A stretch of DNA of 64,000 bases. Source: Candidatus Kerfeldbacteria bacterium. Lineage in GTDB: Bacteria > Patescibacteriota > Patescibacteriia > SBBC01. The notes under the pieces are model-generated. The model saw only the letters and a list, made by a program, of their open reading frames with translations. It searched no databases and was not told the origin of the DNA. Shown piece after piece: positions 1 to 64,000 of this stretch. A program made the position numbers and the translations under genes. The stretch covers positions 79,461-143,460 of the forward strand of contig JAZDNT010000003.1 of NCBI GenBank assembly GCA_043799405.1. Direction: 5' to 3'. The stretch's first letter is position 1. Each line of letters opens with the position of its first letter.

Positions 1-34
1 GAAAAAAGGGCGCAGTAGACAGGGCGTTCCGAGC

Positions 35-355
35 GTGGTAGAGTTGCACTGGGTAACCTCTATGAATACACAGGACATCCTCTTCATCGTCTTAGCGGTC
101 TCTGCTGCCGTTCTGACGGGATTTATCGCGTGGTTCCTCTACTACCTGATAGCGATCGTACGCGACCTCCGGCGCACCGCAACGATCGTCCATGAGAAGG
201 TGACCGAGGTCGGCGAGATCCTCGACTCAATACGCGTGAAGATCGGTGATACGGTCTCGACGCTCTCGCTCCTGACGCAGGTCGTGACAGGTATCGCTGA
301 GCGTTGGCGCCAGCGACGCTCCAAACGCACGTCAAAAGATTCCGAACAAGAGTAG
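35..355 (+). CDS. small membrane protein (one TM helix plus charged helical tail, DUF948-like)
   Basis: 106-aa ORF. Start is GTG 35 or ATG 62. One TM segment (ILFIVLAVSAAVLTGFIAWFLYYLIAIV) followed by a helical, charged C-terminus. Family assignment is tentative. Confidence 0.5.
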   Translation: MVELHWVTSMNTQDILFIVLAVSAAVLTGFIAWFLYYLIAIVRDLRRTATIVHEKVTEVGEILDSIRVKIGDTVSTLSLLTQVVTGIAERWRQRRSKRTSKDSEQE

Positions 356-415
356 CGCCGTCGATGGGCTCCGCACGAATGTGCGCGCGTCGTATCTACG
401 CGTCGGATTCATCGT

Positions 416-3400
416 ATGCGATTCATCAACCTTCATACCCACTCCCACTACAGCCTTCTCGACGGTCTCCCGAGGATCGACGCCCTCGTATCATACGCGA
501 AAGAGATCGGCCTTGAGGGGCTGGCGCTCACTGACCACGGCAACCTCTACGGCGCTGTAGAGTTCTTCCAGCACGCGAAAGCTGCCGGCCTGAAGCCAAT
601 CATCGGCATTGAGGCGTACTTTACGCGTGGGAGCCGCTTTGACAAGACCGGACGGATCGATGACCGCATCAATCATCTCATTCTCCTCGTTAAGGACGAT
701 GAGGGGTACCGGAACCTTTTAAAGATCATTACAGCGTCAAACCTTGAAGGATTCTACGGAAAGCCGAGGATCGACATGGAGCTCCTTGAGCGCCACCACC
801 GCGGACTCATCTGCCTGTCAGGGTGCATCAACGGACCGATCCCGACACTCCTCGTTAATGGTAACGATACAGAAGCGAAAAGGATGGCAAAGGCGTTCCG
901 TGACCTCTTCGGGACAGATGATTTTGCGCTTGAGCTGCAGCACCATCCGTCCATTGCGATGCAGGCGACGGTCAATGCGAAGCTCGCCGACCTCGGTAAA
1001 GAGCTCGATGTTCCGCTCGTTGCTACGAACGATAGCCACTACCTGAAGCCAGAGGACGCCGAAGCGCAGGACGTCCTCCTCTGCATTCATTTAAAAAAAC
1101 TACTGTCGGATACTGATCGCCTTACCATGAGGAATGAGGACCTGTCGCTCGTGCCTGCGCATATCATGGCAGAACGCTTTAAAAAGTACCCCGGAGCGAT
1201 AGAGCAGACGGCCGTAATCGCAGACAACATCGACTTCTCGTTCGAATTCGGAAAAACAGTTCTGCCGCACTTCGATGTCCCGAACGGCAAGAGCGGGATC
1301 GACTATATACGGGAGCTCTGCGAGAAGACCCTGACAGAAAAGTACGGTACTTCACCGTCAAAAGCTGCCATTGAACGCTTTGAGTATGAACTCGGCGTGA
1401 TCGGCAAGACCGGATTCGCCCCGTACTTCTTGATCGTCGCTGATTTCGTCAACTGGGCAAAACAAAACGGCATTGTCGTCGGTCCCGGGCGCGGTTCGGC
1501 CGCAGGATCGATCGTCTCCTACCTCCTCAACATTACGAACGTCGATCCGATCAAGTACGGGCTGCTCTTCGAGCGTTTCCTCAATCCTGATCGAATCGCA
1601 ATGCCTGACATTGACCTTGACTTCGCCGACAGCAGACGCGACGAGGTCATCCGTTACGTCCAGAGCAGGTACGGCGTTAACCACGTCGCGGGAATCATCA
1701 CGTTCGGAACGATGGCGGCGCGCGCAGCAATCAGGGATGTCGGCCGCGTCCTCGGATTCCCCTACTCCTACTGTGACCGGGTCGCAAAACTGATCCCCAT
1801 GTTCACAACGCTTTCTGACGCGATCCGAACCGTCCCGGAGCTCAAGGAAATTTACGAGAACGATCCTGATGCGCAACGGCTGCTCACTACTGCGAAGAAA
1901 CTCGAGGGCGTCGCCCGTCACGCATCACAGCACGCCTGCGGATTCGTCATTACGAAGGAACCGCTTGAGAACTCCGTTCCGGTACAGCGGGCATCCGCCG
2001 AAACCGATACGCTCATCTCCCAGTACTCGCTTCATCCCATCGAGGACCTCGGCATCCTCAAGATCGATTTCCTCGGTTTAGCGAACCTCACGATCCTCGA
2101 AACGACCCGATCGATCGTTCACGCCGTTCGGGGTATTGAGCTCGATTTTGACAAGCTACCGCTCAACGATCGCGCAACCTTCTCCCTGCTACAGCGCGGG
2201 GAAACAACCGGCGTATTCCAGCTTGAATCTTCAGGAATGCGACGATACCTGCGCGAGCTTAAACCGACCGCCCTCGAAGACATTGACGCCATGGTTGCAC
2301 TGTACCGCCCTGGCCCTATGGAGCTCATTCCGCAGTTCATCGCGGGAAAGCACGGCAAGTTTAAGCCGACTTACCTCGACCATCGCTTAAAGCCGATCCT
2401 CGAAAAGACTTATGGTGTTGCCGTGTACCAAGAACAGGTCATGCAAATGGCAAGGGATCTCGCTGGATTTACCATGGCCGAGGCTGACGTCCTCAGGAAA
2501 GCGGTCGGAAAGAAAATCGCAAAACTGCTCAAGGAACAGCGTAAAAAATTCGTCGACGGATGCATACGAAATGGTATAACGAGAACAACGGCAGAAAAGA
2601 TCTTCGAATTCATCGAGCCGTTCGCAAGGTACGGATTTAACCGCGCACACTCGATCTGCTACGCCCTCATTGCCTACCAGACGGCATACTGCAAGGCGAA
2701 CTACCCTGCAGAGTTCATGGCATCGCTCCTGACCGCCGACCAGACGAACACCGACCGTATCGCGCTCGAGGTCAATGAGTGCAAGAAAATGAAGCTCGAG
2801 GTGCTCCCACCGGACATCAATGAGAGCTTCTCGTCGTTCTCGGTCGTTCCTGGAACTTTCGGGGCGCCTCCGTCCCGAATCCGTTTCGGCCTCTCGGCAA
2901 TTAAGAACGTCGGCGACAACCTCGTCGCAGCCGTCATTTCAGAGCGCAAGCGCGCAGGGAGCTTCTTAAGCCTCGAAGACTTCTTACGGCGGGTCCAATC
3001 GAAAGACCTCAACCGGAAATCGCTTGAGAGCCTTGCGAAGGCCGGAGCTCTCGACAGGTTCGGAGAACGTAAGCAGATGCTGGAAAACATCGCGGAGCTC
3101 CTTGAGATCAGCCGCGGCGCCGAGCAGGAATCCGCGCGGAAACAGATGAACCTCTTCGGCTCGCTTCCCGTCCGTCATGCGCCGTCAATCCGCTTAAAGG
3201 ATTCCCAGTCCGCGACCAACGACGAAAAGCTCGCCTGGGAAAAACAGCTCCTCGGTTTCTTCATATCCGCGCATCCGCTCGATCCGTTCAAGGCGACGCT
3301 CGAGACGAACGGCGTACTACCATGCAGTAAACTATCTGAGCTCCGGAACAACCAGCGCATCACCATTGCCGGCGTCATCACCGCGATCCAACGGGTCACT

Positions 3401-3829
3401 ACCCGGACCGGGGAGAGTATGCTGTTCGCAACGCTCGAGGATACGAACGGAAGCGTTGAAGTACTCGTATTCCCGAGCACGCTGAAGGCGGATCCGGAAC
3501 CGTGGCAAGAGGACAAGATCGTGCTCGTACGGGGAAAGCTCAGCGATAAGGACGGCACCGTGAAGGTGATCGCTGACGAAGCCAGTGAAATGACGCGCGA
3601 TATGGCTTCGCTCCCTCGCGAAATCGTCATAACGCTGCCTAACACGGCGAATGACTCGCTCTGGCGTAGCCTCAAGGATGTCTTCCGGCGATACCCCGGC
3701 ACGACAAAGGTCGTACTCGTCGTTGACGGAGAAAAACGGCGCATTGATACGCCGTATATGGTACACTGGCGAACGGAGCTTGCTGATGCAATTAAGAACC
3801 TTCTCGGCACAAACGCCGTTCCGCGGTAA
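416..3829 (+). CDS. dnaE: DNA polymerase III alpha subunit
   Basis: 1137-aa ORF starting at ATG 416. PHP domain (MRFINLHTHSHYSLLDG), polymerase core (GPGRGSAAGSIVSY, MPDIDLDF) and an OB-fold C-terminus. Confidence 0.97.
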   Translation: MRFINLHTHSHYSLLDGLPRIDALVSYAKEIGLEGLALTDHGNLYGAVEFFQHAKAAGLKPIIGIEAYFTRGSRFDKTGRIDDRINHLILLVKDDEGYRNLLKIITASNLEGFYGKPRIDMELLERHHRGLICLSGCINGPIPTLLVNGNDTEAKRMAKAFRDLFGTDDFALELQHHPSIAMQATVNAKLADLGKELDVPLVATNDSHYLKPEDAEAQDVLLCIHLKKLLSDTDRLTMRNEDLSLVPAHIMAERFKKYPGAIEQTAVIADNIDFSFEFGKTVLPHFDVPNGKSGIDYIRELCEKTLTEKYGTSPSKAAIERFEYELGVIGKTGFAPYFLIVADFVNWAKQNGIVVGPGRGSAAGSIVSYLLNITNVDPIKYGLLFERFLNPDRIAMPDIDLDFADSRRDEVIRYVQSRYGVNHVAGIITFGTMAARAAIRDVGRVLGFPYSYCDRVAKLIPMFTTLSDAIRTVPELKEIYENDPDAQRLLTTAKKLEGVARHASQHACGFVITKEPLENSVPVQRASAETDTLISQYSLHPIEDLGILKIDFLGLANLTILETTRSIVHAVRGIELDFDKLPLNDRATFSLLQRGETTGVFQLESSGMRRYLRELKPTALEDIDAMVALYRPGPMELIPQFIAGKHGKFKPTYLDHRLKPILEKTYGVAVYQEQVMQMARDLAGFTMAEADVLRKAVGKKIAKLLKEQRKKFVDGCIRNGITRTTAEKIFEFIEPFARYGFNRAHSICYALIAYQTAYCKANYPAEFMASLLTADQTNTDRIALEVNECKKMKLEVLPPDINESFSSFSVVPGTFGAPPSRIRFGLSAIKNVGDNLVAAVISERKRAGSFLSLEDFLRRVQSKDLNRKSLESLAKAGALDRFGERKQMLENIAELLEISRGAEQESARKQMNLFGSLPVRHAPSIRLKDSQSATNDEKLAWEKQLLGFFISAHPLDPFKATLETNGVLPCSKLSELRNNQRITIAGVITAIQRVTTRTGESMLFATLEDTNGSVEVLVFPSTLKADPEPWQEDKIVLVRGKLSDKDGTVKVIADEASEMTRDMASLPREIVITLPNTANDSLWRSLKDVFRRYPGTTKVVLVVDGEKRRIDTPYMVHWRTELADAIKNLLGTNAVPR

Positions 3830-3836
3830 GCAGCGT

Positions 3837-4976
3837 ATGCCCAACATCAGAACAGCAAAACCCCACGTATCGCGCCTGTATCGCATTGGAACGTTTGCTT
3901 TCCTCGCTGTTGCGCTCGCTGCAGCGGGCGCTATCGTGTTCGTTGCTTTCACCTCGACGACGATAACGATCACGCGCGGAACGCACGAGCTCTCGAGCGC
4001 ATCGATCATCACAGCTTCTGAACATCCAAAAACGGACAGTGAGGAGCTCCCTGGCGCACTCCTTGCTGCAACCATTGACGGATCACGTACGCAGGACGTA
4101 CCCCAGACCGGTACGATGGTCGACGATTATGCGCACGGTACCGTTACGATAAAGAACTCCTGGACAAAACCGCAGCCTCTCGCGGCGAAAACGAGGCTCA
4201 GAGCGTCGTCGAACGGGATCATTTACCGGACAACATCCCGGGTCGACGTGCCAACCGGGGGATCTGTCGCGGTCGACGTGATAGCAGACACTGCCGGAGA
4301 AAAGGGAAACATCGGCGCTGACCGCTTTGAGATCGTCGCGCTCTGGCCAGGATTAAAAGATACGATATACGGAACCAGTACAGAACCGATGACCGGAGGG
4401 GTGCGTGCGTCGAGCCAGCTTTCCCAGGCAACGATCGACGAGGCAAAACGCGCGCTCGAGGAAGAACTGCTCAACAGATCATCAGAAACGCAGCTCGCTG
4501 GTCCGGGAACGCATACGTTCCTTCCGAAACCATTTCTCCTGACATCAAATATCACAACGGCAGCGAAAGCGGGCGATACGGTGCCCTCAGTCACGGTCAA
4601 AGGATCGATCCGGGTCATATTCATCGGCATCGACAGCGTTGCCCTACAGAAAAAAACCGCCGCGCTCGTTGCATCAATGCTTTCCGACGATGAGCGAAGC
4701 CGCGATGCTGAACCGGAGCTCTCGTACAGGCTTCTCGATGTCAGCGAAAAAAATGGAACTGCCCAGATCGAGGTTACGTGTACCGTCACCGCAGAGCTCA
4801 GCACAGCAAGCGAACGATTCTCCCCGTCGCGATTCACGCGCAAGACGTCCGATGAGATCAGGAACGTCCTGCTCGGCACGAACGGCGTCACGGACGTCGA
4901 CGTCCTGATCTCCCCCTTCTGGTCAATGCGTTCAGCGTCGGCACCTTCACGCATCAAGATCGTTTTCGCGAAGTAA
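3837..4976 (+). CDS. membrane-anchored hypothetical protein (weak baseplate-J/gp47-like resemblance)
   Basis: 379 aa from ATG 3837, 7 nt after the dnaE stop. The longer ORF from 3651 overlaps dnaE. TM anchor IGTFAFLAVALAAAGAIVFVAF. The segment VPTGGSVAVDVIADTAGEKGNIGADRF loosely recalls baseplate-J-like proteins. Confidence 0.6.
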   Translation: MPNIRTAKPHVSRLYRIGTFAFLAVALAAAGAIVFVAFTSTTITITRGTHELSSASIITASEHPKTDSEELPGALLAATIDGSRTQDVPQTGTMVDDYAHGTVTIKNSWTKPQPLAAKTRLRASSNGIIYRTTSRVDVPTGGSVAVDVIADTAGEKGNIGADRFEIVALWPGLKDTIYGTSTEPMTGGVRASSQLSQATIDEAKRALEEELLNRSSETQLAGPGTHTFLPKPFLLTSNITTAAKAGDTVPSVTVKGSIRVIFIGIDSVALQKKTAALVASMLSDDERSRDAEPELSYRLLDVSEKNGTAQIEVTCTVTAELSTASERFSPSRFTRKTSDEIRNVLLGTNGVTDVDVLISPFWSMRSASAPSRIKIVFAK

Positions 4977-5038
4977 AACTCATGGTCAAACGCGCGTAAC
5001 TGCGCTACACTACTATCACAATCATCTACTACGACGAT

Positions 5039-6793
5039 ATGCAGCAGGATCCGAAAGCACGGGAACGCCTCGACCACATACGCCACACGCTCTCCCACCT
5101 CCTCGCAACGGCGGTGCTTGAGAAGTACCCCGACGCCCACATTGCCATCGGTCCGACGATCGAGCACGGTTTCTACTACGATATCGACGCACCCAACCCG
5201 ATTAAGCCCGACGACCTCCCGAAGCTTGAGAACCGGATGCGCGAGCTCATTGCGGCGAAGCTCCGCGTCGAGAAGGTCAGGATCGGGAAGTTCGAAGACG
5301 CTGGACCGGCAATGGCGAACAACCGCTACAAGGAAGAGCTCTACAGAGAACTGAAACAGCAGAAGCAACCGGCGACCTTCTACAAGATCGGGTCGTTCGT
5401 CGATCTCTGCCGCGGCGGCCACGTTGAGAACACCGGCGATATCAATCCGACCGGCTTCAAGCTCACGAAGGTCGCAGGCGCATACTGGCGGGGCGACTCG
5501 ACAAAGGCCATGCTCCAACGCGTCTACGGCGTCGCCTTCGACACCAAGGAAGAGCTTGACCGCTACCTTGCGCTCATCGCGGAAGCCGAGAAACGCGACC
5601 ACCGCACGATCGGGCATGACCTCGAGCTCTTCGCGTTCGATGCGGTAGCGCCCGGAGCACCCTTCTGGCTGCCGAACGGCATGACGCTCATCCGAGAGCT
5701 CGAACGGTACTGGAGGGAGATCCACGACGCAGCCGGCTACCTTGAGACCTCGACGCCGATCCTCAGCAACGCATCGCTCTACAAGACCTCGGGGCACTGG
5801 GAACACTTCCGCGAGAACATGTTCACGCTCGTTGTCGATGATCAGGATTTCGCGCTGAAGCCGATGAACTGCCCGTCATCGACGATTATCTACACCCACG
5901 ATCTTCGGAGCTACCGCGACCTGCCGCTGCGCTACTCGGAGATCGGTCGGCTGCACCGTAACGAGGTCCGCGGGACATTAGGCGGGCTGCTGCGCGTCCG
6001 GCAGATCACCATGGACGACGCGCACATTTTCTGCAGGCCCGACCAGATCGAACAGGAGATACGCGGCGTGCTCAGGCTCGTCGTGCAGTTCTACTCCCTC
6101 TTCGACCTTACACCGACCTTCAAGCTCTCGACCATGCCTGACCAGCACCTCGGCGAGGAAAAGACCTGGAAGCAGGCGGAGCAGACGCTCGAGCACGTCT
6201 TAAAGTCCGAGAAGCTTTCCTACGAGCTGAACCCGAAGGAGGGCGCGTTCTACGGACCGAAGATCGACATCGAGGTCAATGACGCGCTGCAGCGAACCTG
6301 GCAGGTCGCAACGATACAGCTCGACTACCAGATGCCGGAACGCTTCAAACTGTCATACATGGATAAGGACGGCCACCAGCAGCGACCGGTCATGATCCAC
6401 CGCGCGATATTCGGGTCTTACGAACGCTTCATCGGTATACTTCTCGAACATCTCGCAGGACGCTTACCGACCTGGCTCGCGCCCGTGCAGGTACAGCTCA
6501 TCCCGGTCGGGAGTGACCACGTAAAACCGTGCGATTTGCTCTCTGAAAAACTACGGAGCAAAGGGATCCGTGTTTCAGTAGATAGCGCGAACGAGACCGT
6601 AGGATACAAGATCCGGAAAGCGGAAAAAATGCGAATCCCCTACATGCTCGTGATCGGCGACAGAGAGGCAAAATCGACAAAGCTGCAGGTCAGGATACGG
6701 GGAAAGAAAGACGTCGTCGCTGTTGTGTCCTCGCGGTTTGGATCACGCATCAAGCGGGAAATCACGCAGAGGGCATTAACGCCGAAACCCTAG
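5039..6793 (+). CDS. thrS: threonine--tRNA ligase (no N-terminal TGS domain)
   Basis: 584 aa. Editing-domain start (HIRHTLSHLLATAV), EKRDHRTIGHDLELF, a class II catalytic core and an anticodon-binding C-terminus. Confidence 0.95.
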   Translation: MQQDPKARERLDHIRHTLSHLLATAVLEKYPDAHIAIGPTIEHGFYYDIDAPNPIKPDDLPKLENRMRELIAAKLRVEKVRIGKFEDAGPAMANNRYKEELYRELKQQKQPATFYKIGSFVDLCRGGHVENTGDINPTGFKLTKVAGAYWRGDSTKAMLQRVYGVAFDTKEELDRYLALIAEAEKRDHRTIGHDLELFAFDAVAPGAPFWLPNGMTLIRELERYWREIHDAAGYLETSTPILSNASLYKTSGHWEHFRENMFTLVVDDQDFALKPMNCPSSTIIYTHDLRSYRDLPLRYSEIGRLHRNEVRGTLGGLLRVRQITMDDAHIFCRPDQIEQEIRGVLRLVVQFYSLFDLTPTFKLSTMPDQHLGEEKTWKQAEQTLEHVLKSEKLSYELNPKEGAFYGPKIDIEVNDALQRTWQVATIQLDYQMPERFKLSYMDKDGHQQRPVMIHRAIFGSYERFIGILLEHLAGRLPTWLAPVQVQLIPVGSDHVKPCDLLSEKLRSKGIRVSVDSANETVGYKIRKAEKMRIPYMLVIGDREAKSTKLQVRIRGKKDVVAVVSSRFGSRIKREITQRALTPKP

Positions 6794-6822
6794 CCCGAGA
6801 GCAGTCCTCGATATACAAGAAA

Positions 6823-6851
6823 GCCCGCCTTACGGCGGGTCTCTCTTTTTT
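6823..6851. terminator. bidirectional intrinsic terminator between thrS and the DUF378 gene
   Basis: GC-rich stem gcccgcc/ggcgggt with loop ttac, followed by ctctctttttt. The complement is also followed by a T-rich run. Confidence 0.65.
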
Positions 6852-6860
6852 GTATTGGGA

Positions 6861-7109
6861 TTATACGGTCGGCTGTGTTGGCTGTACCGGTTTCTCGCCC
6901 CCTGATTTCATAAAAACCTTCAGGAGCATGTAGAGCGCTGACAACGCAACGAGCCCGTACACGATCTGAGAACCAAGGCTCACCTCGCCGAACTCAAGAC
7001 CGAACACTGCGGCGACGAGATCAAATTTGAAAATGACGAGTCCCCAGTTAAGCCCGCCAATAACTACTAGAATCATCGCAAGCCAATCAATCGCATTCAT
7101 TTTTTGCAT
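6861..7109 (-). CDS. DUF378 family membrane protein
   Basis: 82 aa. Carries the hallmark IGGLNWGLV ... FDLVAAVFG ... IVYGLVALSALY. Confidence 0.8.
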   Translation of the reverse strand: MQKMNAIDWLAMILVVIGGLNWGLVIFKFDLVAAVFGLEFGEVSLGSQIVYGLVALSALYMLLKVFMKSGGEKPVQPTQPTV

Positions 7110-7223
7110 AGTATCACCCCCTTATGTTGTTAAGTGTACCATTAAAAAAACGAATACTCAACAGTAAATAATTGGCTAATATTAGCGATAATAATGCCAA
7201 TAAACTAAAAAGTAATCTTCGGA

Positions 7224-7685
7224 CTAACTCGTCCCCATGTACTTCTCGATCCGCTCGGCGAGCTCGCGGGGTTTTAAGAGCGCTTTGACGATGTACTCTT
7301 CTGCTCCGAGGTCGTGAGCCCGCTGACGGTGCTCGTCCGCATCGAGATTCGAAAGGATGATCACGTGGATCGCCCTCGTCTTCGGGTTCGCTTTGACGCG
7401 CCGGAGCACATCAAAACCGATCGGTTCATGAAAATCTGACAGGGCGCTTCCGGTCGTCGGGATCATGAGATCGAGGAGGATCAGCCGCGGGATGACACGG
7501 TTGATAACGGTCATTGCCTCATGTTCCTCGGATGCGGTGAGGACGTTCGCTTCCGTAAGCTTCCGGAGAACCGATGCGTAGAGCGATACGAGCAGCGGCT
7601 CGTCTTCGATCAACAGGATCGTCTGTGCGCCTCTCTTTAGTGACTTTGAGGCTTTCTTTCGGGAGGTTTTTTTAACAGAGCTCAT
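7224..7685 (-). CDS. stand-alone response regulator receiver (REC-only)
   Basis: 153 aa from ATG 7685; the ORF opens at 7781. REC motifs ILLIEDEPLL and LILLDLMIP; no output domain. The ATG overlaps the kinase stop (ATGA at 7682-7685). Confidence 0.85.
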   Translation of the reverse strand: MSSVKKTSRKKASKSLKRGAQTILLIEDEPLLVSLYASVLRKLTEANVLTASEEHEAMTVINRVIPRLILLDLMIPTTGSALSDFHEPIGFDVLRRVKANPKTRAIHVIILSNLDADEHRQRAHDLGAEEYIVKALLKPRELAERIEKYMGTS

Positions 7686-10489
7686 GGTTTCCTGGTTTTC
7701 GTCACTGTTTGTGTATCGTTCCTGACCGGAAGCCAGAACGAGAAGGTGCTCCCCTTTCTTTCGCCTGCGCTCTCGACCCATATGTGACCGCCGTGCCCCT
7801 CGACGATCGACTTCGCGATAAAGAGTCCGAGTCCCGATCCGTCCGGATGGAGCTGCGCAATGCCCTGTGCGCGGACGAACTTGCTGAACAGTTCGCGGAT
7901 GTCGCCCTTCTTTATGCCGATGCCGGTGTCCTTTACGCTCACGGTAACGCCTCCATCGTCTTCCTCGGCGGTTACAGTGACCGAACCTTTTGCCGTATAC
8001 TTGATCGCATTGTCGATAAGGTTCAGGAGCACGTCCTGCATCTTGTCGTCATCAATGAACAGTTCTGGTAGCGCTTTCTTCGGTTGTATGAACGCGAGCT
8101 TCAGCTTTTTATCCTCGGCAGCTTTGCGGAGCTCGCGCACTTCGCGTTCGATGAGGTCCTCTATGTGCACCGAGCGCTTCATGATCGCGAACTTCCCCGC
8201 TTCGATCTTGCTCACGTTCAGGAATAGGTTGATGAGACGTATCATCCGCTGCGATTCGTCGAGCAGAGAACGCAGGATATCGAGGTGTTTCGGCTCGATC
8301 TTCCCGAAGTCTCCCTCGACGAGCATCGAGAGGTACCCCATGATGCCGGTCATCGGCGTCCGGAGCTGATGCGAGGCGATGGAAACGAACTCTGATTTCG
8401 CCTGATCGAGGACCTGGAGGTGCTTGTTCGCCTCCTCGAGCTTCTGGTTCGTCTGCTGGATCTGGCTGAAGAGCTTGAGGTTGCGGCTGACAATGCCGAG
8501 CTGGTCCGCCATCGACTTGATCGTCTCGATCTCGTGCTCGCTGATCTCCTCCTGCTTGCGGCGCGCGGCGACCTCGATCGCGCCGATCGCCCTCCCCTCG
8601 GACATGATAGGCACGACGATGAACGTCTTTACCCTCATGAGTTTTTGCATACCGTCGGCGAGCATTTTCGGAACCGGGGGCGATATGACCTCGGCGAAAC
8701 TTTCTGAAAAACGTATCTGACCATTACGGACGACCTCGTGTGCAAGATTTTTATTCACCGTATCGTCGATCCGTGTGACGAACGAGGAAAACGGTTTCGG
8801 CAGCATCTTCATCACCTTTGCCGTGAGCGGCGTGTTTGTGATAGCACGCGCACGGAGCGTTATGCCATCGTCGTCGAGGAAAACGAGGATCGCACCGACG
8901 AACCCGAGCTCCATCGCGACCGAGTCAGCGATGTGCTGGCTCACCTTGTTGAAATCGAGCGTCTGCGTCATGTCCGTCGTGATCTTCTGCAGCGTTACGA
9001 GCGAGACGTTGCGTTCCCGCAGCTCTTCGGTCGCCTCCTGCACTTTGATCTTAAGGTTTTCCCCGAACTTCCTAACCTGCTCGAAGAGCTTTGCTTTCTG
9101 GATAGCGGATCCGAGCTGCGGAGAGAGCACCTCGATGAGCTGCAGGTCCTCGTCAGAAAACGAATCCCCGGAGAGTTTCGGACCTAAAGCAATGATGGCG
9201 TTCAGCTTATCCTGCGCGAATACCGGAGCAACAAGCGCTGCGCCGAGCCGTTCGATTTCCGTTTTTGAATCTTCGAGGGGTTTTCGCTTTTCTTCAGGAG
9301 TATCCTCGATCTTCCGTTCAAGAGATTCGATAAGAGAGGCGTGTTTCTTTTTCCGTAAGTATTGAACGAGCGGACTGTCACTAGTGAGTGTAAATGGCTT
9401 AGCGTCGCTTCCGCCTTTTGAAAAATCTGCAATAAACTTATCTTCACCAGTAAACGCCTCCAAAAGGAGAATTGAACTCGACTTGAGCTTCAGTTCCTGC
9501 GAAAGCGTCATCTGAAGGCGCTCAGTAAGGACATTTAGGTCAAGCTCGGTATTCACGATCTCAGAGAGTTTTCTGAGCGTTTCCTGATAGTTGATCTTCG
9601 CTTTGAAAAAGACCCTGTCTGTAGCAAGGGAGAGAACGCGCTTTAACGGATCAAGTCCGAAAACAATGAGAGCTGCAACGATCACTGAAATAATGGCGCG
9701 ACCACCACTAGTATCACCAAACAGTTGCCCCGAAAAGAACGTTATAAAAACGAAGGAAAGCGTTACAAGAGCGAGAAGGATACCATAAACTAGGGAACGA
9801 GTGATGATAAGACGAATGTCAAGGAGGCGATGACGTACTATGGCATAAGTAGTGCTTCCTATTAATATAAGAACGGAAGGAGGACCCCAAATCCCACCTT
9901 CTGAATAATTTAGGATGACAAAGATAATATTAGTAACGACGGTGAATAATGCTGTCAGAAGAACGCCCCAAAAAACGTACCTTATCTGAAGTTTTCTCAA
10001 TCCATCCGACTTTCGGTATGTCTTTTTAAGATTATTTAGCCCCATTGATAAATACACGACCAGAAAAAACAATAGGAAATAATATAAGGGTCCTGGTGTT
10101 ACGTCGGCTCCGTAGTTCTGAACAGTTAACTTCGCGACGTTATAGGTAGTCGGGGCAAAAACTAAAAAAAGAAGTGGCAAAATATACATTATTGATTCTT
10201 TCCATGAGAATTCTGTTTTTTCTTTATCTGGAAAAACAGTGGAAAAATATAGGAACAACGACGGAACTAAAAATGGACCTACAATGGCCATCTTGCTCCA
10301 AAAAAGTACAACACTATAACTATGTATATGATCGGCAACGAGAAGACAGATAATCCAAAATGCAAGGGAGAAAATAAGCAGTGCAAATGAAATATTGACA
10401 GCTTTTTTCCTTTTGTTCCATAAAATGAGCAACCCTAATATTACTGTTACAATTAGACTTGGAACATACGTAAAATAGGTATTAACCAT
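7682..10489 (-). CDS. sensor histidine kinase with N-terminal multi-TM (HisKA_7TM-like) sensor and GAF-like regions
   Basis: 935 aa. About 7 N-terminal TM helices, an H-box (FVSIASHQLRTPMTGIMGY) and HATPase_c motifs (NLIDNAIKYT, DTGIGI, GSGLGL). Confidence 0.9.
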   Translation of the reverse strand: MVNTYFTYVPSLIVTVILGLLILWNKRKKAVNISFALLIFSLAFWIICLLVADHIHSYSVVLFWSKMAIVGPFLVPSLFLYFSTVFPDKEKTEFSWKESIMYILPLLFLVFAPTTYNVAKLTVQNYGADVTPGPLYYFLLFFLVVYLSMGLNNLKKTYRKSDGLRKLQIRYVFWGVLLTALFTVVTNIIFVILNYSEGGIWGPPSVLILIGSTTYAIVRHRLLDIRLIITRSLVYGILLALVTLSFVFITFFSGQLFGDTSGGRAIISVIVAALIVFGLDPLKRVLSLATDRVFFKAKINYQETLRKLSEIVNTELDLNVLTERLQMTLSQELKLKSSSILLLEAFTGEDKFIADFSKGGSDAKPFTLTSDSPLVQYLRKKKHASLIESLERKIEDTPEEKRKPLEDSKTEIERLGAALVAPVFAQDKLNAIIALGPKLSGDSFSDEDLQLIEVLSPQLGSAIQKAKLFEQVRKFGENLKIKVQEATEELRERNVSLVTLQKITTDMTQTLDFNKVSQHIADSVAMELGFVGAILVFLDDDGITLRARAITNTPLTAKVMKMLPKPFSSFVTRIDDTVNKNLAHEVVRNGQIRFSESFAEVISPPVPKMLADGMQKLMRVKTFIVVPIMSEGRAIGAIEVAARRKQEEISEHEIETIKSMADQLGIVSRNLKLFSQIQQTNQKLEEANKHLQVLDQAKSEFVSIASHQLRTPMTGIMGYLSMLVEGDFGKIEPKHLDILRSLLDESQRMIRLINLFLNVSKIEAGKFAIMKRSVHIEDLIEREVRELRKAAEDKKLKLAFIQPKKALPELFIDDDKMQDVLLNLIDNAIKYTAKGSVTVTAEEDDGGVTVSVKDTGIGIKKGDIRELFSKFVRAQGIAQLHPDGSGLGLFIAKSIVEGHGGHIWVESAGERKGSTFSFWLPVRNDTQTVTKTRKP

Positions 10490-10497
10490 AAGCGTAG

Positions 10498-11058
10498 TTA
10501 GAAGTAGATGCTATCAGCATTATTGAGAATATTATTTTTACCAATGGATTCTAGAACTCTTCGTGCTCTTTCTTCAACCTGTCTGTAGCGTCCTGGCAGT
10601 ATAGTAATTAATTTCTCCCTAATAAAAGGGACGCCTCTATTACTATTTTTTCGTATATCTGATGGGTTTATCGTTATTTTCCCTAGTCTAGCTAAATGCC
10701 ATATTGCAATTAATAGAGAGCAGGGCACAAACTTCCTGGTATTGATATACCGCTTATACTCTTTTTGTAGTCTCCTAGACATCATATCAATAACCATATC
10801 ACTGTATTGAACTAAGCTACTTTCAAAAACAACAAAATCGGGCTCTACTCCATTTTGGTTTAAAGTCTGTAAAAAGTTTTCTACTGATAGAGTCTTCTCA
10901 ACTGGATTATAATCATCGATTAATACACAGGCCGTGTAGTCAATTTTTTTCAAATTTAAAGTGTCGATGACTCCTTTTGCAACTCTCATGCTCTCAAGTT
11001 TTTCAGAATCGATCTTTTCGTCGAGATATATATGTGTGTATTCAATATTCATGGTCAT
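10498..11058 (-). CDS. hypothetical protein
   Basis: 186-aa AT-rich ORF, divergent from the next gene. I recognise no motif. Confidence 0.55.
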   Translation of the reverse strand: MTMNIEYTHIYLDEKIDSEKLESMRVAKGVIDTLNLKKIDYTACVLIDDYNPVEKTLSVENFLQTLNQNGVEPDFVVFESSLVQYSDMVIDMMSRRLQKEYKRYINTRKFVPCSLLIAIWHLARLGKITINPSDIRKNSNRGVPFIREKLITILPGRYRQVEERARRVLESIGKNNILNNADSIYF

Positions 11059-11100
11059 ACGCCATTTGAATTCATGTTGTATTCATTATACAATATATTC

Positions 11101-11871
11101 ATGATGTCGCGCGAAGTAATACAAGACAGAAACAAACTTCTAGATTTTTTCCAAAAAGCTACTTTTTGGGACGAATTCGGGAATTCTTATCAAAATTTTC
11201 CTTGGGGTGAGTATTTGTATTGCCCAAAATGCAAATCTTTCGATGACTATGGTCCAAAAAACTCGTACGGATTTACCTGGTTCCAAGAAAAAAATACTAT
11301 GGATTGCCCAATTTGTAGCAGTAGGATGGAAAAATTTTGGTCTTACAATAGAATTTGGCATTATTTCGAGATTCAAACGAATTTTTTTTCTAAACAATTC
11401 TTATTGGTCGCAGCTAAAAAAAACGACAAATATATAGGATTGATCTTCGGAACGTATATTGAAAAAAGGGACATTCCGGATCTCACCGCTTGGTTCAATA
11501 ACAATAAGGTAACAAGGGCATTTTATATTGACCTAATTTTTATCTCTGCTTCCTTCCGACGAAGTAAAGGCATTAAAAACATTATTTCCGCGACGTTAAT
11601 TTTTGTAAAAATGATTTTTTCTCCACTCAAGTTTTCAATTTATGACCGACTTATCCAACTGCTCGGTAATCCAGTAATCTTTTATATATTTACGGAATTA
11701 ATAGAACAGTGTAAACAAAAAGGTGTTTTCGTTCTTATTTCGAGGACTCACAAAGTAGCAAAAAATGTTAAATTCATATTTCGAATAACAGGTTTTAGAC
11801 ATACAGATATTAGTAGCAAAGATGATAACGCAAGAGAGTATTTCTATACTAACTTGTCAAAAAATGCCTAG
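11101..11871 (+). CDS. hypothetical protein with zinc-ribbon and GNAT-like acyltransferase core (tentative)
   Basis: 256 aa from ATG 11101; the ORF opens at 11032, so the start is uncertain. CPKCKS...CPICSS zinc ribbon. GNAT-like strand-helix FYIDLIFISASFRRSKGI. Confidence 0.5.
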   Translation: MMSREVIQDRNKLLDFFQKATFWDEFGNSYQNFPWGEYLYCPKCKSFDDYGPKNSYGFTWFQEKNTMDCPICSSRMEKFWSYNRIWHYFEIQTNFFSKQFLLVAAKKNDKYIGLIFGTYIEKRDIPDLTAWFNNNKVTRAFYIDLIFISASFRRSKGIKNIISATLIFVKMIFSPLKFSIYDRLIQLLGNPVIFYIFTELIEQCKQKGVFVLISRTHKVAKNVKFIFRITGFRHTDISSKDDNAREYFYTNLSKNA

Positions 11872-12337
11872 AAAAAAATATCCCGGAACGGTATATTACA
11901 ACCCAAGACGCTACAAACAAAAGGTCACTTGCAATGGTCAGAAATAATCCACGTGGGCGATCTTTAATAAACCCTCTAATAAAAATTACAGTTACCAGTG
12001 GGCCAAAAATTATTGAGGAAATAAAATAAGCAAAAACGCTACTTATCCGCTTTGTTTTTGAAAGTAGTTTTGGCATTCTCTTTTCTTTCTCAGAATACCA
12101 CGTCCAAAGAACTTCGTTTAAAAAGAATAATTGGCCTGACTTATTTTTTTCACTTCTATTGGCCAAACAAAACAGGTAAATAGTTGGGATTAGAAATAAT
12201 AGAAAAGAAGCGAACATTGCCGTTAAGAAATACCGAAAAAAATAGCTTGAAATAAATAACACAGATTCAGTCAACAATAGCGTAATTAATGAAAAAAGGG
12301 TTGTACTTAATATCATTTTAAAACGTTCACGTGTCAT
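11849..12337 (-). CDS. multi-pass membrane protein
   Basis: 162 aa with about 4 hydrophobic helices. Its start overlaps the upstream methyltransferase stop (12334-12337). Confidence 0.6.
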   Translation of the reverse strand: MTRERFKMILSTTLFSLITLLLTESVLFISSYFFRYFLTAMFASFLLFLIPTIYLFCLANRSEKNKSGQLFFLNEVLWTWYSEKEKRMPKLLSKTKRISSVFAYFISSIIFGPLVTVIFIRGFIKDRPRGLFLTIASDLLFVASWVVIYRSGIFFSRHFLTS

Positions 12338-13047
12338 GAAGTTTTTATCGCACGACTAATGATATTCTGCCCCGCATAACTCTTCATATTAAATTTCGGA
12401 AAAAACCCGTAGTTTTTCAACAATCCAACATGATCGAGATGAGAATTAATATGGGGATTTTGTTTTACAAATAAATCTATAACAATATTGTAGTATAGGA
12501 ATTTTAAAAGTGATAATAATTGTTTTGTTTCTTTAACGAATGTACCGAGTATTCCAAATTTATTCAGATCGTATCTTAGGGCAGAAATATATATTCTCCT
12601 TTTTTTGAAATTATCCACCGGATCGGATATAACAAGAATGCCGCCACTTTTTAGAACACGGTGCAATTCTCTTAATATATCTCCTCGTTTTTCTATTACG
12701 ACTGAGTATAATACATTGTTTAATACAATTTTATCAAAACTTTCATTAGAAAACGGTAACTTCTTCGTAAGGTCGCCTATGATTCCTTTCTGATCACCAA
12801 CTTTCGTATTGTATATTTGAATTGCTGCGACATTGTTATCAATCCCTATACATTTTGCTCCTCTTTTTTTCATTTCTATAGAAAGGTTTCCGGTTCCGCA
12901 TCCTGCGTCCAAAATTGTTTCATTTGGAATAATATTCAAACAAGAACAGACATCAACAAGTAACTGTCTATATGGTTGAATACCATTCAGTACATCGTAA
13001 ACTTGAAAGTAATTCCTCCAAAAATTATTATCTAGCTTTCGATCCAT
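12334..13047 (-). CDS. class I SAM-dependent methyltransferase
   Basis: 237 aa. Motif I ILDAGCGTGNLS, IGIDNN, and DKIVLNNVLY...GGILVISD. Confidence 0.85.
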   Translation of the reverse strand: MDRKLDNNFWRNYFQVYDVLNGIQPYRQLLVDVCSCLNIIPNETILDAGCGTGNLSIEMKKRGAKCIGIDNNVAAIQIYNTKVGDQKGIIGDLTKKLPFSNESFDKIVLNNVLYSVVIEKRGDILRELHRVLKSGGILVISDPVDNFKKRRIYISALRYDLNKFGILGTFVKETKQLLSLLKFLYYNIVIDLFVKQNPHINSHLDHVGLLKNYGFFPKFNMKSYAGQNIISRAIKTS

Positions 13048-13093
13048 TAGATTTTTATTTCTTGAACATTATGTACATCATTACGTCCAACAA

Positions 13094-13119
13094 ACAAGGG
13101 GTTCGAATATTACCCCTGT
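13094..13119 (-). terminator. intrinsic terminator after the 7TM gene pair
   Basis: The minus strand reads ACAGGGGTAATATTCGAACCCCTTGT followed by TTGTTTGTT. Confidence 0.5.
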
Positions 13120-13154
13120 TCGAAAACTGTATCAAATGACGGTTTAACCATTTT

Positions 13155-13835
13155 CTACCTCCTTCTCCTCACCACATACGTAATCGCCCCCAACCAAATC
13201 ACTGTAGCAAGATTCGCCCATAATGTGTTGATATATAATGTTGGAAACGCTATAGGAATAATCAAATCAATCACTACAGCTGGTGCTCCGCCGAATACAA
13301 TTGACCAAAAGAGTATGGAAACGTTGGCTCTGATCACACCATCTAATTTATTTCTCCTGTAGTACAGTACAACCAAACCTGCGAGATAGGGAAGACAAAG
13401 AAAGATGTTATACGTATTATACACCGGACCTGGAATGATGATCCCTGATATTGTTGAAGAACCGGTAAATCCTTCAACTATCGCTTTTGAACTAAGAGAG
13501 ATGGCTGAAAAAATCCCCGTAGGTATATACAGTAAAATGACATGAAAAGCATCCACACGGAACAGTGGCGAAGGAAATACGAGGATAAGGTGTAAGAGTG
13601 CAGTCATTAACAGAATCCCAAAGACAAAAACTAATTTCATAAAAAGTATTGTCAGCGTTGTTTCTCCAACATACGACGTAGCAGCGGTTAACACCACCCA
13701 CATCCCCGTCGAAAAAGTCAACAGCACCATGACCTTACGAGTGGTGTTTCCACTCCTTGTAATCCAAAAGTATACAGCTAGAATTAACTCCCCTACACCG
13801 ATAAGATACGTCGCTGTTAGAAGGAAAGTTTTCAT
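13155..13835 (-). CDS. stand-alone 7TM membrane protein resembling histidine-kinase N-terminal 7TM sensor domains
   Basis: 226 aa from ATG 13835, which forms an ATGA overlap with the upstream stop. About 7 TM helices. Same helix pattern as the kinase N-terminus (LILAVYFWITR...). Confidence 0.6.
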   Translation of the reverse strand: MKTFLLTATYLIGVGELILAVYFWITRSGNTTRKVMVLLTFSTGMWVVLTAATSYVGETTLTILFMKLVFVFGILLMTALLHLILVFPSPLFRVDAFHVILLYIPTGIFSAISLSSKAIVEGFTGSSTISGIIIPGPVYNTYNIFLCLPYLAGLVVLYYRRNKLDGVIRANVSILFWSIVFGGAPAVVIDLIIPIAFPTLYINTLWANLATVIWLGAITYVVRRRR

Positions 13836-14491
13836 TTCTTTGCCACCAAAATATAACTCGTCATTCCAAGCCACGCCGAAGTCATCACTGAACCAACGTA
13901 CCCAAAAATATTCACAGTCACAAGCGGAAGAACGACATCAAAAAAGATGGAAAAGAGAAGTGAAACTAGTATCCCGAAAAGTATTAACCTAAGATTCTTC
14001 CTGATTATTCCATCAGATTTTTTAAATGTGCGAAAAAGATTTACTAATGACCATATCCAGTAGAAAACTAGCACCACGTTCATGAACCAAAAAAGTTGTC
14101 CTGGCTGTGTCATGTATCCAGGGGTAAATCGCGTTATTCCACGACCTACAATGAATGCATCACTAAAAATAAGTCCTGTACTAAATATTACCGCTGGCCA
14201 AACTGCCCACGGTACTTGTTCTCGAAAATTCCTTTGCGGGAATGGAAAGGATGTGCTAAACGGTAAAAACATTGCTGTCGCAATCATTCCACCGAGCCAA
14301 CTCATCTCCTCTGCATTATTAAATACATGAGATATAAATCCCATACCATTAGAGCCCACGTAAATTGCACTGCCAAAACAAAACAATCCAAACCAAAACG
14401 TCGACTGCTGGTTCTTATAACGGGTAAGGAAGAATACGCCGAGGATTAATTCGACGAGTGAAAGCGTGAGAAGGATGTAGCCGATTACCAT
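13832..14491 (-). CDS. stand-alone 7TM membrane protein, paralog-like to 13155-13835
   Basis: 219 aa from ATG 14491; the ORF opens at TTG 14545. LILGVFFLTRYKNQQSTFWFGLF..., about 7 TM helices. Confidence 0.6.
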   Translation of the reverse strand: MVIGYILLTLSLVELILGVFFLTRYKNQQSTFWFGLFCFGSAIYVGSNGMGFISHVFNNAEEMSWLGGMIATAMFLPFSTSFPFPQRNFREQVPWAVWPAVIFSTGLIFSDAFIVGRGITRFTPGYMTQPGQLFWFMNVVLVFYWIWSLVNLFRTFKKSDGIIRKNLRLILFGILVSLLFSIFFDVVLPLVTVNIFGYVGSVMTSAWLGMTSYILVAKK

Positions 14492-14570
14492 AATAAATGC
14501 ATTTCTTTCAATCTTTATTATAGCAAAAAAATCGGAAAAAAGCAAACCGATGCTCTTACCACCCCGATTG

Positions 14571-15719
14571 CTATTTTTTCAGAAACGCGTACAGCTGGTT
14601 CGTTTCTGTTAGCAACGGATCGACAATGTCACGGATCTTCTGCGACTTCTCTGTTACGTTGAGTCCGCGGTATATCGCTGTTCCCGAGCTGAAATCAGTA
14701 AATATGAACCATGAGTTATCAGGGGTCCACATCGAAGCTGCAATGCCCGACGTATCGGTTACCGTGTCGCTCGTAAGCGCAGACTCTTCACCGGAGTTAA
14801 GATCGATGACTGTCGGTATCCCGGCGTTCCCGGCATCGTTCGCTTTCAGGTACACGACCTTCGTCCCATCAGGGCTCGGCACGCCGAACGGTCCATCTGA
14901 CCATGTCTTGACTGGGTATACCTTATCCGAAAAATCCTTAAGAAGCGTCGCGTGCAGCCCCTCTTCGGTCGACCAGAGGAGCCGGGTCGACGCACCCGCC
15001 GTCGGGGAGAAGTACGTATCGAGCGCGAACGGTACGGTTACGGCTTTTAACGTCGTCGTACCGCGGTCCCATGAATAGAACGAGACGCCTGTCTGGTTCA
15101 TCGATGCGACGAGCACGCGCTTTCCGTCGTTCGTAATAGTAACGGGAACAACGCTCGGAAGCGCTGAACCGGAAACGTTTGCTGTAGTGAACAGCTTTGC
15201 CGTCGTCCCCTTCGCGATATCAAGCGAGTAGACTGCGGTCGGCAGCGTGTCGGAAGGCATGTCATTCTGTACCCTGCCGACGCCGAAGATGGCGAGCGTC
15301 CCGTCCGGAGACCACACGACGTAGTTCACCGCGTCACCTTCCGGCGCGGTAAAGCGAAGCTGCGGCGTGCCCTCGGGGAACACGATGTAGTACAGTTTCG
15401 TGTAATCCTCGCTCACGACAAGTTCGGCTTTGCCTGTCGGCGAAAGGGAGCGGCCTTCGAGCGTTGAAAAGCTCGGGTCAGCGTTCTTCGCGATCGTCGG
15501 TACCTTCGCTCCGGTCGAAACAGTGACAATGCTCGAGCCCGTTTCGTCGCCAGTAAGCATTGAACAATTGCAGAGCTCGCTGAGCGTGATAGGATTCTTA
15601 AGTTTTACTGAAGTCGATGTCGTCGTCTTATTACGCGACTTCGTATACAGTCCGCCGCCAATGGCAATGAGAATGATTGCTACGACGATGAAGACCGATG
15701 TAAGTTCGTTCTTTTTCAT
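14571..15719 (-). CDS. membrane-anchored protein with PD40/TolB-like beta-propeller repeats
   Basis: 382 aa. N-terminal TM anchor. Repeated motifs SLSPTGKAELV, VVWSPDGTLAIF, VPSPDGTKVVY and MWTPDNSWFIF. Confidence 0.65.
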   Translation of the reverse strand: MKKNELTSVFIVVAIILIAIGGGLYTKSRNKTTTSTSVKLKNPITLSELCNCSMLTGDETGSSIVTVSTGAKVPTIAKNADPSFSTLEGRSLSPTGKAELVVSEDYTKLYYIVFPEGTPQLRFTAPEGDAVNYVVWSPDGTLAIFGVGRVQNDMPSDTLPTAVYSLDIAKGTTAKLFTTANVSGSALPSVVPVTITNDGKRVLVASMNQTGVSFYSWDRGTTTLKAVTVPFALDTYFSPTAGASTRLLWSTEEGLHATLLKDFSDKVYPVKTWSDGPFGVPSPDGTKVVYLKANDAGNAGIPTVIDLNSGEESALTSDTVTDTSGIAASMWTPDNSWFIFTDFSSGTAIYRGLNVTEKSQKIRDIVDPLLTETNQLYAFLKK

Positions 15720-15746
15720 AATTGTATAAAACAGCGCTATACCAAT

Positions 15747-15775
15747 AGTGTAGCGGAATTTCTAGATGCTCGCAA
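15747..15775 (-). promoter_or_regulatory. candidate promoter TTGCGA-17-TACACT
   Basis: Read on the minus strand. The same architecture and flanking blocks recur at 16391-16419. Confidence 0.4.
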
Positions 15776-15800
15776 ACGGGAAGATTTTTACCTATCCGGC

Positions 15801-16364
15801 TTACCAGGTAATGCTCGACTTAAGAAGCTGCCACGCAGCATCAAGACTGTAATCAAGTTCGCCCTTATTGTACTCCAGCCTTACCGGCGACGACGCGTAC
15901 CGGGAAACGTACTGCCTCTTCGTAATCACGCCGACCCATTTCACGTCGCCCGGAGCGGTCGTGGTCTTTTTGTACGTGATCAGCTCTCCGGAATGGCCGT
16001 TGAGCGTGGATGGCCTAATCTTCGACGTATCCGTCACTCCCTTAAGCTCCTGCGCGAGGGTGTACGCCTGGCTGGATTCCTTCAGCGGAATCGATACCGT
16101 GATCCATGACGCATTGGCTGTCGCGGTCGAATTCAGCTGGTAGTTCTTGTAGTTCCCCTCTGTTGACGGCACGTCGGCCCAGGTAAGGCCTGCAGGCGAC
16201 TTGAACGTAACGCCGTTCGTACCGAGCGTCTGTTCGGACGCGGTAGTGGTATTCGTCGTTGTAGTGCTATTACTGTTCGTTGACCGCGTGCGCACCACGA
16301 AATACCCCCCGATGATGAGAATGATGACGACGATGATGATCGAGTAGAGTACGTGCTTCTTCAT
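15801..16364 (-). CDS. membrane-anchored hypothetical protein
   Basis: 187 aa. N-terminal TM helix (VLYSIIIVVIILIIGGYFVV), a T/N-rich linker, then a beta-rich domain. Confidence 0.6.
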   Translation of the reverse strand: MKKHVLYSIIIVVIILIIGGYFVVRTRSTNSNSTTTTNTTTASEQTLGTNGVTFKSPAGLTWADVPSTEGNYKNYQLNSTATANASWITVSIPLKESSQAYTLAQELKGVTDTSKIRPSTLNGHSGELITYKKTTTAPGDVKWVGVITKRQYVSRYASSPVRLEYNKGELDYSLDAAWQLLKSSITW

Positions 16365-16390
16365 ATGCGCGAAAACTGCACTATGTCCGA

Positions 16391-16419
16391 AGTGTAGCGG
16401 AAACCTCCGACTTCCGCAA
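16391..16419 (-). promoter_or_regulatory. candidate promoter TTGCGG-17-TACACT
   Basis: Read on the minus strand. Homologous to the element at 15747-15775. Confidence 0.4.
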
Positions 16420-16496
16420 ACAGAAAAATCTTTCTTGCTTATGGCGCGAGGACAGAAAACCCGGCTAAGTACTACTGCATTGCCTCGTCGGGAAAA

Positions 16497-17741
16497 TCAA
16501 CGGGTACCTAACCGTGTAACACCGATAAATAACTCATCAGATTTCACGGAAATCTCCCAATACTGCTTTGATGCTGGATCAATACCGTACGCTGCAGTAA
16601 CAACGTCGGACTGATCATTTCTATACGTTCTAACGGTCAAAACAGCCGTATCGGTTCCTAGCGTATAGAGATTGTACCGCGAAGAACCGTCAAAACCAAT
16701 TGACGTCAAACCCCTTGTTACCTCTCCCGTGTCTAAGTTAATCGTATATACTCCGAATTTATCATCCATAAGAACCACGTAATCTTCCGTAGCAACAATG
16801 CCTGCCTGCCCGCTCAGCAATGGTATATGCGCCAGTAATGACAGGGTGTTCGAGGTGATTTCGTATTCCAGCACATAAGACCCCGTATCCACATCGCCTT
16901 CGGTTTGGAGCACGACTCGATCATTTGAGCGCCATGCGGCAGCAATAAATCCACGGATGAGCGTGTGCGTTGATGCATCATATACCGTACTGACATCTCC
17001 CTTTACGGTACTCCATTCGACATCCTTGAACGTGGCGGGATCGTTCGGCGCGCTCAATGCCAGCTTGTTGACAGAAGTCATGCCGTTCACCCCGGCATCT
17101 ACAAGACGCGTGCCGTCCGGCGACCACGTAGTTGCTCCGCACGGTACCGAGACAACCAGTGTACCGCGAGCAACGTCGAAGATCCTATCATCGCACATTT
17201 CCCATCCAACAATAACTACGCTAGCGAATTGTCCGTTGGGCGACAGAGAGACGCCCGATATCCGCTTGTTCCTCGGTTCATCATTGCCGGTCCAGACATG
17301 CGATGCATCAACAAGTTTTATCGGCGAAGACGCGCCCTTCCGTAACACATATGCGCTGTCGGTCGATCCTTCGTTCCTCACGAATACCATCGCTCCGTTC
17401 TTTTCTGTATATGCCGCGCTGATAATCGATTCTGTCGAATCCAGCTTCTGTACGGTTGATACGGCTCCCGAGGAAATTGTACGTGCAATGACCGATCCGG
17501 TACTAATACTATATACAGCGCCACTTTGCACTGGAGGCGAAACCTTTGCAAATGGTTCTGTGGTGTACGTTGGAATTTCCGATATGGTATCAGTGTTAGT
17601 GTTTCTGTTACTATCTGGTGTTTGTGAAACCCCATTATTGAACACGTGCGGAGTGCTGACGTAAACCGCAATTGCGGTGAACAAAAGCACCCCTATAGTG
17701 ATAATGATTGACTCCCTTGTCGAAATAAATGATCGTTTCAT
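16497..17741 (-). CDS. membrane-anchored protein with PD40/TolB-like repeats
   Basis: 414 aa. TM anchor. Motifs SLSPNGQFASV and TTWSPDGTRLV. Confidence 0.6.
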   Translation of the reverse strand: MKRSFISTRESIIITIGVLLFTAIAVYVSTPHVFNNGVSQTPDSNRNTNTDTISEIPTYTTEPFAKVSPPVQSGAVYSISTGSVIARTISSGAVSTVQKLDSTESIISAAYTEKNGAMVFVRNEGSTDSAYVLRKGASSPIKLVDASHVWTGNDEPRNKRISGVSLSPNGQFASVVIVGWEMCDDRIFDVARGTLVVSVPCGATTWSPDGTRLVDAGVNGMTSVNKLALSAPNDPATFKDVEWSTVKGDVSTVYDASTHTLIRGFIAAAWRSNDRVVLQTEGDVDTGSYVLEYEITSNTLSLLAHIPLLSGQAGIVATEDYVVLMDDKFGVYTINLDTGEVTRGLTSIGFDGSSRYNLYTLGTDTAVLTVRTYRNDQSDVVTAAYGIDPASKQYWEISVKSDELFIGVTRLGTR

Positions 17742-17779
17742 AGCCTAACTATAAATTATTCTGGTAGTTTATGAAAGTT

Positions 17780-17810
17780 GGGGAGAGGACTAGACATCCG
17801 TCCTCTCCCC
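17780..17810 (-). terminator. hairpin terminator after the M23 peptidase gene
   Basis: Perfect 11-bp stem GGGGAGAGGAC/GTCCTCTCCCC with a 9-nt loop. Confidence 0.5.
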
Positions 17811-17816
17811 TTCGAT

Positions 17817-18506
17817 CTACGGCATCGACATCCACTGGTACGAATTGTACCAGCCGCCCACGTAGAGGTTGTACTGCCCAGAAATGCCTGACTGCGGGAT
17901 GCTCGGGCCATTGATCCTTCCGCCACCTCCCCAAGAGGCTGGGCTGTGGACGGAAAAATGAATGTGGGGACCACTCGACTGACCGGTGTTACCACACCTG
18001 CCGAGAATCGCTCCCTGAGCAATCGACATATTGGCGCCCACTCCGAAACTCGAGAGGTGAGCCACACGATACAAGCGACCGTAGCCGGCATCGACCACTA
18101 CCGTGTTTCCGTAGTCTCCCCACCAGCCCGCGTAGAGCACGCGTCCCCCAGCCGGAGCGACCACATACGCGCCATAATCCTGCCAGCCAGGGAGATTCCA
18201 GTCGACTGCGTAGGTTTCATTTCCTGTGTGTGCGCCGCAGCCGTAGAAGCAGGAGATCTGCCAGCGGCCGACAAACGGGAACTTCCACCCGTAACAGGTG
18301 ATCGCGGCCGGCTGAACCCCCGGCTTCTTCACCCCGAGCTGCGAGGGTTCGATCTGCTGCGTTTCGGACGGATTCTCCGTATTCCCCCGATACAGCGCCT
18401 TGATCGCTCCCCAGCTCGACCGGTTGACCGGCCGTTCCTGCGCGGACGCGTATGGTGCCAGCACGGCACCGATGCACAGCATCACTACGACAACACGTTT
18501 CCACAT
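17817..18506 (-). CDS. secreted M23/LytM-family peptidase
   Basis: 229 aa from ATG 18506; the ORF opens at TTG 18533. Signal peptide MWKRVVVVMLCIGAVLAPYASA. M23 signature GNTGQSSGPHIHFSV. GC3-rich codons. Confidence 0.8.
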   Translation of the reverse strand: MWKRVVVVMLCIGAVLAPYASAQERPVNRSSWGAIKALYRGNTENPSETQQIEPSQLGVKKPGVQPAAITCYGWKFPFVGRWQISCFYGCGAHTGNETYAVDWNLPGWQDYGAYVVAPAGGRVLYAGWWGDYGNTVVVDAGYGRLYRVAHLSSFGVGANMSIAQGAILGRCGNTGQSSGPHIHFSVHSPASWGGGGRINGPSIPQSGISGQYNLYVGGWYNSYQWMSMP

Positions 18507-18705
18507 GACCTTACCCCTCTTCGTTGAAGTCAACTGCGTTCACTGCGCGACATGGTGCTGCACTGCTGTACAGATACGGGTCACCTCCTTTACCCCGCAC
18601 CCATTATGGTGCGCGGGTTTCTTGACAACGAACGAATGAACGGACATGAACACACGGTGGCACAAGAATTGCGCCACCGTGGCTCGGGATTGGAAAACGG
18701 GCTTT

Positions 18706-19257
18706 TTACATCTGATTCTTTATTGTCGGTTGCTTCCGGCTGATTTGTAAACAGCTGCCGGCTGCTTTCACGAAAGCCATCACACAATACCCGCTTATAA
18801 CCAATAGGAATGGTATACTCGCTGCAGCAGTTGAAAAAACCGCACTTAACGCATATGGGCTGTACTCGACGCCCGTTGGACCAACGACATTCTTCCAGGG
18901 CGGTAAAAAAAGAATTTCTACCAAGGCAGGAAGTCCCGCAATAATGAGCGAGCAAAGCAATACCTGCGTAAGGCGTCGATTAAACGACGCCTTAGTTGCC
19001 GTATGAAGGTAGCCTAATAAAACTCCGAAGAGTATCGGCATAATTACCAGACTGATCCAGAAGAACACCATAAGCAGGTATCCCATCCATATGTTCTGAT
19101 TCCGACACCATCCCAAATCTGCCGCCTCTGTAGAACAACTTTCTATAGGAAACGCTCCGAATGAGCGCGGCAGGAAGAAAGCAAAAAGAACTATGATGAT
19201 TGCGATCACTAAAGCTGTTTTGGTGGTCGAAAATGTATGTGGAATGGTCATATGCAT
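18706..19257 (-). CDS. multi-pass membrane protein
   Basis: 183 aa from ATG 19257; the longer ORF to 19422 has a non-protein-like N-terminus. About 4 TM helices. Lower GC than both neighbours. Confidence 0.55.
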   Translation of the reverse strand: MHMTIPHTFSTTKTALVIAIIIVLFAFFLPRSFGAFPIESCSTEAADLGWCRNQNIWMGYLLMVFFWISLVIMPILFGVLLGYLHTATKASFNRRLTQVLLCSLIIAGLPALVEILFLPPWKNVVGPTGVEYSPYALSAVFSTAAASIPFLLVISGYCVMAFVKAAGSCLQISRKQPTIKNQM

Positions 19258-19277
19258 AGTCAGTAGAAACGAATAGG

Positions 19278-19315
19278 CTGGGAAGGTTGTATCAATTCTG
19301 ACACAACCTTCCCAG
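19278..19315 (-). terminator. hairpin terminator
   Basis: Perfect 13-bp stem CTGGGAAGGTTGT/ACAACCTTCCCAG with a 12-nt loop, directly after the stop at 19340. Confidence 0.55.
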
Positions 19316-19339
19316 CGATGTCCAAGGGTACTGCCGCGG

Positions 19340-19873
19340 TCAGAAGCAGAGCTCGAACTGCTGCGACAGTCCCCAGGCGGAACTCCAGAGGCGATGTCCC
19401 CACCAAAAGGAGCCGTCCGCAAACAACATCAGCTCTTCGGTGTTGGCAGTCGGGTAGCGAACCCACAGCATCCAGCCGTTCAGCCAGTCGCGCTCATAAT
19501 CCTTCCATAGACGCCCGACTGGCGCGCGGCACATGTTCGTGTTGATCCGGAAGAACATGACCACGTGATAGCCGCTGCCGGGATTGTTGGGATCGCGCCA
19601 GAATTCGTTGACAGCGTACGGCTTGACCTGCCAGCCTGTCACTCGCGTCGGCATCGGACCGGGCTTGATCAATGCAGGTCCGCTCCCGATCGGAACGGTC
19701 TGTACGGGCTCTGCAAGAGCAGAACCCCTGTACAGTGCCTTGATCTGCCCCCAGCTGGCGCGCTTGACAACCGGCGGCGCTTGGTCGTCAGCCGCGGCTG
19801 CCAAGCTGGGCGTGATCAGGACAAAGGCCGCGCACAGCACAGCCAACGGAAGCAACCTTCTCTTGAAGTTCAC
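19340..19873 (-). CDS. secreted Trp-rich hypothetical protein sharing its N-terminal module with the M23 peptidase
   Basis: 177 aa from GTG 19873, with AGGAGG 6 nt upstream; the ORF opens at TTG 19891. Signal peptide LLPLAVLCAAFVLITPSLAAA. Motif ASWGQIKALYRG. Confidence 0.65.
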   Translation of the reverse strand: MNFKRRLLPLAVLCAAFVLITPSLAAAADDQAPPVVKRASWGQIKALYRGSALAEPVQTVPIGSGPALIKPGPMPTRVTGWQVKPYAVNEFWRDPNNPGSGYHVVMFFRINTNMCRAPVGRLWKDYERDWLNGWMLWVRYPTANTEELMLFADGSFWWGHRLWSSAWGLSQQFELCF

Positions 19874-20090
19874 GATGTGCCTCCTGTCCAAGATGGTTCA
19901 CTGCTTGCAGCGCATGAAGATCCTGCTACAAGAAAGAAGTTGACAGTATCACCTCCTTTTCAACGAGCGTGAAATGCAACAACGCACGATGACGCCATGT
20001 GCGCCACCGTGTATTGCTGCGTAGAAATGTACTACTTAGAGCGTATACCTCACGTATGGACTGTCAACGCCCTTTATGCACCAAAATCGC

Positions 20091-20180
20091 CGCCGTCGCG
20101 ACGCCCCGTTAGAGGCATGCGTCGAATTGTCCCTATTAGAAGGCAATAAAGGGGTATTCGCCTCTAACGGGGCGACGGCG
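20091..20180 (-). other. about 90-nt extended rod-like hairpin (terminator or small structured RNA)
   Basis: The outer arms pair GCCCCGTTAGAGGC (20102-20115) with GCCTCTAACGGGGC (20160-20173), plus CGCCGTCG/CGACGGCG. There is a nested inner stem. The minus strand is followed by GATTTTGG. Confidence 0.4.
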
Positions 20181-20201
20181 CATGGTTAAAAACAACGATG
20201 T

Positions 20202-20537
20202 CTATAATGAATACTGGCGACTCGCCCGTTCGCTCCATATCCGAACTACGGCGAGCACGGCATCACGGTCATCATCAGGATTGATACTATTTCGTCGTTC
20301 TCTACCACACACTGTACAACGATGAACAACGCTCTCTATTCTGTTGCGCCGTTCTATGCGTATCGGCTCCATCATCCCGTTGCACGGCTCTTTCCGATCG
20401 CCAGGATCCACGTCGACGTGCTTGCTCCAGAGGCACCGCGGGCAGTGGTTCGTGTACCCCGTACCGGAAACGACCGTACAGCAATGATCACAGGTAAAAT
20501 CCTCGATGGTGCGCTGAAAGCGTTTCGACTTGTTCAT
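20202..20537 (-). CDS. RNHCP domain protein (zinc-binding)
   Basis: 111 aa from ATG 20537; start uncertain, ORF opens at 20573. YTNHCPRCLWSKHVD plus CDHCC and CTVCG cysteine pairs. Confidence 0.7.
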   Translation of the reverse strand: MNKSKRFQRTIEDFTCDHCCTVVSGTGYTNHCPRCLWSKHVDVDPGDRKEPCNGMMEPIRIERRNRIESVVHRCTVCGRERRNSINPDDDRDAVLAVVRIWSERASRQYSL

Positions 20538-20595
20538 GTATGCAGTGTACGGCATTCCGGTGCGCGACATCAATCCCCTATGCTACACTGGATGC

Positions 20596-21471
20596 ATGCA
20601 GCGGCGTCTCATTGTCATCCTCGGTCCGACCGCATCTGGGAAGTCACGGCTCGGTGTATTGCTTGCAAAAAAATTCCGTGGCGTTATTTTATCCGCGGAT
20701 TCACGGCAGGTCTACTGCGGCATGGATATTGGTACGGCAAAGATAACACGTAGAGAAATGCACAAAATCCCGCATTTCCTCCTCGATATCGCATCTCCGC
20801 GCCGTACGTTCACCGTTGCGCAGTACCAGCGCGCAGCTATAAACCTGCTCAAGCGGATCCCGGAGAGCGCCCCCGTGTTCATTGTCGGCGGCTCTCCTTT
20901 CTACATCGATGTGATCCTCAATCCCCTGCCCTTTCCTGATGTAAAACCAAATCCAACGCTTCGGAAACGATTAGCAAAAAAGCCGGTCTCGCAACTGTTC
21001 CGAATGCTTCAGCAAAAAGACCCACGGCGCGCGCGTACGATCGACCGGAAAAATCCGCGACGCCTCATTCGCGCACTTGAGATCGTACATGCGCTCGGTC
21101 GGGTTCCGCTAAGATCACATCACACACCATATCACGTCCTTAAGATCGGCATAAATATGCCACGAAAAACGCTCTACAAGAGAATTGATGAACGCGTTGA
21201 CGAACGCGTTCCCGGCATACTTAAGGAAACAGCGGAGCTGCACAGACGAGGAATCTCATGGAAGCGTCTTGACCAGTTCGGCCTCGAGTACCGCTGGGCA
21301 AGCAGAATTCTTAACCGAAAAATTCCAAAAAGAGAAGGGATCGAACGACTCAAAGGCGATATCCATGCGTTCTCACGAAGGCAGATGACGTGGTGGCGGA
21401 ACGATAATAACATTCACTGGATACAAAACAAGCGCGCCGCTGAACGCCTTGTGTCGCGGTTTCTGAAATAG
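20596..21471 (+). CDS. miaA: tRNA dimethylallyltransferase
   Basis: 291 aa from ATG 20596. P-loop ILGPTASGKS. SADSRQVYCGMDIGTAK. Confidence 0.92.
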   Translation: MQRRLIVILGPTASGKSRLGVLLAKKFRGVILSADSRQVYCGMDIGTAKITRREMHKIPHFLLDIASPRRTFTVAQYQRAAINLLKRIPESAPVFIVGGSPFYIDVILNPLPFPDVKPNPTLRKRLAKKPVSQLFRMLQQKDPRRARTIDRKNPRRLIRALEIVHALGRVPLRSHHTPYHVLKIGINMPRKTLYKRIDERVDERVPGILKETAELHRRGISWKRLDQFGLEYRWASRILNRKIPKREGIERLKGDIHAFSRRQMTWWRNDNNIHWIQNKRAAERLVSRFLK

Positions 21472-21542
21472 TGTTGCTAATCCGGCTTCTAACATTGATG
21501 TGATCTCTGTAAGAAGCCGGACTGTATCGAGCGTGCGCTGCC

Positions 21543-21776
21543 TCATGCAGCGCCTTCCTTGTCGCCTTCCGGCGGTTTTGGCGTACCGGACCCCCAGCGC
21601 TCGGCGCGCCGGTTCTCCTCCTGGATACGGACGTAAATCTCTTCACGATGAACCTTGACCTCGGGAGGCGCGTCGATGCCGAGCTTCACCTGGCCCGAGC
21701 GGACCTCCAACACCGTGATCTTCACGGAGTCGCCGATCCTGATGATCTCTCCCAACTTCCTTGTCAAGACCAACAT
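21543..21776 (-). CDS. csrA: carbon storage regulator CsrA
   Basis: 77 aa. [48 protein letters not shown]. Confidence 0.93.
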
Positions 21777-21870
21777 GGCTCTCCTCCTTATCCTTCACCC
21801 CACTGGGGTGAGCGTTACTGCGCTTAGGCAAAACACGCGCCTCGTGAAATTAGGGGGAAGAATCGTCAGT

Positions 21871-21899
21871 ACGCTATCACAACGATAAAAACCTGTCAA
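21871..21899 (-). promoter_or_regulatory. candidate csrA promoter TTGACA-17-TAGCGT
   Basis: Read on the minus strand. Followed by a leader with the hairpin CACCCCAGTGGGGTG and GGA-rich AAGGATAAGGAGGAG at the start codon. Confidence 0.35.
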
Positions 21900-21933
21900 C
21901 CGGAAAGGCTAACAGTAACGTTCCTGTCACATA

Positions 21934-23451
21934 CTAATCCTTGAGAGCTATTTCGAGAAGTTTCCGGACGGCCTGTGCATCCGCAGTACCCTTTGTCTCT
22001 GCCATGACCTTCCCGACAAGAAACTGTAGTACCGTGGTTTTTCCCGACCGGTATTTTTTTACAAGTTCCGGATTGTTATCGATGACCCGCTTGACGACCG
22101 GCTCGATCGACTCCGCATCCCCTACCTTCTTCGTACGCTCTATGCCCAATTCCTTCATGAGGGTATGCGGGCCTTTCTTCGTCTCACGCATTGTTTCGTA
22201 CAGTTCTGCAGCGGTCGAGAGCGTTATCGTTTTTTCATGCGCCATCCAGAGAAGACGGGCGAGGTCAGCAGGCGGAACGGGTAATCCCCAGGTCGTCCTG
22301 TGTTCCGCAGAGATCCGGTTCGTGAGGAACTTTGCGATGAACTGCGTCGCTAGGCTCCTATTCTTGCTCCAGTACTCTTCAGCGGCTTTATCACCCAATT
22401 CATCCGCAGCATACTCGCGGAACTCGGTAACGATCTCCTCGAAGTACTTCCACATCGGCCTGTCGTCTGCTTTTGCAAACGGCGTATCCCTGACGAGTGA
22501 ATCGGCGAGCACCGGCGTCAGGCCGTACATATCGACAAACCGCTGCCGGCGGGCAGAGGGGAGTTCGGGCATTGAACGAACGAGGTTCTTGAGGAACTCC
22601 GGCGTGAAGTGAAGCGGAGGGATATCTGGTTCCGGGAAGTAGCGGTAATCCGAAGAGGTCTCTTTACGGCGCTGCGCTATCGTCACCTGAGCCGTAGCAT
22701 CCCAGCCCCGCGTTTCGTGGCCCTTCGGGGGCTTACCCTGCTCCCACAGCTTTCTCTGACGCTCAATCTCAAAGGCGAGCGCGCGCTCGACGTTCCTGAA
22801 GGAATTGATGTTCTTAACCTCTGTTTTCGGTTGGAGCGCTGAATCGCCTTTTTTTCGAAGCGACACGTTCGCATCGCACCGAAGCTCCCCCTTTTCCATG
22901 TCGGCATTCGATACGGAAAGGTACCGCATTGTGAGCCGGAGCTCCTGCATGAACGCTTTCGCTTCTTGCGGGGTCCGAATGTCAGGCTCCGTCACTATTT
23001 CCATGAGTGGGGTGCCTGCGCGGTTAAAATCGACGAACGAGTGTCCGCCGACGTGCGTCAGTTTTCCGACGTCCTCTTCAAGGTGCAGCCGTGTAATGCC
23101 GATGATCCGTTCTAATCCATCATATACAACGCTCAGATTGCCGTGTACGCCGATCGGTTCGTCGTACTGCGAGATCTGATACCCCTTTGGAAGATCGGGG
23201 TAAAAGTAGTGCTTGCGGTCGAACTTCGAATGTTCGGGTATGGTGCAGCCGAGCGCGGTCGCAGCTATAACAGCCCACTCGATCGCCTGCTTGTTCGGAA
23301 CAGGGAGCGTTCCGGGGTGGCCCGTGCAGACAGGGCACACGAGCGTGTTCGGTTCCGCCCCATCGCTCGCATTGTCGCAGGAGCAGAACATCTTCGACTT
23401 CGTCTTTAGCTGAACGTGGATTTCAAGCCCGATAACTGCTTCGAGGTCCAT
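21934..23451 (-). CDS. gatB: Asp/Glu-tRNA amidotransferase subunit B
   Basis: 505 aa from ATG 23451; the ORF opens at 23535. AVIGLEIHVQLKTKSKMFC, CPVCTGHPGTLP, and a C-terminal YqeY-like domain. Confidence 0.94.
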   Translation of the reverse strand: MDLEAVIGLEIHVQLKTKSKMFCSCDNASDGAEPNTLVCPVCTGHPGTLPVPNKQAIEWAVIAATALGCTIPEHSKFDRKHYFYPDLPKGYQISQYDEPIGVHGNLSVVYDGLERIIGITRLHLEEDVGKLTHVGGHSFVDFNRAGTPLMEIVTEPDIRTPQEAKAFMQELRLTMRYLSVSNADMEKGELRCDANVSLRKKGDSALQPKTEVKNINSFRNVERALAFEIERQRKLWEQGKPPKGHETRGWDATAQVTIAQRRKETSSDYRYFPEPDIPPLHFTPEFLKNLVRSMPELPSARRQRFVDMYGLTPVLADSLVRDTPFAKADDRPMWKYFEEIVTEFREYAADELGDKAAEEYWSKNRSLATQFIAKFLTNRISAEHRTTWGLPVPPADLARLLWMAHEKTITLSTAAELYETMRETKKGPHTLMKELGIERTKKVGDAESIEPVVKRVIDNNPELVKKYRSGKTTVLQFLVGKVMAETKGTADAQAVRKLLEIALKD

Positions 23452-23483
23452 AGTACGACTAGTGTAGCAACGTTTTCCGGATA

Positions 23484-23529
23484 CGAAAAGCGGCGCTGAT
23501 TCTCCTTCCTCCAGGGGAGAACCAGCGCC
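23484..23529 (-). terminator. terminator after tdk
   Basis: Minus strand: GGCGCTG...CAGCGCC stem with an inner CTCC/GGAG pairing, followed by GCTTTTCG. Confidence 0.45.
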
Positions 23530-23574
23530 AAACAAACGAAGAGCAGCTTGTCTTGATGGTCGGTTGTCGGGACA

Positions 23575-24225
23575 TCATGCAGCCTGCGCCGGCAATTCGC
23601 CGAAGTACGTATCGGGATCGATGGTCCCGATCAGGCCCCGTGCGAGGAGCAGATCGTACCCAGGCGTCTTCGGGAAGCACAGGTCGCACAACGGGCGATA
23701 ATCGTCATTCCTTCCGATCCTGACGGTCGGTTCGCCTGCCTCAAACAGATGCACAGGGACGCCGTTCCTGATCCTCTGCGACCAGAATGCGTCACCCTTG
23801 CAGATGTCGCATACTGCCGAATGATCAACCGGTTTGATGTTCGGCAGGTTGTTGATCCTCGACATCGTTGCCCAGGCCCTCCCCTGCCAGGTCGACGAGA
23901 GACCGCATGCGATCACATGGACCTGTCGCTCCATCTCGAGCCGGATGAGTACGTCCACGATCGACTGCGGCGCCAGATGGACCTCATCGATGACGACGAC
24001 ACCCGCCCCCATCGACTGCTCCCACACCTCCCTCGGGTCTTCAAACATGATGCAGGGACGCTCGATACGACCATCGTCGAGGTAGGAGCAGATGACGCCC
24101 GGCTCACGCGTATCTCGCACGTGCTTGAACGCCACGGGATGGCGTCCTTGAAGCTCCGCACGGATGATCTGCGCGATTGCCTGGGTCGACTTCCCTCCCC
24201 TCACCGCACCTCGGTTCAGATGCAT
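23575..24225 (-). CDS. tdk: thymidine kinase
   Basis: 216 aa. P-loop GGKST, VVIDEVHL, ACGLSSTWQGRAW, and zinc-type cysteines CDICKG...CDLCF. GC-rich, with its own promoter and a strong SD (GAGGAGGTGAG). Confidence 0.8.
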   Translation of the reverse strand: MHLNRGAVRGGKSTQAIAQIIRAELQGRHPVAFKHVRDTREPGVICSYLDDGRIERPCIMFEDPREVWEQSMGAGVVVIDEVHLAPQSIVDVLIRLEMERQVHVIACGLSSTWQGRAWATMSRINNLPNIKPVDHSAVCDICKGDAFWSQRIRNGVPVHLFEAGEPTVRIGRNDDYRPLCDLCFPKTPGYDLLLARGLIGTIDPDTYFGELPAQAA

Positions 24226-24299
24226 GCACTCACCTCCTCAATTGTCCACAACCGAAATGTCGAAGAGCAGCGTATCTGCCCTCCGTTAGATACGGCAAA

Positions 24300-24328
24300 A
24301 TCTTACGCTTCTGGCGGGGTACCGTCAA
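24300..24328 (-). promoter_or_regulatory. candidate tdk promoter TTGACG-17-TAAGAT
   Basis: Read on the minus strand in the 122-nt gap after thyX. Confidence 0.4.
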
Positions 24329-24347
24329 CTCGACTATTTAGTCCAAT

Positions 24348-25880
24348 TTACCGCTTATAGAAATCAGCTGGAAAGTCCATTTTTATTGCCCGCAAATGCT
24401 CGACGAGCATCGGGTGGACCTTCTTCACCTGCTCGTACATATCGTACACGAGAGCTCGATACGAGAAGTGACCGCCGGACTTCGAGCGAAGCTCGACGAA
24501 ATGGTGCAGTTCCCGTAGGTTCATCTTGAACAGCGTCCGCTTTTTGTAACCGAGCGGGATCAGGTACGTCGAGTCGTCAGGAAGATCTTTGCCGATTGTC
24601 TCGACTGCGTGCGCAGCCTTTTTCATCGCTTCGTCGAATGTCGGCAGTAATCCTGCATCCTCGAGGTCGCGAGGTATCTCGTAACCATGGTCGATGCCGA
24701 GCGGCTGGTTTATCTGCGTCAATATACGATGCCGCTGCAAGTCGCGGAACGCGCCGTAGTCAAAGAGAATGTCGAAAATGAATCCGCCGGGAACTTCAAA
24801 GTGCCGTGTTACCCAGTCGCGTTCCCCGCGCCTCGATTGCACTGCGCTGATGATCTCCCTCTTCTTCGCATTATCACATTTCGAGACTGCGTGTACAATC
24901 TCGCGGAACGGCGCGCGCGATCCACTATAGAGGATCGTTGCTATAAGCTCGTCCTCGGGGCTTATGCGCTCAACAATGTAGTCAGCGCGCGGCTGGGCAG
25001 CGCCCTTCGGCTCCATGACGCCCAACTCCTTCGCGTACCGCGCTCCGATCGCAGCAACGCCATCGAAGTACGGCTTCGGCTCAGTGTGTTTCACGAGCGT
25101 CGGCGCGCCCTCGATCTGCAATTTCAGCGATTCCTGCAACGCTGATGCCTCGTCAGGCGCCTTTTCAGCAAGCGATTCAAGGAGCGGCTGTATCTTCGCG
25201 CGGTGCGGATTGTACGCCGGGTTCACGGCAGCGGCTTCAACGTCGTTCCCGATGTCACGGACCTCCTGGAAAGGGTGTCCTTTCATTTTTGAGATAGCGT
25301 GCCGGAGCGCCCGGGCGCTCATGATCATGCCGAAGTTCGTGAGCGTGCCGGCAGGCAGCAGGTAACGCGCGACGTCAAGCGACCGCGCCTTGAGCTTCGC
25401 CGCATACATCTTGTCAGTAAGGTCAGTAGGCTTCGGGTAGCGAGCGCGGTAGTACTCGATCATGCCGGCGAGAACTTTCTCGTAGGTCGTAAAAAGCATG
25501 TCTGCGGTCGAAATATATAGGTCGGCATGCTTTGAGGCCATAACCGCCACAGGACGGTAGTAGCTCGACGAATCGAACTGGACGTACCGCGTTGACTTTT
25601 CCTGGTACGAGGCGATCCGGTTGTCCTCGAGCACCTTCGACGCAAGAATTGACACGTTCTCGACGGCAATAGCGACCACGGCTATGTCCGCGACCGAAGA
25701 GTCGCCGTACCCCAAAACCCACTTCTCATGGAACTCGGCGGACTTCTCCTCGGTCAGCTCATCGATCGTCTCCTTGATCGATCTTGAAGACCGCGAGTAC
25801 TTCGCCATGGCCACTGCGAGTACCTCCGGTGGCAGGCCGACGATGGAGAATATCTCACGTTTTCGCGTTGGTGTACTCAT
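24348..25880 (-). CDS. thyX: FAD-dependent thymidylate synthase, long two-lobed form
   Basis: 510 aa. The C-terminal lobe has FRDLQRHRILTQ and ELRSKSGGHFSYR. The N-terminal lobe has ASYQEKSTRY. Confidence 0.88.
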   Translation of the reverse strand: MSTPTRKREIFSIVGLPPEVLAVAMAKYSRSSRSIKETIDELTEEKSAEFHEKWVLGYGDSSVADIAVVAIAVENVSILASKVLEDNRIASYQEKSTRYVQFDSSSYYRPVAVMASKHADLYISTADMLFTTYEKVLAGMIEYYRARYPKPTDLTDKMYAAKLKARSLDVARYLLPAGTLTNFGMIMSARALRHAISKMKGHPFQEVRDIGNDVEAAAVNPAYNPHRAKIQPLLESLAEKAPDEASALQESLKLQIEGAPTLVKHTEPKPYFDGVAAIGARYAKELGVMEPKGAAQPRADYIVERISPEDELIATILYSGSRAPFREIVHAVSKCDNAKKREIISAVQSRRGERDWVTRHFEVPGGFIFDILFDYGAFRDLQRHRILTQINQPLGIDHGYEIPRDLEDAGLLPTFDEAMKKAAHAVETIGKDLPDDSTYLIPLGYKKRTLFKMNLRELHHFVELRSKSGGHFSYRALVYDMYEQVKKVHPMLVEHLRAIKMDFPADFYKR

Positions 25881-26494
25881 ATCGATAAAAATTTCTGCAG
25901 TGATTGTTGAACATCAGCTCGTACTTCATCAAATGACTTACTCGCATCAATCCGAACATACGGAAATTTCACTGTTCGTACGAGTTGAGTAAAGCCTTCC
26001 CGAACACGACGATGAAATGCCAAAGTTTTAACATCAATCCGGTTAAATAAACCGGTTCCGAACCTTCGTGTAATACCGACCTTCGGATCAATATCAAGCC
26101 AAATTAAAAGATCAGGATCAGGAAAACCAGCTGCCAGAATCAACTGCATGAATGCGTTTATGTCTGTGCGTTTCATCGATGCCCACCACTGATACGCAAA
26201 CGTATCCATCCAGTAGCGATCGGAGAAAACATGCTTCCCGAGTTTCGTCGACGGCGCAACGACTGTGTTGATATGTTCGGCACGGTCGGCGAAAAATAGA
26301 AACAGTTCCGCTTCTGGTGTTGGATCCAGCTCATGACGATCCAACAGGATATCTCGAATCGCCGCGCCGACCGGTGTACCGCCGGGTTCACGCGTAAAAA
26401 TGGCTTCGGGATAACTTTTTTTCAGAAACGTAAACAGAGAGGTTTTCCCGCTCCCTTCGCCTCCCGATACCGCAATGAATTTCCCTTTCCTCAT
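25877..26494 (-). CDS. tmk: dTMP kinase
   Basis: 205 aa. FIAVSGGEGSGKTS, TREPGGT, DRY. ATGA overlaps at both ends. Confidence 0.93.
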   Translation of the reverse strand: MRKGKFIAVSGGEGSGKTSLFTFLKKSYPEAIFTREPGGTPVGAAIRDILLDRHELDPTPEAELFLFFADRAEHINTVVAPSTKLGKHVFSDRYWMDTFAYQWWASMKRTDINAFMQLILAAGFPDPDLLIWLDIDPKVGITRRFGTGLFNRIDVKTLAFHRRVREGFTQLVRTVKFPYVRIDASKSFDEVRADVQQSLQKFLSI

Positions 26495-27066
26495 TTTTTT
26501 TGCACTAGTCGTATTTGCCGCATCACTACATCAATCTTTTTATACAGCTCCCTTGTGCTTCCGACGTTGTCAATCCGGTAATCTGCCTGCCGTCCGATCT
26601 TGGGAATCTCTCGCTCGTGCGGCAACGATTCGATCCGACGGAACTCTGAAAGGCTCACGCGATCATCAATTCGTTCATTCCGTCCGTACGCCCGTTTCCA
26701 GCGGTATTCCATCGGGGCGGTGACGTACAGTAAACGGAAGTTTTTCAGTCGTTTTAACAGCCGGAGCTCGCCGAACTCCCGAACCCCATCAACAATGACC
26801 ACCTTCGCTCGCTTCTGTTGCCGAACCTGCTTCAAAACCGCCCGAGCTATCACGTCGAGACCAAAGGTGTTACGCAATGCTTCGGCCAATCGGCCTTGAA
26901 CTCGATGATCCCGCCAATTCAGATCAAGCAGCTCAAGAATGACATTCAGTACGTTTTCTGAAAAAACAATGAAGGGGTATCCATAATTCCGAGCGATATA
27001 CCGGCCAACCACGGCTTTGCCGCTGCTCTTCTCGCCCACAATGCCGAGGATGAGCGGGGGCTGCAT
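26491..27066 (-). CDS. small P-loop nucleotide kinase (dNMP-kinase / dephospho-CoA-kinase-like), substrate unknown
   Basis: 191 aa. Walker A GIVGEKSSGKA. VIVDGVR. Translationally coupled to dcd and tmk. Confidence 0.6.
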   Translation of the reverse strand: MQPPLILGIVGEKSSGKAVVGRYIARNYGYPFIVFSENVLNVILELLDLNWRDHRVQGRLAEALRNTFGLDVIARAVLKQVRQQKRAKVVIVDGVREFGELRLLKRLKNFRLLYVTAPMEYRWKRAYGRNERIDDRVSLSEFRRIESLPHEREIPKIGRQADYRIDNVGSTRELYKKIDVVMRQIRLVQKK

Positions 27067-27623
27067 TACTCGAAGTTCTTATGGATCTTTGACGCCTGCG
27101 GTTCTGTGCTGCCGTAGTACTTGTGGGTCGTTTTGCCGTACGGCTTCTCCGCCGACGAGGTGAGCACATGGTAGGACATCTGGGCGATCGGCATGCGGTA
27201 GTACAGCTTTATCGGGAGCGGCGAGATGTTCGAGAGCTCGAGCGTCGGATTGAGCGAATTTCCCGGATCGATGTACCCCGCGGTCGCATGGATGATGAGG
27301 CCGATACGCCCGAGGCTGCTCTTGCCTTCGAGCCGGCCGACGATGTTATCGGGGAAACTGGTCCTTTCGACGGTCACTCCGAGGGCGAACTGGTTCGGGT
27401 GGATGATGAAGGGTTCGTCATCGCCGATCTCAACGCGGTGCATCAGCTCAGCAACGGGCTTCTTTACATCAATCTCAGTGAACCTGCCCGTATCGAAGAC
27501 GAGGAATATCTTTCCGAGGTGCAGATCGACCGAAGCAGGCTGAATCGCATTCGGGAACAGTGGATCGATGGAAATGCGCTTTTCGTCAAGTGCTTTTTTG
27601 ATGTCAACATCAGAAAGAATCAT
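27066..27623 (-). CDS. dcd: dCTP deaminase
   Basis: 185 aa. MILSDVDIKKAL...IDPL, SVDLHLG, GRLEGKSSLGRIGL. Confidence 0.93.
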   Translation of the reverse strand: MILSDVDIKKALDEKRISIDPLFPNAIQPASVDLHLGKIFLVFDTGRFTEIDVKKPVAELMHRVEIGDDEPFIIHPNQFALGVTVERTSFPDNIVGRLEGKSSLGRIGLIIHATAGYIDPGNSLNPTLELSNISPLPIKLYYRMPIAQMSYHVLTSSAEKPYGKTTHKYYGSTEPQASKIHKNFE

Positions 27624-27640
27624 GATCGTGATGCTAATGA

Positions 27641-28333
27641 TTATTTCGCTGAACGCGGATCGACGCTCACCGAAGGCCCCATGGTCGAGGTGAGCGAAAC
27701 GCTTTGAAGATACGTCCCCTTTGCTTCTGCAGGCTTCGCCTTATTGACGGCTTCGATCATCGCCGTAACGTTCTCGACAAGCTTCTGGTCCTCGAACGAG
27801 ACCTTGCCCACAACGACATGGACGTTGCTTCCGGTATCGTTGCGGAAGGCGATCTTGCCCGTATTAAGGTCGGTAACCACGGCTGCCGGATTCGGATTAA
27901 CCGTCTCGTTCTTCGGATTCGGCATCAAACCCCGCTGGCCGAGGATCTTCGCGATCGGCGACAGCTGCTTCATCATATCCGGGGCCGCTACGGCGATATC
28001 AAAATCCGTTACCCCCTTCTCCTTAATCTGTTTCACGAATTCCTCCCCGCCGACTAGAGCTGCGCCGGCTTTCTTCGCTTCGTCGGCGGCCTTGCCGTTC
28101 GCGAACACGGCGATCCGGAGTTTCTTGCCAGTGCCATGCGGGAGTTTTACCGTTCCACGAACGCCCTGGTCGGCCTTTGAAGCGTCGATGCCGAGATGAA
28201 AGTGCAGCTCGACCGACGCGTCGAACTTTACGGTTGATGTCTTCTTTACGAGTGCGACCGCGTCCGCGACGCGGTAACGTATCGCAGTATCGACCGAACC
28301 GGTCGCTGCGCGATATCGTTTACTGTGTGCCAT
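27641..28333 (-). CDS. rplA: 50S ribosomal protein L1
   Basis: 230 aa. MAHSKRY..., GTVKLPHGTGK, AAPDMM. Confidence 0.96.
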   Translation of the reverse strand: MAHSKRYRAATGSVDTAIRYRVADAVALVKKTSTVKFDASVELHFHLGIDASKADQGVRGTVKLPHGTGKKLRIAVFANGKAADEAKKAGAALVGGEEFVKQIKEKGVTDFDIAVAAPDMMKQLSPIAKILGQRGLMPNPKNETVNPNPAAVVTDLNTGKIAFRNDTGSNVHVVVGKVSFEDQKLVENVTAMIEAVNKAKPAEAKGTYLQSVSLTSTMGPSVSVDPRSAK

Positions 28334-28492
28334 AATTCTCCTTTTCCGGCGGAGCCGGATCCGGCTTTGCCGGACGTGGTGCGAACCTCCGCTTGCGCCC
28401 CTACGGAGCTACAGCGGACAAGCTCACCTGAAGCTTGTCTGCCGAAGCTCAAAAGAGCAAAGGCAGAGTCCCACAAAATTAATAATTGCTGT
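28334..28492 (-). promoter_or_regulatory. structured 159-nt leader upstream of rplA (candidate r-protein autoregulatory leader)
   Basis: Minus-strand hairpins: TCTGCC..GCTCttttGAGC..GGCAGA; GACAAGCTtcaggtgAGCTTGTC; CCGGCaaaGCCGG; CCGGCtccGCCGG. These are followed by AAGGAG and the ATG. Confidence 0.4.
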
Positions 28493-29479
28493 TTATACGC
28501 TGGCCGTCGGATTGGCCGGTGCTTTCGGCGTTTCTTCTGCGGTTTCCCTTCGGATCGTGATGAAGTGGTACAGGAACAACGGCGCGGTGACCAAGATGAT
28601 CGGGATCAAAGTCGAGAGATCGGTCTGCGCACTGTTGCTTCCACCACCCATAGTGGTCTTCCGGTAGGCATCGTAGTCGACGAGCCACTGTTCGGCCAGC
28701 GCCTTGTCCTCGACCGTGAATGCGCACTTGTCGGTGCAGTTGATGACGCTCTTCACACCGTTCTGTTCATACGCAACGTCGACCATCGCGGGCGATGAAG
28801 TGCTCGAACCTTTCTGCAGGCCCATCACATTCTTCAGACCGAGGTTAATGAGGAGCGCGCCGGAGACGACGACGCCGACCAGGCCCGTGAACGCGACCAG
28901 GTAGAAGTAGCACGAACGCAGCGGACCCGATTTCACCATACCCTCGGCGCGGGCTTTCCGCTGCTCACGCTGCACCATGCGGATGAAGAACCACCAGAAC
29001 AGCGGGATCGCGACGATCAGGAACGAGAACGCATTGACGATGGTGCGCTTCTGGTAGGTCGTAAAGGCGCCGGTCGTCGTGTTGTTGTCCCTCCACGAGG
29101 CATAGTCATTCTTCCATGCGGAAAGGGTACCCTTATCGACGGCATTGAACTGACACGAATCGGTGCACGCATACGCCGCGCCCGGTCCCTCGGCGGTCTT
29201 CTCGACCGAGAGGGTGAGTACCGGCGGGATGCCCGATACGGCCGATGACTCGGCTTTCGTGAATACCCACGCGCGTAACCCTTCCTGTAGGAGGAACGCC
29301 GACGCGGCCACGATGATGAGGAGCATGACGAGCGATACCGCGTATGAGAACGCGGAACGTACCGCGCCTCCCTTGCCAGCTGCCTTCGACTCGGCAACGA
29401 TCGCCATGATGAAGAACAGGATAATCCCGATGATGGCGACCGGGCTCAAAAACCCCATAAACATGCCGATGGTCCCCAT
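28493..29479 (-). CDS. multi-pass membrane protein with internal duplication
   Basis: 328 aa. Two TM-bundle halves, each followed by a Cys motif (CTDSCQFNAVDKGTLSAWKNDYASWR and CTDKCAFTVEDKALAEQWLVDYDAYR). Confidence 0.65.
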   Translation of the reverse strand: MGTIGMFMGFLSPVAIIGIILFFIMAIVAESKAAGKGGAVRSAFSYAVSLVMLLIIVAASAFLLQEGLRAWVFTKAESSAVSGIPPVLTLSVEKTAEGPGAAYACTDSCQFNAVDKGTLSAWKNDYASWRDNNTTTGAFTTYQKRTIVNAFSFLIVAIPLFWWFFIRMVQREQRKARAEGMVKSGPLRSCYFYLVAFTGLVGVVVSGALLINLGLKNVMGLQKGSSTSSPAMVDVAYEQNGVKSVINCTDKCAFTVEDKALAEQWLVDYDAYRKTTMGGGSNSAQTDLSTLIPIILVTAPLFLYHFITIRRETAEETPKAPANPTASV

Positions 29480-29483
29480 AGTG

Positions 29484-29524
29484 TTATCCCTCTATGGTAA
29501 TGCCCATGTTCCAGGCAGTACCCT
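29484..29524 (-). pseudogene. remnant of the rplK 3' end (12 codons plus stop)
   Basis: Reads GTAWNMGITIEG-stop, against L11 [13 protein letters not shown]-stop. The 22-nt core 29503-29524 matches 31896-31917 at 21/22 positions. An in-frame TAG lies just upstream. Confidence 0.75.
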
Positions 29525-29631
29525 AAAAAAATGCTTACAGTACCTTCACAGACTACCAAAGCCACGAGAAATTGGCAATGTGAACGGATTTTTACTCACG
29601 TAATAATCGACTTCCTAATACACTTAATTAA

Positions 29632-31842
29632 TCATAATCCCCGCCAACCAGATGATGGCGTGCATACCATCAACCAAGATTCAAAGACTGTCATCCGTCC
29701 ATATTCAGACGCTTCGTCACAATCACCATCTATGGGCATGGTGGTGGTGGGGATTTGAATGTAACCATCTGCTACCTGTAGTCTGCTCTTAGGATTGGTG
29801 GTATTGATACCAACATTACCGTCGTTGCCAATGGTCATCCAAAAGGCTCCGCCATCATATGACCGGAAATTTATCTTCCCCGCAGGATTCCCGCTCGTTG
29901 TATTCCAAAAATTGAAATCTGTACCTCCATTACCATTCGTATCAGCAGAAATGTGTGGATTCCAATTCCCAAATGCTAAAGCACCAGTATTTTGCGGAAT
30001 AATCAGCTTTTCGATCCGCGCCCAGCCAGCTACGTCCAAAAAATATTGCGGGTCGGTAGTGTTGATTCCAATACCTGATCCGTTTTGGTAAAGACCGGAG
30101 TTCTGGATCGATGTGCTGCCGTTAAATCTGGAAATATACCCATAGGTTGTGCCTCCGGTTCCACTGCCGCTGACTGAAGCTGGAAGAGTTGCGCACGAGA
30201 GAGAACTACCGACTCCACTCACATATTGACCAGCCGGGCAAGCTGCGGGAAACGTCGTCAGCCGCGGCCACGGCACGTTACCGCCAGTGAGAGTTCCGGC
30301 CCAGTTAACATCGCTTCCAAACGACGCCGCACCGGTGGCATTCATAGTCCCAGCCACGTCGAGCTTGGCTCCAGGGCTTGTCGTCCCAATGCCGACATTA
30401 CCGTTATCAAAAATCGAAGAGTTAGTAATTGTGGTGCCAGCAGTGAACTTTGCCAGGTAATTGTTTGTGCCGCTCCCCCCGATAAAAGTCGGTACTCCAG
30501 TCAATCGCGGCCACGGCACCGAACCTGCCAGCAACGACCCGCTCCATCCTACATCACCGTTGACATCGAGTTTATATGCCGGGCTCGTCGTCCCGATACC
30601 GACGTTGCCTGCCAAATAGTTTATTCCACTACCAGTTTGGTAAATACCATAAGTCCCCGCACTTGCTGTTTTTATATATAGCCCGTAGTTATGAATTCCG
30701 ACAGTAGCAGTGTTATCAAAATATCCTGCATAAGTATAACCGTATCCGCTTGGTACGCCTGCCGCAGTAGCCTCTCCTTTTACACCAATCGCCGTGCCAG
30801 CTCCATTTATTTCTGCCTGGTTCCCAATACCATATACACCAATACCTGGACCCCTGCCCGTATCATATACGATACCATTTGCTGTTCCTTTTACAGCAAC
30901 ATTTCCACCATAGCCGATATTGTGTGCGGCAGTTGCATCAATAGCAATAGTACTGACAGTATCATTGGCGCTCTGCTGAGTAACAACGAGACCCTTCAGT
31001 GTTGGTGATGCGCCAGTTGCTGCGCCGTTACTTCTGTTAATATATAATCCAATTGGTCTTGTTGAACTTAGATCATTAACTTCCAACATAGCACCAGGAT
31101 TCGTCGTCCCAATGCCGACGTTGCCACTGGGATCAATCCGCATGCGCTCGATCAAATTATTCGTCCGGAAGATCCAGGCGGAATCTTCAGAAACATCAAC
31201 GAATTCCAATCCTCTGGTCGTTGACATAATGATGTTTCGCTTTCCGGAGGGCCCTCCATTGATCAGATCGATCAAGGGCGAATTTCCTTGGCCGGTATTG
31301 CGAGGAGTGAGAACGATAGTGTTGGCACCGGTGCCGACTTCGGTCCCTCGGTTATCGTCCGCCTGTATGGACAGTTTGTTATTCGGCGCTGTTGTGCCAA
31401 TCCCGACGTTGCCATTGTCGAAAATTGAAGAGTTGCCAATGGTCGTGCCAGCAGTGAATCTTGCCAGGTAATTGCCTGTTCCGCTTCCGCCGATAAAAGT
31501 CGGTACTCCGGTCAGCCGTGCCCACGGTACTGCCCCAGCTAATAATGATCCGCTCCATCGAACATCGCCCACGACATCAAGCTTCGCCGCCGGCGTCACT
31601 GTGCCAATGCCGACGTTGTCAGTGATCGTGTCCAACTGAACGACTGACCCGAGTTTCAGCCAACCATAGGGATTACCACTGGCACCGGTATCTTCTGCAA
31701 GCATTTTCATTGGCATTGCAACAACTCGGGTAACGCCAATAAGAAAAAACACTGCATACACAACAATTACCACCATCCTTAATTGTCGGTGTGGATAAGT
31801 CCTGGGCTTTAAAGAAAAGCCTGAATCATTCGAATTTTCCAT
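29632..31842 (-). CDS. large membrane-anchored surface protein with phage tail-fibre-like NVGIGTT repeats
   Basis: 736 aa. N-terminal TM helix. At least 6 occurrences of GNVGIGTT(S/N/A)P..KL(D/S/E)V. Two about 65-aa modules (LLAG.VPW.RLTGVPTFIGGSGT.NYLA.FTAGTTI.NSSIFDNGNVGIGTT). Confidence 0.7.
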   Translation of the reverse strand: MENSNDSGFSLKPRTYPHRQLRMVVIVVYAVFFLIGVTRVVAMPMKMLAEDTGASGNPYGWLKLGSVVQLDTITDNVGIGTVTPAAKLDVVGDVRWSGSLLAGAVPWARLTGVPTFIGGSGTGNYLARFTAGTTIGNSSIFDNGNVGIGTTAPNNKLSIQADDNRGTEVGTGANTIVLTPRNTGQGNSPLIDLINGGPSGKRNIIMSTTRGLEFVDVSEDSAWIFRTNNLIERMRIDPSGNVGIGTTNPGAMLEVNDLSSTRPIGLYINRSNGAATGASPTLKGLVVTQQSANDTVSTIAIDATAAHNIGYGGNVAVKGTANGIVYDTGRGPGIGVYGIGNQAEINGAGTAIGVKGEATAAGVPSGYGYTYAGYFDNTATVGIHNYGLYIKTASAGTYGIYQTGSGINYLAGNVGIGTTSPAYKLDVNGDVGWSGSLLAGSVPWPRLTGVPTFIGGSGTNNYLAKFTAGTTITNSSIFDNGNVGIGTTSPGAKLDVAGTMNATGAASFGSDVNWAGTLTGGNVPWPRLTTFPAACPAGQYVSGVGSSLSCATLPASVSGSGTGGTTYGYISRFNGSTSIQNSGLYQNGSGIGINTTDPQYFLDVAGWARIEKLIIPQNTGALAFGNWNPHISADTNGNGGTDFNFWNTTSGNPAGKINFRSYDGGAFWMTIGNDGNVGINTTNPKSRLQVADGYIQIPTTTMPIDGDCDEASEYGRMTVFESWLMVCTPSSGWRGL
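30383..30575 (-). repeat. intragenic module repeat, copy 1
   Basis: An about 190-nt segment roughly 80% identical by eye to 31394-31586, at an offset of 1011 nt (337 codons). Confidence 0.7.
31394..31586 (-). repeat. intragenic module repeat, copy 2
   Basis: Partner of 30383-30575. Confidence 0.7.
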
Positions 31843-31876
31843 AGGATTGGGATCCTTTCAACCCAACCCTACCCCC

Positions 31877-32302
31877 CTACTCTTCCACGGTCAACCCCAT
31901 GTTCCGGGCAGTACCCTCAATGATACGCATGGCGCCTTCAATGTCCTTTGCATTGAGATCGGGCATTTTCTTCTCGGCGATCGCCTTTATCTGCGCTCTT
32001 GTAACCTTGCCGACCTTGTTCCGTAGCGGATCGCCGCTCCCCTTTTCGATACCGACCGCCTTTTTCAGAAGCTCCGCTGCTGGCGGCGTTTTCAGTATAA
32101 ATGTATAGGTCCGGTCTTCGAACACGGTCAGTTCGACCGGCGTTACTTCTCCCATACGATCCTTTGTCTTATCGTTGAACTGCTTTACGAACTGCGCGAT
32201 GTTAAGGCCATGCGGCCCGAGCGCGGTTCCGACCGGCGGAGCCGGAGTCGCCTGTCCGCCAGTTATCTGTAGCTTGATGACTGTCTTGATCTTCTTTGCC
32301 AT
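31877..32302 (-). CDS. rplK: 50S ribosomal protein L11
   Basis: 141 aa. [32 protein letters not shown]. Confidence 0.97.
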
Positions 32303-32319
32303 AGTGTGATTGGGAACAA

Positions 32320-32384
32320 TTGACTATTGACTTGTGACAATTGACTGCGGGTGAAATTGTCAAATGTCAAACGTCACATGTCAA
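32320..32384. repeat. heptad-periodic inverted array: 4x TTGAC then 4x GTCAA
   Basis: TTGACta TTGACtt GTGACaa TTGAC (32320-32345), a 13-nt spacer, then GTCAAat GTCAAac GTCACat GTCAA (32359-32384). The arms pair at 20 of 26 positions. Confidence 0.8.
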
Positions 32385-32394
32385 AAGTTAACTA

Positions 32395-32940
32395 TTAAAT
32401 TTTCTTAACCTGCAAAAAGTCCAGTTCAACCGGCGTCTCGCGGCCGAACATGGATACGAGCACCTTGATCTTGCCGCGGGCTTCGTCGAGTTCGCTGACC
32501 TTGCCCTCGAAGTCCTTGAACGGACCGTCGATGATGCGGACCGGGGAACCGACCTGTACGTCGATCTTGTACTTCGGCTCCTCGACGCCCATCCGCTTCT
32601 GCAACGCTTTGACCTCTTCATCGGAGATCGGCGTCGGCGTCGTACCAGAACCGACGAATCCAGTGACGTTCGGGGTATTTCGAACGACGTACCACGAGTC
32701 GTCCGTCACGATCATCTCGACCAGTACGTACCCGGGGAAGATCTTCTCGGTTACCACCTTGCGCTTGCCGTTCTTGATCCGGATCTTGTTCTCGGTCGGG
32801 ATCAGCACCATGAAGATCTTGTCCTCCATGTCCATCGACTCGATGCGCTGCCGGAGGTTACGCGAAACGTTCTCCTCATACCCGGAGTAGGTATGGAGCA
32901 CGTACCAGCGTCGTCCCTGTTGCTGTGTCTGCTTTGGCAT
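32395..32940 (-). CDS. nusG: transcription termination/antitermination factor NusG
   Basis: 181 aa. RRWYVLHTYSGYE. KOW motif VGSPVRIIDGPFKDFEGKV. Confidence 0.96.
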   Translation of the reverse strand: MPKQTQQQGRRWYVLHTYSGYEENVSRNLRQRIESMDMEDKIFMVLIPTENKIRIKNGKRKVVTEKIFPGYVLVEMIVTDDSWYVVRNTPNVTGFVGSGTTPTPISDEEVKALQKRMGVEEPKYKIDVQVGSPVRIIDGPFKDFEGKVSELDEARGKIKVLVSMFGRETPVELDFLQVKKI

Positions 32941-32946
32941 AGTGTA

Positions 32947-33135
32947 TTACCTGACGAGTATCTTCTCGATCCCGTAGTTCATAGCGAGATCGACGAGTCC
33001 GAGGAATACGGCAACGAAGAGGCTGATCGCCACGACCAAAACCGTATGGTTGACGGTCTGCTTTCGCGAAGGCCAGACGACCTTCCGAAGCTCATCCTTA
33101 GCTTCTCGTATGTAGGAAGAAATGCGGTTTGCCAT
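32947..33135 (-). CDS. secE: preprotein translocase subunit SecE
   Basis: 62 aa. VVWPSRKQTVNHTVLVVAISLFVAVFLGLVD. Confidence 0.9.
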   Translation of the reverse strand: MANRISSYIREAKDELRKVVWPSRKQTVNHTVLVVAISLFVAVFLGLVDLAMNYGIEKILVR

Positions 33136-33181
33136 GCTCTTTCGACTCTTAAAAGACCCCCGGAGGGGCGTTACTAAAGGA

Positions 33182-33211
33182 ACTGTACCGTATCGATTGT
33201 ATCTGTGTCAA
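33182..33211 (-). promoter_or_regulatory. candidate secE-nusG-rplK promoter TTGACA-18-TACAGT
   Basis: Read on the minus strand, about 45 nt upstream of the secE ATG. Confidence 0.4.
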
Positions 33212-33319
33212 GTGCCGGAAATCCGCTACTTGACGCGACGGGGGCTGTATGAGAAGGTAGCCCCGTTCTGGAGGTTCCTGCTTCACCAATCGGTCCACCC
33301 GCAAGGAGGAGGTTGCCCG

Positions 33320-33904
33320 ATGTACAGAAGTCTGAAGTTATTGCTCGTCTGCATACTGTTCGCTGCGACCATCTGTACGGTCAACCGTGCATTCGCACAG
33401 CTGCCGTACGTCACGTCGAACGACGCGAAGCCTGCGCCTCGTCCTGACTCGAGTGTGACGACTGTCTCTATCGTCGGCATGCCGCGGACTGATACGATCT
33501 ACGTGTTCATCAAGGACAAGCTGACGAACAAGATCGCCGTCCACGAGCATTACGAGATCAAGGACAATATCGAGCTCCCGTGCCGACGGATGTTTGACAT
33601 CGGCTCCTGGAGCGATCTCGTCACCGAGAGAGTGGGCGCCACGTCGTACTCCTATGGCACCGGCATCTGGACCTCGTTCAGGAGCATCCCCGCTGGCAAC
33701 ATCCGGCTCGTGCTCCACGTCCGTAATGGAACGACCAAGGAAGTAACGCCGCTTCAGAAGCAGCCGAAGGCGCCGAAACAGAATGCTTCGCCTGCACAAC
33801 CCGCACCGTCCGACACGACGACGCACACGTCGTTCAACCAGGCACAGGTCGACCACCCGCATGCAGCACGCGGGTGGTTCACTCTGCATAATTATCGTCG
33901 CTAG
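33320..33904 (+). CDS. secreted hypothetical protein
   Basis: 194 aa from ATG 33320, with AAGGAGGAGG upstream; the ORF opens at 33122. Signal peptide MYRSLKLLLVCILFAATICTVNRAFA. Confidence 0.65.
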   Translation: MYRSLKLLLVCILFAATICTVNRAFAQLPYVTSNDAKPAPRPDSSVTTVSIVGMPRTDTIYVFIKDKLTNKIAVHEHYEIKDNIELPCRRMFDIGSWSDLVTERVGATSYSYGTGIWTSFRSIPAGNIRLVLHVRNGTTKEVTPLQKQPKAPKQNASPAQPAPSDTTTHTSFNQAQVDHPHAARGWFTLHNYRR

Positions 33905-33921
33905 GAAGCGAACGTATCCCG

Positions 33922-33948
33922 ATGTGCGCGACCTTTGGTCGCGCACAT
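33922..33948 (+). terminator. hairpin after the secreted-protein gene
   Basis: Perfect 12-bp arms ATGTGCGCGACC / GGTCGCGCACAT around TTT. No T-run follows. Confidence 0.4.
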
Positions 33949-34052
33949 GTAAATATCAGTCGCGAGGAAACGACGACGATCAGGGTGTCCGAAGGACGGG
34001 CCCCTAGTGGAGCCGCGACGAGCGACACCATGCAAGGGAAGAAGAGGTATCG

Positions 34053-34081
34053 GAAGAAGGAACCGTTCAGGTTCCTTCTCC
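34053..34081 (-). terminator. hairpin after the ABC permease gene
   Basis: GGAAGAAGGAACC gttca GGTTCCTTCTCC. The minus strand is followed by a C/T-rich tract. Confidence 0.4.
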
Positions 34082-34087
34082 GAACTT

Positions 34088-35194
34088 CTACACCCTTCGT
34101 TCTTCGAACCTGAACGTGAACATTGCGAGGGTCACGAGAACGACCGACCACCCGATCATCCAGTACAAATCATGCGCGATCACCGAGATGCCCGAACCGT
34201 TCGCCATGACCTCGCGTAACCCGTGCGTCAGGTACTGCAAGGGCAGATACTGCACGATGTGCTGAAGCCAGTTCGGCATGCCGTCGGTCGGGAAAAAGGT
34301 ACCGCCGAGGAACAGCATCGGAAACACGATGAGGTTCGCGATAGCTGGGACCGATTCAACGGTGTTCGCAAATCCAGAGATAGTGAACCCAAGCCCCAGA
34401 AACATGATGCTACCGAGGATCGCGATCAATGCGATGAGCCAGATCGAGCCGTATACGTGCGTATGCAACAGCCAGACACCGACCGCGATCAGGATCGCGG
34501 TCTGCGCAAGCGCTACAAGGAGCCGCGTGATGACCTGCGCAGTCACGAACTGCTGCGGCTTCATCGGTGTCGCGAGAAGGCGCTTCAGAATCCCCTTCTC
34601 CTTGTAGTCCGCGAATACGAACGCGACGGAAAAGACCGCCATCTGCATCAGCGCCATACCGACGATGCCGGGGAGCAGGAAGTCGATGTACTTCGTGCTC
34701 CTGACACTCACTTCCTCGGTCTTGAGTTCGAACAATTGCGGCGCGCGCGCCATAGCAATTGTCGTCTTGTCGAGGATCTGGCTCATGATCGACTCTGCGG
34801 TCTTCGCCTGCTGCAGCTGACCGACGTTCTCGAGAACGGTCACCGTCTGTGTCGCCGGGGTTACCGATGATGCTCCGGGGGCCGGAATGAGGTTGTCAGG
34901 GATCACGAATACAGCGGCAACGCTATTTTTCTTCATCGCGTCGCGAAGCTGCTGCTCCGTTCCGAACGTCATGCTCATGTTCGGTGCCTGTTTCAGCTGG
35001 TCGATGAACGCCGTCGTCTCTGGAGTTGGGTTCGGGCTCACGATGCCGAGCTTCGTCGTCGGGACCTTGTCAAAACCGACAAAGCCGAAGATGACCATGA
35101 TCATGAGCGGCATGAACAGCGTGAAGAAGAGCGACTGCCGGTTCCGAACGAACATCTTCATTGCTGATAGTGTGAGGGTCTTTATGGTGCTCAT
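34088..35194 (-). CDS. ABC-2 type transporter permease
   Basis: 368 aa. One N-terminal TM helix, a large extracytoplasmic loop, then 5 C-terminal TM helices. Adjacent to the ATPase gene. Confidence 0.85.
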   Translation of the reverse strand: MSTIKTLTLSAMKMFVRNRQSLFFTLFMPLMIMVIFGFVGFDKVPTTKLGIVSPNPTPETTAFIDQLKQAPNMSMTFGTEQQLRDAMKKNSVAAVFVIPDNLIPAPGASSVTPATQTVTVLENVGQLQQAKTAESIMSQILDKTTIAMARAPQLFELKTEEVSVRSTKYIDFLLPGIVGMALMQMAVFSVAFVFADYKEKGILKRLLATPMKPQQFVTAQVITRLLVALAQTAILIAVGVWLLHTHVYGSIWLIALIAILGSIMFLGLGFTISGFANTVESVPAIANLIVFPMLFLGGTFFPTDGMPNWLQHIVQYLPLQYLTHGLREVMANGSGISVIAHDLYWMIGWSVVLVTLAMFTFRFEERRV

Positions 35195-35213
35195 AGTGCA
35201 GTATCCTTATTGA

Positions 35214-36131
35214 TCACTCGCGAAGGCTGTGCCCGGTCATTTTCAGGAACACATCCTCAAGCGTTGCCTGACGAAGCTGCAGGTTGAAGATCTTCGTCTC
35301 ACACGCGATCTCGTGTCCGAATAATGCCGGCAACGTTCGCTCTGGGTCCGTTGAAACCAAACGGATCTTGTGATCTTCGCTTGAGGCCTCAACGACCGCG
35401 GGGAGGTTCTTGTAGTGCTCGACTGGGCAGCGCTTGTCAACGTGAAACTCGATCGTTGACGCGGTGCCAGACTGTTTCAAGAGGTTCATCGGCATATCCA
35501 GGGCAACGATCTTCGCGTTGTCCATGATAGCTACCCGGTCGCAGAGCACCTCCGCCTCTTCCATGTAGTGCGTCGTCAGTACGATCGTCTTGCCGGTCTT
35601 CTTCACCTCATTGACGAGGTCCCAGAGGTGCCGGCGCGCCTGAGGGTCCAAGCCCGTCGTCGGCTCATCAAGGAACAACACCTTCGGATCGTTCACAAGC
35701 GCTACAGCGATCGAAAGCCGCTGCTTCTGTCCGCCGGAAAGTTCCTTTACCCTGCTCTTCGCCTTCTCCTTCAGCTCGACGTCGGCGAGCAATTTCAGCG
35801 CATCGACTTTCCTCCCGTAGAGCGACGCGAACGTATTGACGAGTTCTACGAGGTTCAGGCCATCGAAGAACGACGAAGCCTGAAGCTGCACGCCGATGAG
35901 CGACTTTACCAGCCTCGTTTCTTTGCTCACGTTATGCCCGTCGAGCGTTATATCCCCGGACGTGATTGACTTTAAACCCTCTATCATTTCGAGGGTCGTT
36001 GTCTTACCGGCGCCGTTCGGACCTAAGATACCGAAGGTTTCACCGCTCTGCACCTCGAACGAGATGCCATCGACCGCAATGAAATCACCGTACTTCTTCG
36101 TGAGCGAGCGGACTGTGATGATGTTTAACAT
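35214..36131 (-). CDS. ABC transporter ATP-binding protein (DrrA/CcmA-like)
   Basis: 305 aa. Walker A GPNGAGKTT, signature LSGGQKQRL, Walker B VLFLDEPTTGLD. Confidence 0.93.
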   Translation of the reverse strand: MLNIITVRSLTKKYGDFIAVDGISFEVQSGETFGILGPNGAGKTTTLEMIEGLKSITSGDITLDGHNVSKETRLVKSLIGVQLQASSFFDGLNLVELVNTFASLYGRKVDALKLLADVELKEKAKSRVKELSGGQKQRLSIAVALVNDPKVLFLDEPTTGLDPQARRHLWDLVNEVKKTGKTIVLTTHYMEEAEVLCDRVAIMDNAKIVALDMPMNLLKQSGTASTIEFHVDKRCPVEHYKNLPAVVEASSEDHKIRLVSTDPERTLPALFGHEIACETKIFNLQLRQATLEDVFLKMTGHSLRE

Positions 36132-36155
36132 ACTGAACAGACGATGCGTAGACAG

Positions 36156-36602
36156 TTAACTCTTTTCCGAACGTATGTCCGATGCAACCTTCCTCTGAAG
36201 AGCGATGACCTGCTTGAGTTCACGATCACCGACCGATCGTAGTTGCGCGGTTATACGGGTGAGATGGTCATTGCGGAACCGGACGAATTTCGCTTTCCCT
36301 TTCGCTGAAAGGGTAACAATGACCTTCCTCCGGTCGATACGATCTTTCGAACGCACGAGGTACCCCGCCCGCACGATCGAATCGATGATCTGAGTTGCAG
36401 CGCTCGACGTCGTCTCCATGGCCGCTGCGATGCTCTTAACGGTCACCGGCTGGTTGTGGATCACGTAGTAAAGCACGCGGGCTTGCGCGGGATGAAGGTT
36501 AAAGTGCTTGTAGCAGGTCTGTTTACCCGCCATGATGAGGTTGCTTATGGCTTTCGTTGATTCGATGAACCCCTCAATGAGCGAACGTCTTCGTATTGGC
36601 AT
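36156..36602 (-). CDS. MarR family transcriptional regulator
   Basis: 148 aa. Winged-HTH pattern (LHPAQARVLYYVIHNQPVTVKSIAAAMETTSSAATQIIDSIVRAGYLVR..DRIDRRKV). Confidence 0.85.
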   Translation of the reverse strand: MPIRRRSLIEGFIESTKAISNLIMAGKQTCYKHFNLHPAQARVLYYVIHNQPVTVKSIAAAMETTSSAATQIIDSIVRAGYLVRSKDRIDRRKVIVTLSAKGKAKFVRFRNDHLTRITAQLRSVGDRELKQVIALQRKVASDIRSEKS

Positions 36603-36644
36603 AGTGAAACCTTACTATTTACGGATAATTAGTTAGATCGTAAG

Positions 36645-36663
36645 TATATTAGTACCTAATATA
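36645..36663. promoter_or_regulatory. candidate MarR operator
   Basis: Perfect inverted repeat TATATTAG-tac-CTAATATA, 43-61 nt upstream of the marR ATG. Confidence 0.4.
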
Positions 36664-36896
36664 TTTGTCAAGCCGCTCCCCCTGTACCCTTTTATGAGAG
36701 AGCAGGTAGTACAAGTATTCCGCCGTTTGTCCTGTCATACGCATGGGTAATGTGGCCAATATAGTTCTATACGGTTGCAAAAGACAGGATATTTCAAACG
36801 TTTTCGCAGCTACTGTCAGTAGCGTGAAATACAGGCTCAACGCCGGTGTAATAATAGTCACCTAGGCAAACTGTAGCATCAATTACGAAAGACGAT

Positions 36897-37385
36897 ATGA
36901 AAAAATACCTTGTTCCCCTCTCCGTGTTCATTGCGATACTCCTTGTCGGGGCGGCGTGTTCAAAAAGCACGAAAACGACGACAACGACGAATACGTCCGG
37001 CACAAACACGAACAGCGGGCTCAACCAGAACCTCAATGCTAACACCCTCAATAGTAATTCGAATACTAACGGTTCTGCGGCATCGAACCTCAACACGAAC
37101 AGCACGAATACGTCGGCCACTACGGCGTCAAGCTCCGTTGCTGTTTCATTGGTGAACTTTTCCTTCGTGCCGAGTACGATCACCGTACAGCGCGGAGGCA
37201 CCGTCACCTTCACCAACAACGACTCGACCGGCCACACCGTCCAGGTCGACGGCGGAACTGACCATGCCGTCGCTGCAGGAGCAACGTACACGCTCGATAC
37301 CTCGAACCTCTCGGTCGGCGACCACACGCTCCGCTGCACTATCCATCCGTCTATGACCGGCACGATCACCATCGTGCAAGGATAG
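36897..37385 (+). CDS. cupredoxin-domain lipoprotein (type-1 copper ligand pattern)
   Basis: 162 aa. Lipobox LLVGAACS, an N/T-rich linker, and a cupredoxin core with GHTV ... CTIHPSM (H, C, H, M ligands). Confidence 0.75.
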   Translation: MKKYLVPLSVFIAILLVGAACSKSTKTTTTTNTSGTNTNSGLNQNLNANTLNSNSNTNGSAASNLNTNSTNTSATTASSSVAVSLVNFSFVPSTITVQRGGTVTFTNNDSTGHTVQVDGGTDHAVAAGATYTLDTSNLSVGDHTLRCTIHPSMTGTITIVQG

Positions 37386-37461
37386 AAAGTCCGCGCCTTT
37401 AGCGCGTTACACACCACCCGCTTCCGCCCAGGAGCGGCTGGTGTTTTTATACACTTCCCGA

Positions 37462-38109
37462 TCAGACGAGCGGCATGACCGCGTCCGGCGATTCGTATCG
37501 TGTTGAGTTCACCCTCGGCGTCACCGGGAACATCGTAAGCTGCTCAGAGGGGAACGGACGCAGAAGCTTCAGAGCGTCCAACAGCGCCAGTCCTTTCTGA
37601 AGCCACTGCCCTGCGTCTTCGGGGCGGAACATGACCGGCATACGGTCGTGTACCCTGGCGACGAGGTCATCTGACGGAACCGTGATGATCGAGAACGTCG
37701 GTACGTCCTTCCAGAGCTCCCAGATCCCCGCGTACGCGAACGGGCTTCCGTCCTTCATGGTGATGCGGAACGGGACCTTCTTTCCTCCGCTCCTGTCCCA
37801 CTCGAAAAAACCGTCGGAGAGGACGAGACACCGGCGCTGTTCAACGGCTCGTTTGAACGTCAGTTTAATCGCCACGGTCTCGCTGCGCGCATTAATGAAC
37901 GCATGCGGATTCGGTTTCTTCTGCTCCCATGCCGGAACCAATCCCCAGATGCCGAGTTGGAGCTGCTTCGGAGCAACGTTCAGCACGATAGGCAACCTCT
38001 GCGACGGCGCAGCGTTGAACCGAGGGTTCAGTGGAAAATTAGGCGGTTCAAGTTTAAACCGCGATATCAGAGCTTTCCCGTCAAAGACAAGGGTGTAACG
38101 GCCGCACAT
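37462..38109 (-). CDS. SOS-response-associated peptidase (SRAP/YedK family)
   Basis: 215 aa. Begins MCGRY, with the catalytic Cys2. Confidence 0.9.
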   Translation of the reverse strand: MCGRYTLVFDGKALISRFKLEPPNFPLNPRFNAAPSQRLPIVLNVAPKQLQLGIWGLVPAWEQKKPNPHAFINARSETVAIKLTFKRAVEQRRCLVLSDGFFEWDRSGGKKVPFRITMKDGSPFAYAGIWELWKDVPTFSIITVPSDDLVARVHDRMPVMFRPEDAGQWLQKGLALLDALKLLRPFPSEQLTMFPVTPRVNSTRYESPDAVMPLV

Positions 38110-38149
38110 ATATGACCATCGTAGCGTAACAGCTCATGAAAATACAGAG

Positions 38150-38181
38150 ACGCCTCGGATAGTACTTCCTACCCGAGGCGT
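38150..38181 (-). terminator. intrinsic terminator closing the GC-rich island operon
   Basis: Minus strand: ACGCCTCGG gtaggaagtactat CCGAGGCGT followed by CTCTGTATTTTCAT. Confidence 0.55.
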
Positions 38182-38207
38182 TCAACGATCACCTCCTCCT
38201 GAAAGAA
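38169..38207 (-). pseudogene. possible remnant of the HAD hydrolase 3' end (tentative)
   Basis: Reads FFQEEVIVERLG-stop, against the HAD C-terminus RFQDIVTIIRALG-stop (41009-41050). About 20 of 36 aligned nt are identical, and the differences are mostly third-position changes to G/C. Confidence 0.3.
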
Positions 38208-38213
38208 CGCTAT

Positions 38214-38462
38214 TCATTCGATCGGCTCGTACTCGCGCGCGAACGCGACGCGGCTCATGTCCCTGAACATCTGCAGCGACTCCTGGAGCGTCGGCCCGGT
38301 GTCGACCGTGTCGGCCGGCCCCTCTTCCTGCTGGAACAGCTGTCGCGAGATCAGATCGCTCAGCCGTCCCGTCACCCACAGCGCAGCACGGACGAACAGA
38401 TGAACTGCAACCGTAAGAGCGATCCAGAACCACGGATGGCTAACAACCTCCTTCGCATCCAT
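38214..38462 (-). CDS. small membrane protein
   Basis: 82 aa from ATG 38462, with a TGATG overlap to the upstream stop; alternative ATGs at 38468 and 38477. One TM helix (PWFWIALTVAVHLFVRAALWV). Confidence 0.5.
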   Translation of the reverse strand: MDAKEVVSHPWFWIALTVAVHLFVRAALWVTGRLSDLISRQLFQQEEGPADTVDTGPTLQESLQMFRDMSRVAFAREYEPIE

Positions 38463-38785
38463 CACCATCCCCCGCATTCCATGTTCGTGCGTGCGGCTTG
38501 TTCTCCCCGTCTGCACTGCCAAATGACAATCAGGCAGTACGCGATGAAACCGAGTGCGATGACGCCGGCGACGCACGCGGGTATCCAAGCCATCGGTGAG
38601 TGGTGTTTCCAGATCCAGACGGCAGTAGCGATGGCGAGCAGGACCGCGCTCGTCCATGCAATTGTCTTCGCTTCTGAAATAGCGCCATCGTAGTCTCCAT
38701 ACCGCACGCTCCTGCCGGCTTCCATGAGGCCTCCGAGGACGACCCACAACGCGAGAAAGACGATGACGTACAAGACGATGAACAT
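38462..38785 (-). CDS. small membrane protein (3 TM helices)
   Basis: 107 aa from ATG 38785, with AGGAGG upstream; the ORF opens at 38920. Confidence 0.6.
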   Translation of the reverse strand: MFIVLYVIVFLALWVVLGGLMEAGRSVRYGDYDGAISEAKTIAWTSAVLLAIATAVWIWKHHSPMAWIPACVAGVIALGFIAYCLIVIWQCRRGEQAARTNMECGGW

Positions 38786-38793
38786 GTCGCCTC

Positions 38794-39327
38794 CTACACC
38801 CTGCGGATATCCCGAGAACGCGTCACCGGCTCCCCTGCCTTCGTGACCGGACCGAGCGCCACGAAGAACTGCAGGAACTGGGCGATATCCACGCCGTGGA
38901 GACGAGACGCGCGCTTCCACTCCCTCAGGATGCGCCTGCGGTTGAGTGTGTAGACCGTCTGTCTCCGAACGTAGCGGAGACCCGTCTGCGACCGCCAGAG
39001 CTTCCGGGCAAGACGCTCCGCGTCATCGGTTATAACGCGCGGTTTGCCCACGCGCCAGCCGGCAAACCTCCCGGAACGCACCCGGAACGTCTGCTCCTTG
39101 CCGGAATGCGTGAGCTCCTGATAGTGCCGCTGAGCAGCCTGGCACAGCTGCTCGAACTCCCGATCGCGCAGCCTCGTGAGTTCCATCATCGTCTCGAGCA
39201 TCCGCTGCTCGGTCTGCTGGATCCTCTGCTCACGCAGCTTGAGCCGCGCGATTCGGGCATTCAGCGCCGTGCGCGCCCTGTCCACCGCTTGTGCCTCCCT
39301 GGTCCTGCGGGCTTTACTCCGAGCCAT
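38794..39327 (-). CDS. phage Mu Gam-like host-nuclease inhibitor family protein
   Basis: 177 aa. N-terminal coiled coil, then YQELTHSGKEQTFRVRSGRFAGWRVGKPRVI...YVRRQTVYTLNRRRIL. This parallels Mu Gam DELTNGGKVKTANLVTGDVSWRVRPPSVSI...FIRTKQEINKEAIL (alignment from memory). Confidence 0.55.
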   Translation of the reverse strand: MARSKARRTREAQAVDRARTALNARIARLKLREQRIQQTEQRMLETMMELTRLRDREFEQLCQAAQRHYQELTHSGKEQTFRVRSGRFAGWRVGKPRVITDDAERLARKLWRSQTGLRYVRRQTVYTLNRRRILREWKRASRLHGVDIAQFLQFFVALGPVTKAGEPVTRSRDIRRV

Positions 39328-39458
39328 GAGTCACCTCCGGTCTGGAACACAACAGCTCGCATCCCTCAAACATGAATGTGAAAGGACGCGACGTTCAAGA
39401 AAACCACGTGGTACTAGATCGTCGCTACCCTACACCCGGTTTTCCTCACTGTCAATTG

Positions 39459-39487
39459 TTGACGGTTCCCCAGCTTCTTGCTAGGGT
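39459..39487 (+). promoter_or_regulatory. candidate promoter TTGACG-17-TAGGGT with an overlapping palindrome
   Basis: The -35 element lies within GTCAA-TTG-TTGAC (39451-39463). Confidence 0.4.
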
Positions 39488-39551
39488 CGTGACGATCCGC
39501 TCGCTGAGAATCCGAACATCCACACACTGCAAAGACGAAGGAGGTGAGACC

Positions 39552-40166
39552 ATGGCTGCACGGGATGTACCGCTCGCGAGGTACCTCGCGGCGATCGCTG
39601 AACACTTCGGGTGCGACGTGAGGCCGACGAGAACATCGAACCTCGACTTCGTCCCCGACAGTCTTCCGACAATCGAGTATCCCCAGCTCGGAAGCAGGTT
39701 CGTCGTCATGAAAGTTGCTGACGGCAGAAGCCCAGTCGCAACGATCATGGCTTTCCCATTCCTCTCGGGGAGCGTCACAGAGCTCTACGCCGAGCTCGAG
39801 AAGGGGCTACCGAGACTCTGGCACCGCGTCCAGAACGGAACGTGGCGTTCGGAGATCAGGGCACCGAAACCGGCAAGGGAACAGAGAATCGTCCGCCTTT
39901 CGCCGAAACGGGCGAGCATCTACCTCGCAACGAAGCGCCTCGTCTCCAACGGCTACGGTCTCCCTAACCTCCCTGCAAAGATCGCAGAGCAGTTCGGAAA
40001 GCAGGCAGGATGGCACGTCACGGCGCTCCGGCAGCAGAAGTTGCTCACGATCCGCGACGGCAGATGGTACGTGAACACCGATGTCACGGCGCTGGACCAA
40101 TCTGGTAAGCCCCTGGAAGCGCCAGTGGAGCCCGAAAAGCCAGTTCTCGCGGATGACGAGGAGTAG
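39552..40166 (+). CDS. hypothetical protein, possible C-terminal winged-helix
   Basis: 204 aa from ATG 39552, with GAAGGAGGTGAG upstream; the ORF opens at 39372. Confidence 0.6.
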   Translation: MAARDVPLARYLAAIAEHFGCDVRPTRTSNLDFVPDSLPTIEYPQLGSRFVVMKVADGRSPVATIMAFPFLSGSVTELYAELEKGLPRLWHRVQNGTWRSEIRAPKPAREQRIVRLSPKRASIYLATKRLVSNGYGLPNLPAKIAEQFGKQAGWHVTALRQQKLLTIRDGRWYVNTDVTALDQSGKPLEAPVEPEKPVLADDEE

Positions 40167-40229
40167 GGTTTGGGACGTAACCCGATGCCAATGAACGGAG
40201 GAACGCTCGTGCAAAGAACGTAAGGAGGG

Positions 40230-40254
40230 ACCCCGACACGATTCTGTGCCGGGG
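40230..40254 (+). terminator. hairpin terminator
   Basis: CCCCGACAC gattct GTGCCGGGG followed by TTCTTCG. Confidence 0.45.
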
Positions 40255-40319
40255 TTCTTCGAATATGTGAACAGTGTTCCTGAATTCCTTACCTGATGCT
40301 TTACACGACAGTACGAAGG

Positions 40320-40348
40320 TTGACATACCCCCTAGAACGTGCTATTTT
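40320..40348 (+). promoter_or_regulatory. candidate promoter TTGACA-17-TATTTT
   Basis: Consensus -35 with correct spacing, upstream of the 40403 gene. Confidence 0.45.
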
Positions 40349-40402
40349 CCCCTATCACTTCAAACACAACAAACGCCAACACACACCACGGAGGGCCGTA
40401 CC

Positions 40403-40942
40403 TTGGACAAACTGACGAGCGTGATACCGGCGACGTCGCTGTCGCTTGGGCTCGGAAGCGACTACGGGCTCACCAACGGCGGCGGATCGATGCCGACCGT
40501 CTGCATGAACTTCCCGCCGCTGTGGGCGGAGGTTATCGCGAGCGGACTGCTCCGTCCGTATGCGAGGCTCGAGGACTGCTTCGTCGGCATGCGCCAGAAC
40601 GGCAAGTACTTCGAGGTCGGCGCGTACTGCGTCGTCGAGGTCCCTGTACCGACCGAGCTCCGGCTCGAGGGTCTCGAGATCCCGGATCGCGGGACGTTCA
40701 TCATCGGGACGGACGCAGACATTCCGATCGACGGCGTGATCATGTTCATTGAAGGCAGACAGCGCATGCCGCGACCCGAGTTCTTCCTCACCGTCGGTAT
40801 CGAGGATCCCCGCCCCCGCTTCACCCCAATGCTCACCGACCGCTGGAAGGTGACGCTCGACCGCATGCTCGGCGACGAGCTTCACGAGCGCGTCAGCCGA
40901 CGCCTCGGTCTCCCGCCTTCCATGCTCATCACGCGGCGGTAG
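40403..40942 (+). CDS. hypothetical protein
   Basis: About 179 aa if the start is TTG 40403, which has GGAGGG 8 nt upstream. Alternative start ATG 40490. The ORF opens at 40274. Confidence 0.5.
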   Translation: MDKLTSVIPATSLSLGLGSDYGLTNGGGSMPTVCMNFPPLWAEVIASGLLRPYARLEDCFVGMRQNGKYFEVGAYCVVEVPVPTELRLEGLEIPDRGTFIIGTDADIPIDGVIMFIEGRQRMPRPEFFLTVGIEDPRPRFTPMLTDRWKVTLDRMLGDELHERVSRRLGLPPSMLITRR

Positions 40943-40957
40943 TCAGCGCCGTCCACC

Positions 40958-40992
40958 AAAAAACCCGCCCCGGGTCTTCGAAAGATCCGGGG
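40958..40992 (-). terminator. intrinsic terminator of the HAD hydrolase gene
   Basis: 11-bp stem (40968-40978 / 40982-40992), followed on the minus strand by GGGTTTTTTGG. Confidence 0.6.
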
Positions 40993-41008
40993 TGGAAACT
41001 GTTGCTCG

Positions 41009-41632
41009 TTATCCAAGCGCTCGAATGATTGTTACGATATCCTGAAAACGAGAGACTGTCTTGTGACTCCCTGAAACCACTTCGGTGCTGTAGTGTATCA
41101 TTTTCATCCCAGCGGCACGGGCAGCGTCGATATCCGCCTGCATATCGCCGACGTACACGCACTCGTCAGGATTGACCTTGAGCCTTCGGGCTGCCACAAG
41201 CAAGGGCTCTGGGTCTGGTTTATGAACAGTCGTATCTTCAAACCCGACCAAAACCTCGAAAAACGAGCGAATATCCAGAAACGTCAGTACTCCCTCCATC
41301 GCTGCGTGCGTCCTCGCTGAAACCGCTGCTAAACGATATTTTGTAGACAGTGACCGCACGGTCTCGGTAGCGTCTTTTGGTACTTCAAAAAGTTCCTGGC
41401 GTTGGGGCAAGGATTGCAAATATTCAAACACGCGTTCAACCTGCTCGTCCGAGATTGTAGGTAAATAATATCGGATGAATCTTTTTGCCGGCATATGATG
41501 TACTTCGGCAAGATCCTTTTCAGCCGGCGGAGCATACCCAAAATGCGAAAACGCCCGCTGGTAGTGTTCTGTATTCGCCTTAAGCGAATCCAACAGCACT
41601 CCGTCGATATCGAAGAGAACCGCGCGGATCAT
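41009..41632 (-). CDS. HAD-superfamily hydrolase (phosphatase)
   Basis: 207 aa from ATG 41632. Motif I LFDIDGVLLDS. Motif IV YVGDMQADIDAARAAGM. Confidence 0.88.
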   Translation of the reverse strand: MIRAVLFDIDGVLLDSLKANTEHYQRAFSHFGYAPPAEKDLAEVHHMPAKRFIRYYLPTISDEQVERVFEYLQSLPQRQELFEVPKDATETVRSLSTKYRLAAVSARTHAAMEGVLTFLDIRSFFEVLVGFEDTTVHKPDPEPLLVAARRLKVNPDECVYVGDMQADIDAARAAGMKMIHYSTEVVSGSHKTVSRFQDIVTIIRALG

Positions 41633-41745
41633 GCATCCAGTATGACATACCACCACGAAAAAACACACTTTGGTCGTGTGCGAACGTGTTGAGGGCCCGC
41701 CGAGACAGTTGTCCCAGCAGGCCCCGTGATGTGCTTCCTCCTTCT

Positions 41746-43278
41746 TCAGACGCTCTGCTTCGCGAAGCAGAGCGCGTCAAACTTCTCCTCGATGTGGTCG
41801 CGCCAGTAGCCGGCGATCATCGGGCCACCCGTCGCGTCGGCGAGCAGCTCGTTCGTCGTACAGACGAGACCGAACGGATAGACCTTCTCGGCAAGCCACG
41901 CACGGAGCGACCCGAAGTCGCCGCCTTCCCACTCCGCCTCCCAGTCCGGGCAGGCGGCACGGTACGTCGCCATCAGCTGCGCGGCGATCAGCATACCGCG
42001 GGCGTAGGAGTTGAAGCCGCCGAACCACCCGCCGTACCAGTGCGGATCCTTCATGACGCCTTCGGCGTCGGTCGGCGGTTCGATGCCGAGGTACTCGCGC
42101 ATCTTCGCCCCCCACGCCTCCGGAAGGTCCTTCACCGAGAGCCGCCCCGACAGGAGCTCTTGCTCGAGCTCCGTCCGCATGATGATGTGGAGCGGGTACA
42201 TGATCTCGCAGGCGTCGACGCGGATCGGCGTCGGCACGATCGCGTTGGCAGCCCTGTAGAGCTCCATGGGATTGCAGCCCGAGAACTCCGGCACGGTCTT
42301 CACGAGGTACTTGATGAAGGGCAAGCTGCGCCCCAGGAAAACCTCGACGAGCCGACTCTGCGCCTCGTGGTTGCTGTGCGAGCCGCAGAACAGCTTGTTC
42401 CGGTCGGGCATGGTGAAGCTCAGCAGCGCCGGATCGCGGCCCTGCTCGAACATCCCATGACCGGCTTCGTGCAGGAGTCCGTAGATCGCCTTTGCCGGGT
42501 TCTTCGGGTCGTACCACGTGCTGATGACGACCGCGCCCGGCGCAAGCGTCTCCATGAACGGGTGATCGACGCTAGCGAGCAACCCGCTGCTGAAGTCGAA
42601 ACCGACCGCAGCTGCGAGACCCTCCACGAGCTGCCGCTGCCGCGTGAGGGAAACCTCACGATGGAGCGAATCGGTCAGCATCGGCCGGCCTTCCCTCCAG
42701 TACCGCTCGAGGAACGGGATGAGCCATCCTTTGAGCTCGCCGTACGTCTCGCGCAGCTCGTTGACCGTCAGACCGACGTCGAAGCTCGGCAGGATGGCGT
42801 CGTAGAGGGAATCGCTGTCGTCCAGTTCCCCGCCGAGACACACTGCTCGTTCCCGTACGCAGTCCAGGATCGCGGCGAAGTGCGGCGCGAGCAGCTGCCA
42901 GTCGTTCTTCTCCCTCGCTTCCTTCCGAGCCGCCTGCGCTCGCGAGATGATCGCCGCTTCGTCCCCCACGAGCTTCGCGGGCAACGCGCGCGCCCTCTTC
43001 CAGGAGAGCTGGAGCCGACGGACGAGCCGCTCCTCGTGGATGGAGAGTCCGTCGAAACCGACCCGGTCCATCTCCTCGAGCGCCTCACCGATGCCGTCGG
43101 ACGTGAACGCCCTGTGCGACTCCTCGGCGAGGACGCCGGAGATCTGGTCCCACGTCGCCTGCGCCCCGCGTGGCATCACCGTGTTCTCGAAGACCTCGCT
43201 TCCGATCCTCACGTAGCCGAGCACCGCCAGCAACTTGAGTTGTGCCGTCAACCTGTCAAAGGACTCTCTCGCACTCAT
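41746..43278 (-). CDS. M32 carboxypeptidase (Taq-type metallocarboxypeptidase)
   Basis: 510 aa from ATG 43278, with GGGGAGGG upstream. HEAGHGMFEQG, HSNHEAQSRL, IRVDACEIMYPLHIIMRTELE. GC-rich. Confidence 0.88.
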   Translation of the reverse strand: MSARESFDRLTAQLKLLAVLGYVRIGSEVFENTVMPRGAQATWDQISGVLAEESHRAFTSDGIGEALEEMDRVGFDGLSIHEERLVRRLQLSWKRARALPAKLVGDEAAIISRAQAARKEAREKNDWQLLAPHFAAILDCVRERAVCLGGELDDSDSLYDAILPSFDVGLTVNELRETYGELKGWLIPFLERYWREGRPMLTDSLHREVSLTRQRQLVEGLAAAVGFDFSSGLLASVDHPFMETLAPGAVVISTWYDPKNPAKAIYGLLHEAGHGMFEQGRDPALLSFTMPDRNKLFCGSHSNHEAQSRLVEVFLGRSLPFIKYLVKTVPEFSGCNPMELYRAANAIVPTPIRVDACEIMYPLHIIMRTELEQELLSGRLSVKDLPEAWGAKMREYLGIEPPTDAEGVMKDPHWYGGWFGGFNSYARGMLIAAQLMATYRAACPDWEAEWEGGDFGSLRAWLAEKVYPFGLVCTTNELLADATGGPMIAGYWRDHIEEKFDALCFAKQSV

Positions 43279-43407
43279 CGTGCGACCCTCCCCTTGGTGA
43301 TTGGTTGCTACCAATGGAGACCGAAATCTCCGTTCCCAAGACGTCCGCACCCTAACACCTGACCTCGGGGAGGTCAAGGTCAAAAAAAAGTTAGGCGGGT
43401 TATATGC

Positions 43408-43608
43408 TTATCCGATCAGTCCATTGATATCCAACGACTTCATGTAACTCGGCAGCACGAACGCCATCGCGATGAGCGGAAGCACGATGAGCGCGATCGT
43501 GATGATCATCGTCCACTTATAGATCACCCATACGCGCCGCATAGTCGCAGCCATTTCATCGACCTTCTTTTCGAGTTCAGCAAGGCGTTTGTCGAGGTCA
43601 GGGTCCAT
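43408..43608 (-). CDS. small tail-anchored membrane protein
   Basis: 66 aa. MDPDLDKRLAELEKKVDEM followed by a TM helix. Confidence 0.55.
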   Translation of the reverse strand: MDPDLDKRLAELEKKVDEMAATMRRVWVIYKWTMIITIALIVLPLIAMAFVLPSYMKSLDINGLIG

Positions 43609-43629
43609 GCCGATATACTATCACAAAAA

Positions 43630-43920
43630 TCAATAAAGTCGACTAGTAAGGTCATACCACAATGGATTCAACGATTCGATTAGTTTGATTTTCTTACTGC
43701 GACGCCAATCCTTTATTCGTTTTTCTGCTGTAATAGCCTCATACGCCGTAGAATATTCTTCAACGTACACCAAACGGCACGCATTGTATCGATAGGTGAA
43801 GCTGTCACGGAACTGGCCGCTGCGGTGTTCCGCAATGCGGCGTGCGATATCGTTGGTGATGCCGGTATAGAAAACCGTCCGGCGTTCGTTGCAGAGGATG
43901 TAGACAAAGAAACGGCGCAT
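43630..43920 (-). CDS. GIY-YIG nuclease family protein
   Basis: 96 aa. FFVYILCNERRTVFYTGITNDIARRIAEHRSG. Confidence 0.88.
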   Translation of the reverse strand: MRRFFVYILCNERRTVFYTGITNDIARRIAEHRSGQFRDSFTYRYNACRLVYVEEYSTAYEAITAEKRIKDWRRSKKIKLIESLNPLWYDLTSRLY

Positions 43921-43953
43921 GGTGTCCTTTACGCCGCCGACTGTCTACAAATA

Positions 43954-43981
43954 GTATTAATCACCGATGACCGAGAGTCAA
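43954..43981 (-). promoter_or_regulatory. candidate promoter TTGACT-16-TAATAC
   Basis: Read on the minus strand, about 30 nt upstream of the GIY-YIG ATG. Confidence 0.35.
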
Positions 43982-43985
43982 GCCA

Positions 43986-44104
43986 CGGGACTTCTCGGCT
44001 TCGCCTCGAAGTGACAGTTATCTACAAGTCGTCACCTCGAGCAACCGCGAGAGGTCCCGACGATGTGCGTTTATGGACAATAACAGCAATCTCTAGAAGT
44101 CCCG
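43986..44104 (-). ncRNA. candidate structured RNA element (function unknown)
   Basis: Outer 10-bp stem CGGGACTTCT (43986-43995) / AGAAGTCCCG (44095-44104). Inner 11-bp hairpin 44005-44015 / 44031-44041. The inner hairpin is fully paired only on the minus strand, where a G-U pair replaces the A-C mismatch seen on the plus strand. Confidence 0.25.
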
Positions 44105-44190
44105 TTAATCAGCTCTTCGTGGTCTGATATTTCTTCAAGAGTTTGTTCAATTCCACTACAAGCGGCCTGTGCCAGTCGTCCACGAGTTGA

Positions 44191-44307
44191 TTACTTACCG
44201 CTTGCGAATAAATATATCAACACCAATATCGCCACAACAACATATATATAAAATAATTGGACAATTAGACCCTCATGCTTTGAGCGTGGTCCTTTAATTC
44301 CCTTCAT
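44191..44307 (-). CDS. possible 38-aa membrane peptide
   Basis: MKGIKGPRSKHEGLIVQLFYIYVVVAILVLIYLFASGK. The ATG lies 4 nt after the stop of the gyrB remnant. Below the ORF-track size cutoff. Confidence 0.3.
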   Translation of the reverse strand: MKGIKGPRSKHEGLIVQLFYIYVVVAILVLIYLFASGK

Positions 44308-44310
44308 TTC

Positions 44311-44449
44311 TTAAATATCCAAATTCTGCCCACTCTTCGCGTGTGTCGTGATGAAACGCTTGCACGGCGTGACCTCGGCACCCATAAGGATGCCGAAAAT
44401 CTCGTCAGCCTTGTCTGCGTCCTCGATCGTGACCTGCTTCATGATGCGG
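44311..44449 (-). pseudogene. displaced copy of the gyrB 3' end (45 codons plus stop)
   Basis: Reads [45 protein letters not shown]-stop, against true Gyr[46 protein letters not shown]-stop (45835-45973). About 117 of 139 nt are identical by hand alignment. Confidence 0.85.
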
Positions 44450-44467
44450 GACGCCGGCGCCAAGTAT

Positions 44468-45103
44468 CTACTTCGTAAATTTCAGGCTCTTGATGATCGA
44501 ATCAACCTGGGCCGAGTACGTGGCATATGCGGACTGGGGAGCCATGAACGTTACGCTGTAGTAATTTAATTTGCGGACGTAGGAAAAGACGCCAAAGGTA
44601 TAGGTGCTACCCTCCATGGTGCAGGTCACGACCGCCCGACCGCCGATATAACCACCGATGGTTTTTTTAAAAGCCCGGTCAAGAACACAGGTAGCAGTGG
44701 GAAACTGTGTCTGTAAACTGGTCAGGAGTAGCTGGCCATAATCCTTGGGGTGCTTCAGTAAGGTATGACTAGCGGTGTCGGCCTGTTTTTGGGTCTTGTA
44801 CTTTGTCACGGCAAACAGCCATTCAACGCTTGTGTTGTCGGCTGGCTGGGCCGCAAAAAGTATACCTGCTGGAGGAGTTAACTTTACCCACCCCGTTGGC
44901 AAGGTCAGCGTAAACCCGTTCTTTTTACTGGTGTACGATTTACCCTGAATGCTGACGGTCCCGGCCTGAGAGTGGAGCTGGCTGATAATCGGCTGTAGCG
45001 TCTTTACCAGCTGATCGGTAGGACTAGAAGACGCTGAAGCGATCTGTCCGGGCAACAGAAGTGCCGCGGCGATTATCGCACTGAGCACTGCGTATTTTGG
45101 CAT
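44468..45103 (-). CDS. secreted hypothetical protein (DcrB/PsbP-like pattern, tentative)
   Basis: 211 aa from ATG 45103; the ORF opens at TTG 45136. Signal peptide MPKYAVLSAIIAAALLLPGQIASA. FTLTLPTGWVKL. Confidence 0.6.
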   Translation of the reverse strand: MPKYAVLSAIIAAALLLPGQIASASSSPTDQLVKTLQPIISQLHSQAGTVSIQGKSYTSKKNGFTLTLPTGWVKLTPPAGILFAAQPADNTSVEWLFAVTKYKTQKQADTASHTLLKHPKDYGQLLLTSLQTQFPTATCVLDRAFKKTIGGYIGGRAVVTCTMEGSTYTFGVFSYVRKLNYYSVTFMAPQSAYATYSAQVDSIIKSLKFTK

Positions 45104-45167
45104 ATTGTTCTGGTTAAATAATGAGCTTGTGGACAAACTGACAATCTAATCGTACCACTACAAGCAA

Positions 45168-45224
45168 TTAAATAATATCCTCCTTTTCGAGTTCTTTTAA
45201 ACGTTTATCGAGATCGGGGTTCAT
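45168..45224 (-). pseudogene. 18-codon fragment paralogous to the N-terminus of 43408-43608
   Basis: Reads MNPDLDKRLKELEKEDII-stop, against MDPDLDKRLAELEKKVDEM... Confidence 0.55.
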
Positions 45225-45225
45225 T

Positions 45226-45702
45226 TTATTTAAATATTTGGAAAACTATTACACCAAGTGCAATTGAACTCAGAAAAAATGAAATGCCTTGAATTATAAA
45301 AAACAAAGTTGATGATTTTCTTGGAACCTTATCTTCACCCTGATGTTTGTCAACTATTTTCTTAAGTGAACCTAAATCTTGTATAGATTCATCGTTATAA
45401 AACTCATCCATTGTATCAATTTTTGCGTTTGCCCAAGTATTAATAAAATTATACTCAATGAATAATTGAATAATTCCACATAATATTGAAATACCAAATC
45501 CTATCCAATCATAAATCAATGAATGTTTAAGTGAAACGCTTGGATTTTTTTGAAGCAAAAAAGCTGATGCAGTAAGAAACACAGTAGAAACTACAATCAC
45601 TTGGGTTATTACTTCCCTAAATGTCGAATTCGCCGCTTCAGTGAAGCGATATATTTCCTTTCTAAGTAAATCGATGTTATTGTTTCGAAAGTCTCCAGTC
45701 AT
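45226..45702 (-). CDS. membrane protein (AT-rich)
   Basis: 158 aa with about 3-4 TM helices. Very low GC. Confidence 0.55.
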   Translation of the reverse strand: MTGDFRNNNIDLLRKEIYRFTEAANSTFREVITQVIVVSTVFLTASAFLLQKNPSVSLKHSLIYDWIGFGISILCGIIQLFIEYNFINTWANAKIDTMDEFYNDESIQDLGSLKKIVDKHQGEDKVPRKSSTLFFIIQGISFFLSSIALGVIVFQIFK

Positions 45703-45833
45703 TTTTTATTCTTATCCTCTTCCTGATTAGGCTCTTTTGTTGGATATGTTGGAACAGCAACTCCCTTTTCAATTTTAACACTCGGATCATTTTGCTTTTG
45801 ATCCGGTTCATTTTCCTTATCTTGATCGTACAT
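45699..45833 (-). CDS. small acidic/lysine-rich peptide
   Basis: 44 aa from ATG 45833, which lies 1 nt after the gyrB stop. ATGA overlap with the next gene. Low complexity. Confidence 0.35.
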   Translation of the reverse strand: MYDQDKENEPDQKQNDPSVKIEKGVAVPTYPTKEPNQEEDKNKK

Positions 45834-45834
45834 A

Positions 45835-47901
<2,067 letters not shown>

Positions 47902-48072
47902 TTACCGGGATGATTTCTTAATGCGGGCCGAGCGCTTTAAACGCGTGATGAGCTTTTTCATATTTTCGCGGTCGGTCTTCAGCGTATCAGTCTCATCCGC
48001 TTGCTCCGTTAGAGTGGCTCTACCCGCGTTTCGTGATGGTTGTACTGTTGATAATTCCATTGAAAATTGGCT

Positions 48073-50340
48073 TTACCGGAGCTCTGCACCAAGTGACTTA
48101 AGTTTGCCTGTAATTACTTTCATTTTAGCCAAAATTTCGTCTTCAGTCAATGTCCGTTCCTTCGACCTAAACGTCAGGTGAAACGCAAGACTTCGCCTAT
48201 TTTCCTTCTCAAATACATCGAAAAGTTCGGCTGATTCCAGAAGGGGTTTTCCCGATTGTCGGATCATTTCGTCGACAACGTGGTACGTTACGGTAAGCGG
48301 GATCCAGAGCGATATGTCACGGTACACAGCAGGGTACTTCGGGAGCGGATTGGCCATTAGCGGCGCAAAGTTGTCGCGCATGGACGCAATATCGATCTCG
48401 ATCCACTCGACGACGCGACCAGGGTAGGTCGTCATATCAATAACCGGTTCAGTGTTCTTCGTGACCATCGAGAGAATGCCGAGTGCCCGAAACAGCTCAT
48501 CGAGCACGCCGATGATCTTCCTGCCATTGCAGTATCCCGGTTTCGGCTTAAACGCCATTCCGATCGCAAGCTTCCACGGCTGCTGCTGCTCGATTGGCTT
48601 TCCTTCCGTTGGGACAAAGACGCGCCCGATCTGGAACACCCGTGCGTCGGATCCTGCTTTGACCGCTGCGCGCACGATCGAATGAAGTTGAGGCAAGAGA
48701 CTTTTCCGCAAAAATTCCTGCGATGCATCGAGGGGATTCTGGATCTCGTAGTGCGGTCCCCCGATCTGTCTCGCCCACGGTTTCCCGTAGTAGGCGTGCG
48801 AGATCGTTTCGGTAAAACCGAACCCTACGAGCACGTCGATGATGTCATCCTTGAGCTTTATAAGCTCAGGGAGCGGTTTCGGGATGAACTCCATTTGCGG
48901 AAGGATCTCGGGGAGACGCTCATATCCGATGGACCGCCCGACCTCGTCGATAAGGTCAGCTGGAAGCTGCACGTCGAGCCGCCAGTACGGTACGGCGACC
49001 TTCCAGGATGCTTTCGTTCCTGAAACTATGAAACCGAGCCGCTCAAGCGCGCGCCGTGCGCTTGCTTCCGACACCTGAGTCCCAAGTACTTCAGAAAACG
49101 TTTCAGGCTTCACTGCTATGACCGTTTTCCGGGGTTTACGAGTACCCGCGGACACGATACCGCGTTCGACTGTGCCGCCGCAGAGTTCAGCGATGAGCGC
49201 TGCTGCTGCGCTGCTTGCCTGCTCCTGCAAGCGTAACGGCAATCCCTTCTCGAACCGGAGCGACGCTTCTGAGGAAAGCCCAAGCTTCCGCGAGGTCCGT
49301 CGTATGGAAACGGGATCGAAGATCGCCGATTCAAGGATGATATCAGTCGTCCTTTCGGAGATTTCGCTGTGTTTACACCCCATGACCCCAGCAAGCGCGA
49401 TAGGCCCTTTTTCGTCGGCAATGACGAGCACCGAAGGATCGAGGTTACGTTCAATGCTGTCGAGGGTCGTAACACGCTCGCCTTTCACGGCAGTACGGAC
49501 GGTAATGCCGTTACCCGAGAGCGCTTTCGCATCGAAAGCGTGAAGGGGTTGGCCATACTCGAGCATTACGTAGTTTGTCGCATCAACAACCGCGTTGATC
49601 GGGCGGATACCGGCAAGCAGCAGGATATACTGAAGCCACGCAGGCGACGGAACGACGCGGATCCCCCTTATGACGCGCGCAGTGTACCGAGGGCAGAGTT
49701 TCGGCAATGCAATACGCACACGGACCGAGCGTGACGCAGGCACAGTGGATTCAGAAGGCAGCATAGCCTTCGAACGGAACGGCAAACCCATGAGCGCAGC
49801 CGCTTCCCAGGCAATGCCCCGTACTGACATGAGGTCGCTCCTGTTCGCGGGAACGGAAACGTCGAGCACGACGTCATCAAGGCCGATCACTCGCGCGAAC
49901 GGCGTGCCAGGCGTAAGGGAAAGATCCAGTTCCATTGTCTTATCGTGCGCTTTACCGAGATCCAGCTCATCCTCTGAGCAGATCATGCCGTGTGATACAA
50001 CGCCGCGTATCGGACGCTCTTCCATGACCATGCCGTTCGGGAGATGGGCGCCCACCTTAGCAAACGCTACTTTCTGTCCGATGGCGATGTTCGGTGCCCC
50101 GCATACAACCTCAAGCGGCTTCCCGTCTTTCTCGGTAGCAACGAAAGCCAGTCGTAACTTATCGGCTGCCGGGTGCGGCCGGATGTGTACGATCTCACCG
50201 ACGACGATCTTATCGTATACCTTTCCGTAGTCGATCACCTCTTCAACTTCAATGCCGCCCATGGTAAGACGTTCAGCTACCTTTCGCGGCGAGGACGCCT
50301 TCGGAACGAACTTTTTTAGCCACGATAACGGTACTTTCAT
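48073..50340 (-). CDS. pheT: phenylalanine--tRNA ligase beta subunit
   Basis: 755 aa. tRNA-binding N-terminus (MKVPLSWLKKFV), B3/4 and B5 domains, FDX-ACB C-terminus. Confidence 0.95.
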   Translation of the reverse strand: MKVPLSWLKKFVPKASSPRKVAERLTMGGIEVEEVIDYGKVYDKIVVGEIVHIRPHPAADKLRLAFVATEKDGKPLEVVCGAPNIAIGQKVAFAKVGAHLPNGMVMEERPIRGVVSHGMICSEDELDLGKAHDKTMELDLSLTPGTPFARVIGLDDVVLDVSVPANRSDLMSVRGIAWEAAALMGLPFRSKAMLPSESTVPASRSVRVRIALPKLCPRYTARVIRGIRVVPSPAWLQYILLLAGIRPINAVVDATNYVMLEYGQPLHAFDAKALSGNGITVRTAVKGERVTTLDSIERNLDPSVLVIADEKGPIALAGVMGCKHSEISERTTDIILESAIFDPVSIRRTSRKLGLSSEASLRFEKGLPLRLQEQASSAAAALIAELCGGTVERGIVSAGTRKPRKTVIAVKPETFSEVLGTQVSEASARRALERLGFIVSGTKASWKVAVPYWRLDVQLPADLIDEVGRSIGYERLPEILPQMEFIPKPLPELIKLKDDIIDVLVGFGFTETISHAYYGKPWARQIGGPHYEIQNPLDASQEFLRKSLLPQLHSIVRAAVKAGSDARVFQIGRVFVPTEGKPIEQQQPWKLAIGMAFKPKPGYCNGRKIIGVLDELFRALGILSMVTKNTEPVIDMTTYPGRVVEWIEIDIASMRDNFAPLMANPLPKYPAVYRDISLWIPLTVTYHVVDEMIRQSGKPLLESAELFDVFEKENRRSLAFHLTFRSKERTLTEDEILAKMKVITGKLKSLGAELR

Positions 50341-50699
50341 GCGGATCGCACCTCCTGTTCTGATCCTTCTGACGGACCGTTCGTGAACGACGAAAGAGCG
50401 GTAATGATTTCCCGAGCAGGTATGAGGTATGCATCCGTATCAGCACTAGTCTCATTGACGCTCTCAACAAGCTGCTCGCGTAGCCCTACCAGTTTCTCGC
50501 GGGTTTCTTCTGTAAGTACGGAACTTTCCTGTAGCAATACATCAAGGGCGCCCGTGATCATGGTTGCGCGCGTGATCCGTTCGTGCCTCGGATTCACGGG
50601 TCCCTCCTCTGACGGACGCTCTATCCGAACTGCGGCATCGCGCAGAATAACGCGCAGCCTCTCTAGTATCTCTTCTCCGATCGGTGGTCTCTCTGGCAT
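50337..50699 (-). CDS. helical hypothetical protein inserted between pheS and pheT
   Basis: 120 aa from ATG 50699; the ORF opens at 50735, overlapping pheS. Its stop overlaps the pheT ATG (ATGA). Confidence 0.55.
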   Translation of the reverse strand: MPERPPIGEEILERLRVILRDAAVRIERPSEEGPVNPRHERITRATMITGALDVLLQESSVLTEETREKLVGLREQLVESVNETSADTDAYLIPAREIITALSSFTNGPSEGSEQEVRSA

Positions 50700-50712
50700 T
50701 TTGATGTATGAG

Positions 50713-51696
50713 TTAAAACTGCGTAAGAAAATCAAGGTTACCGCTGTACGAAAGACGGATATCAGAAATGCCGGAATCCAGCATCATGAGCCTGTCAACG
50801 CCCATACCGAACGCGAATCCGCGCCACGCCTTAGGATCGAGCTTCATGCTTTTTAAGACGTTCGGGTGCACCATGCCAGCACCGAGCATCTCAAGCCAGG
50901 TCGTCTTCCCGTTCACGGTCCACTGCATGTCGATCTCGATACCCGGTTCGACGAAGGGGAAATAGCTCGGCCGTACCCTGATCTTCGTGTCCTTACCAAA
51001 GAGCGTTTTAAGGAAGATCGTCAGCGTACCGACAAGGTGCGCCATCGTGAGGTGCCGATCTAGAGCGATACCGTCGCACTGCGTGAACATCGACTCATGC
51101 TTCGCATCCGTCGCCTCGTGGCGGTACACATGACCGATCTCAACGCACTTCAACGGCGGTTTTCTATGAAAGAACACGGATCGCAGCTGCACCGTCGAGG
51201 TATGCGTCCTCAGAACGAGATCGGGGTACCCTTTGATAAAAAACGTATCCTGAATGTCCCGCGAGGGATGGTCCTTCGGAATATTGAGCGCCTCGAAGTT
51301 GAACCAGTCCTTCTCGAGCTCGGGACCCTCATGTACGTCGTAGCCGAAGCTGCGCCACACCTCGAGCATGCGTCGTGTATACCGCGTGAGCGGATGCTGG
51401 TGGCCTCGGAGCGGACGTTCTCCTGGCAGTGTCGGATCGAACATCTGTTTTTTTGCTCCAAAAGAACGTCTTCGCTCTTCGAGCGCCTGTTCGATCGTAC
51501 GCTTCGCGTCCTGTGCGGCCTTCCCGATACGCGGCCGATCGTCGACCGGAACCTCAGGAAGTCTCTTCATGAGGAGCGTGAACGAACCGTTCCTGCCGAG
51601 GACCGATGATTCGATCCGTTTAAGGTCAGCGGCATCCGTCGCCGCAACAATAGCAGCGAGCGATTCATCGCGCAGTGTGACGAGGTCACGTTCCAT
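50713..51696 (-). CDS. pheS: phenylalanine--tRNA ligase alpha subunit
   Basis: 327 aa. HPLTRY, DTFFI, FPFVEPGIEIDM, GAGMVHPNVL. Confidence 0.96.
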   Translation of the reverse strand: MERDLVTLRDESLAAIVAATDAADLKRIESSVLGRNGSFTLLMKRLPEVPVDDRPRIGKAAQDAKRTIEQALEERRRSFGAKKQMFDPTLPGERPLRGHQHPLTRYTRRMLEVWRSFGYDVHEGPELEKDWFNFEALNIPKDHPSRDIQDTFFIKGYPDLVLRTHTSTVQLRSVFFHRKPPLKCVEIGHVYRHEATDAKHESMFTQCDGIALDRHLTMAHLVGTLTIFLKTLFGKDTKIRVRPSYFPFVEPGIEIDMQWTVNGKTTWLEMLGAGMVHPNVLKSMKLDPKAWRGFAFGMGVDRLMMLDSGISDIRLSYSGNLDFLTQF

Positions 51697-52099
51697 GGTT
51701 CTCCTTTGGTTCGGAGTGTCTTCCTATTGACGAACGCGCGACGAAAAACGCTTCGACGAGCGAGAGGAACACGAGCAACGGGATAGACGTCCACCACGTG
51801 AACAAGCGCCTCGATTGCAGGAAAAGGGTTCCGGAAAGCATCAGCGCGATGAGGATCGCTTGGCGGAATGAAATCGCGACCAGCTTGAATGCGACCTCGT
51901 ACCGCTGGAAGAGCCTCCGAACGACAAAGCCGACGATCGATGCGATCCCGAATATCATCAGGAAGAAGCTGACGAAGAAGAGAGCAACGCCGACAAATCC
52001 GATCGTCTCAGGATCAATGAACATCAATACGATGATCCATGAGGCGGATGAGATGGCTGTTCCTATTCCCATGATGGTGAGGTAACGCGTGAGCGACAT
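51686..52099 (-). CDS. membrane protein (4 TM helices)
   Basis: 137 aa. Overlaps the pheS start by 11 nt. Confidence 0.6.
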   Translation of the reverse strand: MSLTRYLTIMGIGTAISSASWIIVLMFIDPETIGFVGVALFFVSFFLMIFGIASIVGFVVRRLFQRYEVAFKLVAISFRQAILIALMLSGTLFLQSRRLFTWWTSIPLLVFLSLVEAFFVARSSIGRHSEPKENHGT

Positions 52100-52288
52100 G
52101 CTGAAGAAAAGCTGATTCTTTACTGGTCGCGCATCGGTATCGTTAGGGAAACGCGACCCGCTAATTAGAATACTTCTAGAGTATCATTTTTTTAGGCTTT
52201 TTACAAGTTTTTTTCGCGTTTTTAGCACTATTGAAATGACGCTGATACGGTTTTCCACAGCAATAAAATATGCGTTTTTCTAACAGTA

Positions 52289-52297
52289 TGGTATAGT
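52289..52297 (+). promoter_or_regulatory. extended -10 element TGGTATAGT
   Basis: Lies 47 nt upstream of the dsbA-like ATG in an AT-rich gap. Confidence 0.3.
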
Positions 52298-52343
52298 ACT
52301 ACAGTTCGTAGTAGATTTTTTAATTATTCAAAACAACTGCCTT

Positions 52344-53084
52344 ATGGAAAATGGGAAACAGACACCGGGATCAGGGAAATCGTTCCTCCAGGATCCTCAA
52401 AAACTGACGCTCGCGTTCGGTCTATCAGCCGGAATCGCCGTTATGGCGATCGTTGCGCTCGTCATCGTTGCCGTTAACGGTACCGGCGGAACGAAAACGT
52501 CGAAGAACACTAACACAGCAGCTGTAACGAATACGAACACTGATACGAGCGCGGCTGACGCTGCACTGTACGATCCGATCAGGATCGCAAGTACGATCAG
52601 CGGTCTCGACCAAAATAAATTCGCCGACTGCTACGATGCGAAAAAGTATACGTCGAAAATCGACGGCATTATCCAAAGCGCAACAACGGCCGGTGTACAG
52701 GGCACACCAACGAGCTACATCAACGGCACAGAGGTTTCCGGTGCAGTCCCCTATGCGCAGCTGAAGAGCGCGATCGACGCTGCAATTTCGGGGACGAAGG
52801 GATCCGTGAACGTCCCAGCGGTGACGAAGGACGATCATGTTGAAGGAGCGAGTAAGCCGAAAGTATACCTGATTGAGTATTCGGACTTCCAGTGTCCGTA
52901 CTGCAAGGCGTTCAATGCAACGGTTCAGCAGGCTTTATCCGACTATAATAATCTCGCAGTCGTCTTCCGACACTTCCCGCTCGAGTCGATCCATCTGTAT
53001 GCCCGCGGCCTTGCTGAAGGATCGGAGTGCGCGGCTGAACAGGATAAATTCTGGGAATACCACGATACGGTCTTCTCAAGCTAA
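52344..53084 (+). CDS. membrane-anchored DsbA-family thiol:disulfide oxidoreductase with permuted domain order
   Basis: 246 aa. TM anchor and T/N-rich linker. First comes a segment typical of the DsbA C-terminal half (GLDQNKFADCYDAKKYTSKIDG...GVQGTPTSYINGTEVSGAVPY). The N-terminal half follows it (VYLIEYSDFQCPYCKAF...VFRHFPL...CAAEQDKFWEYHDTVF). Confidence 0.75.
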   Translation: MENGKQTPGSGKSFLQDPQKLTLAFGLSAGIAVMAIVALVIVAVNGTGGTKTSKNTNTAAVTNTNTDTSAADAALYDPIRIASTISGLDQNKFADCYDAKKYTSKIDGIIQSATTAGVQGTPTSYINGTEVSGAVPYAQLKSAIDAAISGTKGSVNVPAVTKDDHVEGASKPKVYLIEYSDFQCPYCKAFNATVQQALSDYNNLAVVFRHFPLESIHLYARGLAEGSECAAEQDKFWEYHDTVFSS

Positions 53085-53105
53085 TAGACGCTTAGTAAAA
53101 ATCAA

Positions 53106-53134
53106 AGAGCGGCCACGAGGCCGCTCTTCGTTTC
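53106..53134. terminator. bidirectional intrinsic terminator
   Basis: AGAGCGGCC acga GGCCGCTCT followed by TCGTTTC. It sits between convergent genes. Confidence 0.65.
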
Positions 53135-53152
53135 ATCCTCTTATTTCATACA

Positions 53153-53641
53153 TCACCGTCTGACCGAATATAGATCACCGACGTCGACAGGATGATCAGG
53201 GAAGCTGCCGCTGACGCATTCGAGCACCTTCTCCTTAATGACGTTTGGTTGCAACTTGAGCGTCGGTACCGTATCCAGCGGTACCCACATCGGTTCGTAC
53301 GTCCCGCGCTCTTTCCTGCGTTCAGGTTCGTTCTCCTCAGCCTGCGCAGGCAATGTGACGGGAACCTTGGGCGTCTCGACGAGAAAGTAGTGCTGAATCT
53401 TTCCTTGTGGCGTCGACCCGAACATGACCTCTCTCCCGACCGTGACGTGAAGACCGGTTTCCTCGTACAGTTCACGGTATATCGTATCTACCGGTTGTTC
53501 TCCTTCATGCATTCCGCCTCCGGGAAAGACATAGTACTCGCCGTAGCGGGGATGAACGCGCCTAATTACTAAAAGGTGGCTGTCGGCAATGGCAATGCAG
53601 CCAGCGCGATCTCGATACCGTTGTTCGGGAAGCGCATCCAT
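53153..53641 (-). CDS. NUDIX hydrolase
   Basis: 162 aa from ATG 53641. Nudix box GGGMHEGEQPVDTIYRELYEETGL. Confidence 0.9.
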   Translation of the reverse strand: MDALPEQRYRDRAGCIAIADSHLLVIRRVHPRYGEYYVFPGGGMHEGEQPVDTIYRELYEETGLHVTVGREVMFGSTPQGKIQHYFLVETPKVPVTLPAQAEENEPERRKERGTYEPMWVPLDTVPTLKLQPNVIKEKVLECVSGSFPDHPVDVGDLYSVRR

Positions 53642-53645
53642 AGAG

Positions 53646-54437
53646 TTACCGATGACGCTGGCGTTTCGGAAGCAATTTCCAGTTGGTCGCATCCGCTATC
53701 TCAAGCAACGGAAACCGATGTTTCGTCTTTTTTCCGTACCAGACGAGCGCACCCATGTCCTTTGGAAAGCATTTTCCGCTGTATCCACGATACCCGTCCT
53801 GCAGCACCTTCATCATGCTCGTCGTAATTCGAGGATCGCGGCCGATCCCCTCTTTCACAGCATCGTAATCCGCATTGAGCCGTTTACACAATTCGTATAC
53901 CATATTCGCAAAGACGACCTTTGTCGCGAGAAAACAGTTCGCGCCGAGTTTAATGATTTCTGCTTCCGTAGTAGTCGTAAAGGCGTCATACGGTGTTCGC
54001 GGCAGGAGCTTCATGACGAACCTCGCCGCACGCCGATGCCGCGAACTATTCCTAGCGAGTCCAATGATCTGCCGGTCGGGTTTCAGGAAATCCTGCACTG
54101 CCGTCTTGTCGCGAAGGAATTCCGGATTGAACAGCCACGTATGCTTCGGGAATTTCCGCTGCAGTGCCGCGGTCGTGCCAGGCAGTACGGTCGACTTGAG
54201 GACGATGATCTTACGGCCGGTTATCTTTCTCGTTGCATCATTGACCATACGCACGTCGTATCCGGTTTTCGGGTGATACGGCGTCGGTACGGTCAGAAAG
54301 ACGATATCCGCACGGTTCACCTTTTCCATTCCGTCAGGAAACTGGCGTGGGCTGTAGATCGCCGCTCGCGTGAACCATGCGTGTACGGCTCTTCCGACCA
54401 TCCCGTATCCGACAATGCCGATCTTAGGTTTCTTCAT
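53646..54437 (-). CDS. short UDP-glucose/GDP-mannose dehydrogenase family protein (no C-terminal UDP-binding domain)
   Basis: 263 aa. Rossmann fold IGIVGYGMVG, NPEFLRDKTAVQDFLKPDRQIIG, YSGKCFPKD. Confidence 0.75.
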   Translation of the reverse strand: MKKPKIGIVGYGMVGRAVHAWFTRAAIYSPRQFPDGMEKVNRADIVFLTVPTPYHPKTGYDVRMVNDATRKITGRKIIVLKSTVLPGTTAALQRKFPKHTWLFNPEFLRDKTAVQDFLKPDRQIIGLARNSSRHRRAARFVMKLLPRTPYDAFTTTTEAEIIKLGANCFLATKVVFANMVYELCKRLNADYDAVKEGIGRDPRITTSMMKVLQDGYRGYSGKCFPKDMGALVWYGKKTKHRFPLLEIADATNWKLLPKRQRHR

Positions 54438-54466
54438 CGTGATTTCTCCTATGAACTACTATATCA

Positions 54467-57400
54467 TCATTCGCGATACTCGCAGATATCACGGTAGTCG
54501 CAGTACCGGCACGCCATCCCGGGCGTCGGCTCGAACCTTCCGGCTGAAATCGCTTCGACGGCCGATGTTATCCAGCCCTTCGTAGTTTCCAGGTCCTTTT
54601 CGGAGTAAGCAACGTCAGCCTCAACACCGTCGTCAAGGAAGTAGTAGGTGAGTTTCTCGACCTCTGCATTATAGATGTTCGGGTCCTTGACGGCGAGGGC
54701 GTACATGAACAGCTGGTACTTATCCTCGCGCTCCATCTCACGCGAACGTCCTGACTTGTAGTCGACGATCCTGACGCGGTTCCGTTTCGTAGCGGGATCG
54801 GCGGCAACAAGATCGATGCGGTCTATTTTGCCGGCGATCGTATAGCGGCCGAGTTTTAGGTTAAATCCCTGTTCAAGGCCGATTACCGTAGGTAGTTTAG
54901 CTGCATGCTTCTCGTAGAACTGCTTGAGCGCGGCGACCCCTCGTTTTCGGAACTGTTCCCGCTGGGCTTCGTTCTCGTACCAGTCGGATATGAACGATTC
55001 TTCGTACAGTTTCAGAAGCTCATCGAGAGTCACGAGCTGCTTGTCCGTACCCGATCGTTCCTTCTCCCCGAAGAGCCCGCCCTGACGAGCCGTCGCCCGA
55101 TCGTTCGCGAGCTGGAAGAACCGCTGCAGCGTCGTGTGCATCGACTCGCCGTACGACAGGAGGCTGTTCCCGCCGACCGGAACCCTGAGCACGTACGCGT
55201 AGCGGAACTGCCAGGGGCACTTTTCGTATGAGCGGAGCGCGGAAAAGCTGTACTTCATTCCGGTAAAACGGATATCGCTCGCGCCGAGAGGCTTTCTTTC
55301 GGGCCGTTCGAGCATTGCAAGTCGCGCGTGCTTCCGTTTCGGCTCTTCCTGTACAAAGCCGAGCTCGTAGAGGAACCGTGACGGTCTCTTAGCGCGGGAA
55401 CCGCCGTAATCCTCAGCTGCAGTGAAGTACAGCCCCAGTTTCGCCCTCGTCATGGCGACATAGAGAAGTCTCCGCTCTTCCTGAAGGTGCACGTCGCCCT
55501 CCGGGATGATCTCACGAATGAGCGGTTCCGGAATGTCGATCGGTTCCTTGCGCTCTGTCGTCGGGAACCGCCGATCGACGAGCTGGACAATGAAGACGTA
55601 GCTGAACTCAAGTCCCTTTGCGCCGTGTACGGTCATGATGCGGACCGCATCAACATCCGGTTCCGACGTTCCGGCAAGGCTTCCTGCATCGCCTGAATCA
55701 AGCCGCAGCTGGTGGTACTCGAGGAATTCATGAACGGTCGCATTGAGGTGGCGCTGCTCGAACGCAGTGATATCATCGAGGAACCGCCGGATCATCGCGA
55801 TCCGCTCGAGTACGTGCACTGTCTCGCGCTTGCCGAGCTCAGAAAGAACGCCGGCTTTCTTAAGGAACTCGAGGAGCACCTCGGTTACCTTGTGATTTTT
55901 CGCATACGTCGTACCGGTACTGATCATACGGAGGAGCTCATCGATCCCCTTTCGTGTTGCAGGAGCGAGATTCGGCACAGCGCGGTGCTGCACGAGCGTC
56001 TGATACAGCAATATGCCCTTTCTGCGCGAGTACGCATTGAGCTCGACGATATCGTCAGGCTTAATGCTAAACGACGGAAGGTTCATTACGCGGTAGAGCG
56101 CAGGACTCTCGTGGTAGTTATCGAGGAGCTTTAGGTACGAAACGAGGTCGAGCACGTCCGGCGTCCGATAGAGGCCCTTTGAAGCCATGAACTGGTACGG
56201 AACACCGGCGAGATCGAGCGCATGCATGAACTGTTCTGCCTGATCGTTCGCGCGTACCAGGATCGCGAACTCCCGCCACTCCACTGATTGCTTTCTCGTA
56301 TGCTCGACAATGCGCTCTACGACCATGCGCGCCTCTTCCTCCTGCGTTGCGCCGTTCAAGAACGCTATCGTCCCATCCTGACGATCAGAAGACCGCAGTC
56401 GTTTCGAAACCGGCTTGAGGACCGACGCCTTTTTCCGTCTCCGTACGCCCTTTTTCGGAACGTTCAACGCTACTTCGAGACGGTTCGGATTGTTGCGCTG
56501 GATGAACTGGTACGCAAGATCGAGGATGTTCTGCCGCGAACGGTAGTTCTTCGTCATGACGATCTGGGCGCACGTCGGATAGTCGTCCCGAAACTCGATG
56601 ATGTTGGATACCGATGCGCCGCGGAACTTATAGATCGACTGATCGTCGTCGCCGACAACCGTAACGTTGTTCCGTGGATGCCCAAGGAGCTTAATGAGCT
56701 CGTACTGAGCCCAGTTGGTGTCCTGGAACTCATCGACGAGTATGTAGCGGAACTGCTCGCGGTACTTCTCGAGGATCGCCGGGCGCTTCTTGAAGAGTGC
56801 GATGGTCGTCGTGATGAGCGTGCCGAAATCGAGGTTCCCCTCGTCGAGCAACAGCTGTCGGTAGGTCGCGTACGCACGAGCGACCTCATCGATGCGCTGT
56901 GCCTCGGTTATTTCCTCGGTGCCCTCGCTGTCGTGCTTCTTCGTAAACTTTTCCTCATCGCGGTCGAGCCGCAGCGAGCGGGCGTACGAACTGTAGTCTT
57001 CCGGTGAGATGTCCTCATCCTCGAGCCGGGAAAAATGCTTGATGAGCGCAGCAATGAACCTCGTTGGATTGCCGAGCGGGCGGTAGTAGTCGAGATCGAA
57101 ACGGTCGAAGTTGCGCCGGATCAGGAGCCACTGTTCGGTCTGGCTCAAGAGCTTGAAATCAGAGGACACGCCGATATCGAGTGCGTGCTCACGCAATATC
57201 CTCTCGCAGAACGCGTGGAAGGTCGATATCCAGAGGTTCACGTACCCGTACGGCAAGAGTCGATCGACCCGTTCTTCCATCTCTGTTGCTGCCTTGTCCG
57301 TGAACGTCAGCGCGAGAACGCCATCGGTCGGCACCTTCTTCTCCAAGATCAACCAGGCGATACGCTGCGTTATGACCGTCGTCTTGCCGGTCCCCGCTCC

Positions 57401-57484
57401 TGCGACAATAAGGAGAGGGCCGTCTCCATGTTGAATTGCCTTCTTCTGTTCGAGATTGACCGAAACAGGAACTGATCCCTGCAT
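54467..57484 (-). CDS. UvrD/PcrA-type helicase fused to a C-terminal PD-(D/E)XK (AddB/Cas4-like) nuclease with a Cys cluster
   Basis: 1005 aa. Walker A AGAGTGKTT, DEFQDTN, VGDDDQSIY, TVHGAKGLEF. The C-terminus has CPWQFRY ... CRYCDYRDIC. Confidence 0.88.
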   Translation of the reverse strand: MQGSVPVSVNLEQKKAIQHGDGPLLIVAGAGTGKTTVITQRIAWLILEKKVPTDGVLALTFTDKAATEMEERVDRLLPYGYVNLWISTFHAFCERILREHALDIGVSSDFKLLSQTEQWLLIRRNFDRFDLDYYRPLGNPTRFIAALIKHFSRLEDEDISPEDYSSYARSLRLDRDEEKFTKKHDSEGTEEITEAQRIDEVARAYATYRQLLLDEGNLDFGTLITTTIALFKKRPAILEKYREQFRYILVDEFQDTNWAQYELIKLLGHPRNNVTVVGDDDQSIYKFRGASVSNIIEFRDDYPTCAQIVMTKNYRSRQNILDLAYQFIQRNNPNRLEVALNVPKKGVRRRKKASVLKPVSKRLRSSDRQDGTIAFLNGATQEEEARMVVERIVEHTRKQSVEWREFAILVRANDQAEQFMHALDLAGVPYQFMASKGLYRTPDVLDLVSYLKLLDNYHESPALYRVMNLPSFSIKPDDIVELNAYSRRKGILLYQTLVQHRAVPNLAPATRKGIDELLRMISTGTTYAKNHKVTEVLLEFLKKAGVLSELGKRETVHVLERIAMIRRFLDDITAFEQRHLNATVHEFLEYHQLRLDSGDAGSLAGTSEPDVDAVRIMTVHGAKGLEFSYVFIVQLVDRRFPTTERKEPIDIPEPLIREIIPEGDVHLQEERRLLYVAMTRAKLGLYFTAAEDYGGSRAKRPSRFLYELGFVQEEPKRKHARLAMLERPERKPLGASDIRFTGMKYSFSALRSYEKCPWQFRYAYVLRVPVGGNSLLSYGESMHTTLQRFFQLANDRATARQGGLFGEKERSGTDKQLVTLDELLKLYEESFISDWYENEAQREQFRKRGVAALKQFYEKHAAKLPTVIGLEQGFNLKLGRYTIAGKIDRIDLVAADPATKRNRVRIVDYKSGRSREMEREDKYQLFMYALAVKDPNIYNAEVEKLTYYFLDDGVEADVAYSEKDLETTKGWITSAVEAISAGRFEPTPGMACRYCDYRDICEYRE

Positions 57485-57599
57485 AACCGTATTGTACCAT
57501 GAGAAAGCCTTTCGTATGTTTTTCAGCGCACTATGTTCCGTTCTGTTATAGGGGTATACTGACTGTGTGGAAAACTACGTATCCTTAACTGGGGGACAT

Positions 57600-58748
57600 A
57601 TGAAAAAAGTAGTCGGAACGATTCTGTCGGTCGTTGTTGGGCTTTGTGCATACACAACGGTCGAGGCGAGCATTGTCATGTCGACCGATATCAGCGCACC
57701 CGGAGGTCTGACGCCATCCACGTTCTCGGAGCTCAAGGGGACAACGTTTACCGACCTCAACATGAGCATGATGGATTTCACGAGTAACCTTGTATTCAAA
57801 CGCGGGAATGCGCTCATCTACACGAGCAGCGAAGGAATCGTGAAGCAGACGATCGGCGCATCAACCGTATCAGTCCTTAAAAAGGCATCGAGCGTCTACC
57901 TCGTCAACACCCGCGGTCCTCAGCTCGTTATTTCTAACAATGCAACGACGAAGAACACCGGATCGTACATCTACAACGTGGACGCAAAGAAATCAAAGTT
58001 ATTCACGCTAAAGGTCACCGATGTTATTCAAGCTCGGTTCTCGCCGAACGGTAAGTGGGTTGCTCTGCTTGGAAAGAACGCAAAGGGAAAGTCGCGTCTC
58101 TTCGTATCGACGACCAGCATCGAGAAGCTCCGCGAATACCAGCTCCCGAAAGGCACGACGAAGTGCGTCTCAATGGCAATCTCGCCTGACAGCGCAACAC
58201 TAGCGCTCGTCTGCGAGAAAAAGTACGAGAACGGTTCTGCATCGAACGGGATCACGCTCAGGAAGTTCAGCGCGAACGTCCTCGAAAAAGAGCAGCAGTA
58301 CATGGATACAAGCTTTACGATCTACGACATCGTCTGGAAGGATAAGAGCACGATCGTCGGGCTCGGATTCGGTCCTGCCGCGACTGGATCAGGCAGCGGG
58401 CGTATTCCGTTCTCCAGTCTCTCAGTAAAAGCGCTCGAGAATTCACCGTTTGCTATCGGGCTTCATAAGTACACCGTAAAGAACGGAAAGGTATCTAAGA
58501 GCACCGCCTATCCCTTCATCACGTCGGATATAGTCGATCCCTCCAATTACATCGTGCCTATGCAGCTCTTCTTGAGCTCAAAGAACGTTGTTGACTACTC
58601 GGCACTCAACTTTACTGCGACTGACGGTGAGGCAGGCGAGGTCAGCTCATACCTCAGCAGGTACAACCTCTCAACTCAGCAGCAGTCCGTGCTTCTCAAG
58701 AATGAAAAGGTCAACTTCTTTTCTGAGTATCAGCTTGTATCATCATAG
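57600..58748 (+). CDS. secreted protein with PD40/TolB-like repeats
   Basis: 382 aa from ATG 57600. Signal peptide MKKVVGTILSVVVGLCAYTTVEA. Motifs RFSPNGKWVALL and AISPDSATLALV. Confidence 0.6.
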   Translation: MKKVVGTILSVVVGLCAYTTVEASIVMSTDISAPGGLTPSTFSELKGTTFTDLNMSMMDFTSNLVFKRGNALIYTSSEGIVKQTIGASTVSVLKKASSVYLVNTRGPQLVISNNATTKNTGSYIYNVDAKKSKLFTLKVTDVIQARFSPNGKWVALLGKNAKGKSRLFVSTTSIEKLREYQLPKGTTKCVSMAISPDSATLALVCEKKYENGSASNGITLRKFSANVLEKEQQYMDTSFTIYDIVWKDKSTIVGLGFGPAATGSGSGRIPFSSLSVKALENSPFAIGLHKYTVKNGKVSKSTAYPFITSDIVDPSNYIVPMQLFLSSKNVVDYSALNFTATDGEAGEVSSYLSRYNLSTQQQSVLLKNEKVNFFSEYQLVSS

Positions 58749-58822
58749 GTCGAAAGAGCGCTTCTAAAAAACGTGTACTCGATTAGTAACGTACAACGCT
58801 CTATCATTGGATTCGTGCGCAC

Positions 58823-59467
58823 ATGAAAAAATGGCTGACCATTACCGCCGCCCTCGTTACGATCACGCTCATCGGTGCTGCGTGTCAGAAGAACACCAAG
58901 AACGAGAACAGTGTTCCTGCTGATGAAAACGCAGGTGTCGTTGAAGAGAACGTTAATCTTGACGAAGGCGACGGGACGGCAGTAAGGGAAAATGTGAATG
59001 CCTTTCCCAGTGACAACAGCAATGGCAATAAGAACGTGAACGCCCGGAACAGTAACGAGAACGTGAACGTTCCGGTGAACTACGGGGCGATCACCGTTGA
59101 GCAGCCGAAGAAAGACGACAACCTAACGTCTCCGTTCACTGTCAAGGGTACTGCGCAGGGCTCGACCGTATTCGTGCGCGTTAAGAACGCCGCTGGCGAC
59201 ACAATGTTCACCGAACCGGTCCAGGTCCGTACGAACGCCTTTTCCATATCCCTCACCTTCGATGTGTCGCACTCAACGACCGGAACCATCGAGGTGTTCG
59301 ACAAGGATGCATCGGGTAACGCGCAAAATCTCACGGTAATACCGGTGAGCTTTGTTGTCGGAACCGCCGACGTAAACCTCAATACGAACACAAACATCAA
59401 TGAGAACACGAACGGAAATTCAAATGAGAACGAGAACCTGAACGAAAATACGAACGTCGGTTTCTAA
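58823..59467 (+). CDS. lipoprotein with Ig-like (Gmad2-type) domain and N-rich low-complexity tails
   Basis: 214 aa. Lipobox LIGAACQ. Core ITVEQPKKDDNLTSPFTVKGTAQGSTVFVRVKNAAGD. Confidence 0.6.
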   Translation: MKKWLTITAALVTITLIGAACQKNTKNENSVPADENAGVVEENVNLDEGDGTAVRENVNAFPSDNSNGNKNVNARNSNENVNVPVNYGAITVEQPKKDDNLTSPFTVKGTAQGSTVFVRVKNAAGDTMFTEPVQVRTNAFSISLTFDVSHSTTGTIEVFDKDASGNAQNLTVIPVSFVVGTADVNLNTNTNINENTNGNSNENENLNENTNVGF

Positions 59468-59482
59468 CAACGCTAAACGTTG

Positions 59483-59515
59483 AACGTGGCGCGTCAACGT
59501 GCCACGTTTTGTTTT
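59483..59515 (+). terminator. intrinsic terminator
   Basis: AACGTGGC gcgtcaacgt GCCACGTT followed by TTTTGTTTT. It overlaps the 3' end of the convergent gene. Confidence 0.6.
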
Positions 59516-60117
59516 CGTGATCCCTCCTTTCCCCAGGCAACTATCAGCGCGTGGAATTCTTGGTAGAGCTTTACGTTCCTTCGTAACCGCTTCTCAAAAA
59601 ATACGCGGTACTCATCGTAATCGCCGAACGTGATCCCCTTCTCCGCAAGAAAACGTTTTGTATATGCGTCAACAACGAAGATCGGCTTGTTGCCGGCATA
59701 GAGCAGCATCGAATCTGCCGTTTCCTTTCCAATGCCGTGTACCGCAAGAAGCTGTTCTCGCAAAGCCATTGCGGGCTGTTTGAACATCTTCCTGAAGCTG
59801 CCGCCGTACTCTGCTGCCACAAACGTCAGGAACGCCTGCAGTTTCAACGCCTTCTGATTGTAGTATCCCGACGGGCGAATCAGCTGTGCGAGCCGTTTCC
59901 GTGGCATGGTTAGCAACATCTTGTACGAAAAGGCCTTCGCGCTGCGAAGATTGTCCAATGCCTTCTTCACGTTCTGCCAGCTCGTGTTCTGCGTCAGGAT
60001 CGCACCTACGCAAATCTCGAGCGCCGCCGCTTCGTAGCCCTTCGGCCCGTCGACCGGCCACCAGTGCTGCGGGCCGTAACGGCGCCTGAGTGCCATGTAC
60101 TCACGCCGAGGGTCCAT
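59494..60117 (-). CDS. endonuclease III-like HhH-GPD DNA glycosylase (no Fe-S cluster motif)
   Basis: 207 aa. ILTQNTSWQNVKKALDNL. HhH motif LLAVHGIGKETADSMLLY. Confidence 0.85.
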   Translation of the reverse strand: MDPRREYMALRRRYGPQHWWPVDGPKGYEAAALEICVGAILTQNTSWQNVKKALDNLRSAKAFSYKMLLTMPRKRLAQLIRPSGYYNQKALKLQAFLTFVAAEYGGSFRKMFKQPAMALREQLLAVHGIGKETADSMLLYAGNKPIFVVDAYTKRFLAEKGITFGDYDEYRVFFEKRLRRNVKLYQEFHALIVAWGKEGSRKQNVAR

Positions 60118-60128
60118 ATACGAACCGT

Positions 60129-60551
60129 CTATACAATCTTCTCGAAATCGACCTTCCCTTCATCATCGATCCGCGCCAGCACCTTCGTTACCGAAATATC
60201 TCCAAGCTGGTTTATGATCACGTCTTTCGCGATCTCGAGGTCACCGACGTGACGGTTCCGTTCCTCATCTGCGTTCGCGAAAGATTTCGCACCGCCGTAT
60301 GCTCCGCAGTCGAGGTGGTTCACGATGATGATCTGCGTAATGCCGTGAAGCTTCTTTGATGTTGCCAGTTGGTGGAGTACGAATTCTGCGTCATTACCAC
60401 CTGTCGGATCAGCAAGGTTCTTCCCAGCTCCGGCGACACTGACGTCATCGTAGTCGTTCGCGAGCCCAAGGGATTCGAGGAACGATCGCGTCGGGGCAAC
60501 GAACCGGAAATCCATGCAGTGAATGACGAGGGTTGAACAGGTATGTTTCAT
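60129..60551 (-). CDS. small beta-carbonic-anhydrase-like (Cab-type) protein
   Basis: 140 aa from ATG 60551. Zinc-ligand pattern HCMDFRF (CxDxR) and NHLDCGAYGG (HxxCG), with AGAGKN between them. Confidence 0.6.
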   Translation of the reverse strand: MKHTCSTLVIHCMDFRFVAPTRSFLESLGLANDYDDVSVAGAGKNLADPTGGNDAEFVLHQLATSKKLHGITQIIIVNHLDCGAYGGAKSFANADEERNRHVGDLEIAKDVIINQLGDISVTKVLARIDDEGKVDFEKIV

Positions 60552-60643
60552 AGGCCGCAAGCATAACAAATTATGTATATGATGTGAAGCTACCCCGGTT
60601 GTCAAAGGACTTCCGGGGCACGGCTTCAGAACGGTTGTGGTGA

Positions 60644-61288
60644 TCAGTGGACAACTTGGGTCTCGCGGTTGCGCTCGGCCTTGAACTGCCGGACGAGGTC
60701 CTCCATCGTATCCGAGCTGAAGTTGAAGGTGAACGCCGTGGCGTCTGGGTGGTCGAGGACGAGCGGGTGGTCACTGCCAAGCACATCGGCAGGATGGTCG
60801 AGGTAGAACAGGAGGACCACCTCGCGGTCCGGGAACACCTCCTTGAGGAAGCGCTTCGCGTAGACGGCCGACTGACAGACCTGCGACGCCATGAGGTTGT
60901 GCTTGTCCGCCATACCGCAGACATAGTCGAAGTACAGCACGATGCGCTTGATGCGCCGGTTGAGCTTCGCCTCCTTGGCCTCGATCGCACCCTTGATCTG
61001 GGCGACGACGTACGGCACGAAGTTCATGGCCTCGTTGACCGGGCAGCAGGAGTCAAGCAGCAGACCGCCGCCGTTCGCCATGATGAGCTGGGAGCGCTCC
61101 GAGAGCTTACCCCAGCAGTGGGTGAGGCGGTCGTGGGCCTGGTGCATGTCGCCGCAGGCAACGACGATCGCGGGATCGCATTCCTCCTCGGTCTCGTGCC
61201 AGACGTCGACCGCGCGGAACACGCCGATGTCGACGGCTCTCCGGATAAACAGAACGCTCTCTTCGCGGACTTCGGGGCTCATTGACAT
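60644..61288 (-). CDS. hypothetical protein, remote degenerate paralog of the beta-CA-like neighbour (tentative)
   Basis: 214 aa. Strongly GC3-biased codons in this frame. VVACGDMH ... MANGGGLLL ... IVLYFDYVCGMA parallels the neighbour's motif order. The mirror plus-strand ORF is a shadow. Confidence 0.6.
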   Translation of the reverse strand: MSMSPEVREESVLFIRRAVDIGVFRAVDVWHETEEECDPAIVVACGDMHQAHDRLTHCWGKLSERSQLIMANGGGLLLDSCCPVNEAMNFVPYVVAQIKGAIEAKEAKLNRRIKRIVLYFDYVCGMADKHNLMASQVCQSAVYAKRFLKEVFPDREVVLLFYLDHPADVLGSDHPLVLDHPDATAFTFNFSSDTMEDLVRQFKAERNRETQVVH

Positions 61289-61605
61289 CCTATGTCTCTC
61301 CCCTACCTGGGTTTGAGGCGGACGGTGACGGCGTTGTCACCGCGGTGTACGTAAAACCGTTATGAAGAAACGAACGGAAAAAATAAAGTATCAGATAGTT
61401 TAATACATGTCAATACCAATTTTCGATTTTTTGGCTGATGTAAAGCATTTTTTACAGATACAAAAAGATTCAGCATTCAATATGCATCTGAAACTAAGAT
61501 CTATAACGGACTATTCTCCGTCTTTCCTGATCCCCTCTTGCATTATTCCGACGTGCCCGCGGTGCCTGTATTTCCGGACGACCTCAAGCCGGATCCACTG
61601 CGATC

Positions 61606-64000
61606 TTATAAGCTAATCTTCGTTTTGTTTATCTTCTTGTCTTCGACGAACTTGTTCTTTACGAGATCAAGCTTCCACACCTTGATAGTCGTCTTATCCC
61701 CCTGCTTCATGGTCACTAATCCATACTGGATTTTATAGAGTTTCTTGAAACTGACCAGGATAGTACCGGCCTTGGCAGTCGCCACTACACTGTTGCGTGC
61801 AGTGAGCTTTGCGGCAGTCACTTCATAGGTTTTTACGACGGTACCCGTTTTCAGCATCCCGACGGCTAGATACACCTTCTTATTACTTTCGACAACGGCG
61901 GTGGCGTTCAGTCCGCTGGTGGAAAATCCTCCGTACGGTTTATATGCTTTCAGGAGTTTGCCGTCAGCTTTGAATACTCTGATTTGACCCTTCTTGTATG
62001 CCGCGGAGTTTAAGAAAACATAGATCTTGCCATCGGGTCCGAAATCAATGCTCCTGGCCCAAACGGCTCCCTTGTAGTCGGTCCCAAAGGGACTGATCTT
62101 GATAGTTTTTCCGTTCAACTTGTAGGAGTAGACGCCCTTCGTGAGTTTGATTGTTTTGATGGTCGGAGCTGACTTATCAATGTTAGTGATCGTCACGGTG
62201 GAGGTAGTGCTGTTACCAGCCGCGTCGGTAGCCACGAAGTCGAAGGAACCGTTGGCCGTGAACGTATGGCTTGCTGCGTTCAGCGTGCCTTCGTTTGTAG
62301 TAGCGGTGACGGTAATATCTGATCTGGTCGCGGCGGTCGTATAGGGAGCGATGGTGATTACCGGAGGGGTCTTATCAATGTTAGTGATCGTCACGGTGGA
62401 GGTAGTGCTGTTACCAGCCGCGTCGGTAGCCACGAAGTCGAACGAGCCATTGACCGTGAACGTATGGCTTGCTGCGTTCAGCGTGCCTTCGTTTGTAGTA
62501 GCGGTGACGGTAATGTCCTGATTGGTTGGTGTCGTGGTGTAGGAGGCAATGGTGACGACTGGCGCGGTCTTATCGATGTTGCTGACGGTGGCAGTGGCTG
62601 TTCCCGCATTACCCGCCAGGTCGGTGAAGGTAAAGCCAAAACTTCCGTTGGCGGTGAAGGTATAGGAGGCGCTACCGCCATTGTTGGATACGATGATGCT
62701 TTCGCTCGGGGCTAGGGTGGCGGTCACGTTCTGATTGGTCGGCGCCGTGGTCGAATAATTCAATGTGGCGGTTGGGGCAGTGACATCGACATTGCTGAGG
62801 CTATTGAAGGCGTTGATCCGGCCGCCGGTTACGACTTTTCCAGCCAGACCCGCCTTGGTGTCAACGTTGTTCAGTATGGTATTTTTGATACCTAAATAGG
62901 TGAAGGTGGCTTTATATGATTTCAACAGCGCTGCCAAACCGGCCACCTGCGGGGAGGCCATGGACGTACCTTGTAAATAGGTATAGCCCTCACGGGTGTC
63001 GAGGACCTTCACGTCATTAAGAAAGAACGGGTAACTACCGCCCGAACTGTTCGTGTGCCAAAGGAAACGAACGCGCATGCCAGCTGACGCATAGGCACTG
63101 ATATCAACCGAAATGGTACCGGCCTGCTCGGTTATGATCGAACCGTAATTGCACAGGCGGCCGATCTCCGTCCAGGTCGATCCATTGTCAAGATCCACAC
63201 CAAGGTAATCATACTCACAGTTCGCGGTGGGCGACGTTTCGGTCCAGAAGTCATAGGTAAATTTCAAAATGATTGCCGGCCGACCAGACGTATCGATGAC
63301 GCTCGAGGTAATGTAGGTGTCGATATTGTTGCCTGGGAAACCGTACGTTGACTCGGCCCACTTGTCACCGGCGACATCAGTAATTATCCAACCATCCGGA
63401 GGCGAGTCGCCGCTCTGGGTAAAGCTCGTGCCGGTAAAATCGTAACCGTAAATCGTCGGATTTGAGGCTCCATCGAACGACTCAACCAATGCCTGCCCAG
63501 GGTAGGTGCTGTAAATATTGACACCCGGCGCGGCCACATCGACCGAAGTCGTGCCGTAATTAGAAAAACTCGCGAGTGCGTCAGTTTGACCCGATGCCGC
63601 TACGCAGAGGATGTTGTCGAGGCCGTAGTCGCAGGGATAATGGTGCGTGCCGCCGTCGTTGTTATAGCCGTCGTTGCCGGATGCCACGACGACGAGCACA
63701 CCGGCTGTACGTGCGATGTTGATGGCATCATAGAGCGTCTGGCTGTACGCCGTGCCGCCGAGGCTCATATTAATAACCTGCGCTCCATTCTGAACGGCAT
63801 AGGTAACCCCCGCGGCGATGTTTTCATTCGTTCCAGAGCCGTTGGCGTTAAGCACGCGGACCGGCATGATTTTTGGGTTCCAGGCAACTCCGGTCACTCC
63901 CTGAGAGTTGTTCCCGATGGCGCCGATCGTGCCAGCCACATGCGTACCGTGACCGTTCAGATCGTATGGCGACGTGTCGCTATCAACAAAATCATAACCG
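61606..64000 (-). CDS. S8 subtilisin-like serine protease with C-terminal Ig-like repeats (5' end outside the window)
   Basis: The frame is open to the window edge. HGTHVAGTIGA spans 63939 and GTSMASPQVAGLAALL is present. Followed by 3 repeats of about 66 aa and a beta-rich tail. Confidence 0.9.
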   Translation of the reverse strand, partial: GYDFVDSDTSPYDLNGHGTHVAGTIGAIGNNSQGVTGVAWNPKIMPVRVLNANGSGTNENIAAGVTYAVQNGAQVINMSLGGTAYSQTLYDAINIARTAGVLVVVASGNDGYNNDGGTHHYPCDYGLDNILCVAASGQTDALASFSNYGTTSVDVAAPGVNIYSTYPGQALVESFDGASNPTIYGYDFTGTSFTQSGDSPPDGWIITDVAGDKWAESTYGFPGNNIDTYITSSVIDTSGRPAIILKFTYDFWTETSPTANCEYDYLGVDLDNGSTWTEIGRLCNYGSIITEQAGTISVDISAYASAGMRVRFLWHTNSSGGSYPFFLNDVKVLDTREGYTYLQGTSMASPQVAGLAALLKSYKATFTYLGIKNTILNNVDTKAGLAGKVVTGGRINAFNSLSNVDVTAPTATLNYSTTAPTNQNVTATLAPSESIIVSNNGGSASYTFTANGSFGFTFTDLAGNAGTATATVSNIDKTAPVVTIASYTTTPTNQDITVTATTNEGTLNAASHTFTVNGSFDFVATDAAGNSTTSTVTITNIDKTPPVITIAPYTTAATRSDITVTATTNEGTLNAASHTFTANGSFDFVATDAAGNSTTSTVTITNIDKSAPTIKTIKLTKGVYSYKLNGKTIKISPFGTDYKGAVWARSIDFGPDGKIYVFLNSAAYKKGQIRVFKADGKLLKAYKPYGGFSTSGLNATAVVESNKKVYLAVGMLKTGTVVKTYEVTAAKLTARNSVVATAKAGTILVSFKKLYKIQYGLVTMKQGDKTTIKVWKLDLVKNKFVEDKKINKTKISL
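62173..62775 (-). repeat. tandem 198-bp coding repeats (two near-identical, one diverged)
   Basis: Copies start at 62173, 62371 and 62569. The first about 70 nt of copies 1 and 2 are identical (cttatcaatgttagtgatcgtcacggtggaggtagtgctgttaccagccgcgtcggtagccacgaagtcgaa). Confidence 0.9.

Follow-up and report, generated by a model that had tools for sequence, protein, structure and literature searches.

Heptanucleotides constitute the most abundant class of long simple sequence repeats (SSRs) in most prokaryotic genomes, and polymerase slippage has been proposed as the process that generates them (PMC4679880, PMC4692102). At a given gene pair the arrays differ from one close relative to the next, and inverted pairs of arrays are known (PMC4679880, PMC4692102). 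In the Beggiatoaceae, TAACTGA arrays are located directly 5' of start codons that lack a Shine-Dalgarno (SD) sequence, including those of ribosomal protein (r-protein) operons; a translational role has been proposed for them (PMC4679880). More generally, the role of heptanucleotide repeats is without experimental proof in the literature covered here, and no link between heptamer repeats and Patescibacteria was found in the literature searched.

The DNA analysed in this work, called the window throughout, is a 64-kb stretch of a Candidatus Kerfeldbacteria (Patescibacteria) MAG; the loci and contigs compared with it carry L-numbers. The spacer between its nusG and rplK genes contains an element composed of two inverted arms of 7-nt units. 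Imperfect palindromes between co-transcribed genes are familiar from the REP/BIME sequences of enterobacteria, which vary between strains and form RNA stem-loops affecting mRNA decay. Like these, the element of the window is a variably present, intercistronic, imperfect palindrome; REP sequences, however, are multi-copy with a conserved consensus, whereas this element is single-copy and made of 7-nt repeats.

As far as they are described in PMC4692102 and PMC4679880, the cyanobacterial STRR sequences (Calothrix/Nostoc) and the class of Mrazek et al. (2007) consist, like the element, of intergenic tandem 7-nt units that are lineage-specific. By the same accounts, period 7 is far commoner in this class, for which a slippage origin has been proposed, than the neighbouring periods, and the same holds for the Patescibacteria arrays analysed below. 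The cyanobacterial genomes are described there as carrying many long, near-perfect arrays built from few units genome-wide, unlike the window, where each arm has only four to five units, all of them imperfect, and where at least 64 kb contain one such locus. The GGGAATC and GGGGA(T/C)T repeats of Xanthomonas and Nostoc are also intergenic and differ in length and sequence among close relatives at the same gene pair, and some of them are inverted pairs able to form stem-loops, as in the window; their units are G-rich and have been studied as G-quadruplex formers (PMC4692102), a potential that the TGAC unit does not have. The TAACTGA arrays likewise end a few nucleotides from SD-less start codons, r-protein operons included, but one unit serves 169 genome sites there, nearly all of them direct with one inverted case (PMC4679880), whereas the window has a single site with two inverted arms.

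Judged by its sequence, the element belongs to this known but functionally unexplained class of heptanucleotide SSRs: its tandem 7-nt units are present beyond chance, are intergenic and vary between close relatives. The original prediction had regarded a 7-nt period as unusual for a dimeric operator. This view is countered by the reports that heptanucleotides are the commonest long SSR class (PMC4679880, PMC4692102) and also by the 7-bp heptad operator of omega/ParB from pSM19035 (PMC9499535). The locus shows that heptad repeats populate the streamlined genomes of Patescibacteria as well, here inside an essential gene cluster.

The nusG-rplK spacer and its heptad arrays

The open reading frames of secE (33135..32947), nusG (32395..32940; 181 aa) and rplK (31877..32302; 141 aa, ribosomal protein L11) are all located on the minus strand. 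In a homologue search, the NusG of the window matched a protein from a Candidatus Kerfeldbacteria MAG, also named NusG, at 100% identity; its relatives carry NusG/KOW Pfam domains, and those of the rplK product carry Ribosomal_L11_N/L11 domains. The UAA stop codon of nusG (32397..32395) and the start codon of rplK are separated by an intercistronic spacer of 92 nt (32303..32394, minus strand) with about 33% G+C, in a host genome of 55% G+C. The rplK start codon, in the context cacACU-AUG, has no SD sequence. The original prediction was right on this point, but the absence is unremarkable, since nusG and most other genes of the window also lack an SD.

In the mRNA sense the spacer (32394..32303) reads UAGUUAAC UUUUGAC AUGUGAC GUUUGAC AUUUGAC aauuucacccgca GUCAAUU GUCACAA GUCAAUA GUCAAUU guucccaaucacacu AUG. 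On the plus strand, TTGAC (32320), TTGAC (32327), GTGAC (32334) and TTGAC (32341) are separated by a gap of 13 nt (32346-32358) from the second arm, formed by GTCAA (32359), GTCAA (32366), GTCAC (32373) and GTCAA (32380), which is followed by a degenerate fifth unit, GTTAA, at 32387. As both genes are encoded on the minus strand, the TTGAC-type arm (32391..32359) precedes the GTCAA-type arm (32345..32320) in the mRNA. The 5' arm of the mRNA (32359..32391, minus strand) has five heptads, UUAAC-UU, UUGAC-AU, GUGAC-GU, UUGAC-AU and UUGAC, and the 3' arm (32320..32345, minus strand) has four, GUCAA-UU, GUCAC-AA, GUCAA-UA and GUCAA. On re-reading, the four TTGAC-type and four GTCAA-type units described in the original prediction proved correct in coordinates, 7-nt spacing and 13-nt gap; a recount again gave complementarity of the arms at 20 of 26 positions in the symmetric register, and the arrays do occupy the 92-nt spacer.

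The inverted heptad arrays are real and exceed chance. TRF detected each arm as 4.0 copies of period 7, at 32319-32346 with 71% matches (the 3' arm in the mRNA) and at 32358-32385 with 80% matches (the 5' arm), and no other period-7 array in the 64 kb. The pair of arms is the longest inverted repeat in the window among those with arms at most 120 nt apart. Four in-phase KTGAC units occur twice, once per strand, against an expectation of 1.9e-6, and the lag-7 self-match of 17/21 is attained by 0.5% of dinucleotide shuffles. The proposed link to a second site, at 39451-39463, did not survive: it is a single 5+5 palindrome (GTCAAttgTTGAC), and about 0.7 such pairs are expected by chance, as estimated for TTGAC/GTCAA pairs with a gap of 0-10 nt over the whole window, in which TTGAC occurs 136 times on the two strands. 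The palindrome was accordingly rejected as a related element, being at chance level.

The transcript of the spacer is predicted to form a stem-loop of 27 bp (32315..32396, minus strand) with a minimum free energy of -26.6 kcal/mol. It comprises five helices, parted by 1x1 mismatches (A/C, U/U, A/A and U/U), and a 20-nt loop of the sequence AAUUUCACCCGCA. The second nucleotide of the nusG stop codon opens the predicted stem, and 12 nt separate its 3' end from the rplK AUG. Compared with the symmetric register (-19.5 kcal/mol), the most stable one (-26.6 kcal/mol) is offset by a single heptad, so that the variant units GUGAC and GUCAC pair with each other. The fold of the mRNA strand has a z-score of -5.55, and none of 200 shuffles was equally stable; relative to shuffles, the folds of the DNA strand (-14.6, z -3.6) and of the antisense RNA (z -2.9) are weaker. 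Rfam, searched at both gathering and permissive thresholds, returned nothing relevant for the window or its nusG-rplK spacer, nor for 17 related loci and a single related spacer.

Distribution in close relatives and in other Patescibacteria

An exact look-up of the NusG and L11 proteins of the window returned no record; the contigs of close relatives were reached through proteins 94-98% identical to the NusG of the window. Including the window, the nusG-rplK spacers of the genomes with 95-98% identical NusG measure 92, 93, 74, 4, 4, 4, 4, 376 and 98 nt. The 93-nt spacer of L208/L214, where nusG+rplK show 86% nucleotide identity, contains a TTGAC x4 / GTCAA x4 element at the same position (UUUGAC AUGUGAC AUUUGAC GUUUGAC ... 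GUCAAAU GUCAAUG AUCAAGC GUCAACA; -27.4 kcal/mol). The 74-nt spacer of L201-205/L215 has, again at the same position, an element of a different unit type, CCTGAC / GTCAGG (UCCUGAC GAAUCAC ACCUGAC ... GUCAGGA GUCAGGU GUCACGA UUCAAGA; -25.2 kcal/mol). To judge from these sequences, the element is homologous in the three lineages, with the inverted-heptad design and the hairpin potential retained. Four relatives with NusG 96-97% identical (L206, L207, L209 and L212) have a 4-nt spacer without the element, and these empty sites are uniformly TAA-NCNT-ATG. The 98-nt spacer of L213 contains unrelated G+C-rich hairpins, and that of L211 is the one of 376 nt.

Conservation of the spacer in close relatives, on which the original prediction had staked itself, thus fails, as four of them have a spacer of 4 nt. 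The RNA hairpin that it had considered has strong folding potential in the mRNA sense, which is kept in the elements of two relatives; its assignment as a conserved attenuator or processing site of an L11 leader is not supported in view of the 4-nt spacers. Since these four relatives are equally close, the element is dispensable, and since several lineages have the same 4-nt spacer, gain or recombination is an easier explanation than repeated precise loss. The presence and absence of the element are discordant with the nusG+rplK tree: L201, which has it, shares 95.8% identity over nusG+rplK DNA with its nearest neighbour L209, which does not. The array of the L201 lineage is identical across four contigs from different sequencing runs and is therefore not hypervariable on short time scales. 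The original prediction also proposed a search for phased TTGAC arrays elsewhere; no further TGAC-heptad array was found in the 103 kb of this clade (64 kb of the window with 20.5 and 18.5 kb of two relatives), and the reuse of one heptad unit at many loci, which is a trait of STRR and TAACTGA, was likewise not seen in this DNA.

A comparison of the three homologous elements (window, L208 and L201) gave pairing in the register of the window in 77.6% of cells, versus 26-37% with slid partners. Where UU has become CC in the 5' arm, the 3' arm has GG in place of AA, which makes two adjacent compensated pairs; with two such pairs in three sequences, covariation was not significant against shuffles. 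Between the window and L208, the arms are identical at 44/56 positions, the four-fold degenerate sites of the flanking genes at 90/150 and the loop at 4/18, and the loops of all three are unrelated. This pattern is compatible with arms that alone are constrained or homogenised, although their repeat structure inflates the identity between them.

The wider comparison covered the best 80 genome loci, all from Patescibacteria, whose non-coding DNA totals 82 kb. The shortest of their nusG-rplK spacers measures 0 nt and the longest 2465 nt; 27/77 have 20 nt or less, and none of those of the 77 relatives contains a TTGAC array. In many of the longer spacers the inverted design is present with other units, for example GUAUGGC/GCCAUAA (L075), GGUAGGC/UCCUACA (L039), GCUGAUA/AUCAGCG (L031), UUAGUUAA/CUAAUCAA (L025), and NNAUAAU x5 followed by AUUAUNN x5 (L002). 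Direct-only arrays, with no inverted arm, were identified in L077 (UUCUA x5), L048 (UUUGCAA x5) and L046. Counting arrays of five units with at least 75% self-match, the non-coding DNA of the 80 loci contains 31 arrays of period 7, against 2, 0, 6, 1, 0 and 0 of periods 5, 6, 8, 9, 10 and 11, respectively. The period-7 arrays are non-coding in 31/37 cases, have an inverted partner within 250 nt in 19/37 (6/37 in a reversed-sequence control) and, counted from the listed distances, abut a stop or start codon in 21/37. About nine of them are located in nusG-rplK spacers, which make up 14% of the non-coding DNA; this site is mildly enriched for heptad arrays. In L025, L052 and L020 the unit differs from spacer to spacer within one genome, which argues against one sequence-specific binder. 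The heptad-repeat habit is general in the non-coding DNA of Patescibacteria, and the units are lineage-specific.

Strong folding is seen in the 41 related spacers with lengths of 40-240 nt (mean z -2.9), with no asymmetry between the stabilities of sense and antisense (23/41, p 0.88), so that an RNA-level reading and a DNA-level reading are inseparable by this measure. The degree of structure in the nusG-rplK spacers does not exceed that in other co-directional spacers of the same loci (mean z -2.7 versus -2.5, p 0.81). Hairpins are therefore general between co-directional genes, and the nusG-rplK site is not special in its structure. The idea of a 'zipper', in which hairpins enclosing the spacer keep the stop and start codons adjacent, was tried and rejected (span 0.635 versus 0.648 in shuffles).

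Beyond the phylum, metagenome contigs were scanned for the exact pattern of four phased KTGAC units. Such heptad arrays occur in at least 120 contigs of diverse G+C content; many of the matches listed resemble cyanobacterial heptamer repeats, and inverted pairs built like the element of the window are found among them in L094, L116, L124, L132, L138, L089, L174 and L195. L169, the sole listed match with nusG-rplK, was set aside, its array being elsewhere in the contig and unrelated. Four GTCAA-type heptads lie at the junction of folD and the following gene in a Patescibacteria-like contig, L125, and 20 bases of them are identical to window positions 32366-32385.

Explanations of the element

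The element is dispensable and fast-evolving, and it is not a conserved regulator of L11. It is probably, though by no means certainly, an intercistronic RNA hairpin that derives from an SSR and whose role is modulatory at most. According to this explanation, nusG and rplK would be co-transcribed, as the spacers of 0-10 nt in relatives suggest, and in the co-transcript the arms would zip into a long imperfect stem-loop. The stem would leave the start region of rplK partly accessible until the ribosome terminating on nusG opens the base of the stem, and this opening would maintain the translational coupling of the two genes. The 27-bp duplex may, in addition, be a target for mRNA processing or stabilisation. 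The arrays themselves would have grown via replication slippage of 7-nt units, with the arms staying complementary either through selection on their pairing or through hairpin-templated copying. The natural alleles at this one site, namely the 4-nt spacer, the TTGAC hairpin and the CCTGAC hairpin, can be compared for effects on coupling and processing.

Among the alternatives, neither a canonical terminator nor an omega-type operator found support, and the same is true of a conserved promoter, of a conserved L11 leader or attenuator and of the link to 39451-39463. In E. coli, secE-nusG and rplKAJL are separate transcription units, and a corresponding punctuation of transcription, with the hairpin terminating or attenuating the nusG transcript and TTGACA units giving the -35 of an rplK promoter, was considered. 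The unit TTGAC(A) does correspond to the -35 consensus, and the 5' arm contains a sigma-70-like TTGACA-17-GACAAT with 10/12 matches (32356..32384, minus strand). This match is made of the heptads themselves and is probably incidental; it is absent from the homologous elements of L208 and L201, and in 27 of 77 relatives the spacer, at 20 nt or less, is too short to accommodate either a promoter or a terminator. The stem is followed by CCCAAUCAC, with no U-tract, and a scan for intrinsic terminators found no terminator-like site in the spacer. The canonical terminators of the window, for example those at 6794-6860, 40943-41008 and 53085-53191, are short G+C-rich stems with T-tracts, unlike the A+T-rich stem of 27 bp. 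Since the local terminators differ and the U-tract is absent, the stem does not belong to their class, and transcription punctuation as a whole is unlikely. We give about as little credence to a mobile or recombining element, small and non-autonomous, whose terminal inverted repeats would consist of heptads and which would have been either inserted between the stop and start codons or spread between strains by homologous recombination of the conserved flanks. The discordance with the nusG+rplK tree, seen in L201 and its nearest neighbour L209, and the uniform TAA-NCNT-ATG of the empty sites speak for it, as do the 20 bases shared with the heptads at the folD junction of L125. That match, however, is within the reach of chance, with an estimated 0.3 expected among sequences preselected for the KTGAC pattern; the loops are unrelated (4/18 identical between the window and L208), and neither a second copy in 103 kb of the clade nor a target-site duplication at the junctions was visible. 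The multi-copy consensus and target-site duplication that mark MITE and REP sequences were thus not found in this clade DNA and at these junctions.

The original prediction had also left room for a multimeric binding array. Such a DNA-level array would be coated by ribbon-helix-helix (RHH) dimers on its 7-bp heptads in the manner of omega/ParB of pSM19035, as an operator or a centromere-like site. The parS of pSM19035 resembles the element in its 7-bp period and contiguous units, direct or inverted; at least four contiguous heptads, the number present in each arm here, are the minimum for full parS/omega activity, and both direct and inverted arrangements work (PMC9499535). The direct-only arrays of L077, L048 and L046, which pairing cannot explain, also favour protein binding. 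In contrast to pSM19035, the unit of the window is a different one, the contiguity of the heptads is broken by the 13-nt gap between the arms, and the site is chromosomal and intercistronic. No cognate gene was found nearby, as a Pfam scan of the 48 small ORFs of the window returned no member of the RHH, omega, MetJ, Arc or CopG families, and further sites are missing too, with no second TGAC-heptad array in 103 kb of the clade. The unit shifts from TTGAC to CCTGAC between close relatives, equally close ones have no array at all, and in the wider loci (L025, L052, L020) the units differ between the spacers of one genome. Together these observations make a binding array of this type improbable. 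It is slightly less doubtful, yet still unlikely, that the heptad arrays are, rather than mutational debris, a device with a function across the whole lineage, which in the intercistronic regions of Patescibacteria would set SD-independent translation initiation or coupling in r-protein operons. The heptads abutting stop and start codons would then be read by a periodic nucleic-acid binder (for instance S1 or a protein of the cold-shock or RHH type), or the inverted pairs of heptads would act as register-tolerant stems; if this were true, the TGAC hairpin would be one allele of a tunable element.

Ribosomal protein leaders and the GCUUCU-bulge hairpin

An autoregulatory r-protein leader, in which an L1 or L11 site would control the translation of rplK, is the least probable of the explanations weighed and very hard to sustain. 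The consensus of the L1 site, located upstream of rplK or rplA, is a stem of 6-12 bp with an internal bulge containing a G-A pair and an unpaired A (PMC3616713). The element corresponds to an L1-binding leader before rplK in its genomic position and as a small hairpin. Unlike that leader (PMC3616713), its stem has symmetric 1x1 mismatches alone, without the G-A/unpaired-A bulge, and the element is missing from four close relatives. Rfam gave no match, and rplA lies 3.5 kb downstream in the window, with its own SD and a structured leader of 159 nt. The leader reading is close to refuted by the equally close relatives that have a 4-nt spacer.

A conserved hairpin does occupy the nusG-rplK spacer in other Patescibacteria, and it is marked by a GCUUCU bulge, a motif identified in this analysis. 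This hairpin consists of an outer helix, an inner hairpin and a bulge of 6-8 nt on the 3' side that ends in GCUUCU. GCTTCT does not occur on either strand of window positions 32303-32394, which also stands against a leader at this locus. The idea that the GCUUCU motif of the relatives forms a pseudoknot with the Lys-Lys codons of rplK was rejected, as most motif-bearing loci have AAAAAA there; a tie between the motif and the presence of rplA was also dismissed, rplA having been found in every locus whose spacer reaches 30 nt or more, whether the motif is there or not. For annotation, the spacer of the window is not to be taken as a conserved L11 leader; the conserved element elsewhere is the GCUUCU-bulge hairpin.

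A hairpin motif in the nusG-rplK spacers of Patescibacteria

Through comparison of the nusG-rplK spacers, a conserved hairpin has been identified in many Patescibacteria, combining an outer helix with an inner hairpin and a bulge on the 3' side. The bulge is 6-8 nt long and terminates in an invariant GCUUCU, while the helix sequences are wholly unlike from genome to genome. The structure is present in the spacers of loci L011, L024 (4554-4594), L026 (4553-4590), L038, L039, L052, L057, L063, L064, L066, L074, L078 and L080, and in others. The hexamer GCTTCT occurs in 26 of the 49 nusG-rplK spacers of at least 30 nt, and the bulge architecture is found at 17 of the 28 sense-strand GCTTCT sites in nusG-rplK spacers; outside these spacers it occurs at 2 of 38 non-coding sites and at 36 of 396 sites within genes. 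The Rfam search returned no family for this hairpin, and it does not match the consensus of the L1 site. It is a candidate for a new rplK leader motif.

The GCUUCU-bulge motif is absent from the window. The GCTTCT hexamer itself occurs there 49 times (33.6 expected), a count reached by none of 100 shuffles; codon usage may be the cause of this excess.

Heptad arrays in non-coding DNA

In the non-coding DNA of the 80 Patescibacteria loci (L001-L080), 31 tandem arrays with a period of 7 have been found, versus 0-6 for other short periods. Their units differ by lineage and by locus; about half of the arrays are inverted pairs, and many adjoin start or stop codons. A literature search within one library revealed no paper tying heptamer repeats to Patescibacteria. 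Four GTCAA-type heptads, successively GTCAAAC, GTCACAT, GTCAAAT and GTCAAAG in gene sense, are located on the metagenome contig Ga0315276_10203371 (L125:810-837), where they straddle the boundary at which folD ends and a 176-aa ORF begins. These heptads share 20 identical bases with window positions 32366-32385, and the relatives of the encoded FolD bear Candidatus or Patescibacteria names.

The gene neighbourhood downstream of rplK

Separating rplK from the DUF5671 gene is a gene that encodes a 736-aa protein (29632-31842, minus strand). The protein possesses internal repeats of the form GNVGIGTT.P..KL.V and has no Pfam match. In the close relatives L214 and L215 the gene order is rplK, DUF5671 and rplA, without the 736-aa gene, which is an insertion between rplK and the DUF5671 gene in the window. 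The 34-nt spacer separating it from rplK (31843-31876, minus strand) is filled by a hairpin, UAGGGUUGGGUUGAAAGGAUCCCAAUCCUA, of -12.9 to -16.2 kcal/mol, which terminates precisely at the AUG. Further downstream, the G+C-rich leader of rplA (28334-28492, minus strand; 159 nt) is highly structured, with -72.6 kcal/mol, and holds a clear AAGGAG Shine-Dalgarno sequence.

Start codons and other features

Motifs of the Shine-Dalgarno type have been identified in only about 14 of the 60 candidate genes of the window. Directly 5' of start codons lacking them, the context 'cACU AUG' recurs (32940, 32302, 35194, 36602 and 29479, all on the minus strand); ...ACU AUG or ...CCU AUG precedes rplK in many relatives too. 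In the close relative L211 (NusG 97%), the 4-nt or hairpin spacer of nusG-rplK is replaced by one of 376 nt (1747-2122). Two stretches of the window, 10001-14000 (G+C 0.34-0.36) and 44001-46000 (0.43), are low in G+C relative to the genome (about 0.55), and are possible foreign islands. A 777-aa ORF contains 2.1 repeats of a 198-nt unit, 88% identical (62164-62580).
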